DNA of 64,000 nt from a virus, in IMG/VR virus record IMGVR_UViG_3300022888_000583. One strand, given 5' to 3'. How positions within the stretch are numbered: the first letter of the stretch is position 1; the number at the start of each line of letters is the position of its first letter. Positions 1 through 64,000 of the stretch are shown one piece after another. The position numbers and the translations under genes were made by a program. The notes under the pieces were generated by a model. That model saw only the letters and a program-made list of their open reading frames with translations, searched no databases and was not told the DNA's origin.

Positions 1-119
1 TTAATTGTTTTCGGACCGCCATATTGACTTGTTTTTTCACATTTGTTTTAATTTCTTTTCGTACCACTTCTCTGATAATTGAAACTAATTCTGATTTTTT
101 CATAATATACTCCTTTGTT

Positions 120-365
120 CTATGATCATGGAAGCGGGACTGGTGTCACCGGAGTTCCTGATAAATAAATTCCTGTTCTAAATCAAACATCAATGATTGT
201 CGCCATACTGTTGGCAACTACTGATGCGGGTGCTCCACTCATTCCAATTGGAATTATTGGTGCAAATAATAATGGTGTAACTGGAGGAACATTTGGACCT
301 CCCGTTCCTGGGATTGACGACGCTACTACAGCGAATTGTAAAAATGCCGCTTGTAATAATGGCAA
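120..365 (-). CDS. Gly/Pro-rich low-complexity protein; reads through an in-frame TGA at 183-185 and ends at TAG 120-122; may extend upstream; possibly fibre-like
   Basis: Minus ORF 183..365 is closed by TGA; the same frame stays open down to TAG at 120. Gly/Pro-rich composition. Confidence 0.25.
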
Positions 366-574
366 TGCTCCAGCTGGTGGAAACTTGGGACCTATCGTTG
401 CAACAAATGCAGATTTGGCCCCAGCTAGATTACCCCCCGCGATTGGAAATAATGCCTGTTGAAAATATCCACCTAGGGCATCGGCTCAAGCTTGGGGCGT
501 AACGTCTTTCCCCGCTTCCATTGTCATCAAATCTGTTAAATTCTGTGCTAATATTGGTTGTAATAATGGCATTA

Positions 575-1687
575 TTAAAGTGTCTTATTCTGTGGACTCA
601 ACATTTGAGCCAATCTAGTTTTTATACCCGCAAACTGTGCCGCATTAACTGGAGGACCACTTGGGCCAACACCAGTTGGAACGGTTGTTTGTGTAATAGC
701 ATCTATTAATTCTTCTAGCAATCCCAACAACGCGTCTCCCAATACAATAGGTTCTGTGGCGTCATCTGATCCCAATTTTATTTCTGGTGATTCAACTACC
801 ATCTTAGTAGTGGCACCAATGACAACATTATTATTGGACAATATTCCAATATCTCCACCGTTCTTAGTATTAAATATCAACTTATCAGAATTTAGTATAA
901 TTTGTTTACCTTCATTTAGAGCTGGGATTAACGCACTTGGATACCCCTGAATAATCGTACTTTCTTCATCGGATAACATTCATATTGAAGATGCATCGGC
1001 GTCTAAATTTTCATCTATTGGTTTATGCAATACAGACTCGGTATCACTTTTTACGGAGGCCAGTCCAGCATGGTCGGCATCTAATAAATGACCAACTGAA
1101 ATTTTAATATTCGGTGATAGATTCGTTTCTAAACCATTTTTCCCAAAACGGATTCCCTGACCAAATCTGCCATTGAATAGTATGTCACCCTCATACGGTC
1201 ACAATTGTCTAATATCCGTATTTACGGTAAAAGTTTCACCAATTGAAAAATCTTCAATATCTTTGAAATTCGAGCTTATTCCGGGGATGGAATTGGCATT
1301 AACCGATGCGTTTATATTTAATTTTTGAGTATAAAATCTAGAATAGAGATAATCTGCAACAATGACATATTCACCCTTTAATGGATATTCCTTGATGTTG
1401 GTGTCGAGTGGATATATTCATTGTAATTCTTCAATATCCTTGCCACGTTCATCGTGAATAAGCCGTGCCTTTATAGAACCCATTAATGAATAATTTTTAG
1501 AACCATCTGGAAAATCGGGAATATCTGCCTCATCTAACAAAACCTCTAATACTTCAGCGACTTCCAATTCATAGAATTCACTGGAAAATTCCCTAGCTTT
1601 TTGTAATTTATAAACATCATTCAATGTAGTCATGCCCCCGCCGAATGCTGGGAGTGTGAATACTTTATTTGTTTTTCTATGTGCCAT
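575..1687 (-). CDS. Large structural-like protein (~370 aa) once TGA is read as a sense codon
   Basis: ORFs 1418..1687 and 575..979 share a frame. They are joined by in-frame TGA at 1418-1420 and 1199-1201, with no TAA or TAG between. Bounded by TAG upstream and TAA at 575. Confidence 0.5.
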
Positions 1688-2087
1688 CTACAAAATCCTT
1701 TGGTATTATCTGTTCAACGTCCTTCATTGTACTGTCGGCCTTTTTCTTCAATTTATCCAATTCATTTGACGCGTCTTCGATTAATCGTTTCTTTTCATCA
1801 TCGGATATTCCAAATTCCATTTCTGATCCGGATTTACCTTCAGCGGATATTAATTTTTGTATGATGCCAGCCAGCTTGATGAGATTTTCATCATTCTTAA
1901 CTTTGATATCAAAATATTCCTTAATGATAGGCACGATTGTAGCCGCGGACGATTTGTCCTTTATTAATTCGGCCACCTTGGCAATTAATAATTCCAGCTG
2001 CTGTTTATTCTCAGTACTATTTGTATAGATGTCCTCAAATAAACTTGACAAAGTTTTGTCTTTAAAAATTTCATATTCATTGTTCAT
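1677..2087 (-). CDS. hypothetical protein (136 aa, coiled-coil-like)
   Basis: Intact ORF with TAG stop; lies in the minus-strand gene train. Confidence 0.45.
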   Translation of the reverse strand: MNNEYEIFKDKTLSSLFEDIYTNSTENKQQLELLIAKVAELIKDKSSAATIVPIIKEYFDIKVKNDENLIKLAGIIQKLISAEGKSGSEMEFGISDDEKKRLIEDASNELDKLKKKADSTMKDVEQIIPKDFVDGT

Positions 2088-2195
2088 TTTCTGTCCTCTT
2101 AAGATGCGTATTATAACTCAGTAATAAATATAGACAAAGCAAAAAAAGGGCCTTAAATAAATAAGGCCCTCAATAATTCCAATTGTTATCAAATT

Positions 2196-3083
2196 TTACA
2201 AAAATGACCCCGTTGTAGCGGTGTCAACATATCCAGTATTATTGAATTGCTTCAATAATTTTTCATTATGTTTCTTCATTATATTGATAATGCGGGTGAT
2301 ATGCTGAGTCTTGGAACCTGTCAATTCCCTAATCAGTACATACAAATATTTCTTATTGAAATTCTCAATTTCATCACAGGTTTTCAATAAATATATTACC
2401 GAATCCGCCACTCCAATATCCTTTTTCCGCTTAAATACTACTGTTAAATTGTTTTCCCAATACTCTATAAGGTAGTTGATAAATTCGGCTTTATCTTCCT
2501 TTAGATGAACCTGCTTCTGCTCGGTAGTAACATTCCTAACAAAATCAATAACTTCAATACTGTCATGGATTTTCTTTTTAGCATAATTTCTGTTGTTGTG
2601 TAATATCAAATAGTTCTTAACCACTATACTGAAATACGAGAACGCTTTCCCTTTATGTGGTTTGTATTTGTGGATATTCATGATCAAAAATGATACCACT
2701 TCAGCCATAACATCTTCTACTGGGATGTCAAAATAATAAAATTTGAAAGTGTGAATGATATTCTCTGCCAACTTATCAAATGCTGCAGCAATTTCATTTC
2801 TATAAATAACATTCCGCTCTGAATGGGTGCGTACGTGATCATACTCGGCTTCCTTCAAGCATACATTACATACGTCGTCGATATTTACACTTTTAATTTC
2901 CTTAACCTTGGAATTAATTTGATCTTCTGTATAACCCATTTTGATTAAAATTTCGGACTTGGTATTGTACCAATCCGCTGGGTGAGAATTACAACATCTA
3001 CTTAATCTCTCATTGTACCGGACAACCGCATCTTGGGTGTCCAATGTAAAATACATGTTACTCTTTTTCTTTTTTCTTGCCAT
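2196..3083 (-). CDS. hypothetical protein (295 aa); weak resemblance to T4 gp55-type late sigma factors (the ...GKAFSYFSIVVKNYL... segment)
   Basis: Intact ORF with TAA stop and a basic N-terminus. The sigma-like call rests only on remembered motif similarity. Confidence 0.5.
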   Translation of the reverse strand: MARKKKKSNMYFTLDTQDAVVRYNERLSRCCNSHPADWYNTKSEILIKMGYTEDQINSKVKEIKSVNIDDVCNVCLKEAEYDHVRTHSERNVIYRNEIAAAFDKLAENIIHTFKFYYFDIPVEDVMAEVVSFLIMNIHKYKPHKGKAFSYFSIVVKNYLILHNNRNYAKKKIHDSIEVIDFVRNVTTEQKQVHLKEDKAEFINYLIEYWENNLTVVFKRKKDIGVADSVIYLLKTCDEIENFNKKYLYVLIRELTGSKTQHITRIINIMKKHNEKLLKQFNNTGYVDTATTGSFL

Positions 3084-3084
3084 T

Positions 3085-3426
3085 CTATTCCTCTACTAAA
3101 TCTGATAACATTTCCACCACTTCTTTAATCTCATTAAAAACAAAACCTACTTCATCATCTGCTTCAAAAACTCCGGTGGAATCAATTCGTTCCAACTCCT
3201 GTTGGACATTAATAATTTTTCCAGTAAATCCCTCGACCCACTGCTCTAAAAATAAATTCTTCTGAAATTGATTATATATGACATACCCCATTGCCATTAT
3301 TATTAATAGGACACCAAATATCGCGATGCTCCACCAACCAATTCCTAAATATACGTTTATGACTAATAAATTAACCGCTAAAAATCACACGCCCCCAACA
3401 CCAATTAATATTTCTTTTAAATTCAT
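3085..3426 (-). CDS. small membrane protein (113 aa): N-terminal TM helices, acidic C-terminus, one in-frame TGA
   Basis: ATG at 3426-3424 is in frame with ORF 3085..3297 through a TGA. Hydrophobic N-terminal half. Confidence 0.45.
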
Positions 3427-3427
3427 C

Positions 3428-4213
3428 TTATTTCTCCATTCCTTCAAAAATTTCCGTAAATGTGGCCATTGGATCAACCTTAGTCTTCGGTTTTTTCGAT
3501 TCGACCTTTGGTTTGGTCAGTGATTCTTTAATGCTATTAATAGCTTTTTTCTCTTGTTTCGTTTCCAAATTTACTACATTCATACGGGTGTCATATTCCA
3601 TGCGAGTAGCCATCCAATCTGCCCAATGGATAATAAATGGTAGATGATTTTTCATCTGCATTGCATCTGTATATGTATTGAAATATGATTTGTTCAATTC
3701 CTTAAACATTCCATCTGCCAGTCTGATGCCGTACATTTCATTATCCGTAATTTTGATATCGAATTGTTGTAATAAGAATAGTGACCTATCGGTGACATCC
3801 ATAAAATTTAGATCGGGGTTGTACTCATATCTGATACCCCGTTTGATTTGCCAATCCTGACTAACTGGTATATAATAATCGTGATTATAATCACCCAATT
3901 TTCCTAGATCGTGATGCATAGCCGCGAAGATTCTTTCTTCTTCTGTAAAGTCCGTTGTTCCACCAACATGCCGATACATCTTAGCCATTTTATCTGATAT
4001 ATCAATAATATTCAGACAATGCTTTAAATAACCACCCGGTACGGCTAAATGAAAATGATCCTTACCACTAGCAGGTGCTAGTAATAATCTATCTCCAAAA
4101 TGCTCATACATTTTAATTAAATTGTTTTTCCGTTCACCCTCAAATGTATCATCGATAACTTCCATGAATTTATCATAACATTCACCTATTTCTTCTGCTG
4201 TTAATTTAAACAT
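3428..4213 (-). CDS. HD-domain phosphohydrolase
   Basis: The H...HHDLGK motif is typical of the HD superfamily; 261 aa. Confidence 0.6.
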   Translation of the reverse strand: MFKLTAEEIGECYDKFMEVIDDTFEGERKNNLIKMYEHFGDRLLLAPASGKDHFHLAVPGGYLKHCLNIIDISDKMAKMYRHVGGTTDFTEEERIFAAMHHDLGKLGDYNHDYYIPVSQDWQIKRGIRYEYNPDLNFMDVTDRSLFLLQQFDIKITDNEMYGIRLADGMFKELNKSYFNTYTDAMQMKNHLPFIIHWADWMATRMEYDTRMNVVNLETKQEKKAINSIKESLTKPKVESKKPKTKVDPMATFTEIFEGMEK

Positions 4214-4236
4214 AACCTATTCCTTCTTTTTGTTTT

Positions 4237-4594
4237 AGTGGAGTTGGGCGGATTCGAACCGCCGTCCGCAACGTAATCTAAATAAGTCATTCACAAGCTT
4301 AGTATCCTTTTTATATTTGATGTCGGATTTGCTAAAAGGTTACAAAATAATTCCGGGGTTTATACCAACACCCGTGGTGATCCAGTTTGAATTCACTCAT
4401 ACTGTAAAAGTTATCTAATGACGACGTTGATTGCTACTATTAGAATCGTAGGTCAACGCTATAGCGCAATTAAGCTGCTACAGGGTATGCGTAATTTGTG
4501 CCAGTTATTTTCTGTTTGTTTAGTTTTTAGGACTCACTCTGTCCGCTTGCACTTATTGTCAAAAATCATCCCGTCGAATACCAATTACAACCCC
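4237..4594 (-). ncRNA. ssrA: tmRNA (SsrA), ~358 nt; tag ORF reads ...G-T-N-Y-A-Y-P-V-A-A-stop
   Basis: 5' end GGGGTTGTAATTGGTATTCGACGGGAT matches the tmRNA consensus GGGGnnGnnnnnGGnATTCGACGGG. 3' tRNA-like domain has T-arm GGCGGTTCGAATCCGCC and an acceptor stem with a G3-U70 pair. Internal reading frame ends ...TAC GCA TAC CCT GTA GCA GCT TAA. Confidence 0.75.
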
Positions 4595-4597
4595 GGG

Positions 4598-5069
4598 TTA
4601 ATCTATAAGTTTATAGCCCTTATGGCTTCGTTTCCGTTCAACGACTTGTTTATGGAAACTTTTTATATTCATGTCATGTTCACGGCATCATTTACTTAAA
4701 CCGTGAACTTCAAATATCAATCCATTTTCATCAATTAACGTATATGTTTTAGCAGTTAATTGATTTCCTTCATTGAAAGGTGTATTTCCATGTTTCCCCA
4801 AATTTCAATATCCCCTCGTCCCGACTGGAAATTTTGCATTTGTAACAGAAGAGCCTTTTCTACCACCTTCGATCATTGCTATTTCTTGACATTTATCTCC
4901 GTCAATTAGTCCCGCGAGACCTTTTCATGCTACTTCATCTTGTCACCTACCATGCTCTTCAAATAATTTCTTATGTGCTTCTGCATGATCTTCAGGCGTC
5001 AAAGTCTCTATATTTTCTGGGTCGTTTGTACCACCCGCATGTGTCGGTATCTTATGATGTTTATGCTTC
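4598..5069 (-). pseudogene. HNH homing endonuclease, apparently frameshifted (+1) and with several in-frame TGA; lies immediately 5' of the tmRNA
   Basis: Frame A gives MKHKHHKIPT. The adjacent frame gives HAGGTNDPENIETLTPEDHAEAHKKLFEEHG, a classic HNH motif. No ATG leads the HNH frame, and at least 5 in-frame TGA follow. Stop TAA at 4598-4600. Confidence 0.4.
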
Positions 5070-5113
5070 ATATATATAACTATCGTCTGATATTCTCAAA
5101 CGTCTGTATTATT

Positions 5114-5302
5114 TTAATCTTCTCTGTAATTGTCATCGGTGTCAAATCCAGCACCACCATTCGGAATATCATCCATATTGTAATCACTATACGGGTCCTC
5201 ATACTGAGCAATCAGAATATTGTGTGCTTCTTCAACTTTACCTCAATTAGAATCTTCTATTGCTTCTTCTAGCAAACTGAGAATAATATCTAATTTATCC
5301 AT
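5114..5302 (-). CDS. small acidic protein (62 aa) with one in-frame TGA
   Basis: AGGAGG Shine-Dalgarno then ATG at 5302; TAA at 5114; not in the standard-code track because of the TGA. Confidence 0.3.
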
Positions 5303-5560
5303 GTCATTTCCTCCTATAATTTGGTGACTCCTGTCATTAATTAAATAGGAAGAACTTAAATTTTTATCGCATTTATTTGTAAATACTTAAATATTTTAAG
5401 CGGTATCTTTAAATGTTTTATTGATACCCAATGCTAACAGTATCAGTTGGACTCCAATGAGCCAAAATTTTAAAGTTAGATACGCCATTGGGATGGGTAT
5501 AATTATAAGTGGCATTAGCATACATGCTATCATCCATTTGTTGTACATTTATTTTTTCCT

Positions 5561-6655
5561 TTATTTCATTAAATGGGGCTTGGCTTCAATCTGGCCCGCA
5601 CTTGTTACTCGGACAAAATCACAATTGGCCTGAAATGTTTCAATATCAATTGCCCCACAATAACTCATGGCCGATTTTAATCCCTCTACTTGTTCCTTTA
5701 AAATTCTCTTAGCGGAACCTTTAAATTGAACTCGTACACTATTTCCTTCGATGTGGCTATCCTCACCCCTGTCCAATTTAGATGACAACGATGCGGAACC
5801 TCTATATTCCTTATACAGTTGTTCATTTGGATATTTACCCTCACGTTTGAACGTGCCGGGAGTTTCTTTTGTGCCCGCCAATAATGAACCAAGTACAACC
5901 GTACTTGCCCCAGCTCCAATGGCCTTCGCCATATCACCCGGAGTAGTAATTCCACCATTTGATGAAATTGGAACGTGTCCTCCGGCCCACATGGGTTCTC
6001 CACCACCTTGAGTATATACTCTGGTCATGGATTCCACGCATTCCTGTATGGATGAAATCATAGGAATTCCAACACCCGCTCTAATACGTGTTTCACATAA
6101 TGATCCCCCACCAATTCCAACATGAATCCCGTCAGCTCCCCACGCAATCAAGTCCCTAACCGCATCGGCGGTCGCGACCGTTCCCACAAATAATTCAGTT
6201 TGAATGCTGGTTGATTTAAGAAATTTAATCATATTTTTAACACCGATGTGATGCGCGTGTGCAACATCAATCATGAGAATATCAACTCCAGCATTTATCA
6301 ATCTTAAGGCCCGCTCTTTGTCGGCATCCTTGGCACCGATTGCGGCACCAATTGGATACTTGTGAATTTCCAATTCTTCATCGGTATAATCGGCAATCAA
6401 TTGGATGGTCTTTTCGACTTCCTCAACTTGATCATCAATTGACATAAATCTATGTATGAATCCAACCCCACCCTTTTGATACATTAGAGCGGCCATTCTA
6501 GATTCACATATGGAATCCATAGCGGTCGCGATTATTGGAATATCCAATATCCAATTAGTAGTGATGTGGGTCGAAATATCACAATTAGATCGGGAATCAA
6601 CTTCCGAAAATTTCGGTATAATTGAAACATCGTCAAATGTTAAAAATTCTTTCAT
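5561..6655 (-). CDS. guaC: GMP reductase / IMP dehydrogenase-family enzyme (GuaC-like, no CBS pair)
   Basis: GIGGGSLCETR and GIPMISSIQEC resemble GuaC GIGPGSVCTTR; 364 aa. Trp is encoded only by TGG. Confidence 0.7.
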   Translation of the reverse strand: MKEFLTFDDVSIIPKFSEVDSRSNCDISTHITTNWILDIPIIATAMDSICESRMAALMYQKGGVGFIHRFMSIDDQVEEVEKTIQLIADYTDEELEIHKYPIGAAIGAKDADKERALRLINAGVDILMIDVAHAHHIGVKNMIKFLKSTSIQTELFVGTVATADAVRDLIAWGADGIHVGIGGGSLCETRIRAGVGIPMISSIQECVESMTRVYTQGGGEPMWAGGHVPISSNGGITTPGDMAKAIGAGASTVVLGSLLAGTKETPGTFKREGKYPNEQLYKEYRGSASLSSKLDRGEDSHIEGNSVRVQFKGSAKRILKEQVEGLKSAMSYCGAIDIETFQANCDFVRVTSAGQIEAKPHLMK

Positions 6656-6656
6656 T

Positions 6657-7283
6657 CTAAACGCCGTATTTCAGAATTACTTTACTTAGGATAACGTCTC
6701 CACCCTTTTCGGAAACTTCATTAACCGCGGCTTCTGAACCTTCTTGGGTTACGCCGGCCATTGCATCTAAAACCATTACTACTTTGAATCCCTCATCAAT
6801 TGCGTGTAAGGCGGTGAATTTGACACAATAATCTGTTGCCAAACCAACCACATAAACCATATCAATCAAATTGGTTCTAAGTGTATCGGCCACTTCCGTA
6901 ATACCACTTCCATCATTTTCTCTAAATGCACTGAAAGGATGTAGGTTTTTATCTTCACCTTTTGAAAGTAAAATATGAACATCACCAACATTGAAATCCT
7001 TATGAAATTCAGCACCTTTAGTACCATTAACACAATGGACAGGCCATAGCATTTCTGGAATGCTATTCATAACACCCATTGCATAATCATCTAAACCTTG
7101 ATTCTTTGCAAAACTCAATGAATCTTTTGGATGGTAATCCCCAGACGCTAAAATCAAATCAAAATCGCCTTTTTCCATTAATTCATTAATGGTAGGAACG
7201 ATTGCATTTGCACCGTTAACACCCATAGCACCACCTTCACAAAAATCATTTTGTAAATCTACAACAAATAATGCTTTTCTCAT
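6657..7283 (-). CDS. pncA: nicotinamidase (isochorismatase family, PncA-like)
   Basis: N-terminus ALFVVDLQNDFCEGGAMGV is typical of PncA; 208 aa. Confidence 0.75.
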   Translation of the reverse strand: MRKALFVVDLQNDFCEGGAMGVNGANAIVPTINELMEKGDFDLILASGDYHPKDSLSFAKNQGLDDYAMGVMNSIPEMLWPVHCVNGTKGAEFHKDFNVGDVHILLSKGEDKNLHPFSAFRENDGSGITEVADTLRTNLIDMVYVVGLATDYCVKFTALHAIDEGFKVVMVLDAMAGVTQEGSEAAVNEVSEKGGDVILSKVILKYGV

Positions 7284-7284
7284 A

Positions 7285-7797
7285 TTATTCTCCTTTACCT
7301 ATCATGTAGGCTATTACTCTTGAACTTATCTTAAATCCAATTCTTTTATAGTGATCAATTGTCGCTTCAAGTCGATCTTGTGCAACAATTAAAACTTGTA
7401 TCTGTTCACCGTCATCCAGCTTCTGAGCACTTACTTTTTCACATCCAGCCATTCTAGCGGCCCAAACTTCTTCATCTGAACCTCCCGAATTACTCATTCC
7501 CAGAGGATACATTTTGGTGACTGAAGCTTCATATCCAGTTTCTTCAAGCAATTCCCTATCGGCCGTCTCGTATGGGGTTTCCCCTTCATCTACAAGCCCA
7601 GCTGGAAATTCCAATACTTTACAATCAACTGAATGTCTGAAATTTAAAATCATTATTAGATTATCATCCATGTCCGTTGGTATCATATATACCGCTTTAC
7701 GACCTCCAACACGAGATGTGAATTCATAATCATCGTGCCCTTCAACTTCTCGGGCTCGCATTTCCATCCACTTACCACTATATAAAACTTTAGTCAT
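7285..7797 (-). CDS. NUDIX hydrolase (ADP-ribose pyrophosphatase-like)
   Basis: Nudix box GLVDEGETPYETADRELLEETGYE; overlaps the nadE stop by 8 nt. Confidence 0.75.
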   Translation of the reverse strand: MTKVLYSGKWMEMRAREVEGHDDYEFTSRVGGRKAVYMIPTDMDDNLIMILNFRHSVDCKVLEFPAGLVDEGETPYETADRELLEETGYEASVTKMYPLGMSNSGGSDEEVWAARMAGCEKVSAQKLDDGEQIQVLIVAQDRLEATIDHYKRIGFKISSRVIAYMIGKGE

Positions 7798-8608
7798 TCT
7801 GATATTCCCTTATGTATGTTGGGGGTAATGTCTTTTTGTGATTGGATGAAATTATCCGAGACATTATTAGGTTTTGCTTTTCATATGAAATGGGACAATC
7901 GGCTTTCCATTCACTAGATGGAACATCCAAAGATTTTTTATACCACCGTAAAAATGCGTCAAGTTCAACATATGTTAAACCAATCTCATCTTCATCAGTC
8001 TGACCTTCCCATAATCCGGCAGAAGGTGGTTTATTGATAATTGACTTGGGAACTCCTAATTCTCGAGCCAATTCGTATACTTCATCTTTGTAATAGTCAC
8101 CGAGTGGTTCAAAATCAACCGCTCCGTCACCCCATTTTGTGAAGTAACCAATAGCGTGTTCTGTTTTGTTGCCAGTTCCAATGACTAGATAATCCAATTC
8201 GGATGCTACACCGTAAAGAACTGTCATTCTGATTCTAGCTTGAATATTAGCTAGTGTCATCTGGTTCATTTTACCATTACCATTACTATGCATGGCCGAT
8301 GGTCTTATAGCAGATTGAAAATCCATATACATGCCTGATGCATGAATAGTTTGATGATCAACTCCCCTACTTTCATATGCGTAATGCCACATATCAGTCG
8401 AATTTCCATATTCTTCTTCAGTATTGGCCAAAATTGGGATACTTATCGCGTGGACATTTTCTTTTCCGAGTGCTCTAATGGCTAGCTCGAAAGAAACGGC
8501 GGAATCAATCCCGCCGCTCAGTCCAATAACAACCCCAGTTTTGCCAGCACCATGAACATAATCCTTAATCCATTTTTCTAAATGTCTTACTTCTTTTTTA
8601 GTATCCAT
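7790..8608 (-). CDS. nadE: NH3-dependent NAD+ synthetase
   Basis: PP-loop GLSGGIDSAV; 272 aa; preceded by an AAGAGGGG Shine-Dalgarno. Confidence 0.85.
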   Translation of the reverse strand: MDTKKEVRHLEKWIKDYVHGAGKTGVVIGLSGGIDSAVSFELAIRALGKENVHAISIPILANTEEEYGNSTDMWHYAYESRGVDHQTIHASGMYMDFQSAIRPSAMHSNGNGKMNQMTLANIQARIRMTVLYGVASELDYLVIGTGNKTEHAIGYFTKWGDGAVDFEPLGDYYKDEVYELARELGVPKSIINKPPSAGLWEGQTDEDEIGLTYVELDAFLRWYKKSLDVPSSEWKADCPISYEKQNLIMSRIISSNHKKTLPPTYIREYQND

Positions 8609-8620
8609 GTTACCCCTCTT

Positions 8621-8667
8621 TCATACCTGAAGATACAAGATTTAATTGTAAAAGTCAAGCGTTATTT

Positions 8668-8668
<1 letters not shown>
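8621..8668 (-). promoter_or_regulatory. copy 1 of the conserved promoter/leader motif (minus orientation), upstream of nadE
   Basis: Reads CATACCTGAAGATACAAGATTTAATTGTAAAAGTCAAGCGTTATTTTT. Confidence 0.55.
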
Positions 8669-10302
<1,634 letters not shown>

Positions 10303-10308
10303 TTATTT

Positions 10309-11466
10309 TTATTGTAATCCTAACGTGAATTTGCAATTTTCTATTGCTTCTTGTGAATCACTTGTGTTTTTTCCTACATTGTCTGACAATTTAACCGCGT
10401 GAATTTTTCTTGAATTCCTATCGTAAATGCCACTTAATTTTATAACCATGTTCAATGGTATTACTCCAGTATCGTTGGTAAGGTTAGTACCAATTCCAAA
10501 TGAAGTTTTGATTTTATTTCTAAAATGTTCCGTTATTTCTACGGCTTTTGGTACATTCAATCCATCTGAAAATACTATCGTTTTTGACATTGGATCGATT
10601 CCCAATGATTTGTAATGCTCGATAATCTTCTCACCAAACTCAATTGGGTCTCCACTATCGTGCCGAACTCCATCGAATAATTTAGCGAAATACATATCAA
10701 AATCCTGTAAAAATACGTCTGTTGTATATGTATCTGTTAATGCGATACCCAAGCTTCCTCGGTATGTATCACTCCATTTTTCTAAAGATTTGTATGTAGC
10801 TGACTGATATCCGTATTTTGCTCCGTGAAACATAAACCATTCGTGGGCGTGTGTTCCAATTGGAGTAATATCGAATTGTTCAGCTAAATGTACATTACTT
10901 GTACCAACCAAAACGTCATGTAAATTCTCAATAACCAATCGATGAATTTCATAAGAACGCCGGCGCCGTGTACCAAAATCAGCCACCTTGATTTCCGAAC
11001 CTTGAATCATATTCCGTTTTGTGAGAATGCTATTCATTGTTTCGGGCATGTTTGGTAGTGATGATCTTAGATATACTTCAGAAATAATAGCCATTAAAGG
11101 TACTTCCCAAAGGATAGTTCTATACCAAGGTCCCATTATTGACAGTTCCAATTCGTTATTTTCATTGGAAGTCATCGTAACTTCACTTGGATCAAATCTA
11201 TATCCACTTAAAAAATCAAGATACATTCCATCCAAGTATGGAGCCTTATCTTCTAAGAATTTCCGTTCCTTTTCAGTTAATGACAATGTTGCCATAGCAT
11301 TAATTTCACGCTGAATCTCTTCAACGTGTTCGTGGGTGAATATGTTATTCTCTGGATTTCGATTTTTAAATCGGTATTCTACTATTGTATTTGGATAGTG
11401 CTTAACAACCGCGTTCTGCATCGTGAATTTGTACATATCATCATCTAAAATAGATTTTATAATCAT
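10309..11466 (-). CDS. pncB: nicotinate phosphoribosyltransferase
   Basis: 385 aa; N-terminus ILDDDMYKFTMQNAV matches PncB LDTDAYKLHMQQAV. Confidence 0.8.
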   Translation of the reverse strand: MIIKSILDDDMYKFTMQNAVVKHYPNTIVEYRFKNRNPENNIFTHEHVEEIQREINAMATLSLTEKERKFLEDKAPYLDGMYLDFLSGYRFDPSEVTMTSNENNELELSIMGPWYRTILWEVPLMAIISEVYLRSSLPNMPETMNSILTKRNMIQGSEIKVADFGTRRRRSYEIHRLVIENLHDVLVGTSNVHLAEQFDITPIGTHAHEWFMFHGAKYGYQSATYKSLEKWSDTYRGSLGIALTDTYTTDVFLQDFDMYFAKLFDGVRHDSGDPIEFGEKIIEHYKSLGIDPMSKTIVFSDGLNVPKAVEITEHFRNKIKTSFGIGTNLTNDTGVIPLNMVIKLSGIYDRNSRKIHAVKLSDNVGKNTSDSQEAIENCKFTLGLQ

Positions 11467-11479
11467 AACCTTGTCCTTT

Positions 11480-12061
11480 TTAATCTTCTATAAATAGTTT
11501 CCAATTTCCTGAAAGTATCAAACTTTCTGCCTTTTTCCATTTTAATTCTCGTTTTTCTTCATCCCTTGTTATTGTCACCTTTTCATTTCTGCCAAACTTT
11601 CGCTCGGACTTAATTGGTTCCAACTTGACTTCCCGATCAAACATAGTAATTCCATTCAAATGGTCCAATTCGTGTTGAGCGGCGACACATTCTAACATAT
11701 CAATTTCATTTCTACTCAACGATGTAAAACATACACCTGCAGGATAATTATCAGCTGATACTTCTATTGTACTAAATCTTTTTGTTTTTGCTGATTTTCC
11801 GGGGAATGATAGGCATCCCTCATCGTAATAGATTTCCCCAGACTGATTCGTAATTTTTGGATTGATGAGATAAATAGGTTCTTTTACATTGATAACCACG
11901 ACATTCTTTTCAATTCCAATTTGGTTGGCGGCGATTGCCACCCCAGCTTCAGACGTGGATAAAACATCAAATAACTGTGCGGCAATCAGTTCACCTTCTT
12001 CAAGTGAGACATCCACACATTTATTTCTTAGAAGTTTTTCGTCTGTAATAATTTTATTCAT
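11480..12061 (-). CDS. def: peptide deformylase (the track ORF over-extends the N-terminus; likely start MNKIITDEKLL)
   Basis: Motifs GVAIAANQIG, EGCLSFPG and HELDHLNG. Confidence 0.85.
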   Translation of the reverse strand: MNKIITDEKLLRNKCVDVSLEEGELIAAQLFDVLSTSEAGVAIAANQIGIEKNVVVINVKEPIYLINPKITNQSGEIYYDEGCLSFPGKSAKTKRFSTIEVSADNYPAGVCFTSLSRNEIDMLECVAAQHELDHLNGITMFDREVKLEPIKSERKFGRNEKVTITRDEEKRELKWKKAESLILSGNWKLFIED

Positions 12062-12329
12062 CAATGAATCCCATAATTTTCTGATATTCCAGTACTTTAC
12101 CATAATAATAAATAACCATTTCTCCCAAAACATTTTCCTTGGTTGTAATGATTTTCATATAATCAGCGTGAATATCGTCGGGCACAAAGTCCAAATTGTC
12201 CATTACTCCTGGCAATGTACGGTATGCGGAAAGTACATTGGAATGCATTTTCACATACCATTCATACTTTTCAAAATCCGTTAAATCGGTTTGATCCCAA
12301 TCAGTCATTTTATTTCCAAGTCCTTCCAT
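12054..12329 (-). CDS. hypothetical protein (91 aa)
   Basis: ORF overlaps the def start by 8 nt. Confidence 0.4.
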   Translation of the reverse strand: MEGLGNKMTDWDQTDLTDFEKYEWYVKMHSNVLSAYRTLPGVMDNLDFVPDDIHADYMKIITTKENVLGEMVIYYYGKVLEYQKIMGFIDE

Positions 12330-13011
12330 TGGGTCCCACTAATACGATGCCCTTAATATTGTCCTTACCAACTTCTTTTCGGAATTTGGTTTGAGCCTTT
12401 TTGGCTTCGGCAACGGTATCGAATTTTCCCCATGCTCGGTTGTTGTCACTCGCGACAAAGTATTTTTTATTTTTTAATTTATACGGAATTTTAAGTTCAC
12501 CAGATTTGGTTTGAACTTTTACCGTTTTCTTGACGGGCTTTTTCTCAGTCTTAGGACGACCCGGTTTTGCTGTACCGGCGGCCTTTTTCAAAGCAGCTTT
12601 TTTATTTTCATGCCTCTTAATCAATTTGAGACGACGACGTTCGGCCTTTTCCTTAGCGGCCAATTTCTGATCCGCTTTAATTTTCTTAACATCTGATACT
12701 GGTAATGTACCCTTTAATTTGGTCTGTTCCTCGCCCCTATGAAATACGTTTTTGTCCTTATCAACAAATACTTTCATAAACTGCCATCCCCGCGGGCGAC
12801 CACTGGCTTTCTTAGTTTTTACTTCAGTAAATGGAACCCTGCCCATTGTATGTTTATAACAAATTGCACCAACGCTATGTACATCAATTTTTACTTCTTC
12901 TGTACATCCTTCTTCTTTACAAACTACCCATTTGAATGCTACTGATCTTGAATCAAAATCCTTACCAGATGCTTTAGCTTTAGTTCTTTTTGCCAATTTC
13001 TTACGTGCCAT
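12310..13011 (-). CDS. lysine-rich basic protein (233 aa), probably nucleic-acid binding
   Basis: Composition is very K/R rich with a histone-H1-like tail. Confidence 0.5.
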   Translation of the reverse strand: MARKKLAKRTKAKASGKDFDSRSVAFKWVVCKEEGCTEEVKIDVHSVGAICYKHTMGRVPFTEVKTKKASGRPRGWQFMKVFVDKDKNVFHRGEEQTKLKGTLPVSDVKKIKADQKLAAKEKAERRRLKLIKRHENKKAALKKAAGTAKPGRPKTEKKPVKKTVKVQTKSGELKIPYKLKNKKYFVASDNNRAWGKFDTVAEAKKAQTKFRKEVGKDNIKGIVLVGPNGRTWK

Positions 13012-13017
13012 TAAATA

Positions 13018-13383
13018 TTACCCTTCATCGCAGATTGCGATTAATTCATCGGGAGTTCTAACCGACCCATTGTCGGCTTCCCATTTTTTCTCTTCATTTT
13101 TATTAGCGGCTTCCGCCAGTTGACGGGTGTATTTTAGAATAATACGCCTCGCGATATTTATCTGTTTTCTACTCAAGAAATTATTCTTAAGATAGAACTT
13201 CGAAAAAGAAGTCATAATCTCAGCGTGTGCTCCAGAGTATCCAACCCCATTCGCTTCGATTGTGTATTCGGAACTTTGTTCATCGGCGGTCTGTAAATCA
13301 TAAATGACTAACATTCCACGAACAACTGCGTCATCTCTAACGATTAATAAGTTCCTGATATCTTCTTTTTTCCATATTTTCAT
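13018..13383 (-). CDS. hypothetical protein (start taken at the second ATG, MKIWKK, after an AAGGAA Shine-Dalgarno)
   Basis: The first ATG of the track ORF belongs to the promoter-motif ATGA. Confidence 0.45.
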   Translation of the reverse strand: MKIWKKEDIRNLLIVRDDAVVRGMLVIYDLQTADEQSSEYTIEANGVGYSGAHAEIMTSFSKFYLKNNFLSRKQINIARRIILKYTRQLAEAANKNEEKKWEADNGSVRTPDELIAICDEG

Positions 13384-13400
13384 TGTGTTTTCCTTTTCTC

Positions 13401-13448
13401 TCATACCTGAAGATACAAGAAAAAAATGACAAAGTCAAGCGTTATTTT
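13401..13448 (-). promoter_or_regulatory. copy 2 of the promoter/leader motif
   Basis: Reads TCATACCTGAAGATACAAGAAAAAAATGACAAAGTCAAGCGTTATTTT. Confidence 0.55.
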
Positions 13449-13478
13449 GCAATATAGCAAGAAAAATGCCTAATAAAA

Positions 13479-14357
13479 TTAGGCATCTCTCAGTTTGTTT
13501 ACTAATTGTTTGTAGAAAACCAATGGATTAGCACTTGAGGCCAACCCAGATACTTCACCAGCACCAGTTTCTACAATGTGGAAATTAAAATCATTGTCAA
13601 TTCCAATATCAATAGTTAGAAATGGAACATTCAATTCCTTTGCAATTCTGTCCAAATGGATATACATGGAACCATCACCAATATACTTAGGATTTTCACA
13701 TCCATTGGCGTTAAACGATGCCATTTTTCCATTGACAAAAAATGCTCGGAATTCCAATGAGTTTCCATTTTCATCTTTTTTGAAATCGATAAATTCCTTA
13801 GCGACAATTCCCTCATTAAATCCATACATTTTACGACCCCTGATCATATTATGAACAGTCATATTTGCGGCCTGATAGTTTGTAGGATCGGTTACAACCA
13901 ATGCGTTGTCAATACCCTTAGCTGACTTTACATAATCTTTAACGATATATGGTTTGCCGTCCAATTGAGTTTCAACATATTCTGGATTGAAATATTTAGC
14001 TGGAAGTGTCACCGTTTTTGGTGAGTATTTCCGCAATGTTTTTGATGCCATATATGCATATGGAAAGTAATGTACTTTGGTATAGTCATTGTGATTTTGG
14101 AAAAAGGCATAACCTTTATCTTCCAATTCGCCCTGAAACCATTTCATTGTAGCGTCATCCATCATCCAGCCACGATAAAGTAATGTACCTTCACCTTCTG
14201 GAATTTTTTGTAACCACCCGTATCCACCAGCGTCCATATCTGCAAAATCGAACAACATGATATTTTGACCCAATAATTTTAGAGCCTCATATTCTTCTTC
14301 AAATCCGAAATCTGGTTTGTTTTTTTCAAGTGGGTTTTGTGGTAATAAAAAAATCAT
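13479..14357 (-). CDS. hypothetical protein (~292 aa; possibly ATP-grasp-like)
   Basis: ORF follows motif copy 3; the fold guess is weak. Confidence 0.45.
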   Translation of the reverse strand: MIFLLPQNPLEKNKPDFGFEEEYEALKLLGQNIMLFDFADMDAGGYGWLQKIPEGEGTLLYRGWMMDDATMKWFQGELEDKGYAFFQNHNDYTKVHYFPYAYMASKTLRKYSPKTVTLPAKYFNPEYVETQLDGKPYIVKDYVKSAKGIDNALVVTDPTNYQAANMTVHNMIRGRKMYGFNEGIVAKEFIDFKKDENGNSLEFRAFFVNGKMASFNANGCENPKYIGDGSMYIHLDRIAKELNVPFLTIDIGIDNDFNFHIVETGAGEVSGLASSANPLVFYKQLVNKLRDA

Positions 14358-14368
14358 ATCTTTTCCTT

Positions 14369-14417
14369 TCATACCTGAAGATACAAGAAAAAGCCGATAA
14401 AGTCAAGCGGTATTATG
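14369..14417 (-). promoter_or_regulatory. copy 3 of the promoter/leader motif
   Basis: Shares CATACCTGAAGATACAAG...AAAGTCAAGCGG. Confidence 0.55.
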
Positions 14418-14791
14418 CTTTTTCTAAAAATAATTTCCGATAACATTTTTCTCAATCCGCTTCGGCAACGGCGTCCGCTTCGATTTCATATGGGCAATTT
14501 GGAGCGTTATTATACATATTGATATACCGAGACAATCAAACTGGCGATTGATGGTAATGTTTGAATTCGTGTATCATAACAAATATAGTTCTCTGTATAT
14601 CCATTCCTTCCGTTTTTGGATAGATAAATACCTCGTTATCCTCAAATACGAATTCTCCATTGCTGGGGTGATCTTTAGTGTTGTCTATAATCAATTCGGG
14701 TTCAAATCCCTGATATTTACTGACACCATATTCTGTGAGGCATCAGTTGAATATGTTCTTAATAACCTTATTTGTAACTTTTGTAGCCATA

Positions 14792-15274
14792 TTAACCTCT
14801 AAAGCTCTTTCCTAATTCTTCAATATAATCTAAAGCATCTTCCTTATTTGGAAATACAATATCAGATTCCATAAGTACAAACGCGTGTCTATGGATATTG
14901 CCTTCTTCCATCGCTACCACAACGTGTTTGTTGTGCAAATAGGCGGCAGTGATTTCACACACCGACCCAATTGATACTATTTTAGAACCTGTCAAATCCA
15001 CAAATACAATATCCGATTGTTCCACCATCCAATGATCACGACCTACAATTGCCCTATCCGTGGTGATTGGTGATAAATATTTCATCTTCTGACCTTCGGA
15101 AGCTTCACATTTCATTTCCGGTCTAGTGTATTTGGCTTTGCCAAATAATGGGGACAATATGGTATAGTGTTTTTTTAACCGTTTGATAGTGCCGGCCCAC
15201 TTTTTTTCTACATCTTCAAATGTCCCACCTGTAATGGGACCAGCGATGTATAATTTCATTTTATTTTTAAACAT
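14792..15274 (-). CDS. nucleoside 2-deoxyribosyltransferase / DNPH1-like protein
   Basis: MKLYIAGPITGG resembles the NDT/Rcl motif; 160 aa. Confidence 0.4.
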   Translation of the reverse strand: MFKNKMKLYIAGPITGGTFEDVEKKWAGTIKRLKKHYTILSPLFGKAKYTRPEMKCEASEGQKMKYLSPITTDRAIVGRDHWMVEQSDIVFVDLTGSKIVSIGSVCEITAAYLHNKHVVVAMEEGNIHRHAFVLMESDIVFPNKEDALDYIEELGKSFRG

Positions 15275-15352
15275 TTATTTTCTTCTACTTTCTCACATCT
15301 TTTTATCTGCACATGGCTTTGAACAAGTCTTTTTGTATCTGCCATTTTTGTA

Positions 15353-15970
15353 TCATCGTGGGTATGTATAAATTTCATATTCCTGTCCACATACAGGGCA
15401 TTTCAACTGGAAATATTCTTGGATGGTTTTACCTTTGTTCCAAGTATTAGTCAATTCCCCACTTGCAAATTTTTTCTTTTTTGTAATTTTTTGTTTCTCT
15501 GATCCTGCTTTGATACGGGGATCGTCGGATGTTAATCCTTTGTTCCACGGTTCCTGACCCATGTGGGAATCACTATTCTTTTTCCTAGTTTCGGCCGTTT
15601 GTTTATGACCAGTTAAAGCGATAGAAACATTCCGATTGCGTTCAGCTGAATGCCATGGTTGTCCGTTGTTATGCCTCGCCTTAATTATTTTCTTGGAAGC
15701 TTCTGGTGTGCATCCACCTTCACCACCAGGATACAAATTATATCCAATATTGACAGCATCGGTCATTTTAATTCAATATATTTCTCTGATATTCAATTGT
15801 GTTTCATCCTCACAATGCTCTATAACTTCTTTAACAAAATTTTCCTTGCCGTATTTTTTTATTGCTTTTTTCAATATGGACCCCGAACCAATATAGTCGG
15901 GGTCATCATATTTAGATTTCCCTATGTAGAATTTGCCGTTTAAGGTGTTTGTAGTTTTGTATATAATCAT
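15353..15970 (-). CDS. GIY-YIG homing endonuclease (I-TevI-like) with NUMOD-like C-terminus; one in-frame TGA at 15773-15775
   Basis: IYKTTNTLNGKFYIGKS...YIGSGSILKKAIKKYG, then the joint REIY-[TGA]-IKMTDAVNIGYNLYPGGEGG matches I-TevI ERENFWIKELNSKINGYNI, putting TGA at the Trp position. Confidence 0.7.
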
Positions 15971-16033
15971 TGTCTTTCTCCTTCAATAATAAGTATCATC
16001 AAAAAAAGAAAAACACGCTATTACTTTAGCAGT

Positions 16034-16510
16034 CTATTTACTGAAACGATCAGCAATCTCCATTGCAGCCCAGGAGTCTGGTTTTCCAACCGCTGTGAAA
16101 CCAGCACCTGTAATGTAACCAAGACACTCGTTCATAACCGCGTTACTAGCGTGAATTGGATTGCTACTTACATCAGCGTGAATAGCTTCAACGCAATATC
16201 CAGCGTCTTCCAGAATTGGATTCAACCACATTGCTGTTTCTACGGACATGTGAGTTTCTTGAAACAATTTCTGCCTGATAGAAATCTTGTAGCCCAATTT
16301 TTCAACGGTCTCTTTGTAATAACCACGACCACCCTGTCCATCGAACAACACGATAACTGCAGTAATGTACTTAATGCTACCGTTCTTAACTTGACTGTCA
16401 CTTCCGATATACCAAGTCAATTTATCAGTTGGAGCACTTGCAATGTCCTTTAGAATTGTCTGTTCCAAGTCATCGACTTTTTTGCGTGTGAATCTTTGCC
16501 ATTTTGTCAT
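16034..16510 (-). CDS. hypothetical protein (158 aa)
   Basis: Intact ORF. Confidence 0.5.
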   Translation of the reverse strand: MTKWQRFTRKKVDDLEQTILKDIASAPTDKLTWYIGSDSQVKNGSIKYITAVIVLFDGQGGRGYYKETVEKLGYKISIRQKLFQETHMSVETAMWLNPILEDAGYCVEAIHADVSSNPIHASNAVMNECLGYITGAGFTAVGKPDSWAAMEIADRFSK

Positions 16511-16530
16511 TTTATAACCCTTTCTTTAGT

Positions 16531-16585
16531 TTATAGTTGGGTATAATAATTTTTACCCAACCATTATAGTTGGGTATAATAATTG
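16531..16585 (+). repeat. tandem direct repeat 2 x ~22 nt (TATAGTTGGGTATAATAATT), resembling an extended -10 TGnTATAAT element
   Basis: Two identical copies at 16531-16552 and 16564-16585. A third copy lies on the minus strand at ~33282-33299 upstream of tRNA-Pro. Confidence 0.5.
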
Positions 16586-16670
16586 AGGAAGATACTGGAA
16601 TCGAACCAGTGTACCCTTACGGACAGCCTTAGGTTAGCAACCTAGCACATTACCACTCTGTCAATCTTCC
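16586..16670 (-). tRNA. tRNA-Ser(GCT), type II
   Basis: Acceptor GGAAGAT/ATCTTCC; anticodon loop TTGCTAA; long variable arm; T-arm ACTGGTTCGATTCCAGT. Confidence 0.65.
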
Positions 16671-16710
16671 TTGTTAATAAGTATCTGTTAATATGCGTAA
16701 ATACAATTAT

Positions 16711-17373
16711 TTATGCATCAATTGCATGTAATTCTGGTATAAACACCTTTGTAATTTGAACATTTTCAGCGTATGCTAAATCCGTTCCATCTGTTGTCAA
16801 AATATCAATTGCCATTCGGTGACGGAAATTCATAGTATCTTCAATCTGATAAATGCCATCCCAAATGCCCGCACCTGTTACTTCCACATAATCACCCATT
16901 TCGAATATTCCCTTACCATATGCGGGGTCATCCTCTGGCAATCGGTGACTTAATTTTGTATGCATGTCCCAACTAATTGCAATCCATCTATGTTGTGACG
17001 CATTTGGTATATCAATTTTTGCACCACTTGCGGTAATATCTGGGTCGGCATCACATTGGGCTTCGACTGGGTAATAATTTGTTACCCTTACCGCCAATGA
17101 TGTTGGTTTTTCCAATTCGGTTACTCTCGCTTCCAAATCCACAATGTGCTTTAAAGCATCCGTTAAATCTATATATTGTTCATACGCTACCATTTGTAGT
17201 GTATCTATTTCTCCTTGCAAATGTACTTCCATTGGAAATACTGATATTGCATTGTATGATAATACAACCATTAGGCTGAATATTAATGTTACCGACATTA
17301 CTATTAAAAGTAATTTCTTAACGCTCATAATGAGCATTGTCGGTATCTTAATTTCTGGGTCTTCGGTTTTCAT
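16711..17373 (-). CDS. membrane-anchored protein with a 3D/RlpA-like domain (possible peptidoglycan hydrolase)
   Basis: N-terminal TM helix; the C-terminus ...VEVTGAGIWDGIYQIEDT...AIDIL resembles 3D-domain cell-wall hydrolases. Confidence 0.4.
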   Translation of the reverse strand: MKTEDPEIKIPTMLIMSVKKLLLIVMSVTLIFSLMVVLSYNAISVFPMEVHLQGEIDTLQMVAYEQYIDLTDALKHIVDLEARVTELEKPTSLAVRVTNYYPVEAQCDADPDITASGAKIDIPNASQHRWIAISWDMHTKLSHRLPEDDPAYGKGIFEMGDYVEVTGAGIWDGIYQIEDTMNFRHRMAIDILTTDGTDLAYAENVQITKVFIPELHAIDA

Positions 17374-17428
17374 TTTAACTCCTTGTTTTTATTGTAGAAA
17401 TAAGTATCAAATCAAATTATTTCCAGTG

Positions 17429-17500
17429 TAATCTCGGAAGGAATCGAACCTTCATTTCGGGTTTAGGAAACCCACGCACTTTCCGTTGTACTACGAGATC
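17429..17500 (-). tRNA. tRNA-Arg(CCT)
   Basis: Anticodon loop TTCCTAA; T-arm GAAGGTTCGATTCCTTC. Confidence 0.65.
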
Positions 17501-17503
17501 ATG

Positions 17504-17521
17504 TGCCCCCACTTAAGGGGG
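17504..17521 (-). terminator. perfect 6-bp GC hairpin GCCCCC-ACTTAA-GGGGGC between the gene stop and the tRNA 5' end
   Basis: Seen directly; no clear U-tract; could be a terminator or a processing site. Confidence 0.3.
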
Positions 17522-17529
17522 CTAGTTGT

Positions 17530-18369
17530 TTATCGACCTATGGATTTCATTGGTTGTACGGAATCATTCCCGATATTAATAAGAAGGTCAACATTCTCAT
17601 TATCTTTAGCCAACTCTACGATTTCCTTTTGAATTTCAAGTTCACGTAGTCTAAGGTATTCAGAATTTGTCATATTAAATTCTTTCTTATACGCCTTATC
17701 TGCGGTAGCTTTATTCAATTCAGCAGCGGCCCGATTTAATTCTGCAGCAGCTCGAGCATCTTCTGTTTTCTGACGCTGTTTCTGTGCTGCGGTTTTTATC
17801 GTTTCATCCAAAACCAATTGTGGTGGTGTCACCTTACCAATATTAACACGAACGACTTCTAATGGAAGACCCTGTTCTAAAATATATGCTTCGATATTTG
17901 CCCACGCTGATAGAGCCATTGAGTCTGTTACTGCCCCATCGGTTGTCAATGCAAACATGGTTTGTCCACGACCGAAATTTCGAATAAACCCTCTAAATTT
18001 CTTCGCGATTTTATTCTTATACCAATTAACTCCAGCAATTTCATGCAATAGTGGGGTTTTGTTATCCACAATTTTTAATTCGAGAAATGCATCAAAATCG
18101 ACTGGGTTGTTGTCCGCCGTAATAAGATCATTAAAATTCTCTTTATATTCTGTGGGATAGATAATATAAGTTTCATCCGATGTCGTAAACAAAGTCCACC
18201 GGGTTTCCCCAGCAATCAATGGTTCCGGAATGATACCACTCATAAACCCAAAAATAATAGGCTTCCTCACAAAAACCACTTCTTCACCAGCATCCGCTGA
18301 CGATACACTACAATCCATTACTGAAAACGCCATAATGAATATTAACAATACCAACATAAATTTTCTCAT
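17530..18369 (-). CDS. secreted SPFH/band-7 (prohibitin/HflK-like) domain protein
   Basis: Signal peptide MRKFMLVLLIFIMAFSV; C-terminal Ala/Glu-rich coiled region typical of SPFH proteins. Confidence 0.5.
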   Translation of the reverse strand: MRKFMLVLLIFIMAFSVMDCSVSSADAGEEVVFVRKPIIFGFMSGIIPEPLIAGETRWTLFTTSDETYIIYPTEYKENFNDLITADNNPVDFDAFLELKIVDNKTPLLHEIAGVNWYKNKIAKKFRGFIRNFGRGQTMFALTTDGAVTDSMALSAWANIEAYILEQGLPLEVVRVNIGKVTPPQLVLDETIKTAAQKQRQKTEDARAAAELNRAAAELNKATADKAYKKEFNMTNSEYLRLRELEIQKEIVELAKDNENVDLLINIGNDSVQPMKSIGR

Positions 18370-18394
18370 TTTTTCTCCTTTGAGCTTTATGTGT

Positions 18395-18787
18395 TTATAA
18401 CTTATCTACCCCATCTACCAACCAGGTAAATGGAGCTCTTATTGATTTGTCAAACTTAGCCATCATATTAATAGCACCTGCGGGATTTAATGAATGGACA
18501 TAAATAGTTTCATTATTACCTTTCACTCCCTGTTTAACTAACCACTTTGCAAATTCAGAGCCAGTATTTGACTCCTGAATACTTACCATTTGATCTCCAC
18601 CCAAATCATGATCTAAGAAATAGATATCAAAAATGGTATCATATTTATTCCACTTGATTTTGGCATCTTCAATTTCATCAGACCATACGATTTTATAATC
18701 ATCAGTATCTAACAATTCCGGCATGTGTTTATAAAACCATTCCATCCTGTCCATGTCATCTTCAAGTATAAAGACGCTTATGGTCAT
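18395..18787 (-). CDS. hypothetical protein (130 aa; receiver-like acidic pocket)
   Basis: ILEDD...DLGG pattern; weak. Confidence 0.4.
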   Translation of the reverse strand: MTISVFILEDDMDRMEWFYKHMPELLDTDDYKIVWSDEIEDAKIKWNKYDTIFDIYFLDHDLGGDQMVSIQESNTGSEFAKWLVKQGVKGNNETIYVHSLNPAGAINMMAKFDKSIRAPFTWLVDGVDKL

Positions 18788-19374
18788 TATTTAACACCGA
18801 TAATACTGTCTATCAAACCATATTCTACGGCTTCTTCTGCCGACATGAAAAAATTGCGGTCGGCATCTTTTTCAATTCGATTGAGTCTTTTGCCACAAAA
18901 TTTGGCTAACATTTGATTCATTTTCTTTTTGGTTTTTTGAATCTCTTCTGCCGCAATTATGATATCTGAAGCCTGTCCTTGGGCTCCTCCCATCGGTTGA
19001 TGAATCATAATTTTGGAATTTGGTAAAGCAAATCGTTTACCCTTTTCTCCAGCCGCTAACAATAATGCTCCCATACTAGAAGCCTGTCCAACGGCAATCG
19101 TTGAAACATCAGCTTTAATAAAATTCATTGTGTCCATAATGGCCAAGCCAGAAGTAATAATTCCACCGGGGCTATTGATATACAGATTAATATCTTTTTC
19201 ATTATCTTCAGATTCAAGAAAAAGTAATTGTGCAATTACTGCAGTAGATACATTATCGTCAATCGGAGTACTCAAGAAAATAATCCGTTCCTTTAATAGA
19301 CGACTGAAAATGTCATAAGCACGTTCTCCTCGCCCAGTTTGTTCTACAACCATTGGTATTAATTGATTAATCAT
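18787..19374 (-). CDS. clpP: ATP-dependent Clp protease proteolytic subunit
   Basis: [11 protein letters not shown] and MIHQPMGG catalytic motifs; 195 aa. Confidence 0.85.
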
Positions 19375-19377
19375 ATT

Positions 19378-19986
19378 TTAGTCTTCCATTTCTATTTCGA
19401 AAATGGCCGCTAAATTCTCACCATTTTCAATGGCCGTTTGGGCCTTATCGTAATCTTCCATTGTCACACTTTCAATTGGAAATTCACCGATTAGATGAAC
19501 TCCACCATAACCTTGACTATCCTTTTCAGCGTCGGAATACCTACCATTAATTTTATCCTTTTCAAACCCAGTATAAAATTCCAACCGCTCCGTGTCCAAA
19601 TTGATGATATATGCATATTCACAAAAAAGTGAATTGGATAAAAATTCTTCAGAATCTATCATAAATCCAACTTTAACATTTGATTCAAGTAAACCCTGTC
19701 CCTCCCTTAAAAGACAATACCAGTCGTCATCAGATTGGGTTGCAACCCCATCATCAAATAATCCATTGTCCTTGCACAACTGTTTTTGCACAGTAGTTGG
19801 GGTGTCATCTTCATTAACCATAGTAATCGCGTCAAAATCTTCATTCAGATTTTTCAAATCACGACCCCTATTTTCTAAATATAAAATTACATTCTTGCCC
19901 AATTCACTTGGATAAGAATCATAATGATTATATGTTACTTTATGTTCTCCGTTTCTAATAAATCCGAGTGCTCCTCGAGTTCCCAT
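19378..19986 (-). CDS. hypothetical protein (202 aa)
   Basis: Intact ORF. Confidence 0.45.
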   Translation of the reverse strand: MGTRGALGFIRNGEHKVTYNHYDSYPSELGKNVILYLENRGRDLKNLNEDFDAITMVNEDDTPTTVQKQLCKDNGLFDDGVATQSDDDWYCLLREGQGLLESNVKVGFMIDSEEFLSNSLFCEYAYIINLDTERLEFYTGFEKDKINGRYSDAEKDSQGYGGVHLIGEFPIESVTMEDYDKAQTAIENGENLAAIFEIEMED

Positions 19987-20282
19987 GTATCCTCCTTTGG
20001 ATAATAATAATCCGGCAAATCGTCATATTTCAGACTATTTACAGAATCTTCGTTTTTGTCCATTGTTTTTTTCAATTCTTCTGAGCTGATTTCTTTTACA
20101 TCAAGTGCAAATGCGGCACCACCAATTTCGGAAGAATCACGGCCCGCGTGGTGCATGGTCAATGAATGTTCCATAAACCATTCTTCAGCGATACGTTTAA
20201 GATATTCTTCTGAATGTTCTCCCTCAATAATATAATGATGTACGGCACGCACTTGTAAAAACGTGTACTTCTTTTCAGACAA
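19935..20282 (-). CDS. hypothetical protein (TTG start after an AAGGAG Shine-Dalgarno)
   Basis: Sits just downstream of motif copy 4. Confidence 0.4.
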   Translation of the reverse strand: MSEKKYTFLQVRAVHHYIIEGEHSEEYLKRIAEEWFMEHSLTMHHAGRDSSEIGGAAFALDVKEISSEELKKTMDKNEDSVNSLKYDDLPDYYYPKEDTWELEEHSDLLETENIK

Positions 20283-20300
20283 TTTCTGTCTCCTTTTGTG

Positions 20301-20347
20301 TTACCTGAAGATACAAGATTATATTGACAATGTCAAGCTTTATTTTA
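20301..20347 (-). promoter_or_regulatory. copy 4 of the promoter/leader motif
   Basis: Reads TACCTGAAGATACAAGATTATATTGACAATGTCAAGCTTTATTTTA. Confidence 0.55.
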
Positions 20348-20942
20348 TAAATTGTTGATTAAATTCTGTGATTTTGATACGGTTTTGACCGGGAACCCAA
20401 GGACTTTCAGCTTCACGCTGAGCCTTAATTTCGTCTCTAACTGCCATTTTGTGTTGCATTTTATTGACTACTGTGTCCCAATGAACCGGTGTGTAATTCC
20501 ACAAGTCGGTCCCAATGTCAAAGGATAGTTTATCATCCCATTCCGTTGCATTTCCGTGTGAGTGTCCGTATAGGTGCCATGATCCATGAAACGATTTGTT
20601 CCATTCACTCATTTGATAGTGGCACATTGTGATTGATTGTCCATCAATTTTTGTTTCGTACATCGGTTTGATAAATTGAAACTTTTTCTTAGCGTCGCTG
20701 TTGAGCGTATCGTGATTCCCAATGATGAGAATCTTCTGACCGTTCAATCTATCCATCCAATAATCGGGTCGCATCCATGCGAAGTCTCCCAATATATAAA
20801 CCAATGATTTTTCAGTTACAACCGAGTTCCAATTTTCAACCAATGCTTCATTCATTTCATGCACATTGTCATACGGTCTATCACAGTGCCGTATAATACT
20901 TTGATGTGCGAAATGAAGATCAGCGGTAAAAAATCGTTCCAT
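20340..20942 (-). CDS. calcineurin-like metallophosphoesterase
   Basis: Motifs DLHFAH, GDF and GNHD. Confidence 0.7.
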   Translation of the reverse strand: MERFFTADLHFAHQSIIRHCDRPYDNVHEMNEALVENWNSVVTEKSLVYILGDFAWMRPDYWMDRLNGQKILIIGNHDTLNSDAKKKFQFIKPMYETKIDGQSITMCHYQMSEWNKSFHGSWHLYGHSHGNATEWDDKLSFDIGTDLWNYTPVHWDTVVNKMQHKMAVRDEIKAQREAESPWVPGQNRIKITEFNQQFIK

Positions 20943-21092
20943 TTTTATTTTCCTTTATTTGTATAGTGAATGTATTTTCTAGGGATGATGGCCGGTTCAT
21001 CATTGTAATATACAATGCAGTCATCATTTTGTGGTACAAGTTTGTCCCCGGTAATGGGGTTTAAGTCATTTTCAATTCTACTCAAAATCAGT

Positions 21093-21398
21093 TCATTCAG
21101 ATTCGTCTTCATGTTGTTCCTTTTCTTTAAAATGTTCTATTAATTTTATTAATACTTCACCATGGCATGCTTTGGGTTTGCACCAGCATCCTAGTGTTTT
21201 TCCTTCTAATTCGTGTAATGTTTTCATTAATTCAGGTTGTCGAACTACCCACCATTTATACATTTCGATTGCTTCTTCTCTGGTATCTACTTTGTATTTG
21301 GCTAGAGCTTCACCCTTATGTGTAAATGGATTGCCCCACTTTGTAGGGCGGCCGATGTAAATATCAAACGGCTCTTTTTTCACGTGCACGCATTTCAT
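21093..21398 (-). CDS. DUF4326-like small protein (GNPF motif)
   Basis: PFDIYIGRPTKWGNPF. Confidence 0.35.
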   Translation of the reverse strand: MKCVHVKKEPFDIYIGRPTKWGNPFTHKGEALAKYKVDTREEAIEMYKWWVVRQPELMKTLHELEGKTLGCWCKPKACHGEVLIKLIEHFKEKEQHEDESE

Positions 21399-21494
21399 TA
21401 TAACCTCTTATTTTTTTGAGCGGAATGTCGGTAACGATCCGACGTCTTCACGTTGGCAACGTGATATAATGCCATTATACTAATCCCGCAATTT

Positions 21495-21845
21495 CTAGCC
21501 TATACCAAATCCCTGAACACGTTCGTAAAATTTTGGTTTATCTGTTGGTGCCCATTCCTTAGTCTCGGAATCATAAGAAAACCACTGTTCTCCATCTTCC
21601 CTTGGATATGGGTATATCCCAGGTTTAATGTGTTCAATAACAGCCAAATTATAATATCCATCTTCAGACAAGAATGTACCACCACCCATGATACAAGCGA
21701 TGGCATCGGATTCTTCTGGATACCACGCCACACATCTTGTTTTTGTTTCTGGGACAAGATCATATGATAAATCTTCTGACCACATATCCATATCCCAAGC
21801 TTCCTTTGGCACATAAATCGTTGTAACTACATAAATTGATTTCAT
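21495..21845 (-). CDS. hypothetical protein (116 aa)
   Basis: ORF. Confidence 0.4.
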   Translation of the reverse strand: MKSIYVVTTIYVPKEAWDMDMWSEDLSYDLVPETKTRCVAWYPEESDAIACIMGGGTFLSEDGYYNLAVIEHIKPGIYPYPREDGEQWFSYDSETKEWAPTDKPKFYERVQGFGIG

Positions 21846-21846
21846 T

Positions 21847-22068
21847 TTAAATATCCGTTATTGTTCTGTGATTTTTATAGTTGTTCTGGAATTCCAGTAA
21901 ATATTCTTCATTTACCGAATTCTCTCCAACCTTTTCAACTATCCAACCCTCTTCCCAATTACCATTGAGTTTCAATTTGATTGGTTTATTCTTTTTTGCA
22001 AATTTCCAAGGTATCCATGATACTTCTTTAATATTGCCTTTTGCTAGTGTACATTGTTTAAATAACAT
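21847..22068 (-). CDS. hypothetical protein (73 aa)
   Basis: ORF. Confidence 0.35.
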   Translation of the reverse strand: MLFKQCTLAKGNIKEVSWIPWKFAKKNKPIKLKLNGNWEEGWIVEKVGENSVNEEYLLEFQNNYKNHRTITDI

Positions 22069-22071
22069 AAT

Positions 22072-22638
22072 TTAGTCCCATAATGCATAAAAATTGTCTT
22101 TGAATAAATCAAAGGCCTTATCATGCTTTTCTTTACTAATAATTTCACAAGTATTTTTATCGCTATAATGTTTTTTCATGTGATCTGGCAATTTTGCATA
22201 ATCCGTATCGAATATTGCAAATCCATTTACCATTTTTTCCGCCTCTTCAAAACCAGCAATCATTTCATCCAATGTATCTAACCAAGCTTGAAATCCATCA
22301 TCCCGTTCTTTTTTTGTAGCGTCCGCTCCAACAAATGTTGAAGGTGCCCCATGTGTATCTTTTCTTAATTCTTTAAGGGGAGGAAGTATCACTTTAATAA
22401 AATGATAATCCAAGCTCCAAGATGCCGTATCGTCATAACCTCTAATTGCTCTCTGCAATGGACGTTTGATATACGTTCTGTATGGTGCATTATTGAAAAA
22501 TCTATATACTGGCCAATATGTGTGATCAGTAATAGCATCCCAAATTTTGACAATCACTTTCCTGTCCGCCTTTTCTTGTTTCCAGCGAGCTTCCATTTCT
22601 TCAAATGTTTCAGCTTTATTTAATTTTCTTTTGGTCAT
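22072..22638 (-). CDS. hypothetical protein (188 aa)
   Basis: ORF. Confidence 0.45.
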   Translation of the reverse strand: MTKRKLNKAETFEEMEARWKQEKADRKVIVKIWDAITDHTYWPVYRFFNNAPYRTYIKRPLQRAIRGYDDTASWSLDYHFIKVILPPLKELRKDTHGAPSTFVGADATKKERDDGFQAWLDTLDEMIAGFEEAEKMVNGFAIFDTDYAKLPDHMKKHYSDKNTCEIISKEKHDKAFDLFKDNFYALWD

Positions 22639-22655
22639 AATTTTATCCTTTTTAG

Positions 22656-22727
22656 AGCTCTTAAACGGTTACGATCCGATGCTTTCAGATTACGAAACTG
22701 ATGTACTACCGATTATACTATAAGAGC
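22656..22727 (-). tRNA. tRNA-Thr(CGT)
   Basis: Acceptor GCTCTTA/TAAGAGC; anticodon loop TTCGTAA; T-loop ATCGTAA. Confidence 0.55.
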
Positions 22728-22734
22728 ATTTGTG

Positions 22735-22807
22735 TCCTGCCGTGTGGAATCGAACCACAGTCACACCCATACCAAAGGTGTATTCTAACCTTCTAAACTA
22801 CAGCAGG
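22735..22807 (-). tRNA. tRNA-Thr(GGT)
   Basis: Acceptor CCTGCTG/CGGCAGG; anticodon loop TTGGTAT; T-arm TGTGGTTCGATTCCACA. Confidence 0.65.
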
Positions 22808-22810
22808 TTT

Positions 22811-23074
22811 TTACTTACCAACTTTCATATCAAAATTGGCGATTAAATTTTTCACTTTTAGAGGTTCCTCATGCATACCATCTAGAATATAAAATTTATT
22901 CAAAGTAGCTTTCTCGCCCATCATTTTTTGAAGCTTCACAGCTATTTCAAATAGTGTCTCATCATCGACTTCAAAATCAGCATTTATATCTACACAATAT
23001 GTAAACAGAAGTGCTTCAATTATTGCATTCATTTCAACCTTATTTAACTTGTCCACAGTAACCTCCATTACCAA
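22811..23074 (-). CDS. hypothetical protein (87 aa)
   Basis: ORF. Confidence 0.4.
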   Translation of the reverse strand: MVMEVTVDKLNKVEMNAIIEALLFTYCVDINADFEVDDETLFEIAVKLQKMMGEKATLNKFYILDGMHEEPLKVKNLIANFDMKVGK

Positions 23075-23607
23075 ATAATTCGTTTAACATATAAAGCATC
23101 CAAATTGTCTGTAAGCCATACCCCATTTTCAGCTAAATAAAACGGGTGACCATCATTGTGCAATTTTAATGCGTCGATAACCAATATGGCCGGATCAGAA
23201 CCTCTTCGTTTCCCAACCACTTCAGCGGTATTTTCATCCGCTGATAAATGTACATATTGTCTATTACCTTTATTCAATCCATTTTTCATAATCGAATCGA
23301 TATTTTTAGGCGGTGTCCCATGATACAATATTTCCGGTGGAGCAATTGCTTGCAGTTTCAAATCTACTTCGATTGAATGACCTTGCATCGCTCTAACCTT
23401 TTCCCCAGTGATATCAAATGCGTATCTGATTTTTGGACCAGTACTCACTATTTCTTCTAACATTTCCATAGTAAATTTGCCAGTATCTAACAAATCTGAT
23501 ACATTGGCATATCCTTCAGCATCCAATGTAATATCGAATTGTTCTGGCTTGTGTCTCAATATGAGAGCTAGCAATTTACTTTTTTTAGTTAGATTAATTC
23601 CACTCAC
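23068..23607 (-). CDS. kptA: RNA 2'-phosphotransferase (Tpt1/KptA family)
   Basis: LRHKPEQFDITLDAEGYANVSDLL...MQGHS...LYHGT...YVHLS are KptA hallmarks; 179 aa. Confidence 0.65.
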   Translation of the reverse strand: MSGINLTKKSKLLALILRHKPEQFDITLDAEGYANVSDLLDTGKFTMEMLEEIVSTGPKIRYAFDITGEKVRAMQGHSIEVDLKLQAIAPPEILYHGTPPKNIDSIMKNGLNKGNRQYVHLSADENTAEVVGKRRGSDPAILVIDALKLHNDGHPFYLAENGVWLTDNLDALYVKRIIW

Positions 23608-23791
23608 GTAATTTTACTCCACATCTTGGGCAGTTTTTATTCCACACCGCTCTGGTTTCCATAAAGCTAGGTGATACCATTGTATATTCCTTGTGTCCAA
23701 ATATACGGCACCATAATTTTTTAAGCATTATTCTCTTTGTGCTCCTGCCTTTGGACTTCTTTTTTCTCATCATCTTCACGCTCTTTGGCAA
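23594..23791 (-). CDS. small zinc-ribbon protein (65 aa)
   Basis: CxxC pairs. Confidence 0.3.
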   Translation of the reverse strand: MPKSVKMMRKKKSKGRSTKRIMLKKLWCRIFGHKEYTMVSPSFMETRAVWNKNCPRCGVKLREWN

Positions 23792-23954
23792 TCCGAGTGT
23801 ATTCCTTCATTGTGAATCTGGCAACCCAATTGCCATCTTGATTCTTTTCTTGATGAACGGTAACATCATCTCTAATAATTTCCCTATACCGTTGACCTTC
23901 ACTTATAACTTTAACTTCGCCCATAACTTTTCCTTATAATTTAATTTTGATTTG

Positions 23955-24029
23955 TACGAGTGGCAGGATTTGAACCGACGCTTGCCCAGGATGTCGACCT
24001 GGAGCTCTACCAGACTGAGCTACACCCGC
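23955..24029 (-). tRNA. tRNA-Val(GAC) as read (C33 in the loop is unusual)
   Basis: Acceptor GCGGGTG/CACTCGT; D-arm GCTCAGTCTGGTAGAGC; anticodon loop TCGACAT. Confidence 0.5.
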
Positions 24030-24034
24030 ATTTT

Positions 24035-24262
24035 TTACTCTTGTCCTATTGGACCTTCATATAAAATTTTACTGTCACCAGACCCACGCCAAGTAGTCTT
24101 TTCAACTCTGACCATATCGGTGTCAGTTTCCTTGTCATAGTAAGCGTAACATCTGATTGCTCCGCTCCATGATGCTGTATATGTTTCTATACCTGAATTC
24201 TTAGAACCACCACGACTGGTTTGTCCTCTATTACCTTGTACTGTGCCATAAAATTGTGACAT
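24035..24262 (-). CDS. hypothetical protein (75 aa; GGAGG Shine-Dalgarno; the track ORF over-extends across tRNAs)
   Basis: Internal ATG with a strong Shine-Dalgarno; the upstream part of ORF 24035..24400 overlaps two tRNAs. Confidence 0.4.
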   Translation of the reverse strand: MSQFYGTVQGNRGQTSRGGSKNSGIETYTASWSGAIRCYAYYDKETDTDMVRVEKTTWRGSGDSKILYEGPIGQE

Positions 24263-24282
24263 ATAACCTCCATTTTGTTTAG

Positions 24283-24354
24283 CTGATTCATAGGGATTCG
24301 AACCCCAACCTGACAGGCTCAGAACCTGCGATGCTACCGTTACACCATGAATCA
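24283..24354 (-). tRNA. tRNA-Gln(CTG)
   Basis: Anticodon loop TTCTGAG; T-arm TGGGGTTCGAATCCCTA. Confidence 0.6.
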
Positions 24355-24361
24355 ATTTTTG

Positions 24362-24433
24362 CAGCGGCACCCAGAATCGAACTGGAATCACCGGGTTCAA
24401 AGCCCAGTATAATCAACCGTTATACTATACCGC
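24362..24433 (-). tRNA. tRNA-Gln(TTG)
   Basis: Anticodon loop CTTTGAA; T-loop TTCGATT. Confidence 0.55.
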
Positions 24434-24455
24434 TATTCTTATAATAAGTATCGGG

Positions 24456-24800
24456 TTATTCACCCAAAAGTTGTTCTTTTTTTTCAATGTACTCAAACAG
24501 TTCGGTATAATTGTCATCATAATTATATGGACACGCTTCAATAAATTCCAATGGTTTTGCAGTACCATATCGATCATTTTCATCCCAGTGAATTTCACCG
24601 TCTAAAAATCTATCACCAAATTTATATCGTATTCCATAGAACTGTGTTTTAAATCTACCGTCACCTTTGATACAAACACCGTAACCAAAGTTACGACCGT
24701 GAATCTTATAAAATCCACCGTGGACACATTCTTCTATTGTTATCCACTCGTTAATATGTTCTGCTCTCATTTTTCTTATCCTTTTAATTTGTAGGCCCAC
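24456..24800 (-). CDS. hypothetical protein (114 aa)
   Basis: ORF. Confidence 0.45.
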   Translation of the reverse strand: MGLQIKRIRKMRAEHINEWITIEECVHGGFYKIHGRNFGYGVCIKGDGRFKTQFYGIRYKFGDRFLDGEIHWDENDRYGTAKPLEFIEACPYNYDDNYTELFEYIEKKEQLLGE

Positions 24801-24931
24801 AGGGTAATGATCCCAGTTCTACGGTTTAAAAGACCGTTGCTTCACCATTAAAGCTTTAGGCCCAAATTGATTGGTAGAGCTACCCAATCGGCTTTGATAC
24901 AATCTGGGGCTCTATCTCCCATGATCTCCAC

Positions 24932-25135
24932 CTAATTTCTATCTTTACATTGATACTTGCGGTATTCCTTCCAGCTTCTTTTCCGGTGGAATTTATTATA
25001 TGCATTACAGCCCCGATGTGGGTGACATAATGTACAATATCCTTCATCCATTGCTACTTTAAGTCGGTGGATTTTATTGAATAGTGGACTGTTATCAGTC
25101 CAATCATATTCATAATACGTTATTGATTTCATCAT
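24932..25135 (-). CDS. Cys/His-rich small protein (67 aa)
   Basis: C-x2-C and H-x-x-x-C pattern. Confidence 0.4.
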   Translation of the reverse strand: MMKSITYYEYDWTDNSPLFNKIHRLKVAMDEGYCTLCHPHRGCNAYNKFHRKRSWKEYRKYQCKDRN

Positions 25136-25196
25136 AGTTCTCCTTGTTAGGTTACTATGATGCTGTTCCTTTTTTCATATCAATTCCCTTTTGTCA

Positions 25197-25246
25197 ATAC
25201 CTGAAGATACAAGATTATTCTCACAAAGTCAAGCGTTATTTTAATT
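25197..25246 (-). promoter_or_regulatory. copy 5 of the promoter/leader motif
   Basis: ATACCTGAAGATACAAGATTATTCTCACAAAGTCAAGCGTTATTTTAA. Confidence 0.55.
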
Positions 25247-25512
25247 TAATTTCCTGTAAGCGGGGTTCTGTCCTTTAAACTTGCCATTGACCTATTTGCA
25301 TCAACCTTGCTATTATAGAATTGCTCACCTTCTAAGCTATTTTGAATTACATCCTCACCAGTACGAACGACTATTTCGTGTCTTTCAGGGTTTCTGGTTT
25401 GGCATGATTACTACAAACCCTTTTTCTTTACTCATGCCCTAACAGCTTTAACATACAGTCTCCTGAGTTAAGCAACGATGACCCGACTTTCCTCTCCGTA
25501 GAGCGACAAGTC
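25245..25512 (-). ncRNA. rnpB: candidate minimal RNase P RNA (~270 nt)
   Basis: Minus strand carries GGAGAGGAAAGTCGGGTC (P4 5' strand, compare GAGGAAAGTCCGGGCTCC) and GGACAGAACCCCGCTTACAGG (compare ACAGAACCCGGCTTATCGG) with a compensating single-nt deletion on both P4 strands. The 5' TTTTAATTTCTG and 3' CAGGAAATTAAA can form P1. The region is ORF-free. Confidence 0.45.
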
Positions 25513-25527
25513 AGAAATTAAAATGTG

Positions 25528-25610
25528 AGGAAGGTAGAAGAATCGAACTCCTGCCCGTAAGGACACCCAAGGGTTCAAACCTTGTTGCCGGCCATTCAGC
25601 GGTACCTTCC
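25528..25610 (-). tRNA. tRNA-Ser(TGA), type II
   Basis: Acceptor GGAAGGT/ACCTTCC; anticodon loop TTTGAAC (anticodon UGA reads UCA); long variable arm. Confidence 0.6.
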
Positions 25611-25615
25611 ATTTG

Positions 25616-26041
25616 TTAAATTATATTTATATCATATATCCGTTTTTCTATAATTAATGAATCGAGTTGAATAGAAACATCAATAGAATCGATGTCAAAA
25701 TGAATAGAATCATACCACAGATCAACCCGCCATTGATAATCCAATTCCAAACTATCACATTGTGCTTCTTGGCGGCCATACAATAACCAATAATAATTAA
25801 TATTATCATCGGAATATTCTTTAACATGTGCCGTTGTTGCATGAATTGATTTATTTACATTTATAATTTCAAATGAAATTCTATACATAAGTGTTTGTTC
25901 ACCGTACCATTCTGAACTTACAATGAAATATTCAGTAGTATCGGTAATTATCGGATAAATAATGTCTTCAGTAATACATGGTTCTCCACATGACATTATT
26001 AACATTATAATTATTAATATTAGACTTAATTTTTGCAACAT
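25616..26041 (-). CDS. putative lipoprotein (141 aa)
   Basis: Signal peptide with MSCGEPC lipobox-like site. Confidence 0.5.
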   Translation of the reverse strand: MLQKLSLILIIIMLIMSCGEPCITEDIIYPIITDTTEYFIVSSEWYGEQTLMYRISFEIINVNKSIHATTAHVKEYSDDNINYYWLLYGRQEAQCDSLELDYQWRVDLWYDSIHFDIDSIDVSIQLDSLIIEKRIYDINII

Positions 26042-26164
26042 AATTTTATCCCCTTCTTTCCAATTGTCATGTCGTCTGTTGCAACATGTACTTAGAACAT
26101 GTCTTAATTTTGACGATATTTAGACACGTTATTCGCTCATGTCTATATCTTAGACATGTTATTG

Positions 26165-26253
26165 TACTCCCAGCTGGACTTGAACCAACATCTCGACTTT
26201 ATCAGAATCTGACCTGTTTATAAGACAGGGGCTTTACATTAAGCTATGGGAGC
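26165..26253 (-). tRNA. type II tRNA (23-nt variable region); anticodon loop CTTATAA reads UAU; identity unclear
   Basis: Acceptor GCTCCCA/TGGGAGT; T-arm GTTGGTTCAAGTCCAGC; 89 nt. Confidence 0.4.
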
Positions 26254-26258
26254 ATGTG

Positions 26259-26333
26259 TACTCTCGGCAGGACTCGAACCTGCAACCTTTTGGGTCGAAA
26301 CCAAGAACTCTATTCCAGTTGAGCTACGAGAGC
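26259..26333 (-). tRNA. tRNA-Arg(TCG)
   Basis: Anticodon loop TTTCGAC; T-arm GCAGGTTCGAGTCCTGC. Confidence 0.6.
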
Positions 26334-26338
26334 ATGTG

Positions 26339-26409
26339 TACTGGATGGGGGAATTGAACCCGCGCCTTCTCCATGTAAAAGAGAAATTCTACCATTAAAC
26401 TAATCCAGC
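26339..26409 (-). tRNA. tRNA-Val(TAC)
   Basis: Anticodon loop TTTACAT; T-loop TTCAATT. Confidence 0.5.
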
Positions 26410-26415
26410 GTGTTG

Positions 26416-26487
26416 TGCTCCAGAGCAGACTTGAACTGCCATTCTTGGTATATCAGACCAAAGTTCTACCGTTGAACTACTGGAGAA
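26416..26487 (-). tRNA. tRNA-Ile(GAT)
   Basis: Anticodon loop CTGATAT; T-arm GGCAGTTCAAGTCTGCT. Confidence 0.55.
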
Positions 26488-26493
26488 TGTATG

Positions 26494-26567
26494 TACCTCG
26501 AGTTGGAATTGAACCAACGACCTTTGGTTTATCAGACCAACGCTCTAACCAACTGAGCTACCGAGAT
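26494..26567 (-). tRNA. tRNA-Ile(GAT), second copy with a different body
   Basis: D-arm GCTCAGTTGGTTAGAGC; anticodon loop CTGATAA. Confidence 0.55.
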
Positions 26568-26657
26568 AGGTGCGGACTCATGCGGTGTTTTGGGGGAAAC
26601 TTTGCACAAGCCCTAAAAATTGATGTAAGTTGTGTAGTGATAACGAGATACATCTAA

Positions 26658-26739
26658 TGTCGCAGTGGGGAGACTTGAACTCCCGAGTTGCCGAATATGA
26701 GCCGACACTTACACGCCTGTCTCACTGCGAAAATTGTGA
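26658..26739 (-). ncRNA. tRNA-like element (good T-arm and acceptor, no canonical anticodon or D arms)
   Basis: T-arm GGGAGTTCAAGTCTCCC and acceptor CGCAGTG/CACTGCG; ~70 nt. Confidence 0.25.
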
Positions 26740-26876
26740 CTGGAATTTCGTTTGTAACCGAAGTGCACTTCATCATTACAATTGGCCGTTTCTCCCGATT
26801 CATTGTACGGCATTGATTCTAGGGTTATTCCGATTAAATGATAATTGTACCTATACCATTTAAAGTTGTCACATAG

Positions 26877-26949
26877 CGGCCTAAGCCAGATTCGAACTAG
26901 CAACGCGAGGTACTTCACACCTCCGCTCTACCATTGGAGCTATTAGGCC
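26877..26949 (-). tRNA. tRNA-Phe(GAA)
   Basis: Acceptor GGCCTAA/TTAGGCC; anticodon loop GTGAAGT. Confidence 0.7.
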
Positions 26950-26963
26950 ATATTTAATTTTTG

Positions 26964-27045
26964 TCCCGTTAGATGGAGTCGAACCAACATTGTCCATAGA
27001 CGACGGCTTTACAGGCCGCGGGGCATCCACTTGCCCAATAACGGG
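26964..27045 (-). tRNA. tRNA-Tyr(GTA), type II
   Basis: Acceptor CCCGTTA/TAACGGG; anticodon loop CTGTAAA; long variable arm. Confidence 0.65.
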
Positions 27046-27050
27046 TTGTG

Positions 27051-27124
27051 TACTCCCACAGGGATTCGAACCCCGACTAAAAGCTTAGAAGGCTCTTGTG
27101 CTAATCCTGTTACACTATGGGAGC
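27051..27124 (-). tRNA. tRNA-Arg(TCT)
   Basis: Anticodon loop CTTCTAA; T-arm CGGGGTTCGAATCCCTG. Confidence 0.65.
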
Positions 27125-27129
27125 AGTGC

Positions 27130-27315
27130 TTAATCTTTAAACTTGAACCATATTCTTCGGCCCACTTCGATGGTTGCACCGATTGAAATCATTGCCCCAG
27201 CCATAACAAGACCGTGAGACATTAAAGACAATCCAGCGATAAAGTACAATACAAATCTCAATGCTCCGAAATATGTAAATTCCCTATCTATTGCGTATCG
27301 TTCATCTACTGTCAT
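27130..27315 (-). CDS. small hydrophobic membrane protein (61 aa)
   Basis: Track ORF; two predicted TM segments. Confidence 0.3.
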   Translation of the reverse strand: MTVDERYAIDREFTYFGALRFVLYFIAGLSLMSHGLVMAGAMISIGATIEVGRRIWFKFKD

Positions 27316-27342
27316 TTTAATAACCCTTTCTTTTTAAATTTT

Positions 27343-27415
27343 GTACACCCGGTAGGTTACGATCCTACGACCTTGAGTTTAAGAGACTCCTGCTCTGCCA
27401 ACTGAGCTACGGGTG
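27343..27415 (-). tRNA. tRNA-Lys(CTT)
   Basis: Anticodon loop CTCTTAA; unusual T-loop ATCGTAA. Confidence 0.55.
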
Positions 27416-27423
27416 CGTTTGTG

Positions 27424-27497
27424 CAGGGGTATCAGGATTCGAACCCGATCTTCATGGTTTTGGAGACCATCGTGCTACCGTTAAACACTATACCCCT
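27424..27497 (-). tRNA. tRNA-Trp(CCA)
   Basis: Acceptor AGGGGTA/TACCCCT; anticodon loop CTCCAAA. Confidence 0.65.
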
Positions 27498-27504
27498 ATG
27501 TATG

Positions 27505-27579
27505 TAGTCCCCCAGGGAGTCGAACCCTGACATTGAACGGGTCTAAGCCGCACGCCTCTACCAGTTGGGCCAGAGGACC
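27505..27579 (-). tRNA. tRNA with anticodon UAG (Leu-type) but a short variable arm (type I), A73
   Basis: Anticodon loop CTTAGAC; T-arm CAGGGTTCGACTCCCTG; 6-nt variable region. Confidence 0.45.
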
Positions 27580-27593
27580 ATTATTTGTTTTTG

Positions 27594-27666
27594 TAGCATT
27601 GGTGAGATTCGAACTCACACTGGACGATTTTTGAAACCGCTTTCTCTGCCGTTGGAATACAATGCC
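27594..27666 (-). tRNA. tRNA with anticodon CAA (Leu-type) but a short variable arm (type I), A73
   Basis: Anticodon loop TTCAAAA; T-arm GTGAGTTCGAATCTCAC. Confidence 0.45.
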
Positions 27667-27689
27667 ATTTACCTAATTTTAATTTTTGA

Positions 27690-27778
27690 TTGTGGACACA
27701 ATGGGAATCGAACCCATTACGATGTTATTCTAATTTTAAATAAGTGGAAATTGAATTTTGATCGTATCCGATATGTCC
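27690..27778 (-). ncRNA. tRNA-like with a ~40-nt AT-rich insertion (intron-bearing tRNA or degenerate)
   Basis: T-arm ATGGGTTCGATTCCCAT and acceptor GGACATA/TGTGTCC; body not canonical. Confidence 0.2.
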
Positions 27779-27779
27779 T

Positions 27780-28690
27780 TGGTAGGGTTGAGATTATACC
27801 CTTTATAGTATCCCTTTGGGAAGATTATTTATTCCTTCCTGTGTCCACGACAACCCGCTAGGGTCTATACTCTTGCGAGTAGTAAGATACCAGTCCCAGT
27901 AGGTTTAGCCTACCACTCTTATCGTTCAGGTTATCTCCACAGTTACTTATTGCTATTCAATCTTGCAGGACTGACTAAGGTTTTAACACCACTAGAACTT
28001 TCGCCATAAAACATCCGCACCTTGTGAGTTTGGTTGCCCCCGATTCATCCGAAGATGTCAGGGATTAGGGAATTTTGCTCCTAAACGCTGTCGGTCTTTT
28101 TACTTTTCAGTGAAGTGGGAATTGAACCCACACCAGTTCGCTTAGAATGCGAATTGCCTAACCAATGAGGCGATTCATGATGTATTGTGGATATTAGAAT
28201 CTGCGCCGACCAGCGATGGCGTCCTCCCTTTTGAGGAACACATACCATTCAGATTCATACCATTTCCTGGATAAGGAATTTTAGCGGTTCTTAATTATTT
28301 CCAGTTTCACCCTGCGATGAAATGTTTAGTTATACATTACAATCCAGCGTTTTACCACTCATGCAATGCTTTCCCTAGAAAATACACATAATTACTAGAA
28401 TCAAGCCCTCAGTATCCCTACCTTGAACAAGACGCTCTGGCAATCCCTATTGGATTTCTCCTCACCGGCTGTTCCACGACAACCAGATACAATCCTCTCG
28501 TTCCTGGTGGAATCTGAGGTTCATATGTTAAACCATTGTATAGATGTCTCCTATTACTAAGAGCGGCTGTTCTACGAGCCCTTTAGTCCCACTTTCGTAG
28601 GGTTATCTTCATCACCCGAAGGTGAAGCGAATCCATACATCCGAATTCTATAATTTCAAAAAACTTTGACACTCTTTCGTGTCGATGATC
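27780..28690 (-). ncRNA. ~900-nt ORF-free structured region downstream of a degenerate promoter copy; candidate large ncRNA, intron or split tRNA
   Basis: No ORF of 60 aa or more, even allowing TGA as sense. Contains a UUCG tetraloop hairpin (CACCTTCGGGTG), GNRA hairpins (CCTACGAAAGTGGG; GACACGAAAGAGTGTC) and a tRNA-like T-arm (GTGGGTTCAATTCCCAC) at 28112-28135. Confidence 0.3.
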
Positions 28691-28728
28691 AATATACAAG
28701 ATTTAAATGTAAAAGTCAAGCGTTTTTT
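28691..28728 (-). promoter_or_regulatory. copy 6 (degenerate) of the promoter motif
   Basis: AATATACAAGATTTAAATGTAAAAGTCAAGCGTTTTTTT. Confidence 0.4.
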
Positions 28729-28829
28729 TCAATTTTCTTAACTTTTTTTCTCATTCCGTATTTGTATATATATATTAGGTTATAAGCCCAAACACCATTT
28801 TTATTTCAAAAAAGTGATTTTATTTTAAG

Positions 28830-28904
28830 TACTCCCAGAAGGATTTGAACCTCCGACCCCTTGGTTCGTAGCCAAGTGCTCTATTCCAGCTGAGCTATGG
28901 GAGC
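28830..28904 (-). tRNA. tRNA-Arg(ACG)
   Basis: Anticodon loop CTACGAA; T-arm GGAGGTTCAAATCCTTC. Confidence 0.65.
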
Positions 28905-29066
28905 GTGATTTTTACTTTTTGTACTGTATATTTCCACATGGAATTTTTATCATTTTGTTCCTTAACGTACGCTTTAGCGTCCGGTTTGGATTCGTATGCC
29001 GAGTCAATTTCTGAATCTCGGTTTCCATATTTTAATTTACTTAGTACCACATATACAATTTTCATT

Positions 29067-29198
29067 TTACCAGCCTTTTTTGTGTTTAGATTTACGATTA
29101 TATTTAGTCTTATCCTTAAACACTTTCCGAGTTGGAATTGTGGTACGCATCTCAGGTCGGATGCGATTTTTGTCTTTTCTTATTAGTTTCTTTTTCAT
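29067..29198 (-). CDS. very basic small protein (43 aa, or 27 aa from an internal Met)
   Basis: MKKKLIRKDKNRIRPEMRTTIPTRKVFKDKTKYNRKSKHKKGW immediately after motif copy 7. Confidence 0.3.
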   Translation of the reverse strand: MKKKLIRKDKNRIRPEMRTTIPTRKVFKDKTKYNRKSKHKKGW

Positions 29199-29244
29199 AC
29201 CTGAAGATACAAGATTATATTGACAAAGTCAAGCGTTATTTTCG
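29195..29244 (-). promoter_or_regulatory. copy 7 of the promoter/leader motif
   Basis: Full consensus copy. Confidence 0.55.
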
Positions 29245-29264
29245 CTTATTTGAAAATAATTTTG

Positions 29265-29336
29265 ATCCCCCGACCGGCCACGATCCGATACCAAAGCTTT
29301 ACAAGAGCCTTATTCTGCCAATTAAACTACAGGGGA
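29265..29336 (-). tRNA. tRNA-Thr(TGT) (unusual T-loop ATCGTGG)
   Basis: Anticodon loop CTTGTAA. Confidence 0.5.
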
Positions 29337-29348
29337 ATTTGTATTGCT

Positions 29349-29432
29349 CATGCGGTAGGATTCGAACCTACGACGTCGCTCTCGCGAAACAGATTAACAG
29401 TCTGCCACCATCGGCCTCTCGGTCACACATGA
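29349..29432 (-). tRNA. type II tRNA; anticodon loop CTGTTAA reads GUU; identity unclear
   Basis: Acceptor TCATGTG/CGCATGA; variable-arm hairpin TCGCGAGAGCGA; T-arm GTAGGTTCGAATCCTAC. Confidence 0.4.
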
Positions 29433-29434
29433 AT

Positions 29435-30010
29435 TTATATTTTTCTATAAGATTCTATTAATCCCATTTTAAACAATTCTTTTCCAGTAAGAATTTCCAA
29501 TTCAAGTGGGAATCATTCCCACTTAGCTTCATCTTTTGGAGTCTTATAACCCTTTACTTCAACATATTGTTTTTGTTTAATCAAATAAAAATCTGGAGTA
29601 TATCTATGCCCTTTATTTTCATATTCATAATAAAAATTTTCTTTTGGTCTTCTTCATAGGATATCATTATCATCTAATCATTTGGCATAATTTAATTCTC
29701 ATTTGCCATATAATTTAACCATACCATTGCATTTACTATCATATAAATGTGTTCTACTTTTGGAAAATGAATTATGTCATGTTCCATCTTTAATTTTTTC
29801 ATTTATAGTTTTTCGTATTTTTGATTTGGTTTCATCAGATACATTTTGTCTAGGATGACCATCGGTTACTTTTTTTATCCAATTATTTCTATTTGGATTT
29901 GATTTGCAACTAACACTATGCCCTCCTAATTTTCTACCATCATCAAATTTCATTCCACAATGTTTACAAATGCTATTACCAGACCCCTTAAATCTTTTTG
30001 CATTATCCAT
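29435..30010 (-). CDS. zinc-finger / HNH-like endonuclease-type protein (~191 aa) with 4 in-frame TGA, embedded in the tRNA array
   Basis: N-terminus CKHCGMKF...GGHSVSCKSNPNRNNWIKK; the frame runs through TGA at 29777, 29699, 29678, 29654 and 29513 to TAA at 29435. Confidence 0.45.
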
Positions 30011-30089
30011 ATAAATTTCCTCTTTATTATAAGTATTAAAGAATACAAAAATATACAGACTAACGCTCTAAATAGTTTTAAAATTTTTG

Positions 30090-30161
30090 CTCCGACGACA
30101 AGATTTGAACTTGCATTACCCTGTTTAACAAACAGACGCTTTACCCATTAGCTACGTCGGA
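30090..30161 (-). tRNA. tRNA-Asn(GTT)
   Basis: Acceptor TCCGACG/CGTCGGA; anticodon loop TTGTTAA. Confidence 0.65.
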
Positions 30162-30204
30162 AATTGGATTGGGTTTTTGAATAGAACCCTTCTGTAAACT
30201 ATTA

Positions 30205-30281
30205 TGGGGTGACTAGCGGGATTCGAACCCGCACTATCTGGGTCACAGCCGGACGTGCTAACCATTATCACTATAGCCACC
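30205..30281 (-). tRNA. tRNA-His(GTG) with G-1 and an encoded CCA
   Basis: Extra 5' G pairs with C73; anticodon loop CTGTGAC; 3' CCA present. Confidence 0.65.
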
Positions 30282-30300
30282 ATGTATGTTTTTTTGTTTG

Positions 30301-30373
30301 AGTACACGGTCAGAATCGAACTGACGTCCTCCGGGTTTGCAATCCAGTGCCTATGCCTCTCAGCCACGTGTAC
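30301..30373 (-). tRNA. tRNA-Cys(GCA)
   Basis: Acceptor GTACACG/CGTGTAC; anticodon loop TTGCAAA. Confidence 0.5.
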
Positions 30374-30601
30374 ATTAATGGAAACCAATCTCTTTACTGA
30401 GCTACATTGCTTCTAGCTCCCCCGCCGAAACGGATCATCACTATAATGCAAAGACTGGAGTTGAACCAGTGACCACAAGTTTATCAGTCTGGTGCTCTTT
30501 TTAGGTTTCTCAATTGGATTCGAGGTAAGGAATTACACCTTTGTTTTTCTAATACAATGGTTCGTCAACCAAAGCATATACGCCTTTAACGCTCTCAAGT
30601 G

Positions 30602-30674
30602 TAGTTCCATAGGGGATCGAACCCTAATCTCGGGCTTGAGAAGCCCGTATCCTATCCGGTTAGACGATGGAACC
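30602..30674 (-). tRNA. tRNA-Glu(CTC)
   Basis: Anticodon stem CGGGC/GCCCG; loop TTCTCAA. Confidence 0.6.
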
Positions 30675-30680
30675 ATAATG

Positions 30681-30753
30681 TCGTCTATCGGGGAATCGAA
30701 CCCCGCTCTCAGCCTTGAAAGGGCTGTGACATAAACCGATAGTCCAATAGACG
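30681..30753 (-). tRNA. tRNA-Glu(TTC)
   Basis: Anticodon stem CAGCC/GGCTG; loop CTTTCAA. Confidence 0.6.
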
Positions 30754-30758
30754 CTGTG

Positions 30759-30833
30759 TAGCTCCAGAGGGGAACAATCCCTCTTCTCTGCCTTGAAAGG
30801 GCAGTATCCTGTATCATCCTAGACGATGGAGCC
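30759..30833 (-). tRNA. tRNA-Glu(TTC), second copy (T-loop ATTGTTC)
   Basis: Anticodon stem CTGCC/GGCAG; loop CTTTCAA. Confidence 0.5.
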
Positions 30834-30897
30834 AATTATAGAATTTTGTATCAAGTACGAGAATCTGCTTGTGGACAAATATCTATTAAAACCGCCG

Positions 30898-30968
30898 TGG
30901 GTCGTGAAGGAATCGAACCTCCATCCGTGGGGTTACAGTCCAGTATACTACCGTTGTACGAACGACCC
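30898..30968 (-). tRNA. tRNA, anticodon loop CTGTAAC (GUA?) with a weak anticodon stem; possible pseudo-tRNA
   Basis: Good acceptor GGGTCGT/ACGACCC and T-arm. Confidence 0.3.
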
Positions 30969-31027
30969 AAATTGTGAGAATTTTTAATTATATACCGCTC
31001 CCAGATTTTCTCTAACTGGCGGATTGT

Positions 31028-31100
31028 GGATACATGACGGCTTCGAACCCTCATCCTTCTGTTTGCAAAACAGATGCTTTCCCAATTAAGCTAATGACCC
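31028..31100 (-). tRNA. tRNA-Ala(TGC)-like with acceptor mismatches (no G3-U70); likely pseudo-tRNA
   Basis: Anticodon arm TCTGT-TTTGCAA-ACAGA. Confidence 0.3.
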
Positions 31101-31183
31101 GACTGCAAATTCTTTACAGGATAGTGCTAGACTGAAGGAACACCTTTGACCTATGATCACTTGATCTCCGGCTGTGTTACTTG

Positions 31184-31255
31184 TGGAGTTACTCGGTTAC
31201 GATCCGAGGACTTCTGGTTGCAAACCAGAGATTTTCCCGATTAAACTATAACCCC
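31184..31255 (-). tRNA. tRNA-Ala(TGC)
   Basis: Acceptor GGGGTTA/TAACTCC with G3-U70; anticodon loop TTTGCAA. Confidence 0.65.
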
Positions 31256-31261
31256 ATTGTG

Positions 31262-31333
31262 CGGAACTGATGGGTAACGATCCCACTTCCACGGCTTGAC
31301 AAGCCGTTGTCCATGCCTACTGACTCCAGTTCC
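31262..31333 (-). tRNA. tRNA-Asp(GTC)
   Basis: Anticodon stem ACGGC/GCCGT; loop TTGTCAA. Confidence 0.65.
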
Positions 31334-31557
31334 AGATATCCATTGTACTTCTGAATGTACCTTAAATTACCATTGTAATTATGATGCAGGATTGGCATCA
31401 GCGGTTTCGGTAAGTGAACCTGCTGAATATCGTATCACTTCTGTCGCAGTGACCAGACCTTGGTTAATTTCGACTCATATACCAAGAATGAACCGGAACG
31501 CTATGACCCCATATCGTCCCATAGGGAGTACGCTAGTACTATTTCAGATTTAGTGGC

Positions 31558-31625
31558 GGGGCCAGAAATCGCATCTGGAAACGTGAGCTTATGAGGCTCC
31601 GTGGCACTTAGCTCCCCGCAATGTA
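31558..31625 (-). ncRNA. small structured RNA / tRNA-like (possible CAU anticodon loop CTCATAA, reduced D-arm)
   Basis: Acceptor-like GCGGGGA...CCCCGC; T-arm-like CCAGATGCGATTTCTGG. Confidence 0.2.
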
Positions 31626-31629
31626 TATT

Positions 31630-31863
31630 TTAATATAATTGGTTTTTGTATAGTGCTCTATAACGAGTGGTGTCCCCGTCATTGATAATTGTGTATGTTC
31701 CATCGCTATCCGCTACAAGTTCCAATATCGGATCAACTTGTTCCAAGCTTTCCAATGCCGAATTATGAACTTGTTCTTCAGTATAACTTAGGAATAGGAA
31801 TGCGAAAATTACGGTAATCCATATTACCCGTGTCCAATGATTTTTTGTAATCTTAAACATCAA
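31630..31863 (-). CDS. small secreted/membrane protein (77 aa)
   Basis: Track ORF; hydrophobic N-terminus. Confidence 0.35.
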   Translation of the reverse strand: MMFKITKNHWTRVIWITVIFAFLFLSYTEEQVHNSALESLEQVDPILELVADSDGTYTIINDGDTTRYRALYKNQLY

Positions 31864-31869
31864 AAACCT

Positions 31870-32214
31870 CTAGTCGCAAAAGCATGACACTACATGGTCA
31901 ATGGTAACTGGCAGATGTAATTCTGCATCTGAATTATGGATAGCATTACTTGTGCGATATCCTTCTTCATAATATTCTTTTCTAGGAGAATACAATTCCC
32001 GTTCGATGTCAGCCTTAACTGTGGCCGAAACTTTATCCGTAGGAAACCACGCGTCCAAATCAATAATATTATATGAAGATGGATCGCTATGGCTCTGTGA
32101 AATTACCATTACTATCATTTTGTTACCTTTATTTTTTAGGAGTAAATTTATCACTAAAGATGTAATTGAAAGCCCAATCGCTTTCATATCTCCCAAGTGA
32201 TAATACAAGTACAA
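31870..32214 (-). CDS. hypothetical protein (114 aa)
   Basis: Track ORF. Confidence 0.35.
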   Translation of the reverse strand: MYLYYHLGDMKAIGLSITSLVINLLLKNKGNKMIVMVISQSHSDPSSYNIIDLDAWFPTDKVSATVKADIERELYSPRKEYYEEGYRTSNAIHNSDAELHLPVTIDHVVSCFCD

Positions 32215-32418
32215 GACCTTCGCCTATCAATAATATTCCATAAATGAAATATTTCCAATTTGTTGAAGCTTTTACATGTCGTCTAATTTTGTTACTCATT
32301 TTTTCCTTTTTAATTTTAATAGGAGCTATGAGGAAAGCATTTCACTTCCATCTGATTATTTCCGCAGTACCGAACTGTTTGATAACCCGCATTCTGTTAT
32401 ACTATCATAGCGTGTTTG

Positions 32419-32491
32419 GCGAGTACACCGGGATCGAACCGGCAACCTCCGGCGTGACAGGCCGGTGTGCTTCCACTTGCACCTCTACTCG
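32419..32491 (-). tRNA. tRNA-Asp(GTC), second copy, CCA encoded
   Basis: Anticodon stem CCGGC/GCCGG; loop CTGTCAC. Confidence 0.55.
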
Positions 32492-32708
32492 AGATAAGCT
32501 CATGTGGTTTACAAATCCACTTCTAAAACCAATGCATCAGTCTCCAAGTATAGAGCGATACTTAAAATCATTTTTTAAAAGAAGTGATTTTCAAACTTTG
32601 GTTACCTTCAGTTTCCTTGAAAACACCTTTCTTAGACCCAAGATGAATGGAAGGCCCCTAATTAACCCCTAGGAAGGCGGTGTTTACTGTCACCGCAGTG
32701 TAATTTGG

Positions 32709-32783
32709 AACGGGATATCAGATTCGAACTGATACTTTAAGATTGGAAGTCTCGCGTGCTAAGCCGTTAAACACTAATCCCGC
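32709..32783 (-). tRNA. tRNA-Gly(TCC)
   Basis: Anticodon loop CTTCCAA; T-arm ATCAGTTCGAATCTGAT. Confidence 0.6.
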
Positions 32784-32834
32784 ATTGGTCGGATTGGGAA
32801 CTTCTCCATAGTGGATAATTCCCGCTCCTGTTTG

Positions 32835-32908
32835 TACACCCGGTAGGCAACGATCCTACAACCTTGGGCTTAAAAGGCCCCTGCTCTGCCAAATTGAGCT
32901 ACGAGTGC
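32835..32908 (-). tRNA. tRNA-Lys(TTT)
   Basis: Anticodon loop CTTTTAA; T-loop ATCGTTG. Confidence 0.6.
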
Positions 32909-33136
32909 ATAAAATTTTTGGAGTAGATTTCCATTATCACCCTGCAGGAATGAAATGGTACTCCACGGTCACAAAAAGTTTGAGTGAGATTCGAACCCAC
33001 CAGCTTACTGTATATTAGTCAAATTGAAACCCTTCGAATTGTTTCAACCTGAGAATATTCAGTAGCATCTGCCCTACTGCATCCATTCCCGTTAACCACG
33101 CTTTTGTATAAATTTTTTGTCTGGGGTGCAGGAGTC

Positions 33137-33209
33137 GAACCTGCCAAAACCATGTTTCCAAAACACAGCCGCCACCCCGACTGTTACCCCAGTTATGTAG
33201 CCCCCAATT
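33137..33209 (-). tRNA. tRNA-Pro(TGG)
   Basis: Acceptor CTGGGGT/ACCCCAG; anticodon loop TTTGGAA. Confidence 0.55.
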
Positions 33210-33531
33210 AAGGGGACTACTATATGTCAAATAATCACACGAGATACCTCGTAGTAACTATTTTGTTTTTTTACTATTATACCCAACTGTCAAAAAACCG
33301 ATGTGGCTGTACAATCACTAACAGCTGTGTAACTTCCCGTCAATTGGGTGATGAGCCCAAGCTAGACTGACACAACGAAGGTCAGTCGGCGATTTACATT
33401 TTTCTCCAATCGCAAATTATATAAAAGTGCAGTGAGCTTTAGAATTCTCACATTTCCAGCTGAAAGGCCGGCGACTTACCCTTAGTCCATACACATTCTT
33501 TCAAAAATCTTAGAAACTTATTCCGTTTCTA

Positions 33532-33600
33532 TCATACCTGAAGATACAAGATTATATTGACAAAGTCAAGCGTTTTCTTTGATTATCTTCATTTATTTTT
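33532..33600 (-). promoter_or_regulatory. copy 8 of the promoter motif, with the extended upstream AAATAAATGAAGATAATCAAAGAAAACG element
   Basis: Full consensus; drives a ~300-nt non-coding leader into tRNA-Pro. Confidence 0.55.
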
Positions 33601-33630
33601 CAATAAGCCGAGAAACCTTTTCGTTTCTCA

Positions 33631-33690
33631 CATACCTGAAGATACAAGATAAAAATGACAAAGTCAAGCGTTTTCTTTGATTATCTTCAA
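33631..33690 (-). promoter_or_regulatory. copy 9 of the promoter motif (tandem with copy 8, ~100 nt apart)
   Basis: CATACCTGAAGATACAAGATAAAAATGACAAAGTCAAGCGTTTTCTTTGATTATCTTCA. Confidence 0.55.
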
Positions 33691-33699
33691 TTATTTTTG

Positions 33700-33774
33700 T
33701 ACCCGCCCCGAGGCTCGAACTCGGAACTACTGGATTTTAAGTCCAGTCCCTCTTTCCATTTGGGGTAGACGGGC
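33700..33774 (-). tRNA. tRNA with anticodon UAA (Leu-type), short variable arm (type I), A73
   Basis: Acceptor GCCCGTC/GGCGGGT; anticodon stem CTGGA/TCCAG; loop CTTAAAA; T-arm CCGAGTTCGAGCCTCGG. Confidence 0.55.
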
Positions 33775-33794
33775 ATTTCTCTTTCAAATATCTT

Positions 33795-33838
33795 AATCAA
33801 GATACAAGATTATTTTCACAAAGTCAAGCGTTATTTTC
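33795..33838 (-). promoter_or_regulatory. copy 10 (partial) of the promoter motif
   Basis: AATCAAGATACAAGATTATTTTCACAAAGTCAAGCGTTATTTTC. Confidence 0.4.
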
Positions 33839-34132
33839 AATATTTCTGCAAATAAAAAAAGGTGGAACTCTGTCCACCTTCTTATAATCTTTTTATGTTG
33901 TTACGTTCTACAAGAAGGTGGGGGTTTTCGGTTGGGTTTTAGGTTCATTGGCATAATCAAATGATCCACAAATCCCGTCTGGGCGTAAATTGCCGAGGGA
34001 TGTATGATGCCATGTACTCTCTTGTATTCTGTAATAGTTTTGCATTGAAAATTATATTCCTTATTTGCGTTATTTGTATCAAGTATATATATCATGTTGA
34101 TACGGAAAAACGCGGTTTTTTATTGCTTTTTT

Positions 34133-34648
34133 TTAATTATATTCCAAAGTAATTGTGAAATTGCCTGAGCCGTTTCCTGCAGCTGCTGTATATACTCCAG
34201 TCGCTTGACCCGACAATGTTCCAAGGTTTCCACCAACCCACAATTTATAGCCGGATGCACCCAATGTAACATTGGCACCATTACTGACAACAGCGGACGC
34301 CGCTTGAGTTGTTTCATGACCAAATACCGATGGTGTATATGTAATTGTATTTGTTTCATCACCGAGGGTTACTGAGGCGTCATATGATACGTTTACATCG
34401 ACTCCATTTGAGCCGCCCATTGTGAACTCACCCATTGTATAAGTTTGTCCCAAATCGGTGTGAGACACGTCCTTCGGGTCCATGATTGGGGTTGAGGTTG
34501 CAGACAATGCTCCGAAATTAATCGCGACGTCATTAACTAATGTTAATTCAGCTTGAACGGTAGCGGTCACCGTTGCTTCTGCTGATGTCTGTCCAAATGC
34601 CCCTATGGCCATTATGAACATCATCATAAATATTAAATATTTTTTCAT
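34133..34648 (-). CDS. secreted Thr/Gly/Ser-rich beta-rich protein (171 aa), possible surface or structural protein
   Basis: Signal peptide MKKYLIFMMMFIMAIGAFGQ. Confidence 0.5.
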   Translation of the reverse strand: MKKYLIFMMMFIMAIGAFGQTSAEATVTATVQAELTLVNDVAINFGALSATSTPIMDPKDVSHTDLGQTYTMGEFTMGGSNGVDVNVSYDASVTLGDETNTITYTPSVFGHETTQAASAVVSNGANVTLGASGYKLWVGGNLGTLSGQATGVYTAAAGNGSGNFTITLEYN

Positions 34649-34728
34649 AGTTTTTTTCTCCTTTTATATAAATATCACCATTTTTATCTTAATATCGATC
34701 TATGATTCCGAGCTTGAGATATATCACA

Positions 34729-35451
34729 TTATGGTTTTAATCCAGCCTTATTTATAAATTCATCGCTGGGATTTACCTTATCTTTAATTTCTACCAGGGG
34801 CGGCTCAATGACTGGGTGGCCATAAGTGCCTTTGGAATATTCTATATCGTCATCCCCCAATTTAAGTTTCTCATAGGATTCGTCACCATACATGGATTCT
34901 TTTTTCTTCCATTTGAATTTATCCCAGAAACTCTTTTTAGGTTTTGGGCTAGCTTCATATAGTGCTTGTGCATAATCTAACAATACCATATTTGCCGCAA
35001 CAACCAATGTGATTGCAAGTGGATCAAATACGAATATCAATATGAATATAAAGAATTTAACTACTGTATCAACCGACGTTTCGAATGCTTGAGCAATGAA
35101 TATAACAGGGCCAACATCGACCCCCGATTCAACCAAACCAATTTTCAAGTCTGATATCGTAGTAGTGAGCTCATAGATTCTATCACTTATCGGATTAATT
35201 TTTTCCATAAATCCAGCTCGAGCTTTTCGTTTCGCTGTAGCATAATTATCCGGCATTGCATCTATTTCAGATTTCATTTCATCTTGTAAAAACGCTTTAT
35301 CGATTTTTAACTGTTCTACTTGTTCCTGATATACTTGTAATTGTGTAGACTGAGTTTCAAAATCCAATGTCGCACCTTGATACGCGTTGGATAGATAACC
35401 GAAAATGCCAGCACTGGTAATTAATACCAATACCAATACCGCCACCATCAA
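34729..35451 (-). CDS. membrane protein with coiled-coil (240 aa)
   Basis: N-terminal and central TM segments. Confidence 0.5.
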   Translation of the reverse strand: MMVAVLVLVLITSAGIFGYLSNAYQGATLDFETQSTQLQVYQEQVEQLKIDKAFLQDEMKSEIDAMPDNYATAKRKARAGFMEKINPISDRIYELTTTISDLKIGLVESGVDVGPVIFIAQAFETSVDTVVKFFIFILIFVFDPLAITLVVAANMVLLDYAQALYEASPKPKKSFWDKFKWKKKESMYGDESYEKLKLGDDDIEYSKGTYGHPVIEPPLVEIKDKVNPSDEFINKAGLKP

Positions 35452-35481
35452 ATACGTTTTAAGCCATATATTTAGTTTATC

Positions 35482-35673
35482 TCAATACCTATATAAAAAT
35501 GATGCAGATACCAATTTACCGAATTCCAAACTACTAGCCATTACAATGACTTGGGTAGTTGCACCGGCAAATAATTTTGCCAATCCGAATACGGAAAAGA
35601 ATGCTGCACTAGCGGCTATAGAAAATGCCGCAAGCCCTAAAAGAATAGGGAATAATATGCCCTTTGATTTCAA
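35482..35673 (-). CDS. small membrane protein (63 aa)
   Basis: Hydrophobic. Confidence 0.35.
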   Translation of the reverse strand: MKSKGILFPILLGLAAFSIAASAAFFSVFGLAKLFAGATTQVIVMASSLEFGKLVSASFLYRY

Positions 35674-36127
35674 TTGTTATCTCCTAATTGTTGTCATCAA
35701 TTTCCAATTCGATAAAATTCTGGATGGCTTCGGATGCCGTTTCGGCTTCCTTAATCATTTGTTCCACTACTGGATTTTGATATTGATCTGTTACTTCTTT
35801 TAATTTTGTAAGTATCAATGTAAGTCTATCAATTTTGTTTTGTACCTGTGTTCCATATCTCATTATAAAACTCCTATGCGTTTGCCATTAATTCGCGCTG
35901 GGATCATAATACCATCGCGAGAAATTCATCGTCCGTCATATCATTAATCTGCTGTTTAGCGTCTTCACCACTTAAATGTGAATTCTTATATTGGACATCA
36001 TTGACATAATCAATTTCTTTAGAATTGAAGTCTATATATTCCATTACCTTTTTTAGATCATCATCTTTTTTTGGCATAAAAATTCCCTTCTAATATAAAT
36101 AGTGAATTATCTCAAAAGACGGATGAA

Positions 36128-36147
36128 TTTGGGGGCCCGAAAGCCCC
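36128..36147 (-). terminator. GC-rich hairpin GGGGGC-TTTCGG-GCCCCC downstream of the Hsp20 gene
   Basis: Perfect 6-bp stem followed by AAAUUCAUCCGUCUUUU on the minus transcript. Confidence 0.35.
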
Positions 36148-36155
36148 CAAAATCC

Positions 36156-36614
36156 TTACTCGATTTCAATTTCCTTTTTGATTTTATCATCGGGAACCAA
36201 CTTAGGAATGATGATGGTCAATTCTCCATCTTCAAACTTAGCACTGATTTTATCACTATTAAGTTTATCATCCAATCGAATCTTGCGTTGGAATGATGAT
36301 TTCTTAATCTCACTCCAGATCACTTTACAGCATTGCTCACCATCATCTTCAGATTTCGGACGCCTAGTCCCTGTGATAGTTAGCATGTTTCGTTCAACAT
36401 TAATATCCAAATCCTTCTTGGACAGCCCAGGAATCTCCGCAATCAATTTAACGGAATCTACATATTCATATGCGTCCATTTTAGGATATGCTCCTACAGC
36501 GCATGAAATGTTACTGTTTTTTAGTTCTGGGAATTCTTTTAAAAACCAATCGTCAAATAGGTTATCTAGTGGTGCCAAGTTTGGAAAATTGGCGTGTATA
36601 GCTGCTCTTTTCAT
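36156..36614 (-). CDS. small heat-shock protein (Hsp20/alpha-crystallin family)
   Basis: 152 aa; C-terminal ...FEDGELTIIIPK motif typical of IbpA/Hsp20. Confidence 0.7.
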   Translation of the reverse strand: MKRAAIHANFPNLAPLDNLFDDWFLKEFPELKNSNISCAVGAYPKMDAYEYVDSVKLIAEIPGLSKKDLDINVERNMLTITGTRRPKSEDDGEQCCKVIWSEIKKSSFQRKIRLDDKLNSDKISAKFEDGELTIIIPKLVPDDKIKKEIEIE

Positions 36615-36924
36615 AATTTTTCTCCTTACATTTTGAAAGTCAACATATTAGTCTAACTATGGGAATGCCCTCATATTGAGCGACTATTCCCCTGTACTAA
36701 TATATATCATCGAAATGCCGAAAACCGCTATCTTTTTAAATAAATTTTACCGATCCCTTGGGCACAAACCACAATTTACCCGTTCCATCTGTTACTCTAT
36801 ATGTACCATTTTCTTGGGTCATAACTGTGACCTTTTCTCCTTTGAATAATTTACCAACTGACGTTTGTACATTTTCAATGAGTTCCGCTTTTTTATCAAC
36901 TTTATTTTCCATATTTATATTTCC

Positions 36925-37209
36925 TTAATTTATGAATAATCGTGCCTGTTCCGCAATATCTCCAATCGCGGCGTCGTATGCACCCCTATCAATGTTTGCC
37001 AGAGCTTGTTTAGCTCTTTCATTGGAAAAGGGGCTATCATATGATTTTCCACCATATGAATATTTTTGTTCTGTGCTTGAAGAAAGCCGTTTCAATATAG
37101 ATACCACTTCCTTAAATTCGACAAATGCCGAATATGTTTGTGCCAATTTTCTTGAATGATCGGCCATTATTAAAAATTTTTCGTATTCACTCCAGCTATC
37201 TCGTTCCAT
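36925..37209 (-). CDS. hypothetical protein (94 aa)
   Basis: ORF. Confidence 0.4.
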   Translation of the reverse strand: MERDSWSEYEKFLIMADHSRKLAQTYSAFVEFKEVVSILKRLSSSTEQKYSYGGKSYDSPFSNERAKQALANIDRGAYDAAIGDIAEQARLFIN

Positions 37210-37284
37210 ATATTTTTCCTTTATTATTAGATGCGCGTAAGGGTGTGGGAGAGCATCCGCCCTCCCACTTTTTGATGAGAAATC

Positions 37285-38424
37285 TTATGATTTCATGAAC
37301 TGACCGAAGTCGTCATTTGTAAATAGGTTTTTACGACCCGGTTCATCTCCAGTATCAGCTGGGATGAATTTTTGTACAATCTGTTTTAGATATGTACGTT
37401 CACTGTCCGGACCTCCTTCAGCATCATACTGAGCATATACTGAAGCTTCGAATGCTTCCTCAAAAGTAAACCCGTCGTATAATAGACTTGCCAATTCCAC
37501 AGATGTACGAGTGGAAATGAATGAAGTCAATTTACCGGAGTCACTAAATACCTCGTTCCGAGTTTGGTGAACAACTTCTGCCACATTTTTCAATGTATCA
37601 GTATCCACTTCGTCGAATAGAAGGTGGAGTAAATCAAATTCCTGATTCTTATCCAATAAATCCATTTCGATTACTGTGAATCTGTCCATAAGAGCCCAGT
37701 CCATTGTCCGAGTGGATGTATATTCATTACCGATGTTGGCGGTAGCCACAAAGGTTACACCTTCAGCGACATTGATAACAGCTTGGTCATCACGTTCGTC
37801 TAAACGAATATAACGCTGTTCCATATCCAGAGGTGTCATAAGAATGTTCCATGCCTCGGGGTTTGCCCGAGAAAGTTCATCCAATAGGATAATTGCATCC
37901 TTGGTTTGAATTGCCCGAATAAATTCGGAGTCAGCAAAGTAAGTTCCCTGATCCTGCTTGTAGTGTACATTACCAATCAAAGCTGATCTGGGGTCTTGAG
38001 TAGCACCCAAGTTAAAATTGAAGAATGGTAATTCAAGAGCGGCCGCTAATGACTTAGCCGCTAATGTTTTTCCACAACCAGCTGGGCCGGTCAACATTAA
38101 ATTCTTACCACGTTTTGCGGTACGAACCAGATATTTCCATTTTAAATCCGAAATGAAAAGTCGGGTAGGTTTGATTGAAGGAGCGTTTGCAATAGCTTCC
38201 TTAATCTCAGCATTAAAATCGACCTTTAATTCGACCATGCTCATAGGTACGTGTACCCACATATTTTCATCAGCGTCAAATAGCTGAAGAGCGGTACCGT
38301 CATTGAAAGCGGACTTTCTCAAATCCAATTCAATATCAGATGTCCAATCCTTCCCAGCCGAATCTGTCGCCAAATACTTCTGCCCTGATTTTTCAATTGT
38401 TACGAATATTGTTTCATTACTCAT
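37285..38424 (-). CDS. MoxR-like AAA+ ATPase (AAA_5 family)
   Basis: Walker A LMLTGPAGCGKT; Walker B ILLDEL. Confidence 0.75.
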   Translation of the reverse strand: MSNETIFVTIEKSGQKYLATDSAGKDWTSDIELDLRKSAFNDGTALQLFDADENMWVHVPMSMVELKVDFNAEIKEAIANAPSIKPTRLFISDLKWKYLVRTAKRGKNLMLTGPAGCGKTLAAKSLAAALELPFFNFNLGATQDPRSALIGNVHYKQDQGTYFADSEFIRAIQTKDAIILLDELSRANPEAWNILMTPLDMEQRYIRLDERDDQAVINVAEGVTFVATANIGNEYTSTRTMDWALMDRFTVIEMDLLDKNQEFDLLHLLFDEVDTDTLKNVAEVVHQTRNEVFSDSGKLTSFISTRTSVELASLLYDGFTFEEAFEASVYAQYDAEGGPDSERTYLKQIVQKFIPADTGDEPGRKNLFTNDDFGQFMKS

Positions 38425-38453
38425 TTTTTATCCCTTATTTGTTAATTTTTTTC

Positions 38454-38500
38454 CATACCTGAAGATACAAGATTATTCTGACAAAGTCAAGCGTTATTTT
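38454..38500 (-). promoter_or_regulatory. copy 11 of the promoter motif
   Basis: Full consensus. Confidence 0.55.
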
Positions 38501-38513
38501 AATTATTTTCATT

Positions 38514-40877
38514 TTATTTTGAAGTCATTAAGAATTTTTTATTCATCACTTTCGAGACTTCGATTACAGATGTCACGTCAATAAACTGTGCATCTTTTCC
38601 ATACATTCTGCGGAAATCATTACCGTCACTTCCGTGACCGCTTCCACCGACATAGTATGAAATTATTTCCATACCCATACCACGTAATTTCTTAATGGCT
38701 GTTCTAGTTTGTTCAATTGCGTTTTGTCCGCCGTAATTAGCTCCTGGGAAGTAAGGCATTCCGTCTGAAAAATTCAAGAAGAATTGTTCACGTCCACCGT
38801 CAGCTTTAAATACTTCATTCATTGAAGCTTCATAACATAATCCTTCTGGAGTACAAGAACTAAGTGATACCGCCGACATTACTTTGATATAGCGTTTGAT
38901 TGAATCTTTGCGACTATCATATACGACTGCAACAAATGGTAGTTCACGACCATTAACAGGCTGCTGACCTCTAATTGTAATTACCACATCAATGTTTCCA
39001 CTCATTTTCGATGCTTGTACAATCGCTGATACAGATTTTAAGACCTGATCCCAATAGCTACTCATTGAGCCACTAGCGTCGATTGAAATTTGTAGAAGAG
39101 CGTCTTTATACTGTTCGACCTGAAATTGATCGAATACATTCGCGTTTCCACATCCCAGTTCAGCGATAAGGCGTCTGTTGATTTTGCCAGTATCCTTACG
39201 TGGATAGGTTGTAGTACGAGTCTCATTTCGGACTTTAAGTTTCTTGCCAAGTAATTTACCTAAGACAATACCCTTTTTAATATCTTCTTCAGAGCTTCCA
39301 CTGCTGTAATATGATGGAGTAAAACAGTTAAACAAATTACTGGTCAACATTGAATCGGTTACTTTGTTAACTACCATACATTCAAGCTTTTCATAACTGC
39401 CGTTGAATTCAATCTTAGGCATTTTCACAGCCGCGTCTGAAAGTACTTCTAATTTTTCTTGAGTCTCAGTATCCACGGATTCTTTTTCAATATTTCCATT
39501 GATAAAATCTGCTTGTCTTTTCAAAGCTTCAGCTAATTTTTCAGCTGCCTTTTTACCAAGTTTTCTATTGCCCCTTTTGCCGAGCATTTTCTTAATATTT
39601 TCTTTAATTTCGTCAGTAGTATCCTGTCCGTAATTTCCAGACTGATCTCCACTATCCCCATCTTTTTCATCATCGCCATCTTCGTCGGAATCTTCATCCC
39701 CACCAGAACCATCGGAGTCCTTTTCTTCCTCAGTATCTTCGTCCCCGCCTCCGCCGGAACCATCTTCGGAATCTTTATCTTCCCCGTCTTCTTTTTCTTC
39801 ATCTCCGCCAGAACCACCGCCATCTTCAGATTCTTCATCTTCATTTGAACCGTTGTTGGAACCCTCGCCGCCTTCGCCGCCCTCGTTCTCTTCTTTTTCG
39901 TCCTGATCCTTTTTATCTTTTTTCTCTTCTTCGTCATCTTCAGTTTGGTCATCCCAGTTATTACCGGGTTGTGGAGAACCTTCTCCATCACCATCACCGA
40001 GTTGACATTCACCGTCACCCTTGCTGGGCTTTCCATCTTTGCTGGATTTTCCTTTGTTACCCTTTTTCTCTTTTTGCTTTTTCAAAGGATCGATATATTC
40101 CAAAATGGTATCGAAAATTGAAATGGCCACCTGCAGTACTTCTTCAGTACTGATAAGACGACCGATATTTGGTAAGTCAATAAGATTGTAAATTTCCTGT
40201 AAGCCAGCCAAGTCGGTTGGTTGTACATATGGATTTACAATGTTGGTAATATAAAACATATACGATTCGAAATTTTCCTTACCACGAGCCTGACCACTTC
40301 TAATCATATCAGAAATTTCTTCAGAGTTCCAGTAACGGTCATATAGTGAATCGTAGTATCCAGTGTATCCCGGAGAAGTACGATAGATGAAACTATCAAT
40401 TCTACGGTCTTCAACGATATTGGTTAATATCATTAATGCTTGGATGATTTGTTCATCCACAAATTTTAATTTACGAGCCTTAATAACCACATCCCGCATT
40501 TTACTATTTAGGTGTGTAGTAACCATACTAGGAAGTCTTTTGAGTAAATCAAAATCACTTAATAAAATATGTGAACCCTCATGGAGAGCCAAACCTACAA
40601 CCGAGTCAAATGTTTCGGGGTTAATTTTAGATGTAATAAAAACGTCTTCACCAGTGGTGGCAGACATTCCTTGATTGTTGTTGAAAAACTTCACGGGAAT
40701 ATTTTTCCCAGATACAATCCTTACAAAGTTTCCAATAGAGCGTTGGTATTTTGACAATTCGAAAATGTCAATTTCATCACCTTCACCGAGTTTTCGTTCC
40801 CAGTAATCGCCCAGCCAGAAGTTAGAAGTTTTAGTATCTTTTTTTCCGTCTTTTAATTTTGGTGCAAATAATCCCAT
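38514..40877 (-). CDS. VWA-domain protein (MIDAS DASGSMSS) with an N-terminal HExxH motif (LALHEGSHIL) and a ~170-aa acidic Asp/Glu/Gly low-complexity linker; partner of the MoxR ATPase
   Basis: 787 aa; DxSGS at the C-terminal VWA; HEGSH near the N-terminus; purine-rich repeats at 39600-40060. Confidence 0.65.
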   Translation of the reverse strand: MGLFAPKLKDGKKDTKTSNFWLGDYWERKLGEGDEIDIFELSKYQRSIGNFVRIVSGKNIPVKFFNNNQGMSATTGEDVFITSKINPETFDSVVGLALHEGSHILLSDFDLLKRLPSMVTTHLNSKMRDVVIKARKLKFVDEQIIQALMILTNIVEDRRIDSFIYRTSPGYTGYYDSLYDRYWNSEEISDMIRSGQARGKENFESYMFYITNIVNPYVQPTDLAGLQEIYNLIDLPNIGRLISTEEVLQVAISIFDTILEYIDPLKKQKEKKGNKGKSSKDGKPSKGDGECQLGDGDGEGSPQPGNNWDDQTEDDEEEKKDKKDQDEKEENEGGEGGEGSNNGSNEDEESEDGGGSGGDEEKEDGEDKDSEDGSGGGGDEDTEEEKDSDGSGGDEDSDEDGDDEKDGDSGDQSGNYGQDTTDEIKENIKKMLGKRGNRKLGKKAAEKLAEALKRQADFINGNIEKESVDTETQEKLEVLSDAAVKMPKIEFNGSYEKLECMVVNKVTDSMLTSNLFNCFTPSYYSSGSSEEDIKKGIVLGKLLGKKLKVRNETRTTTYPRKDTGKINRRLIAELGCGNANVFDQFQVEQYKDALLQISIDASGSMSSYWDQVLKSVSAIVQASKMSGNIDVVITIRGQQPVNGRELPFVAVVYDSRKDSIKRYIKVMSAVSLSSCTPEGLCYEASMNEVFKADGGREQFFLNFSDGMPYFPGANYGGQNAIEQTRTAIKKLRGMGMEIISYYVGGSGHGSDGNDFRRMYGKDAQFIDVTSVIEVSKVMNKKFLMTSK

Positions 40878-40894
40878 TTTTTATCCTTTTTCTT

Positions 40895-40944
40895 TCATAC
40901 CTGAAGATACAAGATATTTATGACAAAGTCAAGCGTTATTTTAC
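40895..40944 (-). promoter_or_regulatory. copy 12 of the promoter motif
   Basis: Full consensus. Confidence 0.55.
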
Positions 40945-41915
40945 GCTTTTGCTTTCTTTTTTTCATATCTGATTTTAATTTTTCCGTATGTTGTGTTAAT
41001 CTTATTTACCTGACGAGGTGTAATAAAATTACGACTATTCAGTTGTCTCTTGATGGAAACAATTGTGTCGTATGATGTGTACTGACCAGCTATAGGCCTG
41101 CCAATTAGATTGGCGTCCACGTATTCAATCATTCCAATAAGTTCATCGACCTTTGAATTGATTTTGAGGAGAGCAGATTCTCTAGCCAAGATATTCTCAG
41201 GACTGTTCTGTTCTACTATACGATTGATAATAACTTCCATTTTGGGAGAAATGTTACGACCCTGTATCAGAGCGTTAAACATATCCCTATCAAAAGGTTT
41301 GGCTGTACCATTATCCACAATACCCTTAAGTACTGAAATCTGTTCCCTGTAAGTAACAAAATTGTACTTAACTTTTTCAATGGATTCACGAAGATATGAA
41401 GCGAAGCTATCAGAGATAACCTTGCCATGTACGATGTAATCGTATCCACTTCTAATGACGCCTCCGCCATAACCAGCTTCCATAATATCTTTAATGATGG
41501 GAAGCTCCTCAGCGAATTCGACTAAATTCTTCTCACGGGTCTTACGAGCCTTAGCGGCCTTAGCAAGTTCCCTGACATTCCTACTGATGTTCATAACCAG
41601 TGGATCGTTTTGTCCAAGAATCAAAGCCAGACAATCAATGCCCACTTTGTAATTGGTAATCCCGTTCATATTCGATGCTTCAATAACTGAAACATACCTG
41701 AGATGTGATCCACAAAAATCACATTTGGGTGTTAAATCCAAATCATTGTCACCCTTACGTTCTACGATTTTTCCATTGGCTTCCATAACAGAATCCCTGA
41801 ATTGTGAATCAAATACAAAAACGCCAGTCATATCATTTTCTTCAACGATATGCCTGACGTCCAATTTCCATCTTTTGCTTATTTCTTTTTTCAATTTATT
41901 CTCTTTTCTTATCAT
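40941..41915 (-). CDS. hypothetical protein (324 aa) with a CxxC zinc-ribbon segment
   Basis: ORF directly after motif copy 13. Confidence 0.5.
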   Translation of the reverse strand: MIRKENKLKKEISKRWKLDVRHIVEENDMTGVFVFDSQFRDSVMEANGKIVERKGDNDLDLTPKCDFCGSHLRYVSVIEASNMNGITNYKVGIDCLALILGQNDPLVMNISRNVRELAKAAKARKTREKNLVEFAEELPIIKDIMEAGYGGGVIRSGYDYIVHGKVISDSFASYLRESIEKVKYNFVTYREQISVLKGIVDNGTAKPFDRDMFNALIQGRNISPKMEVIINRIVEQNSPENILARESALLKINSKVDELIGMIEYVDANLIGRPIAGQYTSYDTIVSIKRQLNSRNFITPRQVNKINTTYGKIKIRYEKKKAKA

Positions 41916-41960
41916 ACCTGAAGATACAAGATTATATTGACAAAGTCAAGCGTTTTCTTT
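41912..41960 (-). promoter_or_regulatory. copy 13 of the promoter motif
   Basis: Full consensus. Confidence 0.55.
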
Positions 41961-42168
41961 AAAAAACTTCGATTATTTTGCTCTCTTTAATTGATTTAAC
42001 ATCGAAATCCATCGCTGTGCCTTCCAGAAATTTGTAGACTGCGGCCTCCACAATGGTTGGGGTGTCGCCTTTGACCAAATATTTTTCGGTCTTTTTCTTT
42101 TCTTTTGTTCCATTTCTAGTTTCAATAATCTCTACAAATACAACATCTGCTTCAAAGTACTTTTCCAT
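41959..42168 (-). CDS. hypothetical protein (69 aa)
   Basis: ORF. Confidence 0.4.
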   Translation of the reverse strand: MEKYFEADVVFVEIIETRNGTKEKKKTEKYLVKGDTPTIVEAAVYKFLEGTAMDFDVKSIKESKIIEVF

Positions 42169-42320
42169 ATAACCTTATTCTCCTTTTGTGATATATTTGT
42201 ATATCGTTTTGGCATTTTCTATTAAACTTGAAGTGTCACCACAACATCCCGATCCACTTGCTAGTTCTAAAGCCATTAATCTGTAATCTCTTTTTTGTTC
42301 ATCTGTAATCATAGTATAAC

Positions 42321-42554
42321 CTATTCCTCTCCATATAATGAGAATTGTTTTGGTGGCTCCGGTTGTTTTTCAGGGTCAGGTCGAACCACAAATACCTTAC
42401 CTTCTTTTGCATCAATATGAAATTCCGTTAGACCGGTTGTTTCAAATGCATATTGTAATCCTTCTGTTAAACTGATGAATATTTCTTCAGTACTATCGTG
42501 TACATCTACCCATCTATCACCAGGAGGATATCTTTTTAGAATCGCTTCACGCAT
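42321..42554 (-). CDS. hypothetical protein (77 aa)
   Basis: ORF; ATG one codon after the TAA of the upstream gene. Confidence 0.4.
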   Translation of the reverse strand: MREAILKRYPPGDRWVDVHDSTEEIFISLTEGLQYAFETTGLTEFHIDAKEGKVFVVRPDPEKQPEPPKQFSLYGEE

Positions 42555-42800
42555 TTACGACAACGATTCAGTTATCACATTTTTCGGTTGTGCACCGACA
42601 AATCGTTTTATTTCATTTCCATCTTCTTCAATAACCACGGTGGGTACTGATCGGATGCTATATTTTTGAGCGGACATCCTGTCCAAATCGATGTCCATTA
42701 TCTGAACTGAATAACCCTCAGCGGCTATTTGTTCCATTATTGGTTTAAAATGCTGACAGGGCGTGCATCATTGGGCCGAGAAATATTTTGCTACTTTCAT
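42555..42800 (-). CDS. glutaredoxin/NrdH-like thioredoxin-fold protein (81 aa); active site read as W-C-T-P-C with the W encoded by TGA
   Basis: MKVAKYFSAQ-[TGA]-CTPCQHFKP...RSVPTVVIEEDG; the TGA sits exactly at the conserved Trp of WCxPC; stop TAA. Confidence 0.65.
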
Positions 42801-42802
42801 AT

Positions 42803-43798
42803 CTATTTTCCTTTTTCCATTTTCATATAATTTTGTTCTACTAATTTTTCCGTCCAGCTTTGAGTAATATATTCAAAGGTAAATGTTGCCCCATGTATCT
42901 TAGAATACGCCTGTGCGATTTTCTGGGGATGGAATTTTCCAATATCCATCGTTTTGCCATCACCAAATACCAGTACTGTTTTGTTTCTAACTTCAGGACC
43001 ACTATATACAATGGCGTCCTGACTATATTTTTTACCCAATTTCTTTATCAAATCATATGATATTCCGGGTACGAATAGACTAGGCTCTTTTGTATTTACC
43101 AATTTGTCCTTTGATACATTTGCATAATCTGCACCATCTGGAGCCTCTTGCCAATGACCTTCCATTTTGAAAAATCCCAATCCTCTACTTTTCAGTATCG
43201 CTTCAAGTTGGTGCAATCCGGCCATATTTTGTTTCCGAGTATTACCTGCTCTCCATGATGTCAATATTCCATACGATTCGGCTTTTTGCTTTTGGGTGTG
43301 TTGCCATACTCTACCCAATGACATTTCATTCAATTTTTCTGAATTGCCCCGAGCTTTAAAAATATCCAATATGGAAATCCCATCTTTGAATTTAAATGCC
43401 TCATTCCATTGTAAAACTTCACGACTACTACTCACTTCCAATTTATTATTTTTTACCGCCAATAATCTAAATGTAAAAAAAATGGAACCTTTTTTGCTCA
43501 CTTTGTACGTTCAATCCCACAAAGCATTTTTGTGCCGTTTTGCCCAAAGCCAAGTTTCAGCAGTTCAAGAACCCCTAACATTTCTAGTTCTAATCCAGCC
43601 CCTTTTCATGGCCGCTATCATTATTTCTTCTCGAGCTTTACCTTCATGCCCCAATGGTTCACCATGCTTCTTAAATAATTCTCTGATTTTCTCAATAGTA
43701 GTACCAAATGTTTTTGGCTCTTTAATCATATAATCAATATGAGTAGTTGGTACTTCGTGTATAACTCCTCATTTTGATATCCAATATGCTTCCGTCAT
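42803..43798 (-). CDS. hypothetical protein (~332 aa) with at least 4 in-frame TGA and also TGG Trp codons
   Basis: ATG at 43798 is in frame with ORF 42803..43501 through TGA codons (...ISKWGV..., ...RGSWTAETWLW..., ...ALWDWTYK...). Confidence 0.5.
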
Positions 43799-43938
43799 AA
43801 TAATTAGTTCCTTTCGTCTATTAATATATATAAGCCCACATTAGAAAGCACACTTTTATTTAGCATTAATCAGGGCATATTAAAAAATATGCCCCGATTC
43901 AAATGAAAAAAGATTCTGTTTTTTGGGAATTACATTAT

Positions 43939-44841
43939 CTTAGTACCGCACGATGCACAATACTTCCAACCTTTTCTTGTTTTCACACCACATCCGGTGC
44001 AATATACAACCAAGTCCTTCTTTTCATTCGGCTTCTGGCTCACTGGCAACAAATGATATTCTACAAAATGAGAACGTCACGCATTGAATGTGCCAAATTC
44101 GGTAACAAATTCCTGTTTAGATTCGGAACCTTTGTCCACTCTACCAGTTTCAACGGATTTTTTTTGCTTTGAAACCCTAAGCTGATCACGGGGGTTAGCC
44201 GCTCCCAAGCCCACATTGCCATTGCTGGTAAGTGTAACATTTGAATTGGTGAACGCGGTGGTGGAATCTGTTAATAGCATTCTAGCATCACCTCCCGTTG
44301 AACTTCCCGACCCTACAAAATAATTACCGGCACTGATGCCATCATAAACAAATGGATTCGAATACAAGTATGGATTCGTTGTGGTTCAGGTTGTCGTCGT
44401 TGTTAACCAATTTGGAAAATACTCAATTTCATCGTAAAACTCTACGGTCACAACTCCATTATTTCTAATGGCATGTTTAACCGCATCGGTGTCTTCAACA
44501 TCATATGTACTAAATAAAAACCTTTTTGAGTTATTTAGAAACCTTTCTAAGTACTGATGTTCACCCGGTTTTAAGATGAAGCCGGCATCGCTTATGTAAC
44601 TGCCATTGACCAATATCTTGGCCAATCACTTTTTTGTACTGTGATTCGTTAATTCTATCTCGAATTCAGTACCATCTTTTAAATAGATATTACTACCGTA
44701 TTTCTTAATTCTGTTTTTTTTGATTGAAATGTCTGCGTCTGGATATCGCACATTTTCACGAATTGCTACGTTATTACTCATAACTTCTTCTCCCTTGCTT
44801 TTAGCTACACTCACCTTATAGATTGTTGCCGGAATTGACAA
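43939..44841 (-). CDS. hypothetical protein (~300 aa) formed by three track ORFs joined through 3 in-frame TGA; C-terminal CxxC...CxxC zinc ribbon
   Basis: TGA at 44626, 44386 and 44077; the frame runs to TAA at 43939-43941. Confidence 0.5.
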
Positions 44842-45234
44842 CTCCAGAGATTATCATAATCTCCTACAAAATGAATTGAGACCTTTATATAATTAAATAT
44901 AAGGAAACTAAAAAATGTCAGGAGAATAATGACCAAAAATTTAATATTTCGTCAATGAAATTTTCTTTATAATATATCCGAGCCATAGCCCTTTTATGTT
45001 TATTCTTCATTTCCTGATCTTTCATCCGATTATGCATGGCTGTAATATCATACGATTTTTTTCTTTTCATCTGAAATATCAGATAGCAATGTTCCACCAA
45101 CCGCGTGCCATCCATCCTCATCAAATGCCACCGCTGTCAATGGTTCGGGTGTCCATGTAAATCCCGTTTGAGTTAATAATTCATCCATCGTTCTTTCCTA
45201 ACATTATAAGGTGATTCATACATCTCACCTAATT

Positions 45235-45912
45235 TTATTTTGTATCTTCTTCTTCTAAGTTAATATCTTTAACCTCGGTATCACTCTCACCTAAAGTTTT
45301 TAAGTATTTCCTCTTTACCCTTTTATCTAAATAATAGATATAAATATTTTTTGATACTCTGGTCTCCCAAAAGATATTAGGATCACCAGCATCGTATCGA
45401 GCTTTGATAGCTCTACCATACGGCCGTTTGTCCTGATTCAATGTCCTAGAATGATATTGCCTACCATCTACCATCAGTACCTTGCCCGCCGCGGTAACAC
45501 CCGCTCGGTGGAAATTGGTAGCTTGATATATAATACCTTCATGACCATAATGCCTGTCCGCAAATGATACAATCACTTCACAGTCGGTATTCTTTTTTAG
45601 CCATTTAAAGGTTTGACCAATGAAATAGCTTTCAGTATTTTTTGGGGTGTCATCTATACAGACTAACCTCCTCAGTTCCCAACATCTCAATGGGTTGTCT
45701 GGATTATATTTGCTAGCGATTGCTGGCATTCCTGGGTTGCCATATATCATGGCACCTATCATATCATACAATCCAAATTTATTTTCCTTTAACAACGCAA
45801 AACAATGCAACGAGTGGACACCATTAATATTATGTGAATAATGATGCTTCTCTATAAACGCCGATATCTGTTTGCGTGGAACTTCTCTAACTATAAATTC
45901 AGTTACGCTCAT
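45235..45912 (-). CDS. hypothetical protein (225 aa; IEKHHYSH motif; possibly a Mom-like modification enzyme)
   Basis: ORF; ATG directly after the TAA of the RNA ligase gene. Confidence 0.45.
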   Translation of the reverse strand: MSVTEFIVREVPRKQISAFIEKHHYSHNINGVHSLHCFALLKENKFGLYDMIGAMIYGNPGMPAIASKYNPDNPLRCWELRRLVCIDDTPKNTESYFIGQTFKWLKKNTDCEVIVSFADRHYGHEGIIYQATNFHRAGVTAAGKVLMVDGRQYHSRTLNQDKRPYGRAIKARYDAGDPNIFWETRVSKNIYIYYLDKRVKRKYLKTLGESDTEVKDINLEEEDTK

Positions 45913-46998
45913 TTATTTATCTTCACTCCTCATACCCATTCCTACAAATCCAGTAGTCAATACTGGTTTGATTGATTTCCAGATCAAGTCTGAATAATCC
46001 CAGTCCTTTTTCATTTTGAATAATATAGACCTGTGAGTTTCTTCCTTTACTCGATCCGCAAAGTCACGCTGAACTTCAGATTCTTCTGGTGCCTCTGGAT
46101 AGTGTGAGTAAAACATTTTCATATTTTCCATGACCCTATTATAATCACTAAGTGCTTCACGCTCTACTTTATTATATTCCATAGTCAGTTGACTACATAT
46201 TGAGTTAGCCCATCTGTGTAATTCGTCTGGTATGCCAATTATGACATCCTGAACATTACCACCACTTGACAATGTTTCCCAAATCGTTTTTTCATTTATT
46301 CTAGTTACAACCCTATGCTTTTCAACATAGTTGGCAAATTTAACCTTAACCCTATATCCATCGAATAAGCATACAAAACCTTCTTCATTTTCCAAATCAA
46401 GTTCCTGTAATTGTGCCAATGTCATTTCATCGAAATCGAATTTCTTAACAACTTCAAATCCCAATTCATAATCGAGCGTCTCGTTAGCCGTATCATTATC
46501 CATAATAGTAAGCAATACCAAATCGTCTTTGGTTCCATAGTCAACTACGATTCTACCAGTTGGTGAAATCAATTCGAATATATAGGTTTTGCCTTCTTCT
46601 ATCTTATCGATAAAATCATCGTGTTTGGATTCCAATATTTCCTTACCGTAAATCGCGGTGTCTGATGTAAATGATCCTCTGGACACAACCAATGTCTGAC
46701 CTTGATATTTGAATATCTCAATAAGTGAACCATCCAATTTTTCGAAGACTACCATTTCTGTATCTTCTGGAATGTTTGCTTCAGGTTCTTCGTAGTTGAA
46801 AAACTTAGGTAATGGGCGAGCAACAATGTTGCCCTCACCATCAAGAACCAAACCACGACACATCATAGTCCATTCATTCCAATGTCTTTCGAATTGGGCA
46901 GACTGGGTATAATTGTATATGTACAAATCTAGATCAGGATGCTTGTTGACCCTAATATATTTTTTATCGATCTCTTCCTGGGGTATTTTTATTTTCAT
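45913..46998 (-). CDS. RNA ligase, T4 Rnl1-like
   Basis: Nucleotidyl-transferase motif I VFEKLDGSLIEIF (compare Rnl1 KEDGSL); motif V RVKVKF; 361 aa. Confidence 0.65.
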   Translation of the reverse strand: MKIKIPQEEIDKKYIRVNKHPDLDLYIYNYTQSAQFERHWNEWTMMCRGLVLDGEGNIVARPLPKFFNYEEPEANIPEDTEMVVFEKLDGSLIEIFKYQGQTLVVSRGSFTSDTAIYGKEILESKHDDFIDKIEEGKTYIFELISPTGRIVVDYGTKDDLVLLTIMDNDTANETLDYELGFEVVKKFDFDEMTLAQLQELDLENEEGFVCLFDGYRVKVKFANYVEKHRVVTRINEKTIWETLSSGGNVQDVIIGIPDELHRWANSICSQLTMEYNKVEREALSDYNRVMENMKMFYSHYPEAPEESEVQRDFADRVKEETHRSILFKMKKDWDYSDLIWKSIKPVLTTGFVGMGMRSEDK

Positions 46999-47243
46999 TT
47001 CTTTTTCTTCCTTCGATCTTCTTCAGACCATTTGTCCCAATTCAACACATAATCTAATATGCATTCATGTCCCCATCTTTTTTTGTGTCTAACCCACCAT
47101 TTGTAAATAACAACATCGCTATCATCATAAGCAGATGGGCAAGTTCCTAGTACATGAATAAGAATTGGTTTTCTTGACCAACCGGGATATATGTGAAATT
47201 TATCACCAGCTTTAAAATTCTTAGTTACTATGTCAAAATTCAT
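46995..47243 (-). CDS. hypothetical protein (82 aa)
   Basis: ORF. Confidence 0.4.
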   Translation of the reverse strand: MNFDIVTKNFKAGDKFHIYPGWSRKPILIHVLGTCPSAYDDSDVVIYKWWVRHKKRWGHECILDYVLNWDKWSEEDRRKKKK

Positions 47244-47244
47244 T

Positions 47245-48027
47245 CTATTTGTCCTCGGTTATAATTAAGTCGTGGTAATATTCTTCATAGAAATCTACCA
47301 TCTGTTCACTAAAGAAATTCTTATCAGCATTCTCTGGTAGTCGTTTGTTTAACGCCACCTGAACCATTTCCTTCTGCAGGATGTCATCCAACGCCTTAGC
47401 GTGGGACTCGAATTCAGTTCCATTTTTGAATTCCTTACCGGCTCTGATATTTATCAACAAGTCCAAGTCTCGGCCTGAAAACTTAGTAGTCAGAGTTCCT
47501 TTGGTCATCATCTCAATTCCATTGATTAACATTCTGATAGTATGCATAGCATATTTAGAATCATACGCGTCATCCTTAGGACCATATTTATATTGTGGTC
47601 TGATTTGACCATGGCCAGCTCTATTGGAATTCCTAATCATTTGAGACCTAGCGAATCCGGCATAAGCCTTTCCCGACCTTTGGGTAATTAATTTATCCCT
47701 ATGGACAAGAAAATATTCATTGAATAGTGGATGTATCACTTTAATCATGTCATCCATAAATAGCAATTCAAAAATATTTGGGTTGGAATTCAATGCAAGT
47801 GAAATAAACTTATGCAGTGAATGCAACGCAATATCTTCTAACTTGTAACTTACCGATTCTCGTTTATTAAATCCATAAATCACATCTCTGGTATTTGCAA
47901 ATACTCCCCTGTAATCATAATCTGATTCTGGGGTGAAAGTACCATGCGCACGAGAACCATCCAATACTAAATATAGCAGATTCGGTTCGTCCTCTTGGAT
48001 CATGTTTACAATTTTTCGTTGTGCCAT
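47245..48027 (-). CDS. Pol-beta-like nucleotidyltransferase (GS...D.D motif)
   Basis: LYLVLDGSRAHGTFTPESDYDYRGVF. Confidence 0.5.
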   Translation of the reverse strand: MAQRKIVNMIQEDEPNLLYLVLDGSRAHGTFTPESDYDYRGVFANTRDVIYGFNKRESVSYKLEDIALHSLHKFISLALNSNPNIFELLFMDDMIKVIHPLFNEYFLVHRDKLITQRSGKAYAGFARSQMIRNSNRAGHGQIRPQYKYGPKDDAYDSKYAMHTIRMLINGIEMMTKGTLTTKFSGRDLDLLINIRAGKEFKNGTEFESHAKALDDILQKEMVQVALNKRLPENADKNFFSEQMVDFYEEYYHDLIITEDK

Positions 48028-48045
48028 TTTTTATCTCTTTTCTTC

Positions 48046-48093
48046 TACCCTGAAGATACAAGATAATATCCACAAAGTCAAGCGTTTTCTTTA
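48046..48093 (-). promoter_or_regulatory. copy 14 of the promoter motif
   Basis: ACCCTGAAGATACAAGATAATATCCACAAAGTCAAGCGTTTTCTT. Confidence 0.5.
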
Positions 48094-48294
48094 ATCTTTT
48101 CCCGTAAAATCTACTACGTCGACCATCTCATGTTCCACGTGAATATCGGGCAAATCGTCGGGTTGTCCCCATTCTTTTAATGCTACTGTGATTAGAGTTG
48201 CTAGGGTATTCCTAGCTGTTTCTGATGCTAAATTCAGTTGGCTTTCAGCTACATCCTCTAACACGTCTTTAATTATTTGTTTCGTTTTAGGCAT
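48091..48294 (-). CDS. hypothetical protein (67 aa)
   Basis: ORF. Confidence 0.35.
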   Translation of the reverse strand: MPKTKQIIKDVLEDVAESQLNLASETARNTLATLITVALKEWGQPDDLPDIHVEHEMVDVVDFTGKD

Positions 48295-48631
48295 AATCTT
48301 CCTCCTCGTCGGGGTAATTGACCCCGCAGTCTTTTACCATATCCCATAATAGAGATGATGGATATGTATCAAATACAACATCTTCGTTGCCGTATTTTTC
48401 CACTAAAATTTTAAATTCGGCATCGGTCATATCATTCATAAGACCACCAGATGCACAGAGTTCACAATGTACAACATCGATTCCCTCATCTTGAACCACT
48501 TTCCAATATGGACATGCGTTGATTTTATATACCCAACCGTTTTCTTCACATGGAAATTCCTTCGGTGTATAACAATATACTCCCTTTGGTACTACACTTT
48601 CATCTAGATTATTCACGCCCATGAAAATCAC
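48287..48631 (-). CDS. hypothetical Cys-rich protein (114 aa)
   Basis: ORF. Confidence 0.4.
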   Translation of the reverse strand: MIFMGVNNLDESVVPKGVYCYTPKEFPCEENGWVYKINACPYWKVVQDEGIDVVHCELCASGGLMNDMTDAEFKILVEKYGNEDVVFDTYPSSLLWDMVKDCGVNYPDEEEDYA

Positions 48632-48959
48632 TCCCTCTTAATAATTGACCATTGATAGATTCTTTAATACCATTCATTAAATCTTCAGTATTATTCATGG
48701 CATATCGTTCGACATCACCATCTTTAAATGGGTATATTTCCCAATATGGTTCTCCAAAATATCCCAGGTTTTCATAACAATCCAAATACACACTAACATG
48801 TGCATTTTCAAATGTAACAGCAAATCTCACTATAGCACCAGTTGATGGTGGAATAATCTTAACATTGAATTCTTCTGGAAAATTTAATGTCGGGATTTCA
48901 CTGGCCCATTTTAACCATTCCTCTTCTTGTTCAACTTTTATTCTATTTTCATTTATCAT
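48609..48959 (-). CDS. hypothetical protein (116 aa)
   Basis: ORF. Confidence 0.4.
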   Translation of the reverse strand: MINENRIKVEQEEEWLKWASEIPTLNFPEEFNVKIIPPSTGAIVRFAVTFENAHVSVYLDCYENLGYFGEPYWEIYPFKDGDVERYAMNNTEDLMNGIKESINGQLLRGSDFHGRE

Positions 48960-48963
48960 GTTA

Positions 48964-49317
48964 TTACCTATCCCGAAATTTTCTATAAATTTTCCTGATT
49001 GTTATGAAAGCAACCGGCCTCATAAAGGGGCAGTCATTTTCGGTATTGGTTGAAGGAAATCCATATTCATAATTTTTATGATAGTTATTTAGTTCCTCAT
49101 ATTTAACCCAATGAGCCCATTTATCAAATGAATCCGATCTCGCCGTATGCCAACAATCATGATCCATCGCCCACAGTCGTTCTTTTTCGGTTTTCTGGGA
49201 AGGCAAATCACATTGATCTGCCCCAGTACCCCTATACCTTCTGGTACAATCTTTACATTGTCCAGTAAAATATCCATTGTCTATTTTAGGCCGGCCCATT
49301 TCTGCAGATAGTACCAT
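48964..49317 (-). CDS. Cys/His/Trp-rich protein (117 aa)
   Basis: ORF. Confidence 0.4.
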   Translation of the reverse strand: MVLSAEMGRPKIDNGYFTGQCKDCTRRYRGTGADQCDLPSQKTEKERLWAMDHDCWHTARSDSFDKWAHWVKYEELNNYHKNYEYGFPSTNTENDCPFMRPVAFITIRKIYRKFRDR

Positions 49318-49472
49318 CCACCAGAACCAGTGAATGCCCAGTAATTGTACCCAGTAAATACCGCATACAATATAAAGGATAAATTAAATATCCCTACTGC
49401 TAAAAATGCCTGTATTGCAAAAATTCCAAATAAAATCATTAATGCAAATTGAAACCATAAATGTCCGTTCAT
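49281..49472 (-). CDS. small membrane protein (63 aa)
   Basis: Hydrophobic. Confidence 0.3.
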   Translation of the reverse strand: MNGHLWFQFALMILFGIFAIQAFLAVGIFNLSFILYAVFTGYNYWAFTGSGGWYYLQKWAGLK

Positions 49473-49637
49473 AACCTGTTATTCCTTTTTTATATATGTT
49501 TATAATTAAACCACGCGATGAGTAACCCTACCCCCGCGTATATCCAATCGCCCAAAACGATTGACAGTATAAATACTATTATTCCACATCCTGTCCCAAC
49601 ATAGGCCAGAAAATTTTTCTTAGTTTGATCCATTTTA

Positions 49638-49952
49638 TTATCCTTCCAAGATGTCAATATCTTCCGATATTCCTTCTTCGTGTAACATTTCTATGACATC
49701 ACCCTCAACTTCCATTTCATCCGCCCAGCCCCATTCGTCTGATTCAACGGCCTGTTCCGCAATTTCAATTGCGTCCTGTTCATCGTCGGCACGGACAAAT
49801 ACAGTTTCTTCACCATGCTCATAAGTAGTCTTTGTGAATCTAACCTCAACCTTATAGATAATCATATCATCATCTTCCAGTTCTTTTACTATCCGGCTTT
49901 CTCCACCAAATAAATCTGGATGCTGGACTCCAGTACTAATAACCCTTGTCAT
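49638..49952 (-). CDS. acidic hypothetical protein (104 aa)
   Basis: ORF. Confidence 0.4.
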   Translation of the reverse strand: MTRVISTGVQHPDLFGGESRIVKELEDDDMIIYKVEVRFTKTTYEHGEETVFVRADDEQDAIEIAEQAVESDEWGWADEMEVEGDVIEMLHEEGISEDIDILEG

Positions 49953-50332
49953 TATTGATCCTCTGTTTTTTCGTTTACTATTTTTTCAATTTTTTGAGAC
50001 GCATACTCTTCACCATTTTTGATTATAGCATGTGTCGTTTTACTAATAAAACTTACCATTTCCAATATCTGTGCTTCAGAATAAATTTCTTTAGCTTTAT
50101 ATGTGGCGTTTATATTCAACAAAGTTTCGGCCATATCACCCATCAGATGGGCAAGTGACAATAATTTTTTCTCAGTACCATACAGTGCCATATTTAGTGT
50201 CGCTTGATTTTTCTTCAACAGTCCGATAGTTTGTGCCATTTCAATTTTATCAGCTTTAAGGATTTCATTCATATCCTTGTAATCGTCTGCCAAATTTTTA
50301 TATTCAGTTTCTTTAGATTCAAACCAGCTCAT
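49952..50332 (-). CDS. coiled-coil hypothetical protein (126 aa)
   Basis: ORF. Confidence 0.4.
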   Translation of the reverse strand: MSWFESKETEYKNLADDYKDMNEILKADKIEMAQTIGLLKKNQATLNMALYGTEKKLLSLAHLMGDMAETLLNINATYKAKEIYSEAQILEMVSFISKTTHAIIKNGEEYASQKIEKIVNEKTEDQ

Positions 50333-50572
50333 ATACAGTCTCCATTTTATTAATAAGTATCAAGTTCCAAGTCGAAACGATACTATTATTTAGGGCTTTT
50401 TTCATACACCGGTTTGATTGATCCCCGCATACCGTGGGTAGCTTGGACAAAGTTGTTGAATTTTGTCTGAGCTTCCTTATCATTATTAGCGGATAATTGA
50501 ACTTGAGAGCCCTGACCATTAACCAAATTGTACGAAATTTTGTACAAATACTTTTTCATTTTATATTCCTTT

Positions 50573-51244
50573 TTAGTCGTCATATGATAAAATGTCATCT
50601 GAGCTATTATCTTCTTCAGTGACCATTTCTACTTTTGGTGTGTCATCGACCGATTCAATTTTTATGGAAGTAATCGTTTTCCATACCTTTCCAAACCGAA
50701 ATTGCCCATTCATTTTTTTATATGTATGGTAGCAATACCAACCGGCTAGTATGTTAATAGGTGGTGTAATCCAATTCCCAATTAATACATTCAGAACAAC
50801 ACAAAATATATTAAACCACATTAAACCAAATATCCATTTGGCCCCTTTATTTTCCAGCTTCTTCAAATCCGTATCAATTTTTTGTGTCAATGAGCCGAGT
50901 GGACTTGGTGGAGCACAAGGTACTTGTGGCCAAATACAATCCGCGTATGGTATTGGTTTCATGTGTACTGGCAATGAACTTCTATAATCGTCAAATGTCT
51001 TAAACCATGTCCAAGCGTTTGACCCTTGAATTTTAATTCTAGATTCTGCTAGAGCCTTATCATGGGTTATAATGGTAACATCAGTTGCGGTGCCTATATT
51101 TATGGCATCCTTTGCAACGAAGCAATCTATCAATAGAATAGTTGTTACTCCTTGAAGATTTAATTTTTCTATATGTTTATCCCTGAGCCTAACTGTAGTT
51201 AATCTGCTTTGGGGCATGTCTATATTTATTACATATGGTATCAT
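50573..51244 (-). CDS. hypothetical protein with C-terminal TM region (start taken at internal MIPYV, abutting the upstream gene)
   Basis: The N-terminus of track ORF 50573..51430 overlaps ORF 51246..51659 in another frame. Confidence 0.4.
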   Translation of the reverse strand: MIPYVINIDMPQSRLTTVRLRDKHIEKLNLQGVTTILLIDCFVAKDAINIGTATDVTIITHDKALAESRIKIQGSNAWTWFKTFDDYRSSLPVHMKPIPYADCIWPQVPCAPPSPLGSLTQKIDTDLKKLENKGAKWIFGLMWFNIFCVVLNVLIGNWITPPINILAGWYCYHTYKKMNGQFRFGKVWKTITSIKIESVDDTPKVEMVTEEDNSSDDILSYDD

Positions 51245-51245
51245 T

Positions 51246-51659
51246 TTAGAAATTGTTATCGTAAAATTTGATTGCAGTATCACCCATGCTAAATCTACGC
51301 CCGTGCTTATCAAACCAATGTTTCTTAGCCTTCGACCATCTGATTGTTTCCAATCGATTGTTTTCATTGGATGTGATTTTCCATTCCTGAGAATAGTTAT
51401 CAAAGTGTCCAACAAATCCACCGAGTGCAACCAACTTAGCTGGTTTAATCATTTCAGAATCCATCGCTCGAATTATTACTTTACCAGGAGTTCGTACTTC
51501 TACAACTTCCCAAGGTTCCACATCTGTATATCCACAGAAGTTAGCAAATTCTTTTATTTCGTGGCGCTTTTCATTTTCGATGTCACGTTCAATTTTCTGT
51601 TCGATTCTCATCGCTTCCATTTTTGCAGTGTGTTCTTCACGTGTCATTTTTATAGTCAT
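51246..51659 (-). CDS. hypothetical protein (137 aa)
   Basis: Track ORF. Confidence 0.45.
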   Translation of the reverse strand: MTIKMTREEHTAKMEAMRIEQKIERDIENEKRHEIKEFANFCGYTDVEPWEVVEVRTPGKVIIRAMDSEMIKPAKLVALGGFVGHFDNYSQEWKITSNENNRLETIRWSKAKKHWFDKHGRRFSMGDTAIKFYDNNF

Positions 51660-51660
51660 T

Positions 51661-51882
51661 TTAATTTTCCCTTGCTTCTACAATTAATTCGTATGGCATA
51701 ATTCCACCATCCAATAAATTTAAATTGGTTGGTCTAACTGCGTATATACAATCCCGATCAGTTAAATACATTTCTCGTAAAAATGTTATTTCCTCTGGTC
51801 TATCCATGCTGGTCAAATGGTAATAAGTACCACGTGACGTTGCTATTAAAAATAAATTCATTTCTTTTCCTTTTCTTATCAT
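51661..51882 (-). CDS. hypothetical protein (73 aa)
   Basis: ORF directly after motif copy 15. Confidence 0.4.
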   Translation of the reverse strand: MIRKGKEMNLFLIATSRGTYYHLTSMDRPEEITFLREMYLTDRDCIYAVRPTNLNLLDGGIMPYELIVEAREN

Positions 51883-51927
51883 ACCTGAAGATACAAGAAA
51901 AAAATGACAAAGTCAAGCGTTATTTTC
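51879..51927 (-). promoter_or_regulatory. copy 15 of the promoter motif
   Basis: Full consensus. Confidence 0.55.
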
Positions 51928-52243
51928 GCGAAATGGAAACTTTTATATACAAATAATTGTACTGACATTCACTATTATGTACTGGATAACACGATATTCT
52001 ATGACCGTCAACTTTTACTGGACCGTCACGCCAATGGTCATAATTATTTACCAATAACCATGCAATTCTAAACGAGTCAAATGTCCAATGTGAATTCGCT
52101 TGTGGTAATGGAATCTTTATATGGAAATCGCCGTCTAACAATTCTTCCAATTCGGCCAATCTATGATGCACGTCATTGGGCAATTGGTCATTCGCGTATT
52201 CAACCATCTGTTCTACTATTTTTTGTTTATCATTTTCTATCAT
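51920..52243 (-). CDS. hypothetical protein (107 aa)
   Basis: ORF after motif copy 16. Confidence 0.4.
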   Translation of the reverse strand: MIENDKQKIVEQMVEYANDQLPNDVHHRLAELEELLDGDFHIKIPLPQANSHWTFDSFRIAWLLVNNYDHWRDGPVKVDGHRISCYPVHNSECQYNYLYIKVSISRK

Positions 52244-52288
52244 ACCCCAAGATACAAGAAAAAAAGCACAATGTCAAGCGTTTTTTTA
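52241..52288 (-). promoter_or_regulatory. copy 16 (variant) of the promoter motif; the leftward arm of the divergent promoter region
   Basis: CATACCCCAAGATACAAGAAAAAAAGCACAATGTCAAGCGTTTTTTT. Confidence 0.5.
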
Positions 52289-52344
52289 GCCTTTTTCGCT
52301 TGACTTCTTCCTATTTATCTTGTATCTTGATACATGGAAAAGGT

Positions 52345-52413
52345 AAAATAAATGAAAATAAGCGAAGAAATCGCTTGACTTTGTCAATATAATCTTGTAT
52401 CTTCAGGTATGAG
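52345..52413 (+). promoter_or_regulatory. copy 17 of the promoter motif, plus orientation, with the extended upstream element; the rightward arm of the divergent region
   Basis: AAATAAATGAAAATAAGCGAAGAAATCGCTTGACTTTGTCAATATAATCTTGTATCTTCAGGTATGA. Confidence 0.55.
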
Positions 52414-52428
52414 AGAAAAGGAATAATA

Positions 52429-52704
52429 ATGAAAAAATTAACAATATACAATACAGAGAATTTCAACCCAGTCGGTCCTGGTACGGAATTAATAGTAGAT
52501 GAGGATACCTATCAATACGAGGTTATCGATGTGTTACGCAGTTATTTTGCAACATCCGATAGACTAAATGAATCGTATAAAGCGGTAGGAGTCCCAGTTC
52601 AATCCCACGTGGTGGCCATTGTATGGCAAGACGATGGGGTATTTCAAAAAGAATTAGACAATTGGATTAAGGTTCAATTGAGAGAATACAACCAAGGAAA
52701 ATAA
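52429..52704 (+). CDS. hypothetical protein (91 aa)
   Basis: ORF. Confidence 0.45.
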   Translation: MKKLTIYNTENFNPVGPGTELIVDEDTYQYEVIDVLRSYFATSDRLNESYKAVGVPVQSHVVAIVWQDDGVFQKELDNWIKVQLREYNQGK

Positions 52705-52705
52705 A

Positions 52706-53398
52706 ATGTCAATTTATGTATGTGGTGATGTCCACGGAACAAACGATATCAGGAAACTAAATTCCCGCAATTGGCCGGAGAAAAAAGTACTTACCAAAAG
52801 TGATACTCTTATTCAGCTTGGTGATTTTGGTCATCTGTGGACTAACGTCCCCGATAGACGAGAAAAATGGTGGATTAAATGGTTTGATGAACAACCATAT
52901 ACTACAGCCATTGTACCTGGTAATCATGAGAATTACCATAGAATTAATGCACTTCCCGAAGAGGAAAAATGGGGCGGCACTGTAAAGCGTGTTTCCAAAT
53001 CCATATTCATTCTGAATCGTGGAGAGATTTATACCATTGAGGGCAAGACATTCTTCGCTTTTGGTGGAGCACAATCTACTGATAAAGAATGGCGTGTAAT
53101 CGACGTGTCTTGGTGGGAAGATGAACTTCCTTCAAAGGCGGAAGAAGATCATGGACTGGATAGTCTGAATGCGGTTGGTAATGAGGTTGACTTCATAGTA
53201 ACCCATACAGCTCCTGCAGATGTTGTCGGGCGTTGTCTCGGCCGCTGGGATAGGTACAACGATCCAGTTTCAAATTATCTGTCATTCATTGAGGAAACTA
53301 CTGAATATGGAGACTGGCATTTTGGTCACCTCCACGAAGATAAATCATTTGGAAAATTCCATTGTCACTATAACGCTAAACCTAAGAAGATTGTATAA
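52706..53398 (+). CDS. Ser/Thr protein phosphatase-like metallophosphoesterase
   Basis: Motifs GDVHG, GDFGH and GNHEN. Confidence 0.7.
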   Translation: MSIYVCGDVHGTNDIRKLNSRNWPEKKVLTKSDTLIQLGDFGHLWTNVPDRREKWWIKWFDEQPYTTAIVPGNHENYHRINALPEEEKWGGTVKRVSKSIFILNRGEIYTIEGKTFFAFGGAQSTDKEWRVIDVSWWEDELPSKAEEDHGLDSLNAVGNEVDFIVTHTAPADVVGRCLGRWDRYNDPVSNYLSFIEETTEYGDWHFGHLHEDKSFGKFHCHYNAKPKKIV

Positions 53399-53703
53399 TG
53401 GGATTATTTGTTGAATATGTAAAATGGGGCATATCCTTTGGAATGGGCCCCGATGATGAAGATGAAATGGTTGATAAAATACAAGCCGTTGTCGATGTTA
53501 AGGGGTTGGAAGATATAGGTTGGGAATTGGACAATGTAATGGATTATTGTGAAGATGTAAAAATTGATGGTTCATACAATTATGGATTCAGTATTTATTT
53601 TCACATCAGGGGTGGAGAAGGTGGAGCTGTACAACTTATGGATGAATTTGAAGAGCACGCCAAAAATGCAGAAAAAGAAATCAGAAAGTATTTCGGTATC
53701 TAA
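53398..53703 (+). CDS. hypothetical protein (101 aa)
   Basis: ORF. Confidence 0.4.
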   Translation: MGLFVEYVKWGISFGMGPDDEDEMVDKIQAVVDVKGLEDIGWELDNVMDYCEDVKIDGSYNYGFSIYFHIRGGEGGAVQLMDEFEEHAKNAEKEIRKYFGI

Positions 53704-53719
53704 CATGGGAGATTTGAGA

Positions 53720-54064
53720 ATGAAAGCCAAATTCTTTACTGGCAAATATAAACATAAAGTAATGGTCGTGGATTACGCTTCCAGTAGAAATGTATTTATT
53801 ATACAATCTACTGGTGAAGAAATACCAACGGATCAGGGAACGATATTGCTATATGGTGAGGATACTAGAATTGTATATGACAAGACTGGTCAGACTTATT
53901 TACAAGAATTAGATCATGGAATGTGGGTAACTCCGATTCCAGTTGATTTTCCAGATACATGGGAACCAGAATCAAAGCATGGTAGGATTGTATTGGAACA
54001 TACTGCCGAAGAAGGCTTTATGAGTTTATTAAAAGATTGTGGATTTGCAGGATTTACCGGATGA
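53720..54064 (+). CDS. hypothetical protein (~114 aa; start at MKAKFF after a GGGAG Shine-Dalgarno)
   Basis: The track ORF over-extends upstream. Confidence 0.4.
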   Translation: MKAKFFTGKYKHKVMVVDYASSRNVFIIQSTGEEIPTDQGTILLYGEDTRIVYDKTGQTYLQELDHGMWVTPIPVDFPDTWEPESKHGRIVLEHTAEEGFMSLLKDCGFAGFTG

Positions 54065-54219
54065 TAGGGACTGTGTTATTAATGGCACCACCGGTCGGAA
54101 CCAAATTGCTAATAGGACAAATTATTGGAATTTCATTTTTGATAATAGTACCACTTGGAATGTGCTGGATGTTATGGACTGTCATAAACAGTAAACACAA
54201 ATCACCACTTGAAAAATAA
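54061..54219 (+). CDS. small membrane protein (52 aa)
   Basis: ATGA overlap with the upstream stop. Confidence 0.3.
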   Translation: MIGTVLLMAPPVGTKLLIGQIIGISFLIIVPLGMCWMLWTVINSKHKSPLEK

Positions 54220-54280
54220 ATGAAAATAAGCGAAAATAACGCTTGACTTTGTCAATATAATCTTGTATATTGACCTATGA
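54214..54280 (+). promoter_or_regulatory. copy 18 of the promoter motif (plus orientation)
   Basis: AAATAAATGAAAATAAGCGAAAATAACGCTTGACTTTGTCAATATAATCTTGTATATTGA. Confidence 0.55.
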
Positions 54281-54320
54281 TAAAAAAGATAGAATTTACA
54301 AATAAAATAGAGGAAAAATT

Positions 54321-55049
54321 ATGTTAAATAAACGTAAAATTGAACTTCAAATTGCAGCTCCTAAAATTAAGCGGAAGGAAATTGCCGACGCTATGGAAGA
54401 TACTTCCAATGTGATTAATCGGAATGGTTACTTCAAGCTTAATTCCAAGCGCCACGATGTCAAAGTTGGCATCCGCCGTAAGGATGGGAAATTCAAGTGG
54501 AAATTTGAAGACGGTGTAAAAGAAGCCGTAACTGAATTTCTTGGGGACATGGATATCACATATGAAGATGTGAAGTTTACAATGCCGGCGACGACATTGA
54601 GTTCCATTAAATATGGTACTGATTTTATTCTTGAAAAAATCTCTGAAGATCAGGAACAGGAATATCGTGACTTTGTAAAGAACAATGCTTTATTCGCAAT
54701 CGTTCAGGACATTCAAAAGTATTCACGAATTGTATTGGGCAAACGATACAATCTTGATATGGACTTGGTTCTAATGGGTGAAAAAATTGACAGTATTAAT
54801 GACATTCTCACAGATCGATTTATCAAAATGTGGAAACAAAATATGGGAGACAATGAGCGTAAGGCTTTGGAACTCACCATGTCATTATTTAACACTGCTA
54901 CTGAAAATGTAGAACATACATTTGAGATTTCAGTTAATAACTCAAGTCCTTCTACTTACATTTATGGGGTAGATGATAATAAAAAATCAAGTGATAAAAA
55001 AGCCGTTGTATTTGGTGACGTATCACAATGGATTACGAGGTCAATTTAA
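54321..55049 (+). CDS. hypothetical protein (242 aa)
   Basis: ORF. Confidence 0.5.
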   Translation: MLNKRKIELQIAAPKIKRKEIADAMEDTSNVINRNGYFKLNSKRHDVKVGIRRKDGKFKWKFEDGVKEAVTEFLGDMDITYEDVKFTMPATTLSSIKYGTDFILEKISEDQEQEYRDFVKNNALFAIVQDIQKYSRIVLGKRYNLDMDLVLMGEKIDSINDILTDRFIKMWKQNMGDNERKALELTMSLFNTATENVEHTFEISVNNSSPSTYIYGVDDNKKSSDKKAVVFGDVSQWITRSI

Positions 55050-55304
55050 GTGTCGCAATTTAAATTTAAGGTATTCAATGAGAGAAAACCTGAACAACAA
55101 AAGCCCCTATGGGCACCTCACCAACTAATTTCAGCCGCTATTGCTACAATAGTGGCTGGTATTATGATCATCATATCATTATTTACCATGATATCCACTT
55201 CAGCTTTATTTCCAGGATTGTATGGAATAGCTATGGGGTGGGTAATCAGTAAGTTGCCATTTTGGTTATATGGCAATTTCATAGTGCCTACACCTAATGA
55301 CTAA
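55050..55304 (+). CDS. small membrane protein (84 aa; GTG start)
   Basis: Two TM helices. Confidence 0.35.
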   Translation: MSQFKFKVFNERKPEQQKPLWAPHQLISAAIATIVAGIMIIISLFTMISTSALFPGLYGIAMGWVISKLPFWLYGNFIVPTPND

Positions 55305-55707
55305 AAATGATTGGGTCGATATTATACGGAAATCACCAGATGATGATTTAGATGATCTTATCGACAACATGGTTAAGTCCAATGAACTAACAAGAGATTT
55401 GGGATCACGGTTGGCCGACACCTTGAAGGTAGTTCGGTTAGCTCTCAAGAAATACTTCCCAAAACAATTTGATTTTTCTGTGATAAAACGATCTGTCAAT
55501 GCACAGGAAATTCTCATAGAAATAGAAATGGTAGAAGTTCCCAAAGGATTTGATACCAATTCAGAGATAGGCAGATTCAATGTAATGAATATGTCCAAAG
55601 TATTTAATGAAGTATATAAATACATCGGTTGGAATGAGCAGTATCGAGTTGAATATACCATCAAGGAAAAGAAACCTATAATTATGGTAAAAATGATATT
55701 AAGATAG
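55297..55707 (+). CDS. hypothetical protein (136 aa)
   Basis: ORF. Confidence 0.45.
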   Translation: MTKNDWVDIIRKSPDDDLDDLIDNMVKSNELTRDLGSRLADTLKVVRLALKKYFPKQFDFSVIKRSVNAQEILIEIEMVEVPKGFDTNSEIGRFNVMNMSKVFNEVYKYIGWNEQYRVEYTIKEKKPIIMVKMILR

Positions 55708-55723
55708 TATAAGGAATTAAAAT

Positions 55724-56011
55724 ATGACCCCAGGATTATGGGTATTCATTATTGCAGTTACAATAATGACCGGAAATAGAGCAATTGAAAAATCGGTGGA
55801 TTATCGAAAACGCCGAAAGCATAGTGGTGGAATTGATAGGTACGATTTAATAGCTACCGAGAAAATGATATTGGAACGTGTGGCGTTAATAACTGATAAA
55901 GTAAATGAAATGGATGTGCAGTTTGCTGACAGATTAAATGAAATAGAAAAATCTATCCCAAATACCATAAAGGATTATCACATGGAAAACATCATGGAAC
56001 AGGACGACTAA
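55724..56011 (+). CDS. hypothetical protein (95 aa) ending ...NIMEQDD
   Basis: Its C-terminal tail is shared with 60364..60675. Confidence 0.4.
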   Translation: MTPGLWVFIIAVTIMTGNRAIEKSVDYRKRRKHSGGIDRYDLIATEKMILERVALITDKVNEMDVQFADRLNEIEKSIPNTIKDYHMENIMEQDD

Positions 56012-56012
56012 A

Positions 56013-56330
56013 ATGGGTGTGTATTGTGGAAAGTGTAAGTACTACAAGCACAAATCCGGTGCATATATAGATACCGAATATAGGTGCAAAAAATTTACCG
56101 AAGAGAAAATTCACGAATCTCCAACCCAGAGAAGAGTGGAAATTATGTATGGTGACGCACAAGAAATAAATAAGGGCAATGACTGTGCAGATTTTGAATA
56201 CTCCAATTGGAGATTTATTCAGAAGCGCCGGCATCAAGCTATGAAAAAGCAGGAACAACTCAAAGCCGCTTGGGAAAGTGTTGAAGTAATTGATACTAAT
56301 GAAGAAGAATTATTGGAGGACGACAACTAA
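56013..56330 (+). CDS. Cys-rich small protein (105 aa), paralog of 60364..60675
   Basis: CGKCKY...KGNDCADFEY...IQKRRHQAMK parallels CGDCKY...KDNDCNAFRY...IKQKRRDKAIK. Confidence 0.45.
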   Translation: MGVYCGKCKYYKHKSGAYIDTEYRCKKFTEEKIHESPTQRRVEIMYGDAQEINKGNDCADFEYSNWRFIQKRRHQAMKKQEQLKAAWESVEVIDTNEEELLEDDN

Positions 56331-56656
56331 TGATGAGAAAAATAGTTATAAAAGAATACGAAATCCCAATTCAAGATGAAGTAACATTGGAACTTCCAGC
56401 CGGCTCTGATATTATCAAAGTTGGTCAGCATTTTGAACACACCGATAAATTACGGATGTGGGCGAGAGTTCCTAAAAAAATAAACGGGGTTAGGGATCAA
56501 TACACGATATATATAATAGGAACCAATGTTCTAGCTGATATGCATCCATTTGGAAAACATCTAGAAACGGTTATAACAAAGGACAACGTATGGCATATAT
56601 ATTATGTCGACGTCATAAGAAACGATTACGATGAAAGTAATATACAAGGAGAATAA
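56330..56656 (+). CDS. hypothetical protein (108 aa)
   Basis: ORF. Confidence 0.4.
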   Translation: MMRKIVIKEYEIPIQDEVTLELPAGSDIIKVGQHFEHTDKLRMWARVPKKINGVRDQYTIYIIGTNVLADMHPFGKHLETVITKDNVWHIYYVDVIRNDYDESNIQGE

Positions 56657-56657
56657 A

Positions 56658-56852
56658 ATGAAATTTTATTTAATTACATCAGCTCAGAATCCTGAGCTAG
56701 AAAACGGTCACATGAGATTTAAAACTGAAGTATACCATGGCAATCTCGCTGGGTGGCATTTAAGCCAGAACCAAGAAACAGCTACATACTTAATCAACGC
56801 TGAAGAAATTTCAGTTGATGAATATGGTCATCTGAAGAAATCTTTGGGTTAA
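56658..56852 (+). CDS. hypothetical protein (~64 aa; GGAG Shine-Dalgarno)
   Basis: ORF. Confidence 0.35.
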   Translation: MKFYLITSAQNPELENGHMRFKTEVYHGNLAGWHLSQNQETATYLINAEEISVDEYGHLKKSLG

Positions 56853-56855
56853 ATT

Positions 56856-57083
56856 ATGTACGTTGAAACAGTACAAACAACCGAGTCAATCAAATTCGAG
56901 ATTGACAATTGGATGGGTGGCCTGATTATCTCAGGTGAACAGCCTACCAAAATAGTAGTAACTCAAAATGAATGGAAGCTATTAACGGAAGGTGATTACA
57001 TCACAGTCGGACCTGACGATAGCTATAAATATGAATTCGATGAAATGTTTTACAACATTATAGTTGATACCGACGGTGACTAA
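56856..57083 (+). CDS. hypothetical protein (75 aa)
   Basis: ORF. Confidence 0.4.
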   Translation: MYVETVQTTESIKFEIDNWMGGLIISGEQPTKIVVTQNEWKLLTEGDYITVGPDDSYKYEFDEMFYNIIVDTDGD

Positions 57084-57297
57084 AATATTCGAATCCCCAG
57101 CTGGGGGCAAAACAGTCTATAGCCGAGAAGCAGGAGAATCAGAACGTACTCTTGAATCGGCTCCAGACGAATTTTGCGTAACGTGTGATACCGAGACTCC
57201 GTATAAAATAACCGACCATATTGATATGCGTCAACACTATGTAGAGGGTGCCGGTCAATTGTGTAAGGATTGTTGGGACAAAATATATGGAGCATAA
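57064..57297 (+). CDS. hypothetical Cys-containing protein (77 aa)
   Basis: ORF. Confidence 0.35.
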   Translation: MIPTVTKIFESPAGGKTVYSREAGESERTLESAPDEFCVTCDTETPYKITDHIDMRQHYVEGAGQLCKDCWDKIYGA

Positions 57298-57484
57298 ATT
57301 GAACAAAACCGATTTGGGTGGCCTTATGGATTTTATCCAAGAGCGGATGGATGAATGTGAAGTGTCTAAAAAAGAACATGACGATCTAGTATTGACCTAT
57401 GACGAATTGTTAAGAATTGGAATCGCTATCAATCAACACGTATTGGCCCACCACCTAGAGGAGGTACCAGATGTTCCACGGTAG
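57248..57484 (+). CDS. hypothetical protein (78 aa; true start may be the internal MEHKLNK)
   Basis: ORF. Confidence 0.35.
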   Translation: MPVNCVRIVGTKYMEHKLNKTDLGGLMDFIQERMDECEVSKKEHDDLVLTYDELLRIGIAINQHVLAHHLEEVPDVPR

Positions 57485-57797
57485 AGCAGTAGTAATAAAA
57501 GACGTATTAATCAATGATAAGGTTGTCCATGAAGTAGGAAAGCGTGGAAATATTACCGCTTTCTTGCCTGAACAGGAGAAGTATGCGGTTATGTTTCCCA
57601 ATTGGGGCAAGGATAATCCAGAAGCATGGGTTAATTATAGTAGTAAAAAAGATTTTGATGAATATTTTGACTATCTATATGTATGTGAGAACCATTGTGA
57701 ACTAAAATCATTGGGTAAATTAGTAACTGGAACAGAAGAAAACCCCATTAATGAGGAATATTCTAAGGAATTGGATCACGTTATCGGCACTGATTAA
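57471..57797 (+). CDS. hypothetical protein (108 aa)
   Basis: ORF. Confidence 0.4.
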   Translation: MFHGRAVVIKDVLINDKVVHEVGKRGNITAFLPEQEKYAVMFPNWGKDNPEAWVNYSSKKDFDEYFDYLYVCENHCELKSLGKLVTGTEENPINEEYSKELDHVIGTD

Positions 57798-57855
57798 TAT
57801 ATTATAACATTTTTCACTTTATAGATAGTTATATATATAGAATCAGGAGATAATT

Positions 57856-58128
57856 ATGAACATGAAATTGACAACACTGCTTAACCAAAATGGTAAGCTT
57901 GTTAATAATGATAGGTTAAAGCGCCTTACCAAAAAAGTTAAACAAGATAAGAAAAAAATCATGGGTTTGGCCGAGACATACAATTCCAAGTACAAGACTG
58001 AAATTATAGAAGGTACTAAAAAAAGGCAGTTGTTAATAGCAGCGGGTGAGAAAGAAGGACTAACCGAAGCACAAGTTATAGGATCGTCCGGCTTTTTACC
58101 CACATTGAGTACACCCATATTGAACTGA
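57856..58128 (+). CDS. hypothetical protein (90 aa)
   Basis: ORF. Confidence 0.4.
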   Translation: MNMKLTTLLNQNGKLVNNDRLKRLTKKVKQDKKKIMGLAETYNSKYKTEIIEGTKKRQLLIAAGEKEGLTEAQVIGSSGFLPTLSTPILN

Positions 58129-58140
58129 TTATTCTTCTTT

Positions 58141-58419
58141 ATGAATGAACATAAGGATTCTATGCAGGACGACGAACGTAAACAATTAAACGAACAGGTA
58201 GGGCACATGACCCATAAAGAAGTTGATGTTATGGAGAACACCCCTGAACTGTTTGAATATTTGTACGGGAATATCACAATGGGGACATTCAGTAAATTGA
58301 AGAAATTAAAAAGGTTATCAAAAAGTCCAAACGAAAACGAAGCATTCAGAGCATACAGAAAATGTCTGAAATTGTGTGAGCAATACAACGTGGAGTTTGA
58401 CAAAATACCAACAGGATAA
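58141..58419 (+). CDS. hypothetical protein (92 aa)
   Basis: ORF. Confidence 0.4.
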   Translation: MNEHKDSMQDDERKQLNEQVGHMTHKEVDVMENTPELFEYLYGNITMGTFSKLKKLKRLSKSPNENEAFRAYRKCLKLCEQYNVEFDKIPTG

Positions 58420-58423
58420 AATA

Positions 58424-58813
58424 ATGAGAACACCAATATTATCATTGACTAAAAAAGATTTCCATATCAGATGGTTTTCAGGTTCTGGTGCCGGTGGCCA
58501 GCATCGTAACAAGTCGGATAACTTGTGTGAAATTACTCACATTGAAAGTGGGATCAAACAAAAATGCACCGCCCACAAATCAAGAGAACAGAATAAGAAG
58601 GAAGCATTCAAGAATCTATGTGCCAAGCCAGAGTTCAAATTATGGTTGGCAAAAAAGACTGGAACGTATGTTGAAGTCAAACGAGATATGGATGTTGTTA
58701 GAAATTACAACTATGGCCGCAATGAAGTGAAAGACCATAGGACAGGCAAGAAATACAAACTAGACAAAATCCTAAAAGGTGAACTAGACCAAATTAGGAA
58801 AGACTACAGATAA
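58424..58813 (+). CDS. arfB: GGQ-motif peptidyl-tRNA hydrolase domain protein (ArfB/YaeJ-like ribosome rescue factor)
   Basis: FSGSGAGGQHRNK is the GGQ motif of class-I release factors and ArfB; ~129 aa; basic C-terminal tail. Confidence 0.6.
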   Translation: MRTPILSLTKKDFHIRWFSGSGAGGQHRNKSDNLCEITHIESGIKQKCTAHKSREQNKKEAFKNLCAKPEFKLWLAKKTGTYVEVKRDMDVVRNYNYGRNEVKDHRTGKKYKLDKILKGELDQIRKDYR

Positions 58814-58822
58814 GGAAATGTT

Positions 58823-59101
58823 ATGAAATTATTACCAAACAATGATCGGGTATTGGTGCGAGTAGAGCTACCAGAGGAAGTTACAGAATCGGGATTAATC
58901 ATTCCACAAAGTGCACAGGAAAATGTTTCCCGTGGCATCATTGAGGAACTAGGCAAAGATGTACATAGTAGCGATGGTGAAGACGTATTACAAAAAGGCG
59001 TCACCGTGGTATATGAAAAATTCAAAGGAACAGAAGTCGAACACGAAGGTACAAAATATATTGTATTGCGTGAAGAAGACATTGCAGCAGTACTAAGGTA
59101 A
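58823..59101 (+). CDS. groS: co-chaperonin GroES (Cpn10)
   Basis: 92 aa; LPNNDRVLVRVELPEEVTESGLIIP...GTKYIVLREEDIAAVL fits the GroES pattern. Confidence 0.7.
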   Translation: MKLLPNNDRVLVRVELPEEVTESGLIIPQSAQENVSRGIIEELGKDVHSSDGEDVLQKGVTVVYEKFKGTEVEHEGTKYIVLREEDIAAVLR

Positions 59102-59104
59102 GCC

Positions 59105-59671
59105 ATGACTTGCATAGTAGGGATGGTAGATAAGAAGAACAGGAAGATGTATATGGGCGGTGATTCCGCTGGAGTCTCTGGTCTGGATATTACTGTTAGA
59201 TCGGATGTCAAGGTTTTTAAAAATGGACCCATGCTATTTGGATATACCTCATCATTTAGAATGGGCCAGCTATTAAGATTTAAATTAAAGATTCCCAAGA
59301 ATACTTGTAAAGATGATTATGAATATATGTGTACCACTTTCGTAGATGCGGTTAGGGAAGTATTCAAAGATAATGGATATTCACATGTAAATAATAATGA
59401 GGAAACCGGCGGAACATTCTTGGTGGCATACAAGGGAAAAATATATTCTGTACAAAATGATTTCCAAGTTGGAATGAGCATGGAGGAATATGACAGTTGT
59501 GGATGTGGTAAGTATTATGCATTGGGTTCATTGGATAGTACACGCTTCAATGATTTTGGAAAAGTGCATACTATAAAAATACCACATCAAGTGAACACCG
59601 CTCTCATGGTAGCGGCATACAGAAGTGGTGGAGTAAGAGCTCCATTTATTGTTATAGATAAAGGTTATTAA
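59105..59671 (+). CDS. HslV / proteasome-beta-like Ntn peptidase
   Basis: N-terminus MTCIVGMVDKKNRKMYMGGDSAG parallels HslV [21 protein letters not shown]; 188 aa. Confidence 0.5.
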   Translation: MTCIVGMVDKKNRKMYMGGDSAGVSGLDITVRSDVKVFKNGPMLFGYTSSFRMGQLLRFKLKIPKNTCKDDYEYMCTTFVDAVREVFKDNGYSHVNNNEETGGTFLVAYKGKIYSVQNDFQVGMSMEEYDSCGCGKYYALGSLDSTRFNDFGKVHTIKIPHQVNTALMVAAYRSGGVRAPFIVIDKGY

Positions 59672-59672
59672 G

Positions 59673-60056
59673 ATGGGAATGTACACCGAATTCAAATTCG
59701 ATGCAAAATTAAAAAAAGATACACCAATCGGCGTTATAGGCATATTGGAATATATGATGAACTGGGATAGGGATATTACTAACATATTGCCAGCACATGA
59801 ATTTTTTCAATGTGATAGATGGAGCATGTTATTCAGATGCAACAGTGCATATTTCGATACTCCAGAAGTTCCAGAGATACAAGAAATTAATGGGCAGTAT
59901 CAATTGTCCGTACACTCCAGCTTAAAGAATTACGGCAGTGAAATAAGTAATTTCTTAGATTGGATTGATCCGTATCTGGACGAGCCAACTGGTAAAGTGA
60001 TTGGTCATCATCAATACGAAGAAGACGAATATTTAACTTGGTCAATTAAAAAATAA
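59673..60056 (+). CDS. hypothetical protein (127 aa)
   Basis: ORF. Confidence 0.4.
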   Translation: MGMYTEFKFDAKLKKDTPIGVIGILEYMMNWDRDITNILPAHEFFQCDRWSMLFRCNSAYFDTPEVPEIQEINGQYQLSVHSSLKNYGSEISNFLDWIDPYLDEPTGKVIGHHQYEEDEYLTWSIKK

Positions 60057-60090
60057 AGCTTGACTTTGTCAATATAATCTTGTAGATTAA
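60050..60090 (+). promoter_or_regulatory. copy 19 (partial) of the promoter motif, plus orientation
   Basis: AAAGCTTGACTTTGTCAATATAATCTTGTAGATTAAAAGG. Confidence 0.5.
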
Positions 60091-60102
60091 AAGGTACAGA
60101 AA

Positions 60103-60354
60103 ATGAACGATAAATGGGATTACACCAAAATTAAATATTACATTGATTGCGAGGGTCGTATATGGTCTGGCCCATTTCCAGCAGTTAATAATTACCATTA
60201 TAAAACTGGAGACGTATTTGCCAGTTCAGATGTACCAGCTTATTGTGCAGAAATTACACCATTACAAGCCGCAGAATTAATGCGAGACTTGGATGTTATA
60301 TTAGAAGAGGATAATGAAGATGAATATCAAAGTGACGATAACATGCCATTCTAG
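60103..60354 (+). CDS. hypothetical protein (83 aa)
   Basis: ORF. Confidence 0.4.
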   Translation: MNDKWDYTKIKYYIDCEGRIWSGPFPAVNNYHYKTGDVFASSDVPAYCAEITPLQAAELMRDLDVILEEDNEDEYQSDDNMPF

Positions 60355-60363
60355 GATATCACA

Positions 60364-60675
60364 ATGAAATCATATTGTGGAGATTGTAAATATTTAACCT
60401 ATGTAATGGACTATGGATCATTATCCATACACAATACAAAACCGGCTTGCAAGGCCGTTCTTAACTGCAGGGTCACAGACAACTGGAAACAAACCGGAAA
60501 TGTAACTCAATATGGTGATCCAAAAATAGACAACAAAGACAACGATTGCAACGCGTTTCGATATCCACGGAAACATTGGATTAAACAGAAAAGGCGTGAC
60601 AAAGCTATTAAGCTGGAAATGCAGAATGCCGCATTGCAAAAAGAAAATGATAATATTATGGAGCAGGACGATTGA
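60364..60675 (+). CDS. Cys-rich small protein (103 aa), paralog of 56013..56330, ending NIMEQDD
   Basis: See 56013..56330. Confidence 0.45.
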   Translation: MKSYCGDCKYLTYVMDYGSLSIHNTKPACKAVLNCRVTDNWKQTGNVTQYGDPKIDNKDNDCNAFRYPRKHWIKQKRRDKAIKLEMQNAALQKENDNIMEQDD

Positions 60676-61589
60676 AAAAATATTTTATTACATTTGGAAA
60701 TGGTCAATTTACCAAACAGCGGGATCGGGTTGCCTTAGAAGCAATGGAAACGAAATGGTTCGATGAAATCATTGTGGAGTCTCCAGAAACTATTAAAGAT
60801 TTTATTAATTTACATGATCAATTTTTTAAGAATAATAACAGAGGTTTTGGGTATTGGTTATGGAAGCCATATATTATTTTTAGACAACTCAATAAAATGT
60901 CAGCTGGCGATTGTTTATTTTATACCGACGCTGGGGCGAGCATATTACCACATAGGGAAAACCGATTTAATGAATATGTTGAAATGTTAAAACAATCAAA
61001 CACCCCAATACTCGCATTTTCTGGCAATGTTTACTATGAACGGCAGTTTCAAAAAATGCAAACCCTGAAACGATTTGATCTTCACAATGACGATTCTTTT
61101 CTCAAAAGTCCACAGATTGAAAGTGGTGTAATCGCATTTAAAAAATCAGAATATACTATGGACGTTGTTAAGAAATGGTTGGACGTGGTGGTGGAAAATA
61201 ATTATATATATGTCAATGATACCATTTCAGATGAACACGAAGAATTTATTGACAACAGGCATGACCAATCAATATTGAGTATATTATGCAAACTCAATTC
61301 GGCACATATGCTTGTAGAAGATGCATATGGTGAGGGTCCATTTTTCTCAAGTAGACAGACCGATAATGGATTAAGGGATTATGCACCGGATTGGTGGAGA
61401 ATGGAACTCGATTATTTGGGCCTTAAAAAGCACCCATGGATTTATGATTGGTTGGGAAATAAAAAGGCCAGCTGGTGGAAATCCGAATCCGATTACGATG
61501 AAGATAAACATATAACAGAACATGATTATTGTGAATATCGTAGAATAGAATGGTCACTTGGTCATTCACGAAAAAAGTTTAGGATATAG
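60672..61589 (+). CDS. hypothetical protein (305 aa, Trp-rich, every Trp encoded by TGG)
   Basis: Long intact ORF. Confidence 0.5.
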   Translation: MKKYFITFGNGQFTKQRDRVALEAMETKWFDEIIVESPETIKDFINLHDQFFKNNNRGFGYWLWKPYIIFRQLNKMSAGDCLFYTDAGASILPHRENRFNEYVEMLKQSNTPILAFSGNVYYERQFQKMQTLKRFDLHNDDSFLKSPQIESGVIAFKKSEYTMDVVKKWLDVVVENNYIYVNDTISDEHEEFIDNRHDQSILSILCKLNSAHMLVEDAYGEGPFFSSRQTDNGLRDYAPDWWRMELDYLGLKKHPWIYDWLGNKKASWWKSESDYDEDKHITEHDYCEYRRIEWSLGHSRKKFRI

Positions 61590-61592
61590 AAA

Positions 61593-61823
61593 ATGGAAAC
61601 GATTAAAGAAATAGTACAGGACAACTACGCCATACTGGATTACATTTGTGAAGGTAAATTATATTACACAATAGAAACCAAAGAGCATAAATACCAACTT
61701 GAAATCGATAGTTGTGATGACGAATGGAAAGCTGTATATATCAAGCCTGAAATGAAAGCCATATCTCTAATGCGTTGGATACGCAAAGGTATGGATAATG
61801 ACAAATTTATGGAGATTAGATAA
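61593..61823 (+). CDS. hypothetical protein (76 aa)
   Basis: ORF. Confidence 0.4.
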   Translation: METIKEIVQDNYAILDYICEGKLYYTIETKEHKYQLEIDSCDDEWKAVYIKPEMKAISLMRWIRKGMDNDKFMEIR

Positions 61824-62164
61824 TGAAGCAATTAAGTGATTACAACCAATCAATACGAGATATAGAAGAATACTTTAACCTAGACAAAAACACTTTAGGC
61901 AATTATTTAATCGATGACATGAGAGACGAGTACTGGTATTCAGATGGGGATTCAATCAATTGGACCGATGACGAAGAAATGAAACAGCATCAAATCAACG
62001 ATCCGCATTATAGTGAAGAATTAATGCGTAACGGTTTATGTAAAGGTCCTGAATTTACCTTAGTATTTGCTAATTTGCAAATGGGACATAACAGCGAAAT
62101 CGCAATGATATTTAACAACGAAAATGAGATATTTGAAAATGACACAAAACAAGACTCCAATTAA
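61823..62164 (+). CDS. hypothetical protein (113 aa)
   Basis: ORF. Confidence 0.4.
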   Translation: MKQLSDYNQSIRDIEEYFNLDKNTLGNYLIDDMRDEYWYSDGDSINWTDDEEMKQHQINDPHYSEELMRNGLCKGPEFTLVFANLQMGHNSEIAMIFNNENEIFENDTKQDSN

Positions 62165-62468
62165 AGATTTAAAAAGAGATGCATTAAAGCATTATAATAA
62201 CCTGTCAGATATGGCACTGGAATATGATAGCTTTGTGGCAGACGCGATTAAAGCATACAATCCGGAAGGTGGGTGCTCTAACTGTGACGACCTTATAGAA
62301 GCAATGGAACAAGTAATTGCATACCCAGAGGAAGGAAGTCCTCGGCGTACTGATGATGGATACCCATCTGAATTCGCATACGATAGATTCGCATACGAAC
62401 GGGTAGTAGATTCTCTGCGGAATGCCTTGCGGGAAATCATTAAAGAATATGGCACAGATAGAAAGTAA
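62124..62468 (+). CDS. hypothetical protein (114 aa)
   Basis: ORF. Confidence 0.4.
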   Translation: MRYLKMTQNKTPIKDLKRDALKHYNNLSDMALEYDSFVADAIKAYNPEGGCSNCDDLIEAMEQVIAYPEEGSPRRTDDGYPSEFAYDRFAYERVVDSLRNALREIIKEYGTDRK

Positions 62469-62649
62469 AATAATATTCCTAACTGTTACTTGTAGAATAT
62501 GTAATAGTCGTGTACCACCAGGTACTGCAGTTGTAGTACTCAAGGATTTACAATTCAAGGGATATGATACAAATCTATATTTCCACAAAACATGTTGGAA
62601 AAAAGAACTTGAAATAAACGGAGAATGGAAAAGCAATGTCAATGTATAA
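62449..62649 (+). CDS. small zinc-ribbon protein (~66 aa)
   Basis: CRICNS...HKTC. Confidence 0.3.
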   Translation: MAQIESKIIFLTVTCRICNSRVPPGTAVVVLKDLQFKGYDTNLYFHKTCWKKELEINGEWKSNVNV

Positions 62650-62923
62650 ATTTAAGGTCAGCGTTAGTGATTCAATAAGTGGCACTGATTATGAATACAT
62701 TACCGATGGTCATGTATCAATTGCACAGATTAACGAAATCATTAAAAAGGGTTTGGCCGATGCTGGACAACCATATTATTCTGAACAACCTTGTAATGAA
62801 CAACCACTATATACTCCAGATACTCCAATGGGTATGAATAATAGAATTGGGACACTGGAAGAACGAGTAATAGAACTATTAAAATTTAAAGACGAAATGG
62901 AAATGGAGCACGAAGATGGATAA
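62636..62923 (+). CDS. hypothetical protein (95 aa)
   Basis: ORF. Confidence 0.4.
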   Translation: MSMYKFKVSVSDSISGTDYEYITDGHVSIAQINEIIKKGLADAGQPYYSEQPCNEQPLYTPDTPMGMNNRIGTLEERVIELLKFKDEMEMEHEDG

Positions 62924-63107
62924 TCGATATGTACACATTAAAACAACAAAACGACCCAAACGGACAAAGGTTACATGGGTAGAAACAAAAAGCTACTACA
63001 GCAATTATCATTGTCCATCATGTCACACCCAATATCAGGGTGGACTAAACAGAAGCACGACACGCTTCAAATGTGATTGTGGACAGGAACTTATAGTAGA
63101 TGAATAA
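62916..63107 (+). CDS. zinc-ribbon protein (63 aa)
   Basis: CPSCHT...CDCGQ. Confidence 0.4.
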   Translation: MDNRYVHIKTTKRPKRTKVTWVETKSYYSNYHCPSCHTQYQGGLNRSTTRFKCDCGQELIVDE

Positions 63108-63339
63108 AAAGGACGTATTAGTACCACTTGGAAATCACAAGATTCATTGTGCAACCTATACATATAGTCATGCTATCGTGGCTCAGGTTGATCCTTTTAT
63201 CTTATGCTCGGACACAGGCGACATGATATGGTATAATGAGAAACCAAAAGATTTTAAAAAGGTCGGGGTAGCAGACGACATCTCTTGGGAAGCGGTAGTC
63301 GACAGATTTGAATGGGAGGATTTAGAAGATGAAAATTAA
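63100..63339 (+). CDS. hypothetical protein (79 aa)
   Basis: ORF. Confidence 0.4.
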   Translation: MNKKDVLVPLGNHKIHCATYTYSHAIVAQVDPFILCSDTGDMIWYNEKPKDFKKVGVADDISWEAVVDRFEWEDLEDEN

Positions 63340-63580
63340 TACCGCGAATATGGATTATGGTACAAAAATATTAGAGCTTGGTATAAGCATTGACAGCAGA
63401 GATTATCTAGTAACAATATTGAATAATAAACTACATGGATATAGATTGGTCGGAGAATCTTGGAGCATGTGCTTTGAACAAGACATTATACAATTCCGAG
63501 ATAATATAGATAAAATTATAGAAATAAGCAACAACATGATTAAATTGCTAGGTGAAATAGAATCAATGGGAGAACTATAA
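63329..63580 (+). CDS. hypothetical protein (83 aa)
   Basis: ORF. Confidence 0.4.
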   Translation: MKINTANMDYGTKILELGISIDSRDYLVTILNNKLHGYRLVGESWSMCFEQDIIQFRDNIDKIIEISNNMIKLLGEIESMGEL

Positions 63581-63581
63581 A

Positions 63582-63929
63582 ATGAACCACTACAAAGTAG
63601 TATGTAAAGAATGTGAAACAACCATGAGCCAGTGCCGATGTCCATCGGAATCCAAATCCATCAGGTACGACACCTGCCCCAATTGTACTCCGGCTCCATC
63701 TAAATTGCTTCTCGAAAAAGAATACTCGGTCAACCCCAACGACACCGACAAAACTCCACAATCTTGGGAAAGTGAATCGGACGTATGGCACGCCATAAAC
63801 AATCACTTCGGCAATGAATGGGGCGAGGTCGAATTCTACTCCGGGAAAATTAAAGTAACCGTGGAAATTGTCGAGGATAAGGGGTATCCCCAACAGCCAC
63901 ATATAGAAAAAGGAATATTCGATGAGTAA
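63582..63929 (+). CDS. Cys-rich zinc-binding protein (115 aa)
   Basis: CKECETTMSQCRCP...CPNCTP. Confidence 0.4.
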   Translation: MNHYKVVCKECETTMSQCRCPSESKSIRYDTCPNCTPAPSKLLLEKEYSVNPNDTDKTPQSWESESDVWHAINNHFGNEWGEVEFYSGKIKVTVEIVEDKGYPQQPHIEKGIFDE

Positions 63930-64000
63930 AATAATTTTTGAACAACTAGTCGAAGTCAACCCCAAAGACGCTGCAGCGGATTGGCATCCACGTCAACACG
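63922..64000 (+). CDS. hypothetical protein, 5' partial at the window edge
   Basis: ATG at 63922; the ORF is open to the window end. Confidence 0.3.
   Translation, partial: MSKIIFEQLVEVNPKDAAADWHPRQH

What the first reader, a model, noticed from the sequence alone, without database searches (positions are those of the whole stretch)
26165..33774. Unusual tRNA architecture: three type-I tRNAs carry Leu anticodons and two type-II tRNAs carry non-type-II anticodons
The three tRNAs with Leu-type anticodons (UAG at 27505..27579, CAA at 27594..27666, UAA at 33700..33774) all have 4-6 nt variable regions, although bacterial tRNA-Leu normally has a long extra arm; all have A73. Conversely the long-variable-arm tRNAs at 26165..26253 and 29349..29432 read UAU and GUU, while canonical Asn-GUU and two Ile-GAU copies also exist. 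Several isoacceptors are duplicated with divergent bodies (Glu x3, Asp x2, Ile x2, Ala plus a degenerate Ala). No elongator or initiator tRNA-Met (CAU) was identified.
Basis: seen in the sequence. Interest (0 to 1): 0.6.

Follow-up and report, generated by a model that had tools for sequence, protein, structure and literature searches.

The report
Phage tRNAs with swapped variable arms
A large phage's 41-gene tRNA cluster holds leucine tRNAs that lack the usual long extra arm and asparagine and isoleucine tRNAs that have gained one; these forms recur widely in phages, and the isoleucine one belongs to a large family, which I could not find described, with a conserved extra hairpin.

Summary
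ARAGORN and the Rfam tRNA model agree on three short-variable-loop tRNAs with Leu anticodons (UAG, CAA, UAA) and two long-arm tRNAs with UAU and GUU anticodons. They lie in a 41-tRNA array of a large phage that also carries tmRNA, GOLLD RNA, a mini RNase P-like RNA and RNA-repair genes.

None is an artefact or pseudogene. A 66%-identical relative keeps the three Leu tRNAs and the UAU tRNA with compensatory stem changes.

None is unique to this window:
- **Type-I Leu:** 16 of 50 tRNA-Leu in an unbiased IMG/VR sample. It keeps the Leu D-arm, A15/U48 and A73.
- **Type-II Asn(GUU):** present in phiKZ and E. coli phage 4MG, with at least 111 distinct IMG/VR sequences. It keeps U1-A72 and G73.
- **Type-II UAU:** at least 119 distinct sequences. 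The extra arm is a covarying 3-bp stem with a conserved loop YAGAUWA (CUGAUAA here, identical to the tRNA-Ile(GAU) anticodon loop).

Standard decoding on remodelled bodies is the most likely reading. Evasion of tRNA-cleaving defences, and a role of the GAU loop in IleRS recognition, are inferences. I found no paper describing these phage classes.

The parts
27504..27579 (-). Type-I tRNA with Leu anticodon UAG. V loop is 5 nt. It has G1.U72, A73, a 3-bp D stem, D loop CAACUGGUAGA, and U48.
   Evidence: ARAGORN. Rfam 40.7 bits. Ortholog L003:8196-8271 shows compensatory acceptor and anticodon-stem changes. The closest relatives are type-I tRNA-Leu of Pseudomonas, Streptomyces and Mycobacterium phages.
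27593..27666 (-). Type-I tRNA with Leu anticodon CAA. V loop is 5 nt. It has G1.U72, A73 and a Leu-type D-arm (UUC-CAACGGCAGA-GAA).
   Evidence: Rfam 48.1 bits. Ortholog L003:7989-8062 shows compensatory changes in the acceptor, anticodon and T stems. It is similar to type-I tRNA-Leu of Lactobacillus phage Bacchae.
33699..33774 (-). Type-I tRNA with Leu anticodon UAA, the first gene of the array. V loop is 4 nt. It has G1.U72, A73 and D-arm CCC-CAAAUGGAAAGA-GGG.
   Evidence: Rfam 48.3 bits. The minimum-energy fold is a cloverleaf. Ortholog L003:2594-2669 has a compensatory anticodon-stem change.
26164..26253 (-). Type-II tRNA with anticodon UAU (reads AUA). It has A73, a 4-bp D stem and a 23-nt variable region. 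The family-supported fold of that region is a short hairpin (AUU/AGU plus G-C) with the 7-nt loop CUGAUAA.
   Evidence: (57.2 bits). Ortholog L003:11094-11185. Family evidence.
29346..29432 (-). Type-II tRNA with anticodon GUU (Asn codons). It has U1-A72, C2-G71 and G73. The D-arm UGACCGAGAGGCCGAUGGU is of the Ser/Tyr type. The V arm is UCGC-GAGA-GCGA.
   Evidence: (50.4 bits). Relatives occur in phiKZ, 4MG and others. D-arm survey. Family.
30897..30968 (-). Type-I tRNA with Tyr anticodon GUA (V = 5 nt, A73).
   Evidence: Rfam 53.8 bits. Ortholog L003:5086-5158 has changed stems.
26963..27045 (-). Type-II tRNA-Tyr(GUA) with C1-G72 and A73. It is the conventional long-arm partner of the type-I Tyr.
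   Evidence: Rfam gives only 28.9 bits. It is nearly identical to L003:8885-8968.
26659..26730 (-). tRNA-like gene with anticodon loop CUCAUAU (CAU: Met or Ile2). It has a 7-bp acceptor stem, A73 and a reduced D-arm (3-bp stem, 4-nt loop).
   Evidence: Found by ARAGORN only at -ps90 and not reported by Rfam at E<=1. The minimum-energy fold is a cloverleaf, z = -1.8. It is syntenic with tRNA(CAU) at L003:10198-10272 and differs by compensatory changes.
30089..30161 (-). Canonical type-I tRNA-Asn(GUU) (U1-A72, C2-G71, G73), the reference for the acceptor end of the type-II GUU tRNA.
   Evidence: (61.7 bits).
26415..26567 (-). Two type-I tRNA-Ile(GAU) genes. Their anticodon loops are CUGAUAU and CUGAUAA; the second is identical to the V-hairpin loop of the UAU tRNA.
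16585..33774 (-). The whole array: 41 tRNA genes on one strand, interspersed with small ORFs, GOLLD RNA, an RNase P-like RNA and a Tpt1 gene.

Best explanation
These are genuine, selected tRNA genes of a large phage. They most likely decode by the standard code, as Leu, Asn and Ile, on bodies whose variable arm has been removed or added.

Leu tRNAs: they are tRNA-Leu bodies that lost the long arm but kept what bacterial LeuRS reads, namely A73, the 3-bp D stem with its 10-11-nt D loop, and the A15:U48 pair. Together they form the phage's complete and only Leu set; UAA, CAA and UAG can cover all six codons.

GUU tRNA: it is a Tyr/Ser-type long-arm body with Asn determinants installed (GUU, G73, U1-A72).

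UAU tRNA: it is an ordinary type-I-like body that carries an extra short hairpin displaying a GAU triplet in an anticodon-loop-like heptaloop. It supplies AUA decoding without lysidine.

Shown: the structures, their conservation, covariation, and wide recurrence in phages. Inferred: the amino-acid identities. Also inferred: that arm remodelling is maintained because it makes phage tRNAs poor substrates for host tRNA-targeting defence nucleases while synthetases still accept them, and that the GAU hairpin helps Ile-specific recognition.
For: Real and under selection:
- Covariance-model scores are 40-57 bits.
- The 66%-identity relative L003/L062 keeps the three type-I Leu and the type-II UAU in synteny, with compensatory changes in acceptor, anticodon and T stems.

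Leu identity:
- Among 31 unique type-I phage tRNA-Leu, A73 occurs in 27, a 3-bp D stem in 28, A14A15 in 26 and U48 in 26.
- These values match 42 type-II phage tRNA-Leu (38, 36, 34, 33).
- They differ from 673 other type-I tRNAs (4-bp D stem in 525; C48 in 378).
- A. aeolicus LeuRS still charges a V-arm-deleted tRNALeu, whereas deleting U48 abolishes charging (PMC2377443).
- S. coelicolor LeuRS charges a natural type-I tRNALeu (PMC6614811).

Recurrence of type-I Leu:
- Cultured phages carrying it include Lactobacillus phage Bacchae (the same UAG/UAA/CAA trio), Pseudomonas PE09, E. coli phage 4MG, and Streptomyces, Mycobacterium, Vibrio and Serratia phages.
- In an unbiased IMG/VR sample, 16 of 50 tRNA-Leu are type I.

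Asn identity:
- The window's GUU tRNA shares U1-A72, C2-G71 and G73 with its own canonical Asn. Its own Ser tRNAs are G1-C72, G2-C71, U73, and its type-II Tyr is C1-G72, A73.
- Of 111 unique type-II Asn(GUU), 91 have U1-A72.
- In the phiKZ and 4MG stretches examined, the type-II tRNA is the only Asn tRNA present.

UAU family:
- A search that did not constrain the V region gave 119 unique type-II tRNA(UAU); 115 have GAU in the V region.
- The loop logo is Y, A(108), G, A, U, W, A(107).
- The three closing pairs are 97-100% paired with 4-5 pair types each, against 5-74% in shifted registers.
- RNAalifold predicts the hairpin independently, with 4, 20 and 11 double-sided changes.
- The motif occurs in 119 of 136 type-II UAU tRNAs but only 3 of 433 other type-II tRNAs.

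Defence context:
- The window encodes an Rnl1-type RNA ligase, an RlaP nucleotidyltransferase and a Tpt1 2'-phosphotransferase.
- Septu and Retron-Eco7 PtuAB cleave the variable loop of tRNATyr, and phage tRNATyr with a different variable loop escapes (PMC13096335, PMC12673091).

Codon use: UUA+UUG are 64% of Leu codons, AUA 21% of Ile and AAU 74% of Asn in the window's ORFs.
Against: - No aminoacylation, expression or modification data exist for any of these tRNAs.
- E. coli LeuRS did not charge the S. coelicolor type-I tRNALeu (PMC6614811), so acceptance by a given host LeuRS is not assured.
- A V-loop-deleted phage tRNATyr failed to neutralise Retron-Eco7 in E. coli (PMC12673091). Arm deletion can therefore cost function.
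- The type-II GUU tRNA is not conserved in the L003 lineage, where the slot holds a degenerate tRNA-like sequence. A canonical Asn tRNA exists in the window, so the gene may be dispensable here.
- A long arm plus G73 could in principle attract SerRS, and A73 plus A15:U48 on the UAU tRNA could attract LeuRS.
- The V-loop of the UAU family has A rather than U at the U33-equivalent position, and A or U at the 37-equivalent position. It is not a faithful anticodon loop.
- By the standard L-shape (my knowledge), a 3-bp V hairpin does not sit where IleRS binds the anticodon.
- The host is unknown.
Confidence: 0.62

Rival explanations
1. Sense-codon recoding or deliberate mistranslation. Synthetases that ignore the anticodon would charge these tRNAs according to their bodies. 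LeuRS would charge the long-arm UAU tRNA (AUA read as Leu, as shown in vitro for nematode nev-tRNAIle(UAU)). SerRS would charge the long-arm GUU tRNA (AAY read as Ser). The short-arm 'Leu' tRNAs would be charged by another enzyme.
For: - nev-tRNAIle(UAU), a V-arm tRNA with the same anticodon, is charged only with Leu in vitro (PMC4300185).
- The UAU tRNA has A73, and U48 occurs in 85 of 119 family members.
- The GUU tRNA's D-arm, UGACCGAGAGGCCGAUGGU, is found mostly in phage tRNA-Ser, 31 of 36 holders. G73 is also a Ser-type discriminator in many of those.
Against: - The UAU family has a 4-bp D stem with a 6-8-nt loop. Its V arm is a 3-bp stem with a conserved 7-nt loop, unlike any Leu V arm.
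- The GUU tRNA lacks G1-C72 and G2-C71 and carries the Asn-type U1-A72 and C2-G71. U1-A72 is held by 91 of 111 family members.
- The phage's own Ser tRNAs use U73.
- In the phiKZ and 4MG stretches examined, the type-II tRNA is the only Asn tRNA. That fits supply of Asn better than mistranslation.
- The type-I Leu tRNAs carry every Leu-specific core feature and no G3:U70 or other foreign determinant.
- They are the phage's only Leu tRNAs, for codons that make up 7% of its coding sequence.
Confidence: 0.12
2. Non-translational tRNA mimics. Some of these genes, especially the duplicates (type-II GUU beside a canonical Asn; type-II UAU beside two Ile-GAU), would act as decoys or sponges for host tRNA-targeting nucleases or toxins, or as regulatory tRNA-like RNAs. 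The GAU hairpin would be bait that mimics the anticodon loop of host tRNA-Ile.
For: - Redundant isoacceptors with divergent bodies are common in the array: Glu x3, Asp x2, Lys x3, Arg x6, Tyr x2, Asn x2.
- Overexpressed tRNATyr partly suppresses Septu-mediated degradation of host tRNATyr (PMC13096335).
- RNA-repair genes lie in the same window.
- The V-loop resembles an anticodon loop but lacks U33. That would fit a mimic not meant to decode.
Against: - All of these tRNAs keep intact acceptor stems, isotype-appropriate discriminators and normal T-arms. Most family members encode CCA.
- The anticodon UAU fills a decoding gap, since no other AUA reader was detected except the doubtful CAU gene.
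- The Leu set is the only one in the array.
- No nuclease targeting tRNA-Ile(GAU) turned up in the papers I read; I did not search for one specifically.
Confidence: 0.13
3. Prediction artefacts or decaying pseudogenes in a fast-evolving tRNA array, with no functional meaning in the arm lengths.
For: - The array does contain degenerate members: Ala at 31028-31100, the tRNA inside GOLLD at 31.8 bits, and the CAU gene with a reduced D-arm.
- The GUU-II slot has decayed in the L003 lineage.
- Shuffle z-scores of single-sequence folds are weak for several of these tRNAs.
Against: - Two programs agree on the folds.
- Orthologs show compensatory substitutions.
- Each class comprises many diverged sequences with covarying stems, in unrelated phages including cultured ones.
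Confidence: 0.03

Closest known systems
Type-I tRNALeu(CAA) of Streptomyces coelicolor (PMC6614811)
   Same: It is a Leu-anticodon tRNA with a 5-nt variable loop in a bacterial-type translation system, and a bacterial LeuRS charges it. The window's UAG tRNA aligns at full length with tRNA-Leu genes of Streptomyces phages.
   Different: The S. coelicolor tRNA coexists with type-II isoacceptors in a cell whose LeuRS has an adapted leucine-specific domain, and A73 is not an identity element there. Here all three Leu tRNAs are type I, phage-encoded and carry A73, and the host LeuRS is unknown. E. coli LeuRS did not charge the S. coelicolor tRNA.
[quoted passage not shown]
   Same: It has a long variable arm on a tRNA with the Ile anticodon UAU, and it exists beside ordinary tRNA-Ile.
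   Different: The nev-tRNA V arms resemble those of tRNA-Leu, and the tRNAs are charged with Leu. The phage family has a non-Leu core (4-bp D stem) and a distinct 3-bp hairpin with the conserved loop YAGAUWA.
Bacterial tRNAIle(UAU) of Mycoplasma mobile and Lactobacillus plantarum (cited in PMC9976931; details from my own knowledge)
   Same: It decodes AUA with a UAU anticodon, independent of lysidine.
   Different: Those are type-I tRNAs paired with IleRS variants that accept UAU. Lactobacillus phage Bacchae likewise has a plain type-I tRNA(UAU). The window's tRNA carries the extra GAU hairpin.
Phage tRNATyr with a distinctive variable loop that escapes Retron-Eco7/Septu PtuAB (PMC11555353, PMC12673091, PMC13096335)
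   Same: A phage-encoded isoacceptor differs from the host's in the variable arm, in a setting where host nucleases cut that arm. The window pairs a type-II and a type-I tRNA-Tyr and encodes RNA-repair enzymes.
   Different: In that case the arm is lengthened or altered, not removed, and its deletion abolished rescue in E. coli. No nuclease specific for Leu, Asn or Ile variable regions came up in the papers I read.
allo-tRNAs with 8/4 or 9/3 acceptor/T-stem geometry (PMC5389517)
   Same: They are long-arm tRNAs with anticodons outside Leu/Ser/Tyr, found in bacteria and their phages.
   Different: The window's tRNAs have the canonical 7/5 geometry.

Membership tests
tRNA (Rfam RF00005) | The cloverleaf covariance model scores above the gathering score of 29 bits over the full model. 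| tested here: met
   Scores are 40.7, 48.1, 48.3, 57.2 and 50.4 bits over model positions 1-71.
Bacterial tRNA-Leu | Leu anticodon and discriminator A73. | tested here: met
   The anticodons are UAG, CAA and UAA, and all three tRNAs have A73.
Bacterial tRNA-Leu | Leu-type core: a 3-bp D stem, a 10-11-nt D loop with A14 A15 and GG, and U48. | tested here: met
   All three window tRNAs have this core. The same holds for 26-28 of 31 type-I phage Leu and 33-36 of 42 type-II phage Leu.
Bacterial tRNA-Leu | Long variable arm of at least 10 nt (class II). | tested here: not met
   The variable regions are 5, 5 and 4 nt.
Bacterial tRNA-Leu | Leucylation by LeuRS. | not testable with these tools
   This needs a charging assay. 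Literature precedent is mixed.
Bacterial tRNA-Asn | Anticodon GUU with G73, and U1-A72 as in most bacterial tRNA-Asn. | tested here: met
   The type-II GUU tRNA has U1-A72, C2-G71 and G73, as does the window's canonical Asn. 91 of 111 family members have U1-A72.
Bacterial tRNA-Asn | Class I body with a 4-5-nt variable loop. | tested here: not met
   The variable region is 16 nt, with a 4-bp stem and a GAGA loop.
Bacterial tRNA-Ser | Long variable arm with the G1-C72/G2-C71 acceptor end. Recognition does not depend on the anticodon. | tested here: not met
   The long arm and a Ser-type D-arm are present. The acceptor end is U1-A72/C2-G71, and the phage's own Ser tRNAs have U73.
Bacterial tRNA-Tyr | Long arm, A73 and anticodon GUA. 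| tested here: not met
   Outside its own family, the closest body is a phage tRNA-Tyr (L015). The window tRNA, however, has G73 and U36.
nev-tRNA (V-arm tRNA charged with Leu) | The V arm and core resemble tRNA-Leu. | tested here: not met
   The UAU tRNA has a 4-bp D stem, a 6-nt D loop, and a V hairpin of 3-4 bp with a 7-nt conserved loop.
allo-tRNA | 8/4 or 9/3 acceptor/T-stem configuration. | tested here: not met
   All five tRNAs have the 7/5 configuration.
Phage V-hairpin tRNA(UAU) family (defined here) | UAU anticodon, a variable region of about 21 nt, a hairpin of at least 3 bp closing a heptaloop Y-(A/U)-G-A-U-W-A, and 13 nt from the loop to G53. | tested here: met
   The window has loop CUGAUAA closed by U-A, U.G, A-U and G-C, with 13-nt spacing. 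Its single-sequence minimum-energy fold prefers another small hairpin.
Phage V-hairpin tRNA(UAU) family (defined here) | Charged with Ile. | not testable with these tools
   GenBank annotates members as tRNA-Ile from the anticodon alone.

The most novel reading that the evidence does not exclude
The extra hairpin of the phage tRNA(UAU) family is a surrogate anticodon loop. It would present the G-A-U triplet, with C32- and A38-like flanks, that IleRS uses as its main identity mark. A tRNA whose real anticodon is UAU could then be charged with Ile in hosts whose IleRS reads G34 or lysidine-34 and rejects U34. Phages would gain AUA decoding that is independent of TilS and portable between hosts. 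The replacement of U33 by A, and the loose position 37, would keep the mimic from acting as a second anticodon. A variant reading is that the AUW in the loop pairs with the UAU anticodon of the precursor and guides or blocks U34 modification.
Probability: 0.22. Interest if true: 0.85.

Novelty: new variant of a known kind. Interest (0 to 1): 0.6.

Why it matters
The class I/class II split of tRNAs is treated as fixed, with Leu, Ser and bacterial Tyr long-armed and everything else short-armed. A 2019 study called coexistence of type-I and type-II tRNALeu in one bacterial cell a first.

The data here suggest that phages break the rule routinely. About a third of phage tRNA-Leu in an unbiased sample lack the arm. 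Large families of phage tRNA-Asn and tRNA-Ile(UAU) have gained one, including in laboratory phages such as phiKZ, 4MG, Vibrio Thalassavirus phages and Stenotrophomonas phage DLP6.

This gives testable handles on three questions:
- What do bacterial LeuRS, AsnRS and IleRS really require of the tRNA core?
- How do phages decode AUA without lysidine?
- Is variable-arm remodelling a general escape route from tRNA-cleaving defence systems?

It also matters for annotation and for codon-usage models, which name these genes from the anticodon alone.

Tried and rejected
- **Close relatives among cultured phages.** Megablast of the array found none. The window's UAU tRNA has no blastn hit at E<=0.01. 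Cultured members of its family appeared only when other family members were used as queries. A third query found nothing.
- **A second flanking protein as a route to relatives.** The ORF at 25616-26041 gave only an unrelated locus without tRNAs.
- **Extra type-II tRNAs at relaxed ARAGORN thresholds.** The calls at 27692-27778 (UUA) and 32322-32411 (CAA) have poor stems. I treat them as false positives.
- **Introns.** ARAGORN's intron mode added no genes.
- **G1.U72 plus A73 as a Leu-specific mark.** Rejected. Many isotypes in this array share it (Arg, Val, Lys and others).
- **Nearest-neighbour typing of the UAU tRNA body.** The best hits were Arg, Val and Glu tRNAs at low scores, which is uninformative.
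- **First readings of the UAU variable arm.** I first took ARAGORN's different V-stem drawings for L052 and L161 at face value. Family covariation favours the 3-bp stem with a heptaloop instead.
- **Anticodon-like V loops in other odd type-II tRNAs.** Asn, Lys, Thr, His and Ile(GAU) long-arm tRNAs mostly have GNRA-type loops, so the feature is specific to UAU.
- **Literature.** Eight full-text searches found no description of phage type-I tRNALeu, type-II tRNAAsn or V-arm tRNAIle(UAU). The library lacks most subscription journals, so this is not proof of absence.
- **Host identification.** The 787-aa ORF matched only an uncultured 484-kb phage and a Microcystis phage, at about 36% identity. 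The host remains unknown.
- **Larkin et al. 2002.** The paper on minimal E. coli tRNALeu substrates could not be read.

Full report
**What the window is**

All genes up to about 52 kb lie on the minus strand and G+C is about 37%. ARAGORN finds 41 tRNA genes between 16.5 and 33.8 kb and a tmRNA at 4238-4594. Rfam adds a GOLLD RNA at 27785-28257 with a tRNA inside it. It also gives a sub-threshold but full-length RNase P class A match at 25241-25522.

The proteins include:
- GroEL, ClpP and peptide deformylase;
- an NAD salvage set (NAPRTase, NadE, an isochorismatase-family protein that may be a nicotinamidase, and a Nudix protein);
- Mom and a SAM lyase;
- three RNA-repair enzymes: a T4 Rnl1-type ligase, an RlaP nucleotidyltransferase, and Tpt1/KptA.

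No cultured phage is close. Relatives exist in metagenomes: near-identical contigs (L057, L058), a 66%-identity lineage with a syntenic 35-tRNA array (L003, L062-L064), and an 83% lineage without the array. This is a large, uncultured phage. Its host is unknown.

**The observation**

ARAGORN and the Rfam tRNA model agree on all five tRNAs and on where their anticodon loops lie.
- The three Leu-anticodon tRNAs have variable regions of 5, 5 and 4 nt, and all have A73.
- The UAU tRNA has a 23-nt variable region and the GUU tRNA a 16-nt one.
It appears only at a relaxed threshold, but it is syntenic with a normal tRNA(CAU) in the relative.

**Real genes, not decay**

Between the window and L003, the three Leu tRNAs and the UAU tRNA differ by paired substitutions that keep the acceptor, anticodon and T stems intact. 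The GUU long-arm tRNA is present in the near-identical contig L057, but its slot is degenerate in L003.

**The Leu tRNAs are tRNA-Leu bodies without the arm**

All three have the 3-bp D stem, a D loop of the form xAAyUGGxAGA, A14A15 and U48, as bacterial tRNA-Leu do.

I collected phage tRNAs from loci fetched for unrelated reasons.

| Feature | Type-I Leu (n=31 unique) | Type-II Leu (n=42) | Other type-I tRNAs (n=673) |
|---|---|---|---|
| A73 | 27 | 38 | not scored |
| 3-bp D stem | 28 | 36 | 135 (4-bp in 525) |
| A14A15 | 26 | 34 | 177 |
| U48 | 26 | 33 | 189 (C48 in 378) |

The same architecture is annotated simply as tRNA-Leu in several cultured phages:
- Lactobacillus phage Bacchae, which has the same UAG, UAA, CAA trio;
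- Pseudomonas phage PE09;
- E. coli phage 4MG;
- Streptomyces, Mycobacterium, Vibrio and Serratia phages.

In a sample of 120 IMG/VR loci chosen by a generic D-arm word, 16 of 50 unique tRNA-Leu are type I.

The literature treats type-I tRNALeu in bacteria as a rarity known from Streptomyces coelicolor. That tRNA is charged by its own LeuRS but not by the E. coli enzyme (PMC6614811). With Aquifex LeuRS, deleting the arm mainly lowers affinity, whereas deleting U48 abolishes charging (PMC2377443).

The window has no type-II Leu tRNA. UUA and UUG make up 64% of its Leu codons.

**The GUU long-arm tRNA is an Asn tRNA on a Tyr/Ser-type body**

Its D-arm, UGACCGAGAGGCCGAUGGU, is found in IMG/VR mostly in tRNA-Ser (31 of 36 holders), in two tRNA-Tyr and in three long-arm Asn tRNAs. 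Outside its own family, its closest body is a phage tRNA-Tyr.

Its acceptor end (U1-A72, C2-G71, G73) matches the window's canonical Asn. It does not match the window's Ser tRNAs (G1-C72, G2-C71, U73) or its type-II Tyr (C1-G72, A73).

Homologues annotated as tRNA-Asn occur in phiKZ (87 nt by ARAGORN), 4MG, GAP31, VIK251, 7t3 and others. It yielded 111 unique long-arm tRNA(GUU), 91 of them with U1-A72. Their V stems vary and their loops are mostly GNRA, with GAAA in 39. In the unbiased sample, 3 of 49 tRNA-Asn (48 with a GUU anticodon) are long-armed.

**The UAU long-arm tRNA belongs to a large family with a specific extra hairpin**

Two unrelated long-arm tRNA(UAU) turned up in the unbiased samples (L052, L161). 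Both share with the window a CWGAUDA heptamer exactly 13 nt before G53.

- **Motif-free search.** A second pattern left the variable region free and also hit the limit. It gave 119 unique long-arm tRNA(UAU), of which 115 have GAU in the variable region.
- **Loop logo.** Y (C 95, U 20), A (108), G, A, U, W (A 76, U 35), A (107).
- **Covariation.** The three pairs that close this loop are 97-100% paired with 4-5 pair types each. Shifted registers give 5-74%.
- **Independent prediction.** RNAalifold on 37 sequences of under 80% identity predicts the hairpin on its own, with 4, 20 and 11 double-sided changes.
- **Specificity.** The motif is present in 119 of 136 long-arm UAU tRNAs but only 3 of 433 other long-arm tRNAs.
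- **Cultured members.** These are annotated tRNA-Ile in Vibrio Thalassavirus phages and in Stenotrophomonas phage DLP6.

The window's loop, CUGAUAA, is a minority variant. It is identical to the commonest anticodon loop of phage tRNA-Ile(GAU) and to that of its own neighbour at 26493-26567. The family consensus differs from a true anticodon loop in two ways. It has A at the U33-equivalent position, where U is found in 97.6% of real loops. It tolerates U at the 37-equivalent position, where a purine is found in 98.6%.

**Mechanism**

*Shown:* the structures, selection on them, and their wide recurrence in phages.

*Inferred:* standard identities. For each tRNA, the acceptor end and core match the amino acid named by its anticodon.

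*Also inferred:* a selective reason for the arm changes. The best available lead is defence. Septu and Retron-Eco7 PtuAB cut the variable loop of tRNATyr, and phage tRNATyr with a different loop escapes. VapC52 and MenT3 read or cut variable regions, according to their abstracts. This phage carries tRNA-repair enzymes.

Against a simple version of this idea, a V-loop-deleted phage tRNATyr lost its rescuing activity in E. coli.

For the GAU hairpin I propose a role in Ile-specific recognition. From my own knowledge, typical IleRS read G34 or lysidine-34 and handle U34 poorly, and Mycoplasma mobile and lactic acid bacteria have adapted enzymes. The titles cited are consistent with this. The expected position of a short V hairpin in the L-shape is an unresolved objection.

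**Comparison with known systems**

The nearest precedents are:
- S. coelicolor type-I tRNALeu;
- nematode nev-tRNAIle(UAU), which is Leu-charged;
- bacterial type-I tRNAIle(UAU);
- variable-loop variants of phage tRNATyr;
- allo-tRNAs.

Each shares one feature and fails on another, as set out in the membership table. I found no paper that describes these phage classes. The library is incomplete, so this is not proof of absence.

**Verdict**

The finding is not a local oddity. It is a clear example of phage-wide remodelling of tRNA variable arms, and one of the classes carries a strongly conserved element of unknown function.

Noticed in passing
window 25241-25522 (-); L062:20123-20326: A 282-nt RNA matches the whole bacterial RNase P class A model at 41.9 bits (gathering score 100, E about 1e-11). 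It keeps GAGGAAAGUC and ACAGAACCCnGCUUACA but lacks most of the specificity domain. It lies inside the tRNA array, next to tRNA-Ser. The 66% relative has a 204-nt version at the syntenic place (46.4 bits). It may be a phage-encoded minimal RNase P RNA. One literature search found no report of one.
   Followed up: partly
window 27785-28257 (-), with tRNA-like 28107-28180; L062:15628-16098: A GOLLD RNA (190 bits) sits in the middle of the tRNA array and encloses a weak tRNA-Arg(UCU)-like element (31.8 bits). It is conserved in the relative, where a tRNA lies inside it at 15704-15775.
   Followed up: partly
window: tRNAs at 21418, 22655, 24791, 27343, 29264, 30758, 31183, 31261, 32834 (start coordinates, - strand): Nine of the 41 tRNAs have T loops that begin with A instead of T54 (GGAUCGUAACC-type, with a U at the usual A58 place). 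Elsewhere this occurs in 26 of 838 phage tRNAs. Four occur in the relative L003.
   Followed up: partly
window 26659-26730 (-): A CAU-anticodon tRNA-like gene has a 3-bp D stem and a 4-nt D loop. Default ARAGORN and Rfam miss it. It is syntenic with a normal tRNA(CAU) in L003.
   Followed up: partly
window 30897-30968 (-) and 26963-27045 (-): A type-I tRNA-Tyr(GUA) stands beside a type-II tRNA-Tyr(GUA) that has C1-G72, the archaeal/eukaryotic-type first pair. Both are conserved in L003.
   Followed up: partly
window 45913-46998, 47245-48027, 23068-23607, 20340-20942 (all -): An RNA-repair gene set is present: a T4 Rnl1-type RNA ligase, an RlaP-family nucleotidyltransferase, a Tpt1/KptA 2'-phosphotransferase (inside the tRNA region) and a metallophosphoesterase. 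This suggests the phage faces tRNA-cleaving defences.
   Followed up: partly
window 5561-11466 (-): A block of NAD and nucleotide metabolism and chaperone genes: a GMP reductase/IMPDH-like protein, an isochorismatase-family protein (possibly a nicotinamidase), a Nudix protein, NAD synthase, GroEL and NAPRTase. It may counter NAD-depleting defences.
   Followed up: no
window 4238-4594 (-): A phage-encoded tmRNA (96.9 bits) has the unusual tag GTNYAYPVAA.
   Followed up: no
window, whole array: Many tRNAs of different isotypes share G1.U72 (or another weak 1:72 pair) with A73. Nearly all encode C74 but not CCA, and only His and Gly(UCC) encode CCA. In the UAU family, G1.U72 is also the commonest first pair, in 48 of 119.
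   Followed up: no
L059 and L060 (83%-identity relatives of ORF 34133-34648): This lineage lacks the tRNA array within the fetched flanks of the shared ORF. It has a single 95-nt long-arm tRNA called SeC(UCA), a possible UGA suppressor.
   Followed up: no
window 29492-29806: A stretch between the long-arm GUU tRNA and the canonical Asn tRNA matches a 462-kb uncultured huge phage (LR756500.1) at 65.6% identity. It was not annotated or analysed here.
   Followed up: no
IMG/VR loci L009, L011, L036, L015, L080, L119, L066, L098: Other normally short-armed isotypes also occur with long variable arms in phages: Thr(UGU), Lys(UUU, CUU), His(GUG), Met(CAU) and Gln(UUG). Most have GNRA-like V loops. 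Asn, Lys, Thr, Ile and Met all read ANN codons.
   Followed up: no

What the first reader, a model, noticed from the sequence alone, without database searches (positions are those of the whole stretch)
27780..28690. A 0.9-kb ORF-free structured region inside the tRNA array
Downstream of a degenerate copy of the promoter motif lies ~900 nt with no plausible ORF even allowing TGA as sense. It is rich in stable-RNA hallmarks: a UUCG tetraloop hairpin, several GNRA hairpins, and a tRNA T-arm plus acceptor 3' half (28105-28135) with no matching 5' half nearby. The pattern is compatible with an intron-containing (group I) tRNA, a large ncRNA, or decayed tRNAs.
Basis: seen in the sequence. Interest (0 to 1): 0.6.

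Follow-up and report, generated by a model that had tools for sequence, protein, structure and literature searches.

The report
GOLLD RNA gene in phage tRNA array
The ORF-free 0.9 kb is a minus-strand gene for GOLLD RNA, a known giant phage non-coding RNA that self-assembles into a hollow RNA cage, here carrying a tRNA-like insert; it is a real but already described kind of element.

Summary
Window 27780-28690 has no plausible ORF and is a structured RNA gene on the minus strand. Rfam's GOLLD model (RF02032) matches 28257..27785 over its full length at 190.1 bits (gathering score 150, E 5e-52).

The 390 nt upstream (about 28642-28258) is the GOLLD 5' domain, which Rfam does not model. It carries the same landmark motifs as 60 other GOLLD RNAs in viral contigs. 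It also shows 12 compensatory pair changes against its one known relative.

The "orphan T-arm" is a complete but poorly paired tRNA-Arg(UCU)-like cloverleaf (28180..28107). It sits in GOLLD's variable linker, as in Caulobacter phage phiCbK and mycobacterial tRNA arrays.

A full copy of the phage's 19-fold promoter motif (28722..28691) drives the gene. A conserved tRNA-like element (27778..27693) lies 6 nt after its 3' end, where other GOLLDs have a tRNA or a terminator.

No group I or II intron was found. The host genome looks like a large phage, with 41 tRNAs, a tmRNA, GroEL, Rnl1 and Tpt1.

Verdict: a divergent new member of a known family. The function of the family is still unknown. Interest is low to moderate.

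The parts
28691..28722 (-). Phage promoter of the GOLLD gene: CGCTTGACTTTTACATTTAAATCTTGTATATT, with -35 TTGACT at 28719-28714 and -10 TATATT at 28696-28691. The start site is inferred near 28684.
   Evidence: It is one of 19 copies of CGCTTGACWTT-N9-WTCTTGTATMTT in the window, where 0 are expected by chance, and it has 0 mismatches. The sigma-70-type scan gives 10 of 12. The copies are aligned. The start site itself is inferred, not shown.
28668..28683 (-). Small leader hairpin GACAC-GAAAGA-GUGUC followed by a U-run. It lies between the promoter and the first conserved GOLLD helix. Its role is unknown and it is not conserved in the relative.
   Evidence: The terminator-like scan flags it. This stretch aligns poorly with L124.
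28258..28642 (-). GOLLD 5' domain, which the Rfam model does not cover. It begins with hairpin GGAU-GUAUGG-AUUC (28642-28629). A window-specific UUCG hairpin follows (28627-28607). Then comes AGAUAACCC / GAAA hairpin / GGGACUAAAGG (28608-28580), then GACAUCUAUACAAUG, then CGUGGAA, and further hairpins.
   Evidence: The motif AGATAACCC-N(4-9)-GGGACTAAAGG is found in 70 viral loci. All 60 full-length ones carry a GOLLD 3' domain at a fixed distance. The landmark motifs are collinear with 19 non-redundant GOLLD 5' domains. Against L124 there are 83 local pairs, 12 changed on both sides, versus 0-2 in slid controls.
27785..28257 (-). GOLLD 3' domain, the universally conserved half of the family.
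   Evidence: Rfam RF02032 scores 190.1 bits (gathering 150), E 5.4e-52, model positions 1-416 of 416, not truncated. It keeps 86 of 107 pairs of a consensus structure derived independently from 19 other GOLLDs, and 36 of those pairs are changed on both sides.
28107..28180 (-). tRNA-Arg(UCU)-like cloverleaf inserted in the A/U-rich variable linker of the 3' domain. This is the linker that is disordered and points into the cage in the solved GOLLD structure.
   Evidence: ARAGORN. Rfam tRNA gives 31.8 bits against a gathering score of 29. It lies in the unpaired insert of the GOLLD alignment. L124 has the same position and anticodon at 57.7 bits. It is not a copy of the free tRNA-Arg(UCU) at 27050-27124. 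The linker's location in the cage is from PMC12286853.
27693..27778 (-). tRNA-like element 6 nt after the GOLLD 3' end. It has a 7-bp acceptor stem, a canonical T-arm (GGGUUCGAUUCCC), and a long AU-rich arm ending in an 11-nt non-conserved loop where the anticodon arm should be. It is inferred to be an RNase P processing signal that sets the GOLLD 3' end.
   Evidence: Fold results. ARAGORN does not call it at default settings, and relaxed settings give inconsistent anticodons in the two relatives. The acceptor stem is kept by compensatory changes against L124. Rfam gives only a weak tmRNA-type hit, 16.4 bits. In 13 of 58 other GOLLD loci a tRNA starts 8-17 nt after the 3' end, and most of the rest have an intrinsic terminator there.

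Best explanation
Window 27785-28642 (minus strand) is a gene for a GOLLD RNA (Rfam RF02032), about 860-900 nt long, carried by a large tRNA-rich phage.

Shown here:
- The 3' half fits the GOLLD covariance model over its full length.
- The 5' half carries the family's landmark motifs and is held in shape by compensatory substitutions.
- A tRNA-Arg(UCU)-like cloverleaf sits in the variable linker.
- The gene lies directly behind a full copy of the phage's own promoter consensus.
- It is followed after 6 nt by a tRNA-like acceptor/T-arm element, not by a terminator.

Inferred from published work on other family members (env-38 and S. agalactiae GOLLD, cryo-EM): the transcript folds into two domains and self-assembles, without protein, into a closed homo-oligomeric cage of 12-14 copies. 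The 5' domains form the caps, the 3' domains form the ring, and the linker (here the tRNA-like module) points into the lumen.

Inferred from the anatomy here: the RNA is made from its own promoter as the first product of a polycistronic GOLLD-tRNA transcript. Its 3' end is released when RNase P cuts at the 5' side of the abutting tRNA-like element.

The biological role of the family is unknown. The most likely role is a lytic-phase RNA compartment or scaffold tied to the phage's tRNA and translation programme. In this phage the poorly paired embedded tRNA is more likely a stored or structural module than a working decoder.
For: Family fit and structure:
- GOLLD hit of 190.1 bits against a gathering score of 150, E 5e-52, full model.
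- 86 of 107 independently derived consensus pairs are kept, 36 by double changes.
- The long-range pseudoknot CGUUUAGG / CCUGAACG is kept. Its one difference from L124 (U.G to U-A) preserves pairing.
- The 5' motifs are shared with 60 full-length GOLLDs.
- 12 compensatory pairs in the 5' domain against L124, versus 0-2 in slid controls.

Conservation:
- The related contig IMGVR_UViG_3300031227_008087 has the same gene (191.6 bits), the same linker tRNA-Arg(UCU) and the same 3' tRNA-like element. Identity is 82% by blastn over about 1 kb and 88% mean column identity in the 1.3-kb MAFFT alignment.
- An identical copy is in metagenome contig Ga0209045_1003878.

Expression signals and context:
- Promoter copy with 0 mismatches among 19 copies, 0 expected by chance.
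- No terminator-like site follows the gene on the minus strand.
- tRNAs abut the 3' end of 13 of 58 other GOLLDs at 8-17 nt.
- Phage context: GroEL, NAPRTase, Rnl1 and Tpt1, plus 41 tRNAs and a tmRNA.

Precedents:
- phiCbK GOLLD with tRNA-Gly in the linker.
- Pseudo-tRNA inside mycobacterial GOLLD (PMC6582537).
- Cage structure and the inward-facing linker (PMC12286853; PMC12990946).
Against: - The GOLLD score (190 bits) is at the low end of the hits seen here (165-326 bits). About 20% of consensus 3'-domain pairs are not formed in a MAFFT-based mapping.
- The 5' domain is too divergent for a profile of the main group to detect it beyond one motif (E 0.042). Several main-group 5' helices appear broken in the joint alignment. 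Its cap geometry, and so its oligomeric state, may therefore differ.
- Only two sequence variants of this subtype exist in the collections searched, so the covariation evidence for the 5' domain is thin.
- Expression, transcript ends, RNase P cleavage and multimerisation are all untested for this sequence.
- The relative L124 lacks the promoter motif, so transcription from a dedicated promoter is not a conserved feature.
Confidence: 0.95

Rival explanations
1. The region is a tRNA gene interrupted by a group I (or group II) self-splicing intron. The T-arm and acceptor half at 28105-28135 would be the 3' exon.
For: Phage tRNA regions sometimes hold introns (general knowledge).
Against: A permissive Rfam search of 27500-29000 (E up to 1) gave no intron family hit. 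ARAGORN finds the complete cloverleaf locally at 28180..28107. The flanking sequence is fully accounted for by the GOLLD model.
Confidence: 0.01
2. The region is non-functional spacer made of decayed tRNA genes, or a dead GOLLD pseudogene.
For: Two tRNA-like pieces are degenerate. The linker tRNA scores 31.8 bits with two acceptor mismatches, and the 3' element has no usable anticodon arm. The GOLLD score is lower than for most other hits.
Against: The whole 0.9 kb is conserved with a relative that is about 75-80% identical in neighbouring genes. Substitutions in stems are compensatory: 12 in the 5' domain, and 36 double changes relative to the family consensus in the 3' domain. An intact consensus promoter sits in front.
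Confidence: 0.03
3. Functional rival, 'inhibited storage': the cage exists mainly to hold the embedded tRNA out of reach of processing enzymes and to release a working tRNA-Arg(UCU) when the cage opens.
For: The tRNA lies in the inward-facing linker. The review PMC12990946 proposes this idea for Mycolicibacterium GOLLD. The anticodon loop and T-loop are conserved between the two variants.
Against: None of 58 + 19 other GOLLDs sampled has a linker tRNA, so this cannot be the family's general role. The phage already has a well-formed free tRNA-Arg(UCU) at 27050-27124, scoring 60.2 bits. The window's copy has a poorly paired acceptor stem. In Mycobacterium the embedded pseudo-tRNA was not detectably expressed on its own (PMC6582537).
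Confidence: 0.1
4. The region encodes a protein read in an alternative genetic code.
Against: The longest open frames are 66-69 codons in code 11 or code 4. With TAG as sense the longest is 95 codons, and with TAA as sense 123 codons. Neighbouring genes give long ORFs with clear Pfam hits in the standard code.
Confidence: 0.005

Closest known systems
GOLLD RNA family (Rfam RF02032; Weinberg et al. 2009, Nature 462:656, cited from memory and from the reference list of PMC12286853; cryo-EM of env-38 GOLLD, PDB 9MEE, Kretsch et al. 2025)
   Same: The conserved 3' domain fits the covariance model end to end. It has a two-domain layout with a 5' domain of about 390 nt, an A/U-rich variable linker after the first 3'-domain helix, total length over 800 nt, and a phage origin next to tRNA genes.
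   Different: Its sequence is divergent: 190 bits against 227-326 for the four other complete viral hits scored. It has extra hairpins: a UUCG hairpin at 28627-28607, about 60 extra nt at the end of the 5' domain, and a bifurcated hairpin (GCAA and UAGC loops, 27880-27850) where the main group has one. The linker holds a tRNA-like cloverleaf instead of ~40 unstructured nt. The oligomeric state is unknown.
GOLLD of Caulobacter phage phiCbK (JX163858.1:105042-105528) and its relatives
   Same: A large (205-kb), tRNA-rich phage. Its GOLLD (165.3 bits) has an annotated tRNA, Gly-TCC, inside the linker at the equivalent place. A tmRNA gene is in the same genome.
   Different: The embedded tRNA is different (Gly, not Arg). 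In phiCbK the tmRNA is permuted and lies adjacent; here it is a standard one 23 kb away. blastn found no DNA similarity between the window's GOLLD region and anything in the phage collection, which includes phiCbK.
GOLLD in mycobacterial horizontally acquired tRNA arrays (PMC6582537; Morgado et al. 2020, RNA Biol 17:1001, not held in the library)
   Same: GOLLD lies inside a cluster of more than 30 tRNA genes, with tRNAs on both sides and a pseudo-tRNA predicted inside the GOLLD gene.
   Different: Those are in bacterial chromosomes (actinobacteria). This one is on a phage-like contig with its own promoter family. The embedded tRNA type differs (tRNA-Phe or pseudo-tRNA there).
ROOL RNA (rumen-originating, ornate, large)
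   Same: Works alike in outline: a large phage-borne RNA near tRNA islands that forms a protein-free cage with an internal disordered linker (PMC12286853).
   Different: Its sequence and fold are unrelated. There was no ROOL hit in the window.

Membership tests
GOLLD RNA (RF02032) | Covariance-model score at or above the curated gathering score (150 bits), over the whole model | tested here: met
   190.1 bits, E 5.4e-52, model 1-416 of 416, not truncated, mean posterior 0.92.
GOLLD RNA (RF02032) | The 3'-domain helices are kept by compensatory change, not by sequence identity alone | tested here: met
   86 of 107 pairs of an RNAalifold consensus built from 19 other GOLLDs are standard pairs in the window. 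36 of them differ on both sides from the commonest pair. The other members keep 96-100%, so this one is a divergent member.
GOLLD RNA (RF02032) | Long-range pseudoknot of the 3' domain ([[ ]] in the Rfam consensus) | tested here: met
   CGUUUAGG (28086-28079) pairs with CCUGAACG (27932-27925), giving 8 of 10 positions. The only difference from L124 is U.G to U-A.
GOLLD RNA (RF02032) | A structured 5' domain of roughly 350-420 nt preceding the 3' domain | tested here: met
   The landmark motifs are present in the same order as in 19 non-redundant GOLLD 5' domains: the first hairpin, AGAUAACCC-hairpin-GGGACUAAAGG, GACAnCUAnACAAnG, and CGUGGAA. There are 12 compensatory pairs against L124. Overall profile similarity to the main group is not significant (E 0.042), which fits the family's known variable 5' domain (PMC12990946).
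GOLLD RNA (RF02032) | A variable unpaired linker after the first 3'-domain helix, sometimes holding a tRNA | tested here: met
   The tRNA-Arg(UCU)-like cloverleaf at 28180..28107 falls in the unpaired insert between model positions about 64 and 131. phiCbK has the same arrangement.
GOLLD RNA (RF02032) | Phage or prophage location, usually near tRNA genes | tested here: met
   41 tRNAs and a tmRNA on the same strand. PHROG and Pfam hits to phage-type GroEL, Rnl1, CobS-like ATPase and Tpt1. Relatives are IMG/VR viral contigs.
GOLLD RNA (RF02032) | Protein-free assembly into a closed homo-oligomeric cage (12-14 copies) | not testable with these tools
   Known for env-38 and S. agalactiae GOLLD only. 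It needs in vitro transcription plus mass photometry or cryo-EM.
GOLLD RNA (RF02032) | Expression rising during lytic growth | not testable with these tools
   No transcript data are available. Only a consensus phage promoter is seen.
Group I / group II introns | A match to an intron covariance model, with tRNA exon halves flanking it | tested here: not met
   No intron family up to E = 1 in 27500-29000. The tRNA-like cloverleaf is contiguous.
tRNA (RF00005), for the linker insert | Cloverleaf scoring above the gathering score, with a paired acceptor stem | tested here: inconclusive
   31.8 bits against a gathering score of 29, matching only model positions 4-67. The acceptor stem has U.G plus two mismatches and the D stem has 3 bp. 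The L124 copy scores 57.7 bits. It is tRNA-like, but function as a decoder is doubtful.
tRNA / tmRNA, for the element at 27778..27693 | Score above the gathering score, and an anticodon arm or tag reading frame | tested here: not met
   tmRNA scores 16.4 bits against a gathering score of 47, and no tRNA hit was retained. ARAGORN default finds nothing. Relaxed runs give different 'anticodons' in the two relatives. Only the acceptor stem and T-arm are conserved.

The most novel reading that the evidence does not exclude
In this phage lineage GOLLD may be a tRNA-shaped device at two points, which would link the cage directly to tRNA-processing or tRNA-attack pathways.

First, the conserved acceptor/T-arm element 6 nt past the 3' end could be more than a cleavage signal. 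It might stay attached, or be cleaved, given a CCA end and charged, so that it couples cage production to RNase P and CCA-adding activity.

Second, the 12-14 inward-facing pseudo-tRNA-Arg(UCU) modules could serve as sequestered bait or a reserve against host anticodon nucleases. The phage also carries Rnl1 and Tpt1 RNA-repair enzymes.

This would give the first concrete functional handle on GOLLD. Nothing here tests it.
Probability: 0.07. Interest if true: 0.65.

Novelty: new member of a known kind. Interest (0 to 1): 0.25.

Why it matters
GOLLD is one of the largest bacterial and phage non-coding RNAs. It forms a protein-free nanocage larger than a ribosome, and its function is still unknown. 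This instance does not change that picture. It shows that the scan can recover such RNAs from raw sequence.

It adds a divergent subtype, from an uncultured large phage, with three features together: a dedicated consensus promoter, a tRNA-like module in the lumen-facing linker, and a tRNA-like element in place of a terminator.

The survey done here, in which GOLLD 3' ends are followed either by an intrinsic terminator or by a tRNA 8-17 nt away, supports the simple idea that tRNA-processing enzymes set the ends of the RNA when it lies in tRNA arrays.

For experiments, cultured phages with the same layout (phiCbK) are better material.

Tried and rejected
- blastn ('distant' mode) of the 1-kb region against 50,697 phage records found no match. 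The family is conserved in structure, not sequence.
- Single-sequence nhmmer against 120 pattern-selected viral loci found only 5 hits, all in the 3' domain. A profile of six 3' domains was needed.
- An nhmmer profile of the main-group 5' domain against the window gave E 0.042, at one motif only. So 5'-domain homology rests on collinear motifs and architecture, not on a significant profile score.
- RNAalifold on the joint 21-sequence 5' alignment showed the window and L124 breaking several main-group helices. I could not tell alignment error from real divergence. I did not build covariance models of the 5' domain because of calibration time.
- The metagenome scan for more members of this subtype returned only the two known variants plus 4 chance hits. 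The genome-contig scan returned nothing, so there is no host clue.
- I tried to map the env-38 cryo-EM residue numbers (linker 497-538, L21a 656-657) onto the window. The sequence recovered from the supplementary PDF was 816 nt, not 833, so the numbering is unreliable. Only the qualitative placement of the tRNA in the linker is used.
- ARAGORN with introns allowed, or with lowered thresholds, gave inconsistent calls on the 3' tRNA-like element. It was rejected as a real tRNA or intron-bearing tRNA.
- My first promoter pattern had a spacer one base too long and found nothing.
- Weinberg 2009 (PMC4140389) and Morgado 2020 (PMC7549688) are not held in the library.

Full report
**1. The observation**

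The stretch 27780-28690 has no plausible coding frame. The longest listed ORF is 55 aa. The longest stop-to-stop frames are 66 codons in the standard code and 69 with TGA as sense. Neighbouring genes give long ORFs with clear Pfam hits in the standard code.

- UUCG loops at 28620-28617 and 28053-28050.
- GNRA loops at 28596-28593 (GAAA), 28557-28554 (GUAA), 27876-27873 and 27966-27963 (both GCAA).

The region is richer in G+C than the window, 42.7% against 37.3%. It folds better than all 20 dinucleotide shuffles, z = -2.5. Three details need correcting: the strand, the tRNA 5' half and the promoter. They are covered in section 2.

**2. What it is**

*Rfam match.* A gathering-threshold Rfam scan of the whole window gives one non-tRNA, non-tmRNA hit. 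It is GOLLD (RF02032) at 28257..27785 on the minus strand: 190.1 bits against a gathering score of 150, E 5.4e-52, model positions 1-416 of 416. A permissive scan of 27500-29000 adds no intron, RNase P, 6S, OLE or ROOL match.

*The 3' domain.* The Rfam model covers only the conserved 3' half of GOLLD. As an independent check, I derived a consensus structure from the 3' domains of 19 other non-redundant GOLLDs. The window forms 86 of its 107 pairs, and 36 of those pairs are changed on both sides relative to the commonest pair. The 19 main-group members keep 96-100% (L124, like the window, keeps 81%), so this is a divergent but genuine member. The long-range pseudoknot (CGUUUAGG with CCUGAACG) is intact.

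*The 5' domain (about 28642-28258).* The motif AGATAACCC-N(4-9)-GGGACTAAAGG at 28608-28580 occurs in 70 IMG/VR loci. Every one of the 60 loci long enough to judge has a GOLLD 3' domain at a fixed distance downstream.

In an alignment of 21 non-redundant 5' domains, the window shares further landmarks in the same order:
- The opening hairpin GGCG-GUUUAG-CGUC. In the window it is GGAU-GUAUGG-AUUC, so two base pairs are swapped compensatorily.
- GACAnCUAnACAAnG.
- CGUGGAA.
- CAAUAGG.

The main group's 5' structure is well supported: 78 pairs, 40 of them with compensatory changes. The window's version is too divergent for a sequence profile to detect beyond one motif (E 0.042), and it breaks some main-group helices in the joint alignment. 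This fits the published description of GOLLD as having a conserved 3' domain and a variable 5' domain.

*Relatives.* Using the nearby Tpt1 gene as an anchor, I found a related viral contig, IMGVR_UViG_3300031227_008087. Its GOLLD scores 191.6 bits. The 1.3-kb regions align at 88% mean column identity; blastn gives 82% over about 1 kb. Flanking genes are about 75-80% identical.

In the 5' domain, 83 local pairs include 12 that changed on both sides, against 0-2 when the partners are slid by 1-3 columns. That structure was derived from these same two sequences, so the 100% pairing is by construction. Only the compensatory count carries weight.

A metagenome scan found one contig identical to the window (Ga0209045_1003878) and five identical to the relative. 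A scan of 185,579 species genomes found nothing. So only two variants of this subtype are known.

*The "orphan" tRNA half.* ARAGORN calls a full 74-nt tRNA-Arg(UCU) at 28180..28107. Its acceptor stem has U1.G72 and two mismatches, and its D stem has 3 bp. Rfam's tRNA model gives only 31.8 bits, matching positions 4-67.

It lies in the unpaired, A/U-rich insert of the GOLLD alignment. That is the variable linker, which in the env-38 cryo-EM structure is disordered and points into the cage. The relative has a tRNA-Arg(UCU) at the same place, scoring 57.7 bits.

It is not a copy of the phage's free tRNA-Arg(UCU) at 27050-27124, which scores 60.2 bits. The acceptor stems are unrelated, and only the anticodon loop and T-loop are shared.

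Linker tRNAs are uncommon. None of 58 + 19 other viral GOLLDs examined has one. They are documented, though:
- Caulobacter phage phiCbK has an annotated tRNA-Gly(TCC) inside its GOLLD, which scores 165.3 bits.
- Mycobacterial tRNA arrays hold a GOLLD with an internal pseudo-tRNA.
- Reviews note tRNAs embedded in J13/15.

*Transcription signals.* The window holds 19 copies of CGCTTGACWTT-N9-WTCTTGTATMTT, where none is expected by chance. The copy at 28722..28691 has no mismatch. It differs from the mRNA promoters only in having TATATT for TATCTT and in lacking the downstream CAGGTATGA block.

The relative lacks this motif. There the RNA may instead be co-transcribed with the upstream tRNA-Arg(ACG), or use a different promoter.

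No terminator-like site follows the gene on the minus strand. Instead, 6 nt after the model's last base, there is a conserved tRNA-like element (27778..27693). It has a 7-bp acceptor stem kept by compensatory changes, a canonical T-arm, and a long AU-rich arm with an 11-nt non-conserved loop.

Among 58 other GOLLDs, 13 have a tRNA (mostly Met-CAT) starting 8-17 nt after the 3' end. Most of the rest have a hairpin plus U-run there.

*Genome context.* All 41 tRNA genes and a tmRNA lie on the minus strand. The window also encodes GroEL, NAPRTase, an IMPDH/GMP-reductase-type enzyme, a CobS-like ATPase, T4-type RNA ligase 1 and Tpt1/KptA. The nearest phage records at protein level are an uncultured 484-kb phage and a Microcystis phage, at about 36% identity. 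This is an uncultured large phage.

**3. How it most likely works**

*Shown here:* gene identity, the two-domain architecture, the linker insert, the promoter, and the lack of a terminator.

*Inferred from solved structures of other members:* protein-free assembly into a closed 12- to 14-mer. The 5' domains form the caps, the 3' domains form the ring, and the linker (here a tRNA-like module) faces the lumen.

*Inferred from the anatomy here:* transcription runs from the dedicated promoter through GOLLD into the downstream tRNAs (Leu, Leu, Trp, Lys). RNase P cleavage at the tRNA-like element sets the GOLLD 3' end.

The biological role of the family remains unknown. Published ideas are encapsulation of cargo, tRNA storage and ribosome binding. 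The weak acceptor stem here and the redundant free tRNA-Arg(UCU) argue that the insert is not needed as a decoder.

**4. Comparison and novelty**

Every testable defining feature of GOLLD is met. Multimerisation and lytic-phase expression cannot be tested here. The layout of GOLLD plus a linker tRNA, inside a phage tRNA cluster with a tmRNA in the same genome, has a cultured precedent in phiCbK.

This is a new, divergent member of a known kind. What may be mildly new is descriptive: the terminator-or-tRNA dichotomy at GOLLD 3' ends, and a degenerate acceptor/T-arm element filling the tRNA position.

**5. Verdict**

Identity confidence is 0.95. Interest is 0.25.

Noticed in passing
window 27693-27778 (-): A conserved tRNA-like element 6 nt after the GOLLD 3' end. 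It has a 7-bp acceptor stem and a canonical T-arm but no usable anticodon arm, and ARAGORN does not call it at default settings. It is also present in L124, with compensatory changes in the acceptor stem.
   Followed up: partly
window 4238-4594 (-): A phage-borne tmRNA gene: Rfam 96.9 bits, ARAGORN tag peptide GTNYAYPVAA*. It lies 23 kb from GOLLD. phiCbK also has a tmRNA (a permuted one) right next to its GOLLD (L203 716-1034).
   Followed up: no
window 16585-33774 (-): 41 tRNA genes, all on the minus strand, covering most amino acids. They include duplicates and a rare tRNA-Ile(UAU).
   Followed up: no
window 26164-26253 and 29346-29432 (-): Unusually long tRNAs for their type: tRNA-Ile(TAT) at 90 nt and tRNA-Asn(GTT) at 87 nt. 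The long tRNA-Ile(TAT) is also present in L124 (4106-4197, 92 nt). They may have an extended variable arm or a small insertion.
   Followed up: no
window, 19 sites, e.g. 8630-8661, 29204-29235, 41921-41952, 54240-54271: A 32-nt phage promoter consensus, CGCTTGACTTTGTCAnnnnAATCTTGTATCTT, usually followed by CAGGTATGA. It occurs 19 times, where 0 are expected by chance, and is also conserved in the related contigs.
   Followed up: partly
window 23068-23607 (-) and 45913-46998 (-): RNA-repair-type enzymes in the same genome as the tRNA array: Tpt1/KptA RNA 2'-phosphotransferase (Pfam 148.9 bits) and a T4 Rnl1-type RNA ligase (PHROG 218.9 bits).
   Followed up: partly
L001-L120 (viral contigs with GOLLD), 130 nt downstream of each GOLLD: GOLLD 3' ends are followed either by an intrinsic-terminator-like hairpin plus U-run, or by a tRNA (mostly tRNA-Met CAT) starting 8-17 nt away (13 of 58). 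A few, such as L075, have only an acceptor/T-arm minihelix there.
   Followed up: partly
L103 11344-11427 (-): A bacterial small SRP RNA hit (42.3 bits, gathering 40) just upstream of a GOLLD gene on a viral contig.
   Followed up: no
window 27850-27880 (-): The main-group GOLLDs have one GCAA-capped hairpin before GUGGA. The window and L124 have two hairpins there, ACUC-GCAA-GAGU and ACCC-UAGC-GGGU. The second contains the palindrome CUAG, which might form a symmetric loop-loop contact between copies. This is speculative.
   Followed up: no

What the first reader, a model, noticed from the sequence alone, without database searches (positions are those of the whole stretch)
42555..44841. In-frame TGA at conserved Trp positions: partial TGA-to-Trp recoding
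In the glutaredoxin-like gene the active site reads SAQ-[TGA]-CTPC, so TGA sits exactly where thioredoxin-fold proteins have the Trp of WCxPC. In the GIY-YIG endonuclease (15353..15970) the junction REIY-[TGA]-IKMTDAVNIGYN aligns with I-TevI ERENFWIKELNSKINGYNI, again TGA at a Trp. The same pattern joins adjacent track ORFs into single genes at 575..1687, 3085..3426, 29435..30010, 42803..43798 and 43939..44841, with TAA/TAG as the real stops. By contrast nadE, the guaC-like gene, groEL and all plus-strand genes use only TGG and contain no TGA. A code-4-like reassignment restricted to a subset of genes resembles the partial stop-codon recoding reported in some gut phages. It implies a phage-supplied suppressor tRNA or release-factor manipulation that is not evident in this window.
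Basis: partly seen in the sequence, partly recalled or inferred. Interest (0 to 1): 0.92.

Follow-up and report, generated by a model that had tools for sequence, protein, structure and literature searches.

The report
Phage reads some TGA as tryptophan
This large aquatic phage uses the stop codon TGA as a tryptophan codon in its tail and baseplate genes, its homing endonucleases and a few other genes, while other genes still stop on TGA. The same trick is already known from gut phages, but no TGA-reading tRNA was found here.

Summary
I curated 31 in-frame TGAs in 12 minus-strand genes of the window, about 10% of Trp codons.

**TGA means Trp.**
- It sits at the Trp of thioredoxin WCxPC, at I-TevI's W, and at Trp or aromatic columns in five other families.
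- In a related phage (56-87% protein identity), 25 of 27 TGA-involving aligned sites pair with TGA or TGG.
- Two TGA/TGG polymorphisms occur among >99%-identical strains.

**The recoding is partial.**
- Metabolic, chaperone, replication and RNA-repair genes have only TGG.
- In a flanking block of small genes, 11 of 76 still end on TGA.
- In the adjacent baseplate/tail block, roughly one third of Trp codons are TGA.

This matches the phage stop-codon recoding (TGA to Trp, code 4) described for gut phages, so it is a new member of a known kind. It occurs in a T4-like aquatic phage at a density that coding-density screens would probably miss.

**The decoder is unknown.** The window's 41 default-threshold tRNA calls (plus a low-threshold tRNA-Met) include none with a UCA anticodon. 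About 117 kb of this phage's genome, reconstructed from other assemblies, also lacks one. I found no RF1 and no TrpRS.

Pseudogenes, selenocysteine, TGA=Gly and assembly error are rejected.

The parts
42555..42800 (-). Thioredoxin-fold gene with one in-frame TGA at codon 11, the Trp of WCxPC
   Evidence: Pfam Thioredoxin, E 6.6e-16. X aligns to W in PDB thioredoxins. The code-11 ORF (42555-42737) lacks the active site.
42803..43798 (-). Two-domain gene (N-terminal domain plus S-AdoMet-lyase-family domain) with TGAs at codons 10, 78 and 96
   Evidence: Full-length homologues P0122, P0123 and P0163 span all three sites. X78 aligns to W in 3 of 3, X96 to F/W/W, X10 to K/N/K. Pfam PF23780.
43930..44781 (-). 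Gene of a widespread family of about 280 aa ending in a zinc ribbon, with TGAs at codons 52, 132 and 235
   Evidence: 1733 hits, most covering residues about 12-282 in one stretch. X235 lies in an aromatic column (W 5, Y 9 of 19). X52 is hydrophobic/aromatic (W 3 of 19). X132 is in a low-complexity stretch, one column from a semi-conserved W.
575..1687 (-). Baseplate-module gene (370 aa) with three TGAs and no TGG
   Evidence: X90 and X236 lie in consensus-W columns. X163 is W in close homologues. The same three TGAs are kept in a 69%-identical orthologue.
120..572 (-). 150-aa Ala/Pro/Gly-rich gene with three TGAs
   Evidence: Codon 28 is TGA in the window and TGG in two other strains. Coding score is positive across the TGAs.
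3085..3426 (-). Small membrane-protein gene with one TGA
   Evidence: The orthologue in L009 has TGA at the same codon.
4598..5071 (-). HNH homing endonuclease with four TGAs and no TGG
   Evidence: Cyanophage HNH homologues: X49 aligns to W/F/A/W, X128 to F, X43 to E/V/E/K.
5114..5302 (-). 62-aa gene with one TGA
   Evidence: ORF continuity and coding score only. No homologue was checked.
14413..14790 (-). 125-aa gene with three TGAs and no TGG
   Evidence: ORF continuity, tight gene packing and coding score. No family match.
15275..15970 (-). GIY-YIG/NUMOD3 homing endonuclease with three TGAs
   Evidence: Pfam GIY-YIG and NUMOD3. X66 aligns to W of I-TevI. The zinc ribbon is completed only after read-through, and the TAA at 15275 abuts the next start codon.
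29435..30010 (-). Homing-endonuclease-like gene inside the tRNA array, with five TGAs
   Evidence: tblastn alignments to five phage endonucleases: X104 aligns to W in 5 of 5, X119 to W in 3 of 5 (aromatic 5 of 5), X111 to W in 2 of 5 (aromatic 4 of 5).
34729..35673 (-). Membrane protein (weak Rz-like spanin match) with one TGA
   Evidence: PHROG 739, E 2.5e-4. Coding score is positive on both sides of the TGA.
27423..27497 (-). The only tRNA-Trp found; anticodon CCA, D-stem pair U11:A24
   Evidence: ARAGORN and the sequence itself.
16585..33774 (-). tRNA array: 41 tRNA genes at default ARAGORN threshold, plus tRNA-Met at a lowered threshold; none has a UCA anticodon
   Evidence: ARAGORN and Rfam.
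46995..47243 (-). Gene ending on TGA in an ATGA overlap with the next start; a TAA follows two codons later
53564..54064 (+). Gene ending on TGA followed directly by TAG
60364..60675 (+). Gene ending on TGA in a TTGA overlap with the next gene
58424..58813 (+). Stand-alone GGQ domain (the C-terminal third of a class-I release factor, without a codon-reading domain). Any link to the recoding is unproven.
   Evidence: Pfam RF-1. NCBIfam matches positions about 210-347 of prfA/prfB.

Best explanation
The window comes from a large T4-like aquatic phage that reads UGA as tryptophan in part of its genome.

**Shown.** In-frame TGA stands for Trp. It is concentrated in baseplate and tail genes, occurs in all four homing endonucleases seen, and occurs in a few others (thioredoxin, a SAM-lyase-family fusion, a zinc-ribbon protein, a spanin-like membrane protein). 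Metabolic, chaperone, replication, RNA-repair and most small early-type genes avoid it. Some small genes still terminate on it.

**Inferred.** As proposed for recoded gut phages, genes written in the standard code are translated while host RF2 still stops at UGA. Later, an efficient UGA decoder charged with Trp takes over, so the recoded genes are made only then.

The decoder is most likely a phage tRNA(UCA) in the unsampled part of the genome, or one the search tools cannot recognise. Efficient decoding is required because single genes carry 5 TGAs in this phage and 13 in the relative. Leaky read-through would give almost no full-length product.
For: **TGA aligns with Trp**
- The Trp of thioredoxin WCxPC.
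- I-TevI's W.
- Consensus-W columns in the 370-aa baseplate-module protein.
- W in 3 of 3 and F/W/W in the SAM-lyase fusion.
- W in 5 of 5 and 3 of 5 in the endonuclease.
- Aromatic columns in the zinc-ribbon family.

**TGA and TGG are interchangeable**
- Against the related phage L009, aligned sites were 10 TGA:TGA, 15 TGA:TGG and 20 TGG:TGG, with only 2 TGA:other.
- TGA/TGG polymorphisms occur between >99%-identical strains.

**The genes are real and the sequence is sound**
- Coding signal continues across the TGAs.
- The TGAs recur in independent assemblies.

**Distribution by gene class**
- Structural genes left of the window carry many TGAs. Primase-like and SbcC-like genes carry none.
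- TGA is rare as a stop in the window, at most about 5 of about 110 genes.
- It ends 11 of 76 small genes on the right flank, mostly overlapping the next start in another frame.

**Other**
- There is no fixed base after the in-frame TGAs.
- Published gut-phage recoding shows the same pattern. Only 35% of code-4 phages there had a detectable tRNA(UCA).
Against: - No tRNA(UCA) was found in the window or in about 117 kb of the same genome, from window coordinates about -26 kb to +91 kb.
- No RF1 or TrpRS was found.
- Recoded genes are scattered among unrecoded ones on the same strand rather than forming one block. They include a SAM-lyase-family gene and a thioredoxin, which one would not automatically call late.
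- Expression timing was not measured, and no T4-type late-promoter association was found.
- The host and its genetic code are unknown.
Confidence: 0.8

Rival explanations
1. No dedicated suppressor exists. The phage's own tRNA-Trp(CCA) reads UGA by C-A wobble. Its D-stem has U11:A24, the configuration created by the E. coli Hirsh UGA-suppressor mutation G24A. Alternatively its anticodon is edited or modified. TGA would then act as a built-in attenuator.
For: tRNA-Trp(CCA) is the only Trp tRNA among the window's 41 default tRNA calls plus a low-threshold tRNA-Met, and it has U11:A24. No tRNA(UCA) was found in about 117 kb. Homing endonucleases, which tolerate or need low expression, all carry TGAs. 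From memory, not tested here: B. subtilis reads UGA as Trp at a few percent, and Hodgkinia uses UGA=Trp with a CCA tRNA.
Against: Structural genes carry 3-5 TGAs in this phage and 13 in the relative's tail-fibre-like gene. Partial read-through compounded over that many sites would give negligible product. U11:A24 may be common in bacterial tRNA-Trp and was not compared systematically. The rest of the genome is unsampled.
Confidence: 0.12
2. The host itself uses genetic code 4, and the phage simply matches it.
For: This would explain the missing suppressor tRNA. Every apparent TGA stop inside the window has a TAA or TAG within 0-20 codons.
Against: TGA is absent from most genes despite about 266 TGG. 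Eleven small flank genes end on TGA with the next gene overlapping in another frame, and read-through would add 2-48 codons. GroEL and the tmRNA tag point to the FCB group or Marinimicrobia, where code 4 is not known (plus background knowledge).
Confidence: 0.06
3. The TGA-bearing genes are pseudogenes carrying TGG-to-TGA nonsense mutations.
For: TGG to TGA is a single transition. A standard-code huge phage (LR756508.1) has one such TGA in its endonuclease homologue.
Against: The TGAs are kept at identical codons in a 69%-identical orthologue. Segments downstream remain conserved and coding. Essential baseplate genes are affected. The phage is abundant in many samples.
Confidence: 0.01
4. TGA encodes selenocysteine or glycine (code 25), or the TGAs are assembly errors.
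For: TGA has these meanings elsewhere. The thioredoxin fold is common among selenoproteins.
Against: TGA sits at the Trp position, not the Cys position, of WCxPC. The aligned columns are Trp or aromatic, not Gly or Cys. No tRNA-Sec was found. There is no shared downstream context. The TGAs are identical in independent assemblies.
Confidence: 0.01

Closest known systems
TGA-to-Trp (code 4) stop-codon recoding in gut phages (Agate, Jade and crAss-like clades; Borges et al. preprint 10.1101/2021.08.26.457843; Mgcod, 10.1101/2022.06.29.495998)
   Same: In-frame TGA aligns to Trp. TGA is depleted as a stop. Recoded codons accumulate in structural (and possibly lysis) genes, while replication and other genes keep the standard code. 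The genome is large and rich in tRNAs. A suppressor tRNA is often not detectable.
   Different: The setting is aquatic and the phage is T4-like, not from the gut. Density is low (about 10% of Trp codons in the window), and my crude ORF-coverage gain from reading TGA as sense is only about 4 points, below the 10% threshold used in large surveys. Recoded genes are scattered singly among standard-code genes and include every homing endonuclease seen. No tRNA(UCA), RF1 or TrpRS was found in about 117 kb.
Organism-wide genetic code 4 (Mycoplasma/Spiroplasma, some insect endosymbionts)
   Same: UGA means Trp.
   Different: In those organisms UGA is never a stop, RF2 is lost and a tRNA-Trp(UCA) is usually present. 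Here TGA still ends some genes and only tRNA-Trp(CCA) is seen.
Hirsh-type UGA suppression by tRNA-Trp(CCA) (E. coli G24A; natural low-level UGA read-through in B. subtilis)
   Same: A CCA-anticodon tRNA-Trp with U11:A24 is the only Trp tRNA present.
   Different: Known efficiencies are partial. Nothing here shows that this tRNA reads UGA.

Membership tests
Phage stop-codon recoding, TGA to Trp (code 4 type) | In-frame TGAs inside genes whose homologues are uninterrupted across the site | tested here: met
Phage stop-codon recoding, TGA to Trp (code 4 type) | TGA aligns preferentially with Trp | tested here: met
   Orthologue table: 25 of 27 TGA-involving sites pair with TGA or TGG. Conserved-W columns. 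Strain TGA/TGG polymorphisms.
Phage stop-codon recoding, TGA to Trp (code 4 type) | TGA depleted as a terminator | tested here: met
   At most about 5 of about 110 window genes end on TGA; TAA dominates.
Phage stop-codon recoding, TGA to Trp (code 4 type) | Recoded codons enriched in structural and lysis genes; standard code elsewhere | tested here: met
   Baseplate/tail block versus metabolic, replication and small-gene blocks. The lysis assignment is weak.
Phage stop-codon recoding, TGA to Trp (code 4 type) | Phage-encoded suppressor tRNA with UCA anticodon | tested here: inconclusive
   None in the window or in about 117 kb of the genome. The literature detects one in only 35% of such phages.
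Phage stop-codon recoding, TGA to Trp (code 4 type) | Host uses the standard code | not testable with these tools
   The host is unknown. GroEL is nearest to Marinimicrobia and the FCB group at 65-71%.
Organism-wide genetic code 4 | TGA never functions as a stop | tested here: not met
   Eleven of 76 small flank genes end on TGA with an overlapping next gene in another frame. ATGA and TTGA overlaps occur in the window.
Selenoprotein genes | TGA aligns with Cys/Sec; tRNA-Sec present | tested here: not met
   TGA is at the W, not the C, of WCxPC. No tRNA-Sec.
Genetic code 25 (TGA = Gly) | TGA aligns with Gly | tested here: not met
   The aligned columns are Trp, aromatic or variable, never Gly-dominated.

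The most novel reading that the evidence does not exclude
The phage reassigns UGA to Trp without any tRNA(UCA). Its own tRNA-Trp(CCA), which naturally has the U11:A24 pair of the Hirsh suppressor, would do the decoding, possibly after anticodon editing or modification. The phage's translation-rescue set (tmRNA, a codon-blind GGQ domain derived from a release factor) or a block on host RF2 would assist. This would be a route to codon reassignment not yet shown for any virus.
Probability: 0.12. Interest if true: 0.8.

Novelty: new member of a known kind. Interest (0 to 1): 0.45.

Why it matters
Standard gene calling (code 11) splits at least 12 genes in this window and most baseplate and tail genes next to it, so annotation of this abundant phage and its relatives is wrong unless TGA is read as Trp.

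Recoding is this sparse, and surveys use a 10% coding-density threshold. My crude ORF-coverage measure rises by only about 4 points. Low-level recoding may therefore be more common outside guts than reported.

The genome offers a clean natural case of one codon with two meanings. A well-stocked tRNA array lacks the expected suppressor, which makes it a useful system for asking how phages switch the code.

Tried and rejected
- **Suppressor tRNA search.** I ran ARAGORN at default and lowered thresholds, with and without introns, and Rfam at E up to 1. The only UCA call (29467-29552, plus strand, 80% threshold) has a poor acceptor stem and no variable-arm pairing, and I reject it. The UUA call at 27692-27778 has a broken anticodon arm.
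- **Genome walking.** I used exact-protein look-ups to reach window coordinates about -26 kb to +91 kb. No tRNA lies outside the window's array.
- **A longer contig that was not this phage.** A 157-kb contig reached through a 61-aa cluster member belongs to a different related phage.
- **IMG/VR.** An exact-pattern scan found nothing. A protein scan found only distant C-terminal homologues.
- **LR756508.1 (484 kb).** I fetched it whole because its endonuclease homologue has a TGA at a Trp site. It uses the standard code (TGA is 25% of stops) and has tRNA(CUA) but no tRNA(UCA), so it is not a recoded relative.
- **Crude coding-density comparison between codes.** It is not discriminating for this window, because the tRNA array and the small number of sites blur it.
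- **T4 late-promoter motif TATAAATA.** It is not associated with TGA-bearing genes.
- **Chimeric query.** The last word-indexed protein search was swamped by one family, so the zinc-ribbon gene was searched with the representative library instead.

Full report
**What the window is.** The window has 37% GC and is almost entirely coding. Minus-strand genes occupy 1 to about 52.3 kb and plus-strand small genes follow. ARAGORN finds a tmRNA and an array of 41 tRNA genes between 16.5 and 33.8 kb. The window has no near match among deposited phage genomes. The same phage, at more than 99.5% identity, recurs in many metagenome assemblies with contigs up to 97 kb. Gene content is T4-like. It includes a gp25-type baseplate wedge, gp30.3-like and Y00F-like genes in the flanks, RNA ligase 1 and Seg-like endonucleases.

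**Checking the observation.** I count 31 in-frame TGAs in 12 minus-strand genes. About 266 TGG occur in about 108 ORFs. I trained a codon-usage score on TGA-free genes. It stays positive in frame on both sides of nearly every TGA and is near zero or negative in the other frames. The TGAs are identical in independent assemblies from different samples, so they are not assembly errors.

**What TGA stands for.** I replaced each TGA with X before alignment, so the answer could not be built in.
- Thioredoxin: X falls on the W of WCxPC.
- 370-aa baseplate-module protein: two of three sites are consensus-W columns. The third is W in the closest homologues.
- 42803-43798: three full-length two-domain homologues show this is one gene. 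X78 aligns to W in all three, X96 to F/W/W and X10 to K/N/K.
- Endonuclease at 29435-30010: X104 is W in 5 of 5 and X119 in 3 of 5, with all five aromatic. X111 is W in 2 of 5. Two other sites are variable.
- HNH gene: X49 aligns to W/F/A/W and X128 to F. X43 is not Trp.
- Zinc-ribbon gene 43930-44781: it belongs to a family with 1733 detectable members. Most of the top-ranked hits cover it in one stretch. Two sites are aromatic or hydrophobic columns that include W. One lies in a low-complexity stretch.

The strongest evidence comes from a related phage contig, L009 (GC 33%, orthologues 56-87% identical). Among aligned Trp-codon sites I found 10 TGA:TGA, 15 TGA:TGG and 20 TGG:TGG. Only 2 were TGA:other, the same low rate seen for TGG:other. 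Among near-identical strains, codon 320 of a 361-aa baseplate-module gene and codon 28 of gene 120-572 switch between TGA and TGG. TGA and TGG therefore behave as synonyms. Pseudogenes, selenocysteine, glycine and artefact are excluded.

**How partial the recoding is.** In the window, the NAD-salvage genes, IMPDH-like gene, GroEL/GroES, deformylase, ClpP, RNA-repair genes and the AAA ATPase contain only TGG. So does the 787-aa protein. I reconstructed the flanks from other assemblies.
- Left flank: baseplate and tail genes carry many TGAs. My tally is roughly 21 TGA to 38 TGG. The primase-like and SbcC-like genes beyond them carry none.
- Right flank: in a block of 76 small genes, 12 code-11 calls end on TGA. 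One is really an HNH-like gene joined by a TGA that aligns to W in another related phage. The other 11 are followed by a gene in a different frame, several with ATGA-type overlaps, so TGA works there as a stop.
- Inside the window, the few TGA-terminated genes all have TAA or TAG within 0-20 codons.

The bases after in-frame TGAs show no fixed pattern, so this is not a context-programmed read-through signal.

**Mechanism.** The pattern matches published stop-codon recoding in gut phages. Those phages show TGA aligned to Trp and loss of TGA as a stop. Recoded codons accumulate in structural and lysis genes while replication genes stay standard. A suppressor tRNA was detectable in only 35% of code-4 genomes. 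The inferred logic is a temporal switch. Standard-code genes are translated while host RF2 acts on UGA, and recoded genes are translated once a UGA decoder is present.

I could not find the decoder. None of the window's tRNA calls (41 at default threshold plus a low-threshold tRNA-Met) has a UCA anticodon. No tRNA at all lies in the flanks, from about -26 kb to +91 kb in window coordinates. No RF1, TrpRS or deaminase turned up in the Pfam, PHROG and NCBIfam scans or in the precomputed annotations.

The only Trp tRNA has anticodon CCA and a U11:A24 D-stem pair. That is the arrangement produced by the Hirsh UGA-suppressor mutation in E. coli (the comparison rests on my own knowledge). This keeps a suppressor-free mechanism open. 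However, genes with 5 TGAs in this phage and 13 in the relative argue for near-complete decoding, which known CCA-mediated read-through does not reach.

The host is unknown. The phage GroEL is closest to Marinimicrobia MAGs (68-71%) and then to other FCB-group bacteria. The tmRNA tag (GTNYAYPVAA) resembles FCB-type tags (own knowledge).

**Comparison and novelty.** This is a member of the known class of phages with TGA-to-Trp recoding. It differs in four ways:
- the habitat and lineage (aquatic, T4-like);
- the low density and scattered placement of recoded genes;
- the fact that every homing endonuclease seen is recoded;
- the absence of a recognisable suppressor in a genome with a near-complete tRNA set.

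My crude ORF-coverage measure rises by only about 4 points when TGA is read as sense. Surveys that require a 10% gain in coding density may therefore miss it. A 484-kb phage with distantly related proteins uses the standard code, so the trait is not clade-wide at that depth.

**Verdict.** The result is useful and cleanly documented, but it is not a new kind of biology. The open question is which molecule reads UGA.

Noticed in passing
27785-28257 (-), with 28107-28180 and 27692-27778: A GOLLD RNA (190 bits, above gathering) sits inside the tRNA array. A tRNA-Arg(UCU)-like element is embedded in it. Directly 3' of it lies a tRNA-like element with good acceptor and T arms but a broken anticodon arm.
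   Followed up: partly
25241-25522 (-): A match to bacterial RNase P class A RNA spans the whole model at 41.9 bits (E 1e-9), well below the gathering score of 100. It lies next to tRNA-Ser. It could be a reduced RNase P-like RNA or another structured RNA.
   Followed up: no
26164-26253 (-) and 29346-29432 (-): Two unusually long tRNAs (90 and 87 nt) have long variable arms but anticodons UAU and GUU. That arm type normally belongs to Leu, Ser or Tyr tRNAs in bacteria, so their amino-acid identity is unclear.
   Followed up: no
26659-26730 (-): A plausible tRNA-Met(CAU) is found only at a lowered ARAGORN threshold. At default settings the array has no Met tRNA.
   Followed up: partly
58424-58813 (+): A 129-aa protein equals the GGQ domain and C-terminal part of RF1/RF2 (model positions about 210-347) without any codon-recognition domain. 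It lies next to GroES.
   Followed up: partly
4238-4594 (-): A phage-encoded tmRNA has the tag GTNYAYPVAA. A related phage (L009) has the tag GTNYAIAA.
   Followed up: no
16034-16510, 18395-18787, 23068-23607, 45913-46998, 47245-48027 (all -): An RNA-repair set: RNase H-like, cyclic-phosphate receiver domain, Tpt1/KptA 2'-phosphotransferase, T4-type RNA ligase 1 and RlaP nucleotidyltransferase. ClpP (18787-19374), Hsp20 and a Mom-like gene (45235-45912) are also present.
   Followed up: no
52345-52426 (+); reverse complement at 33518-33599 and 41886-41959: An element of about 75-82 bp is repeated three times at 92-93% identity. One copy sits at the divergent junction between the minus- and plus-strand gene blocks. 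It may be a promoter or leader element.
   Followed up: no
about 104-555: This is a strain-variable segment. Other assemblies of the same phage carry a different insert here, which changes the gene at 120-572.
   Followed up: partly
57856-58128 and 58141-58419 (+): Two plus-strand ORFs lie in the same frame, separated by a TGA and four codons. They could be one TGA-containing gene or two genes. This was not resolved.
   Followed up: no
L039 5665-6282 (right flank, outside the window): An HNH-like gene in the small-gene block has an in-frame TGA aligned to W of an uninterrupted 203-aa orthologue in a different related phage (L058).
   Followed up: yes
L025 (LR756508.1 39197-39724): A standard-code 484-kb phage has a single in-frame TGA at a Trp position in its homologue of the 29435-30010 endonuclease. 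It is probably a nonsense mutation.
   Followed up: yes
8668-10290 (-): The phage GroEL is closest (68-71%) to Marinimicrobia MAGs, one from Saanich Inlet, and then to Bacteroidota, Chlorobi and Ignavibacteria. This is a weak hint at the host lineage.
   Followed up: partly
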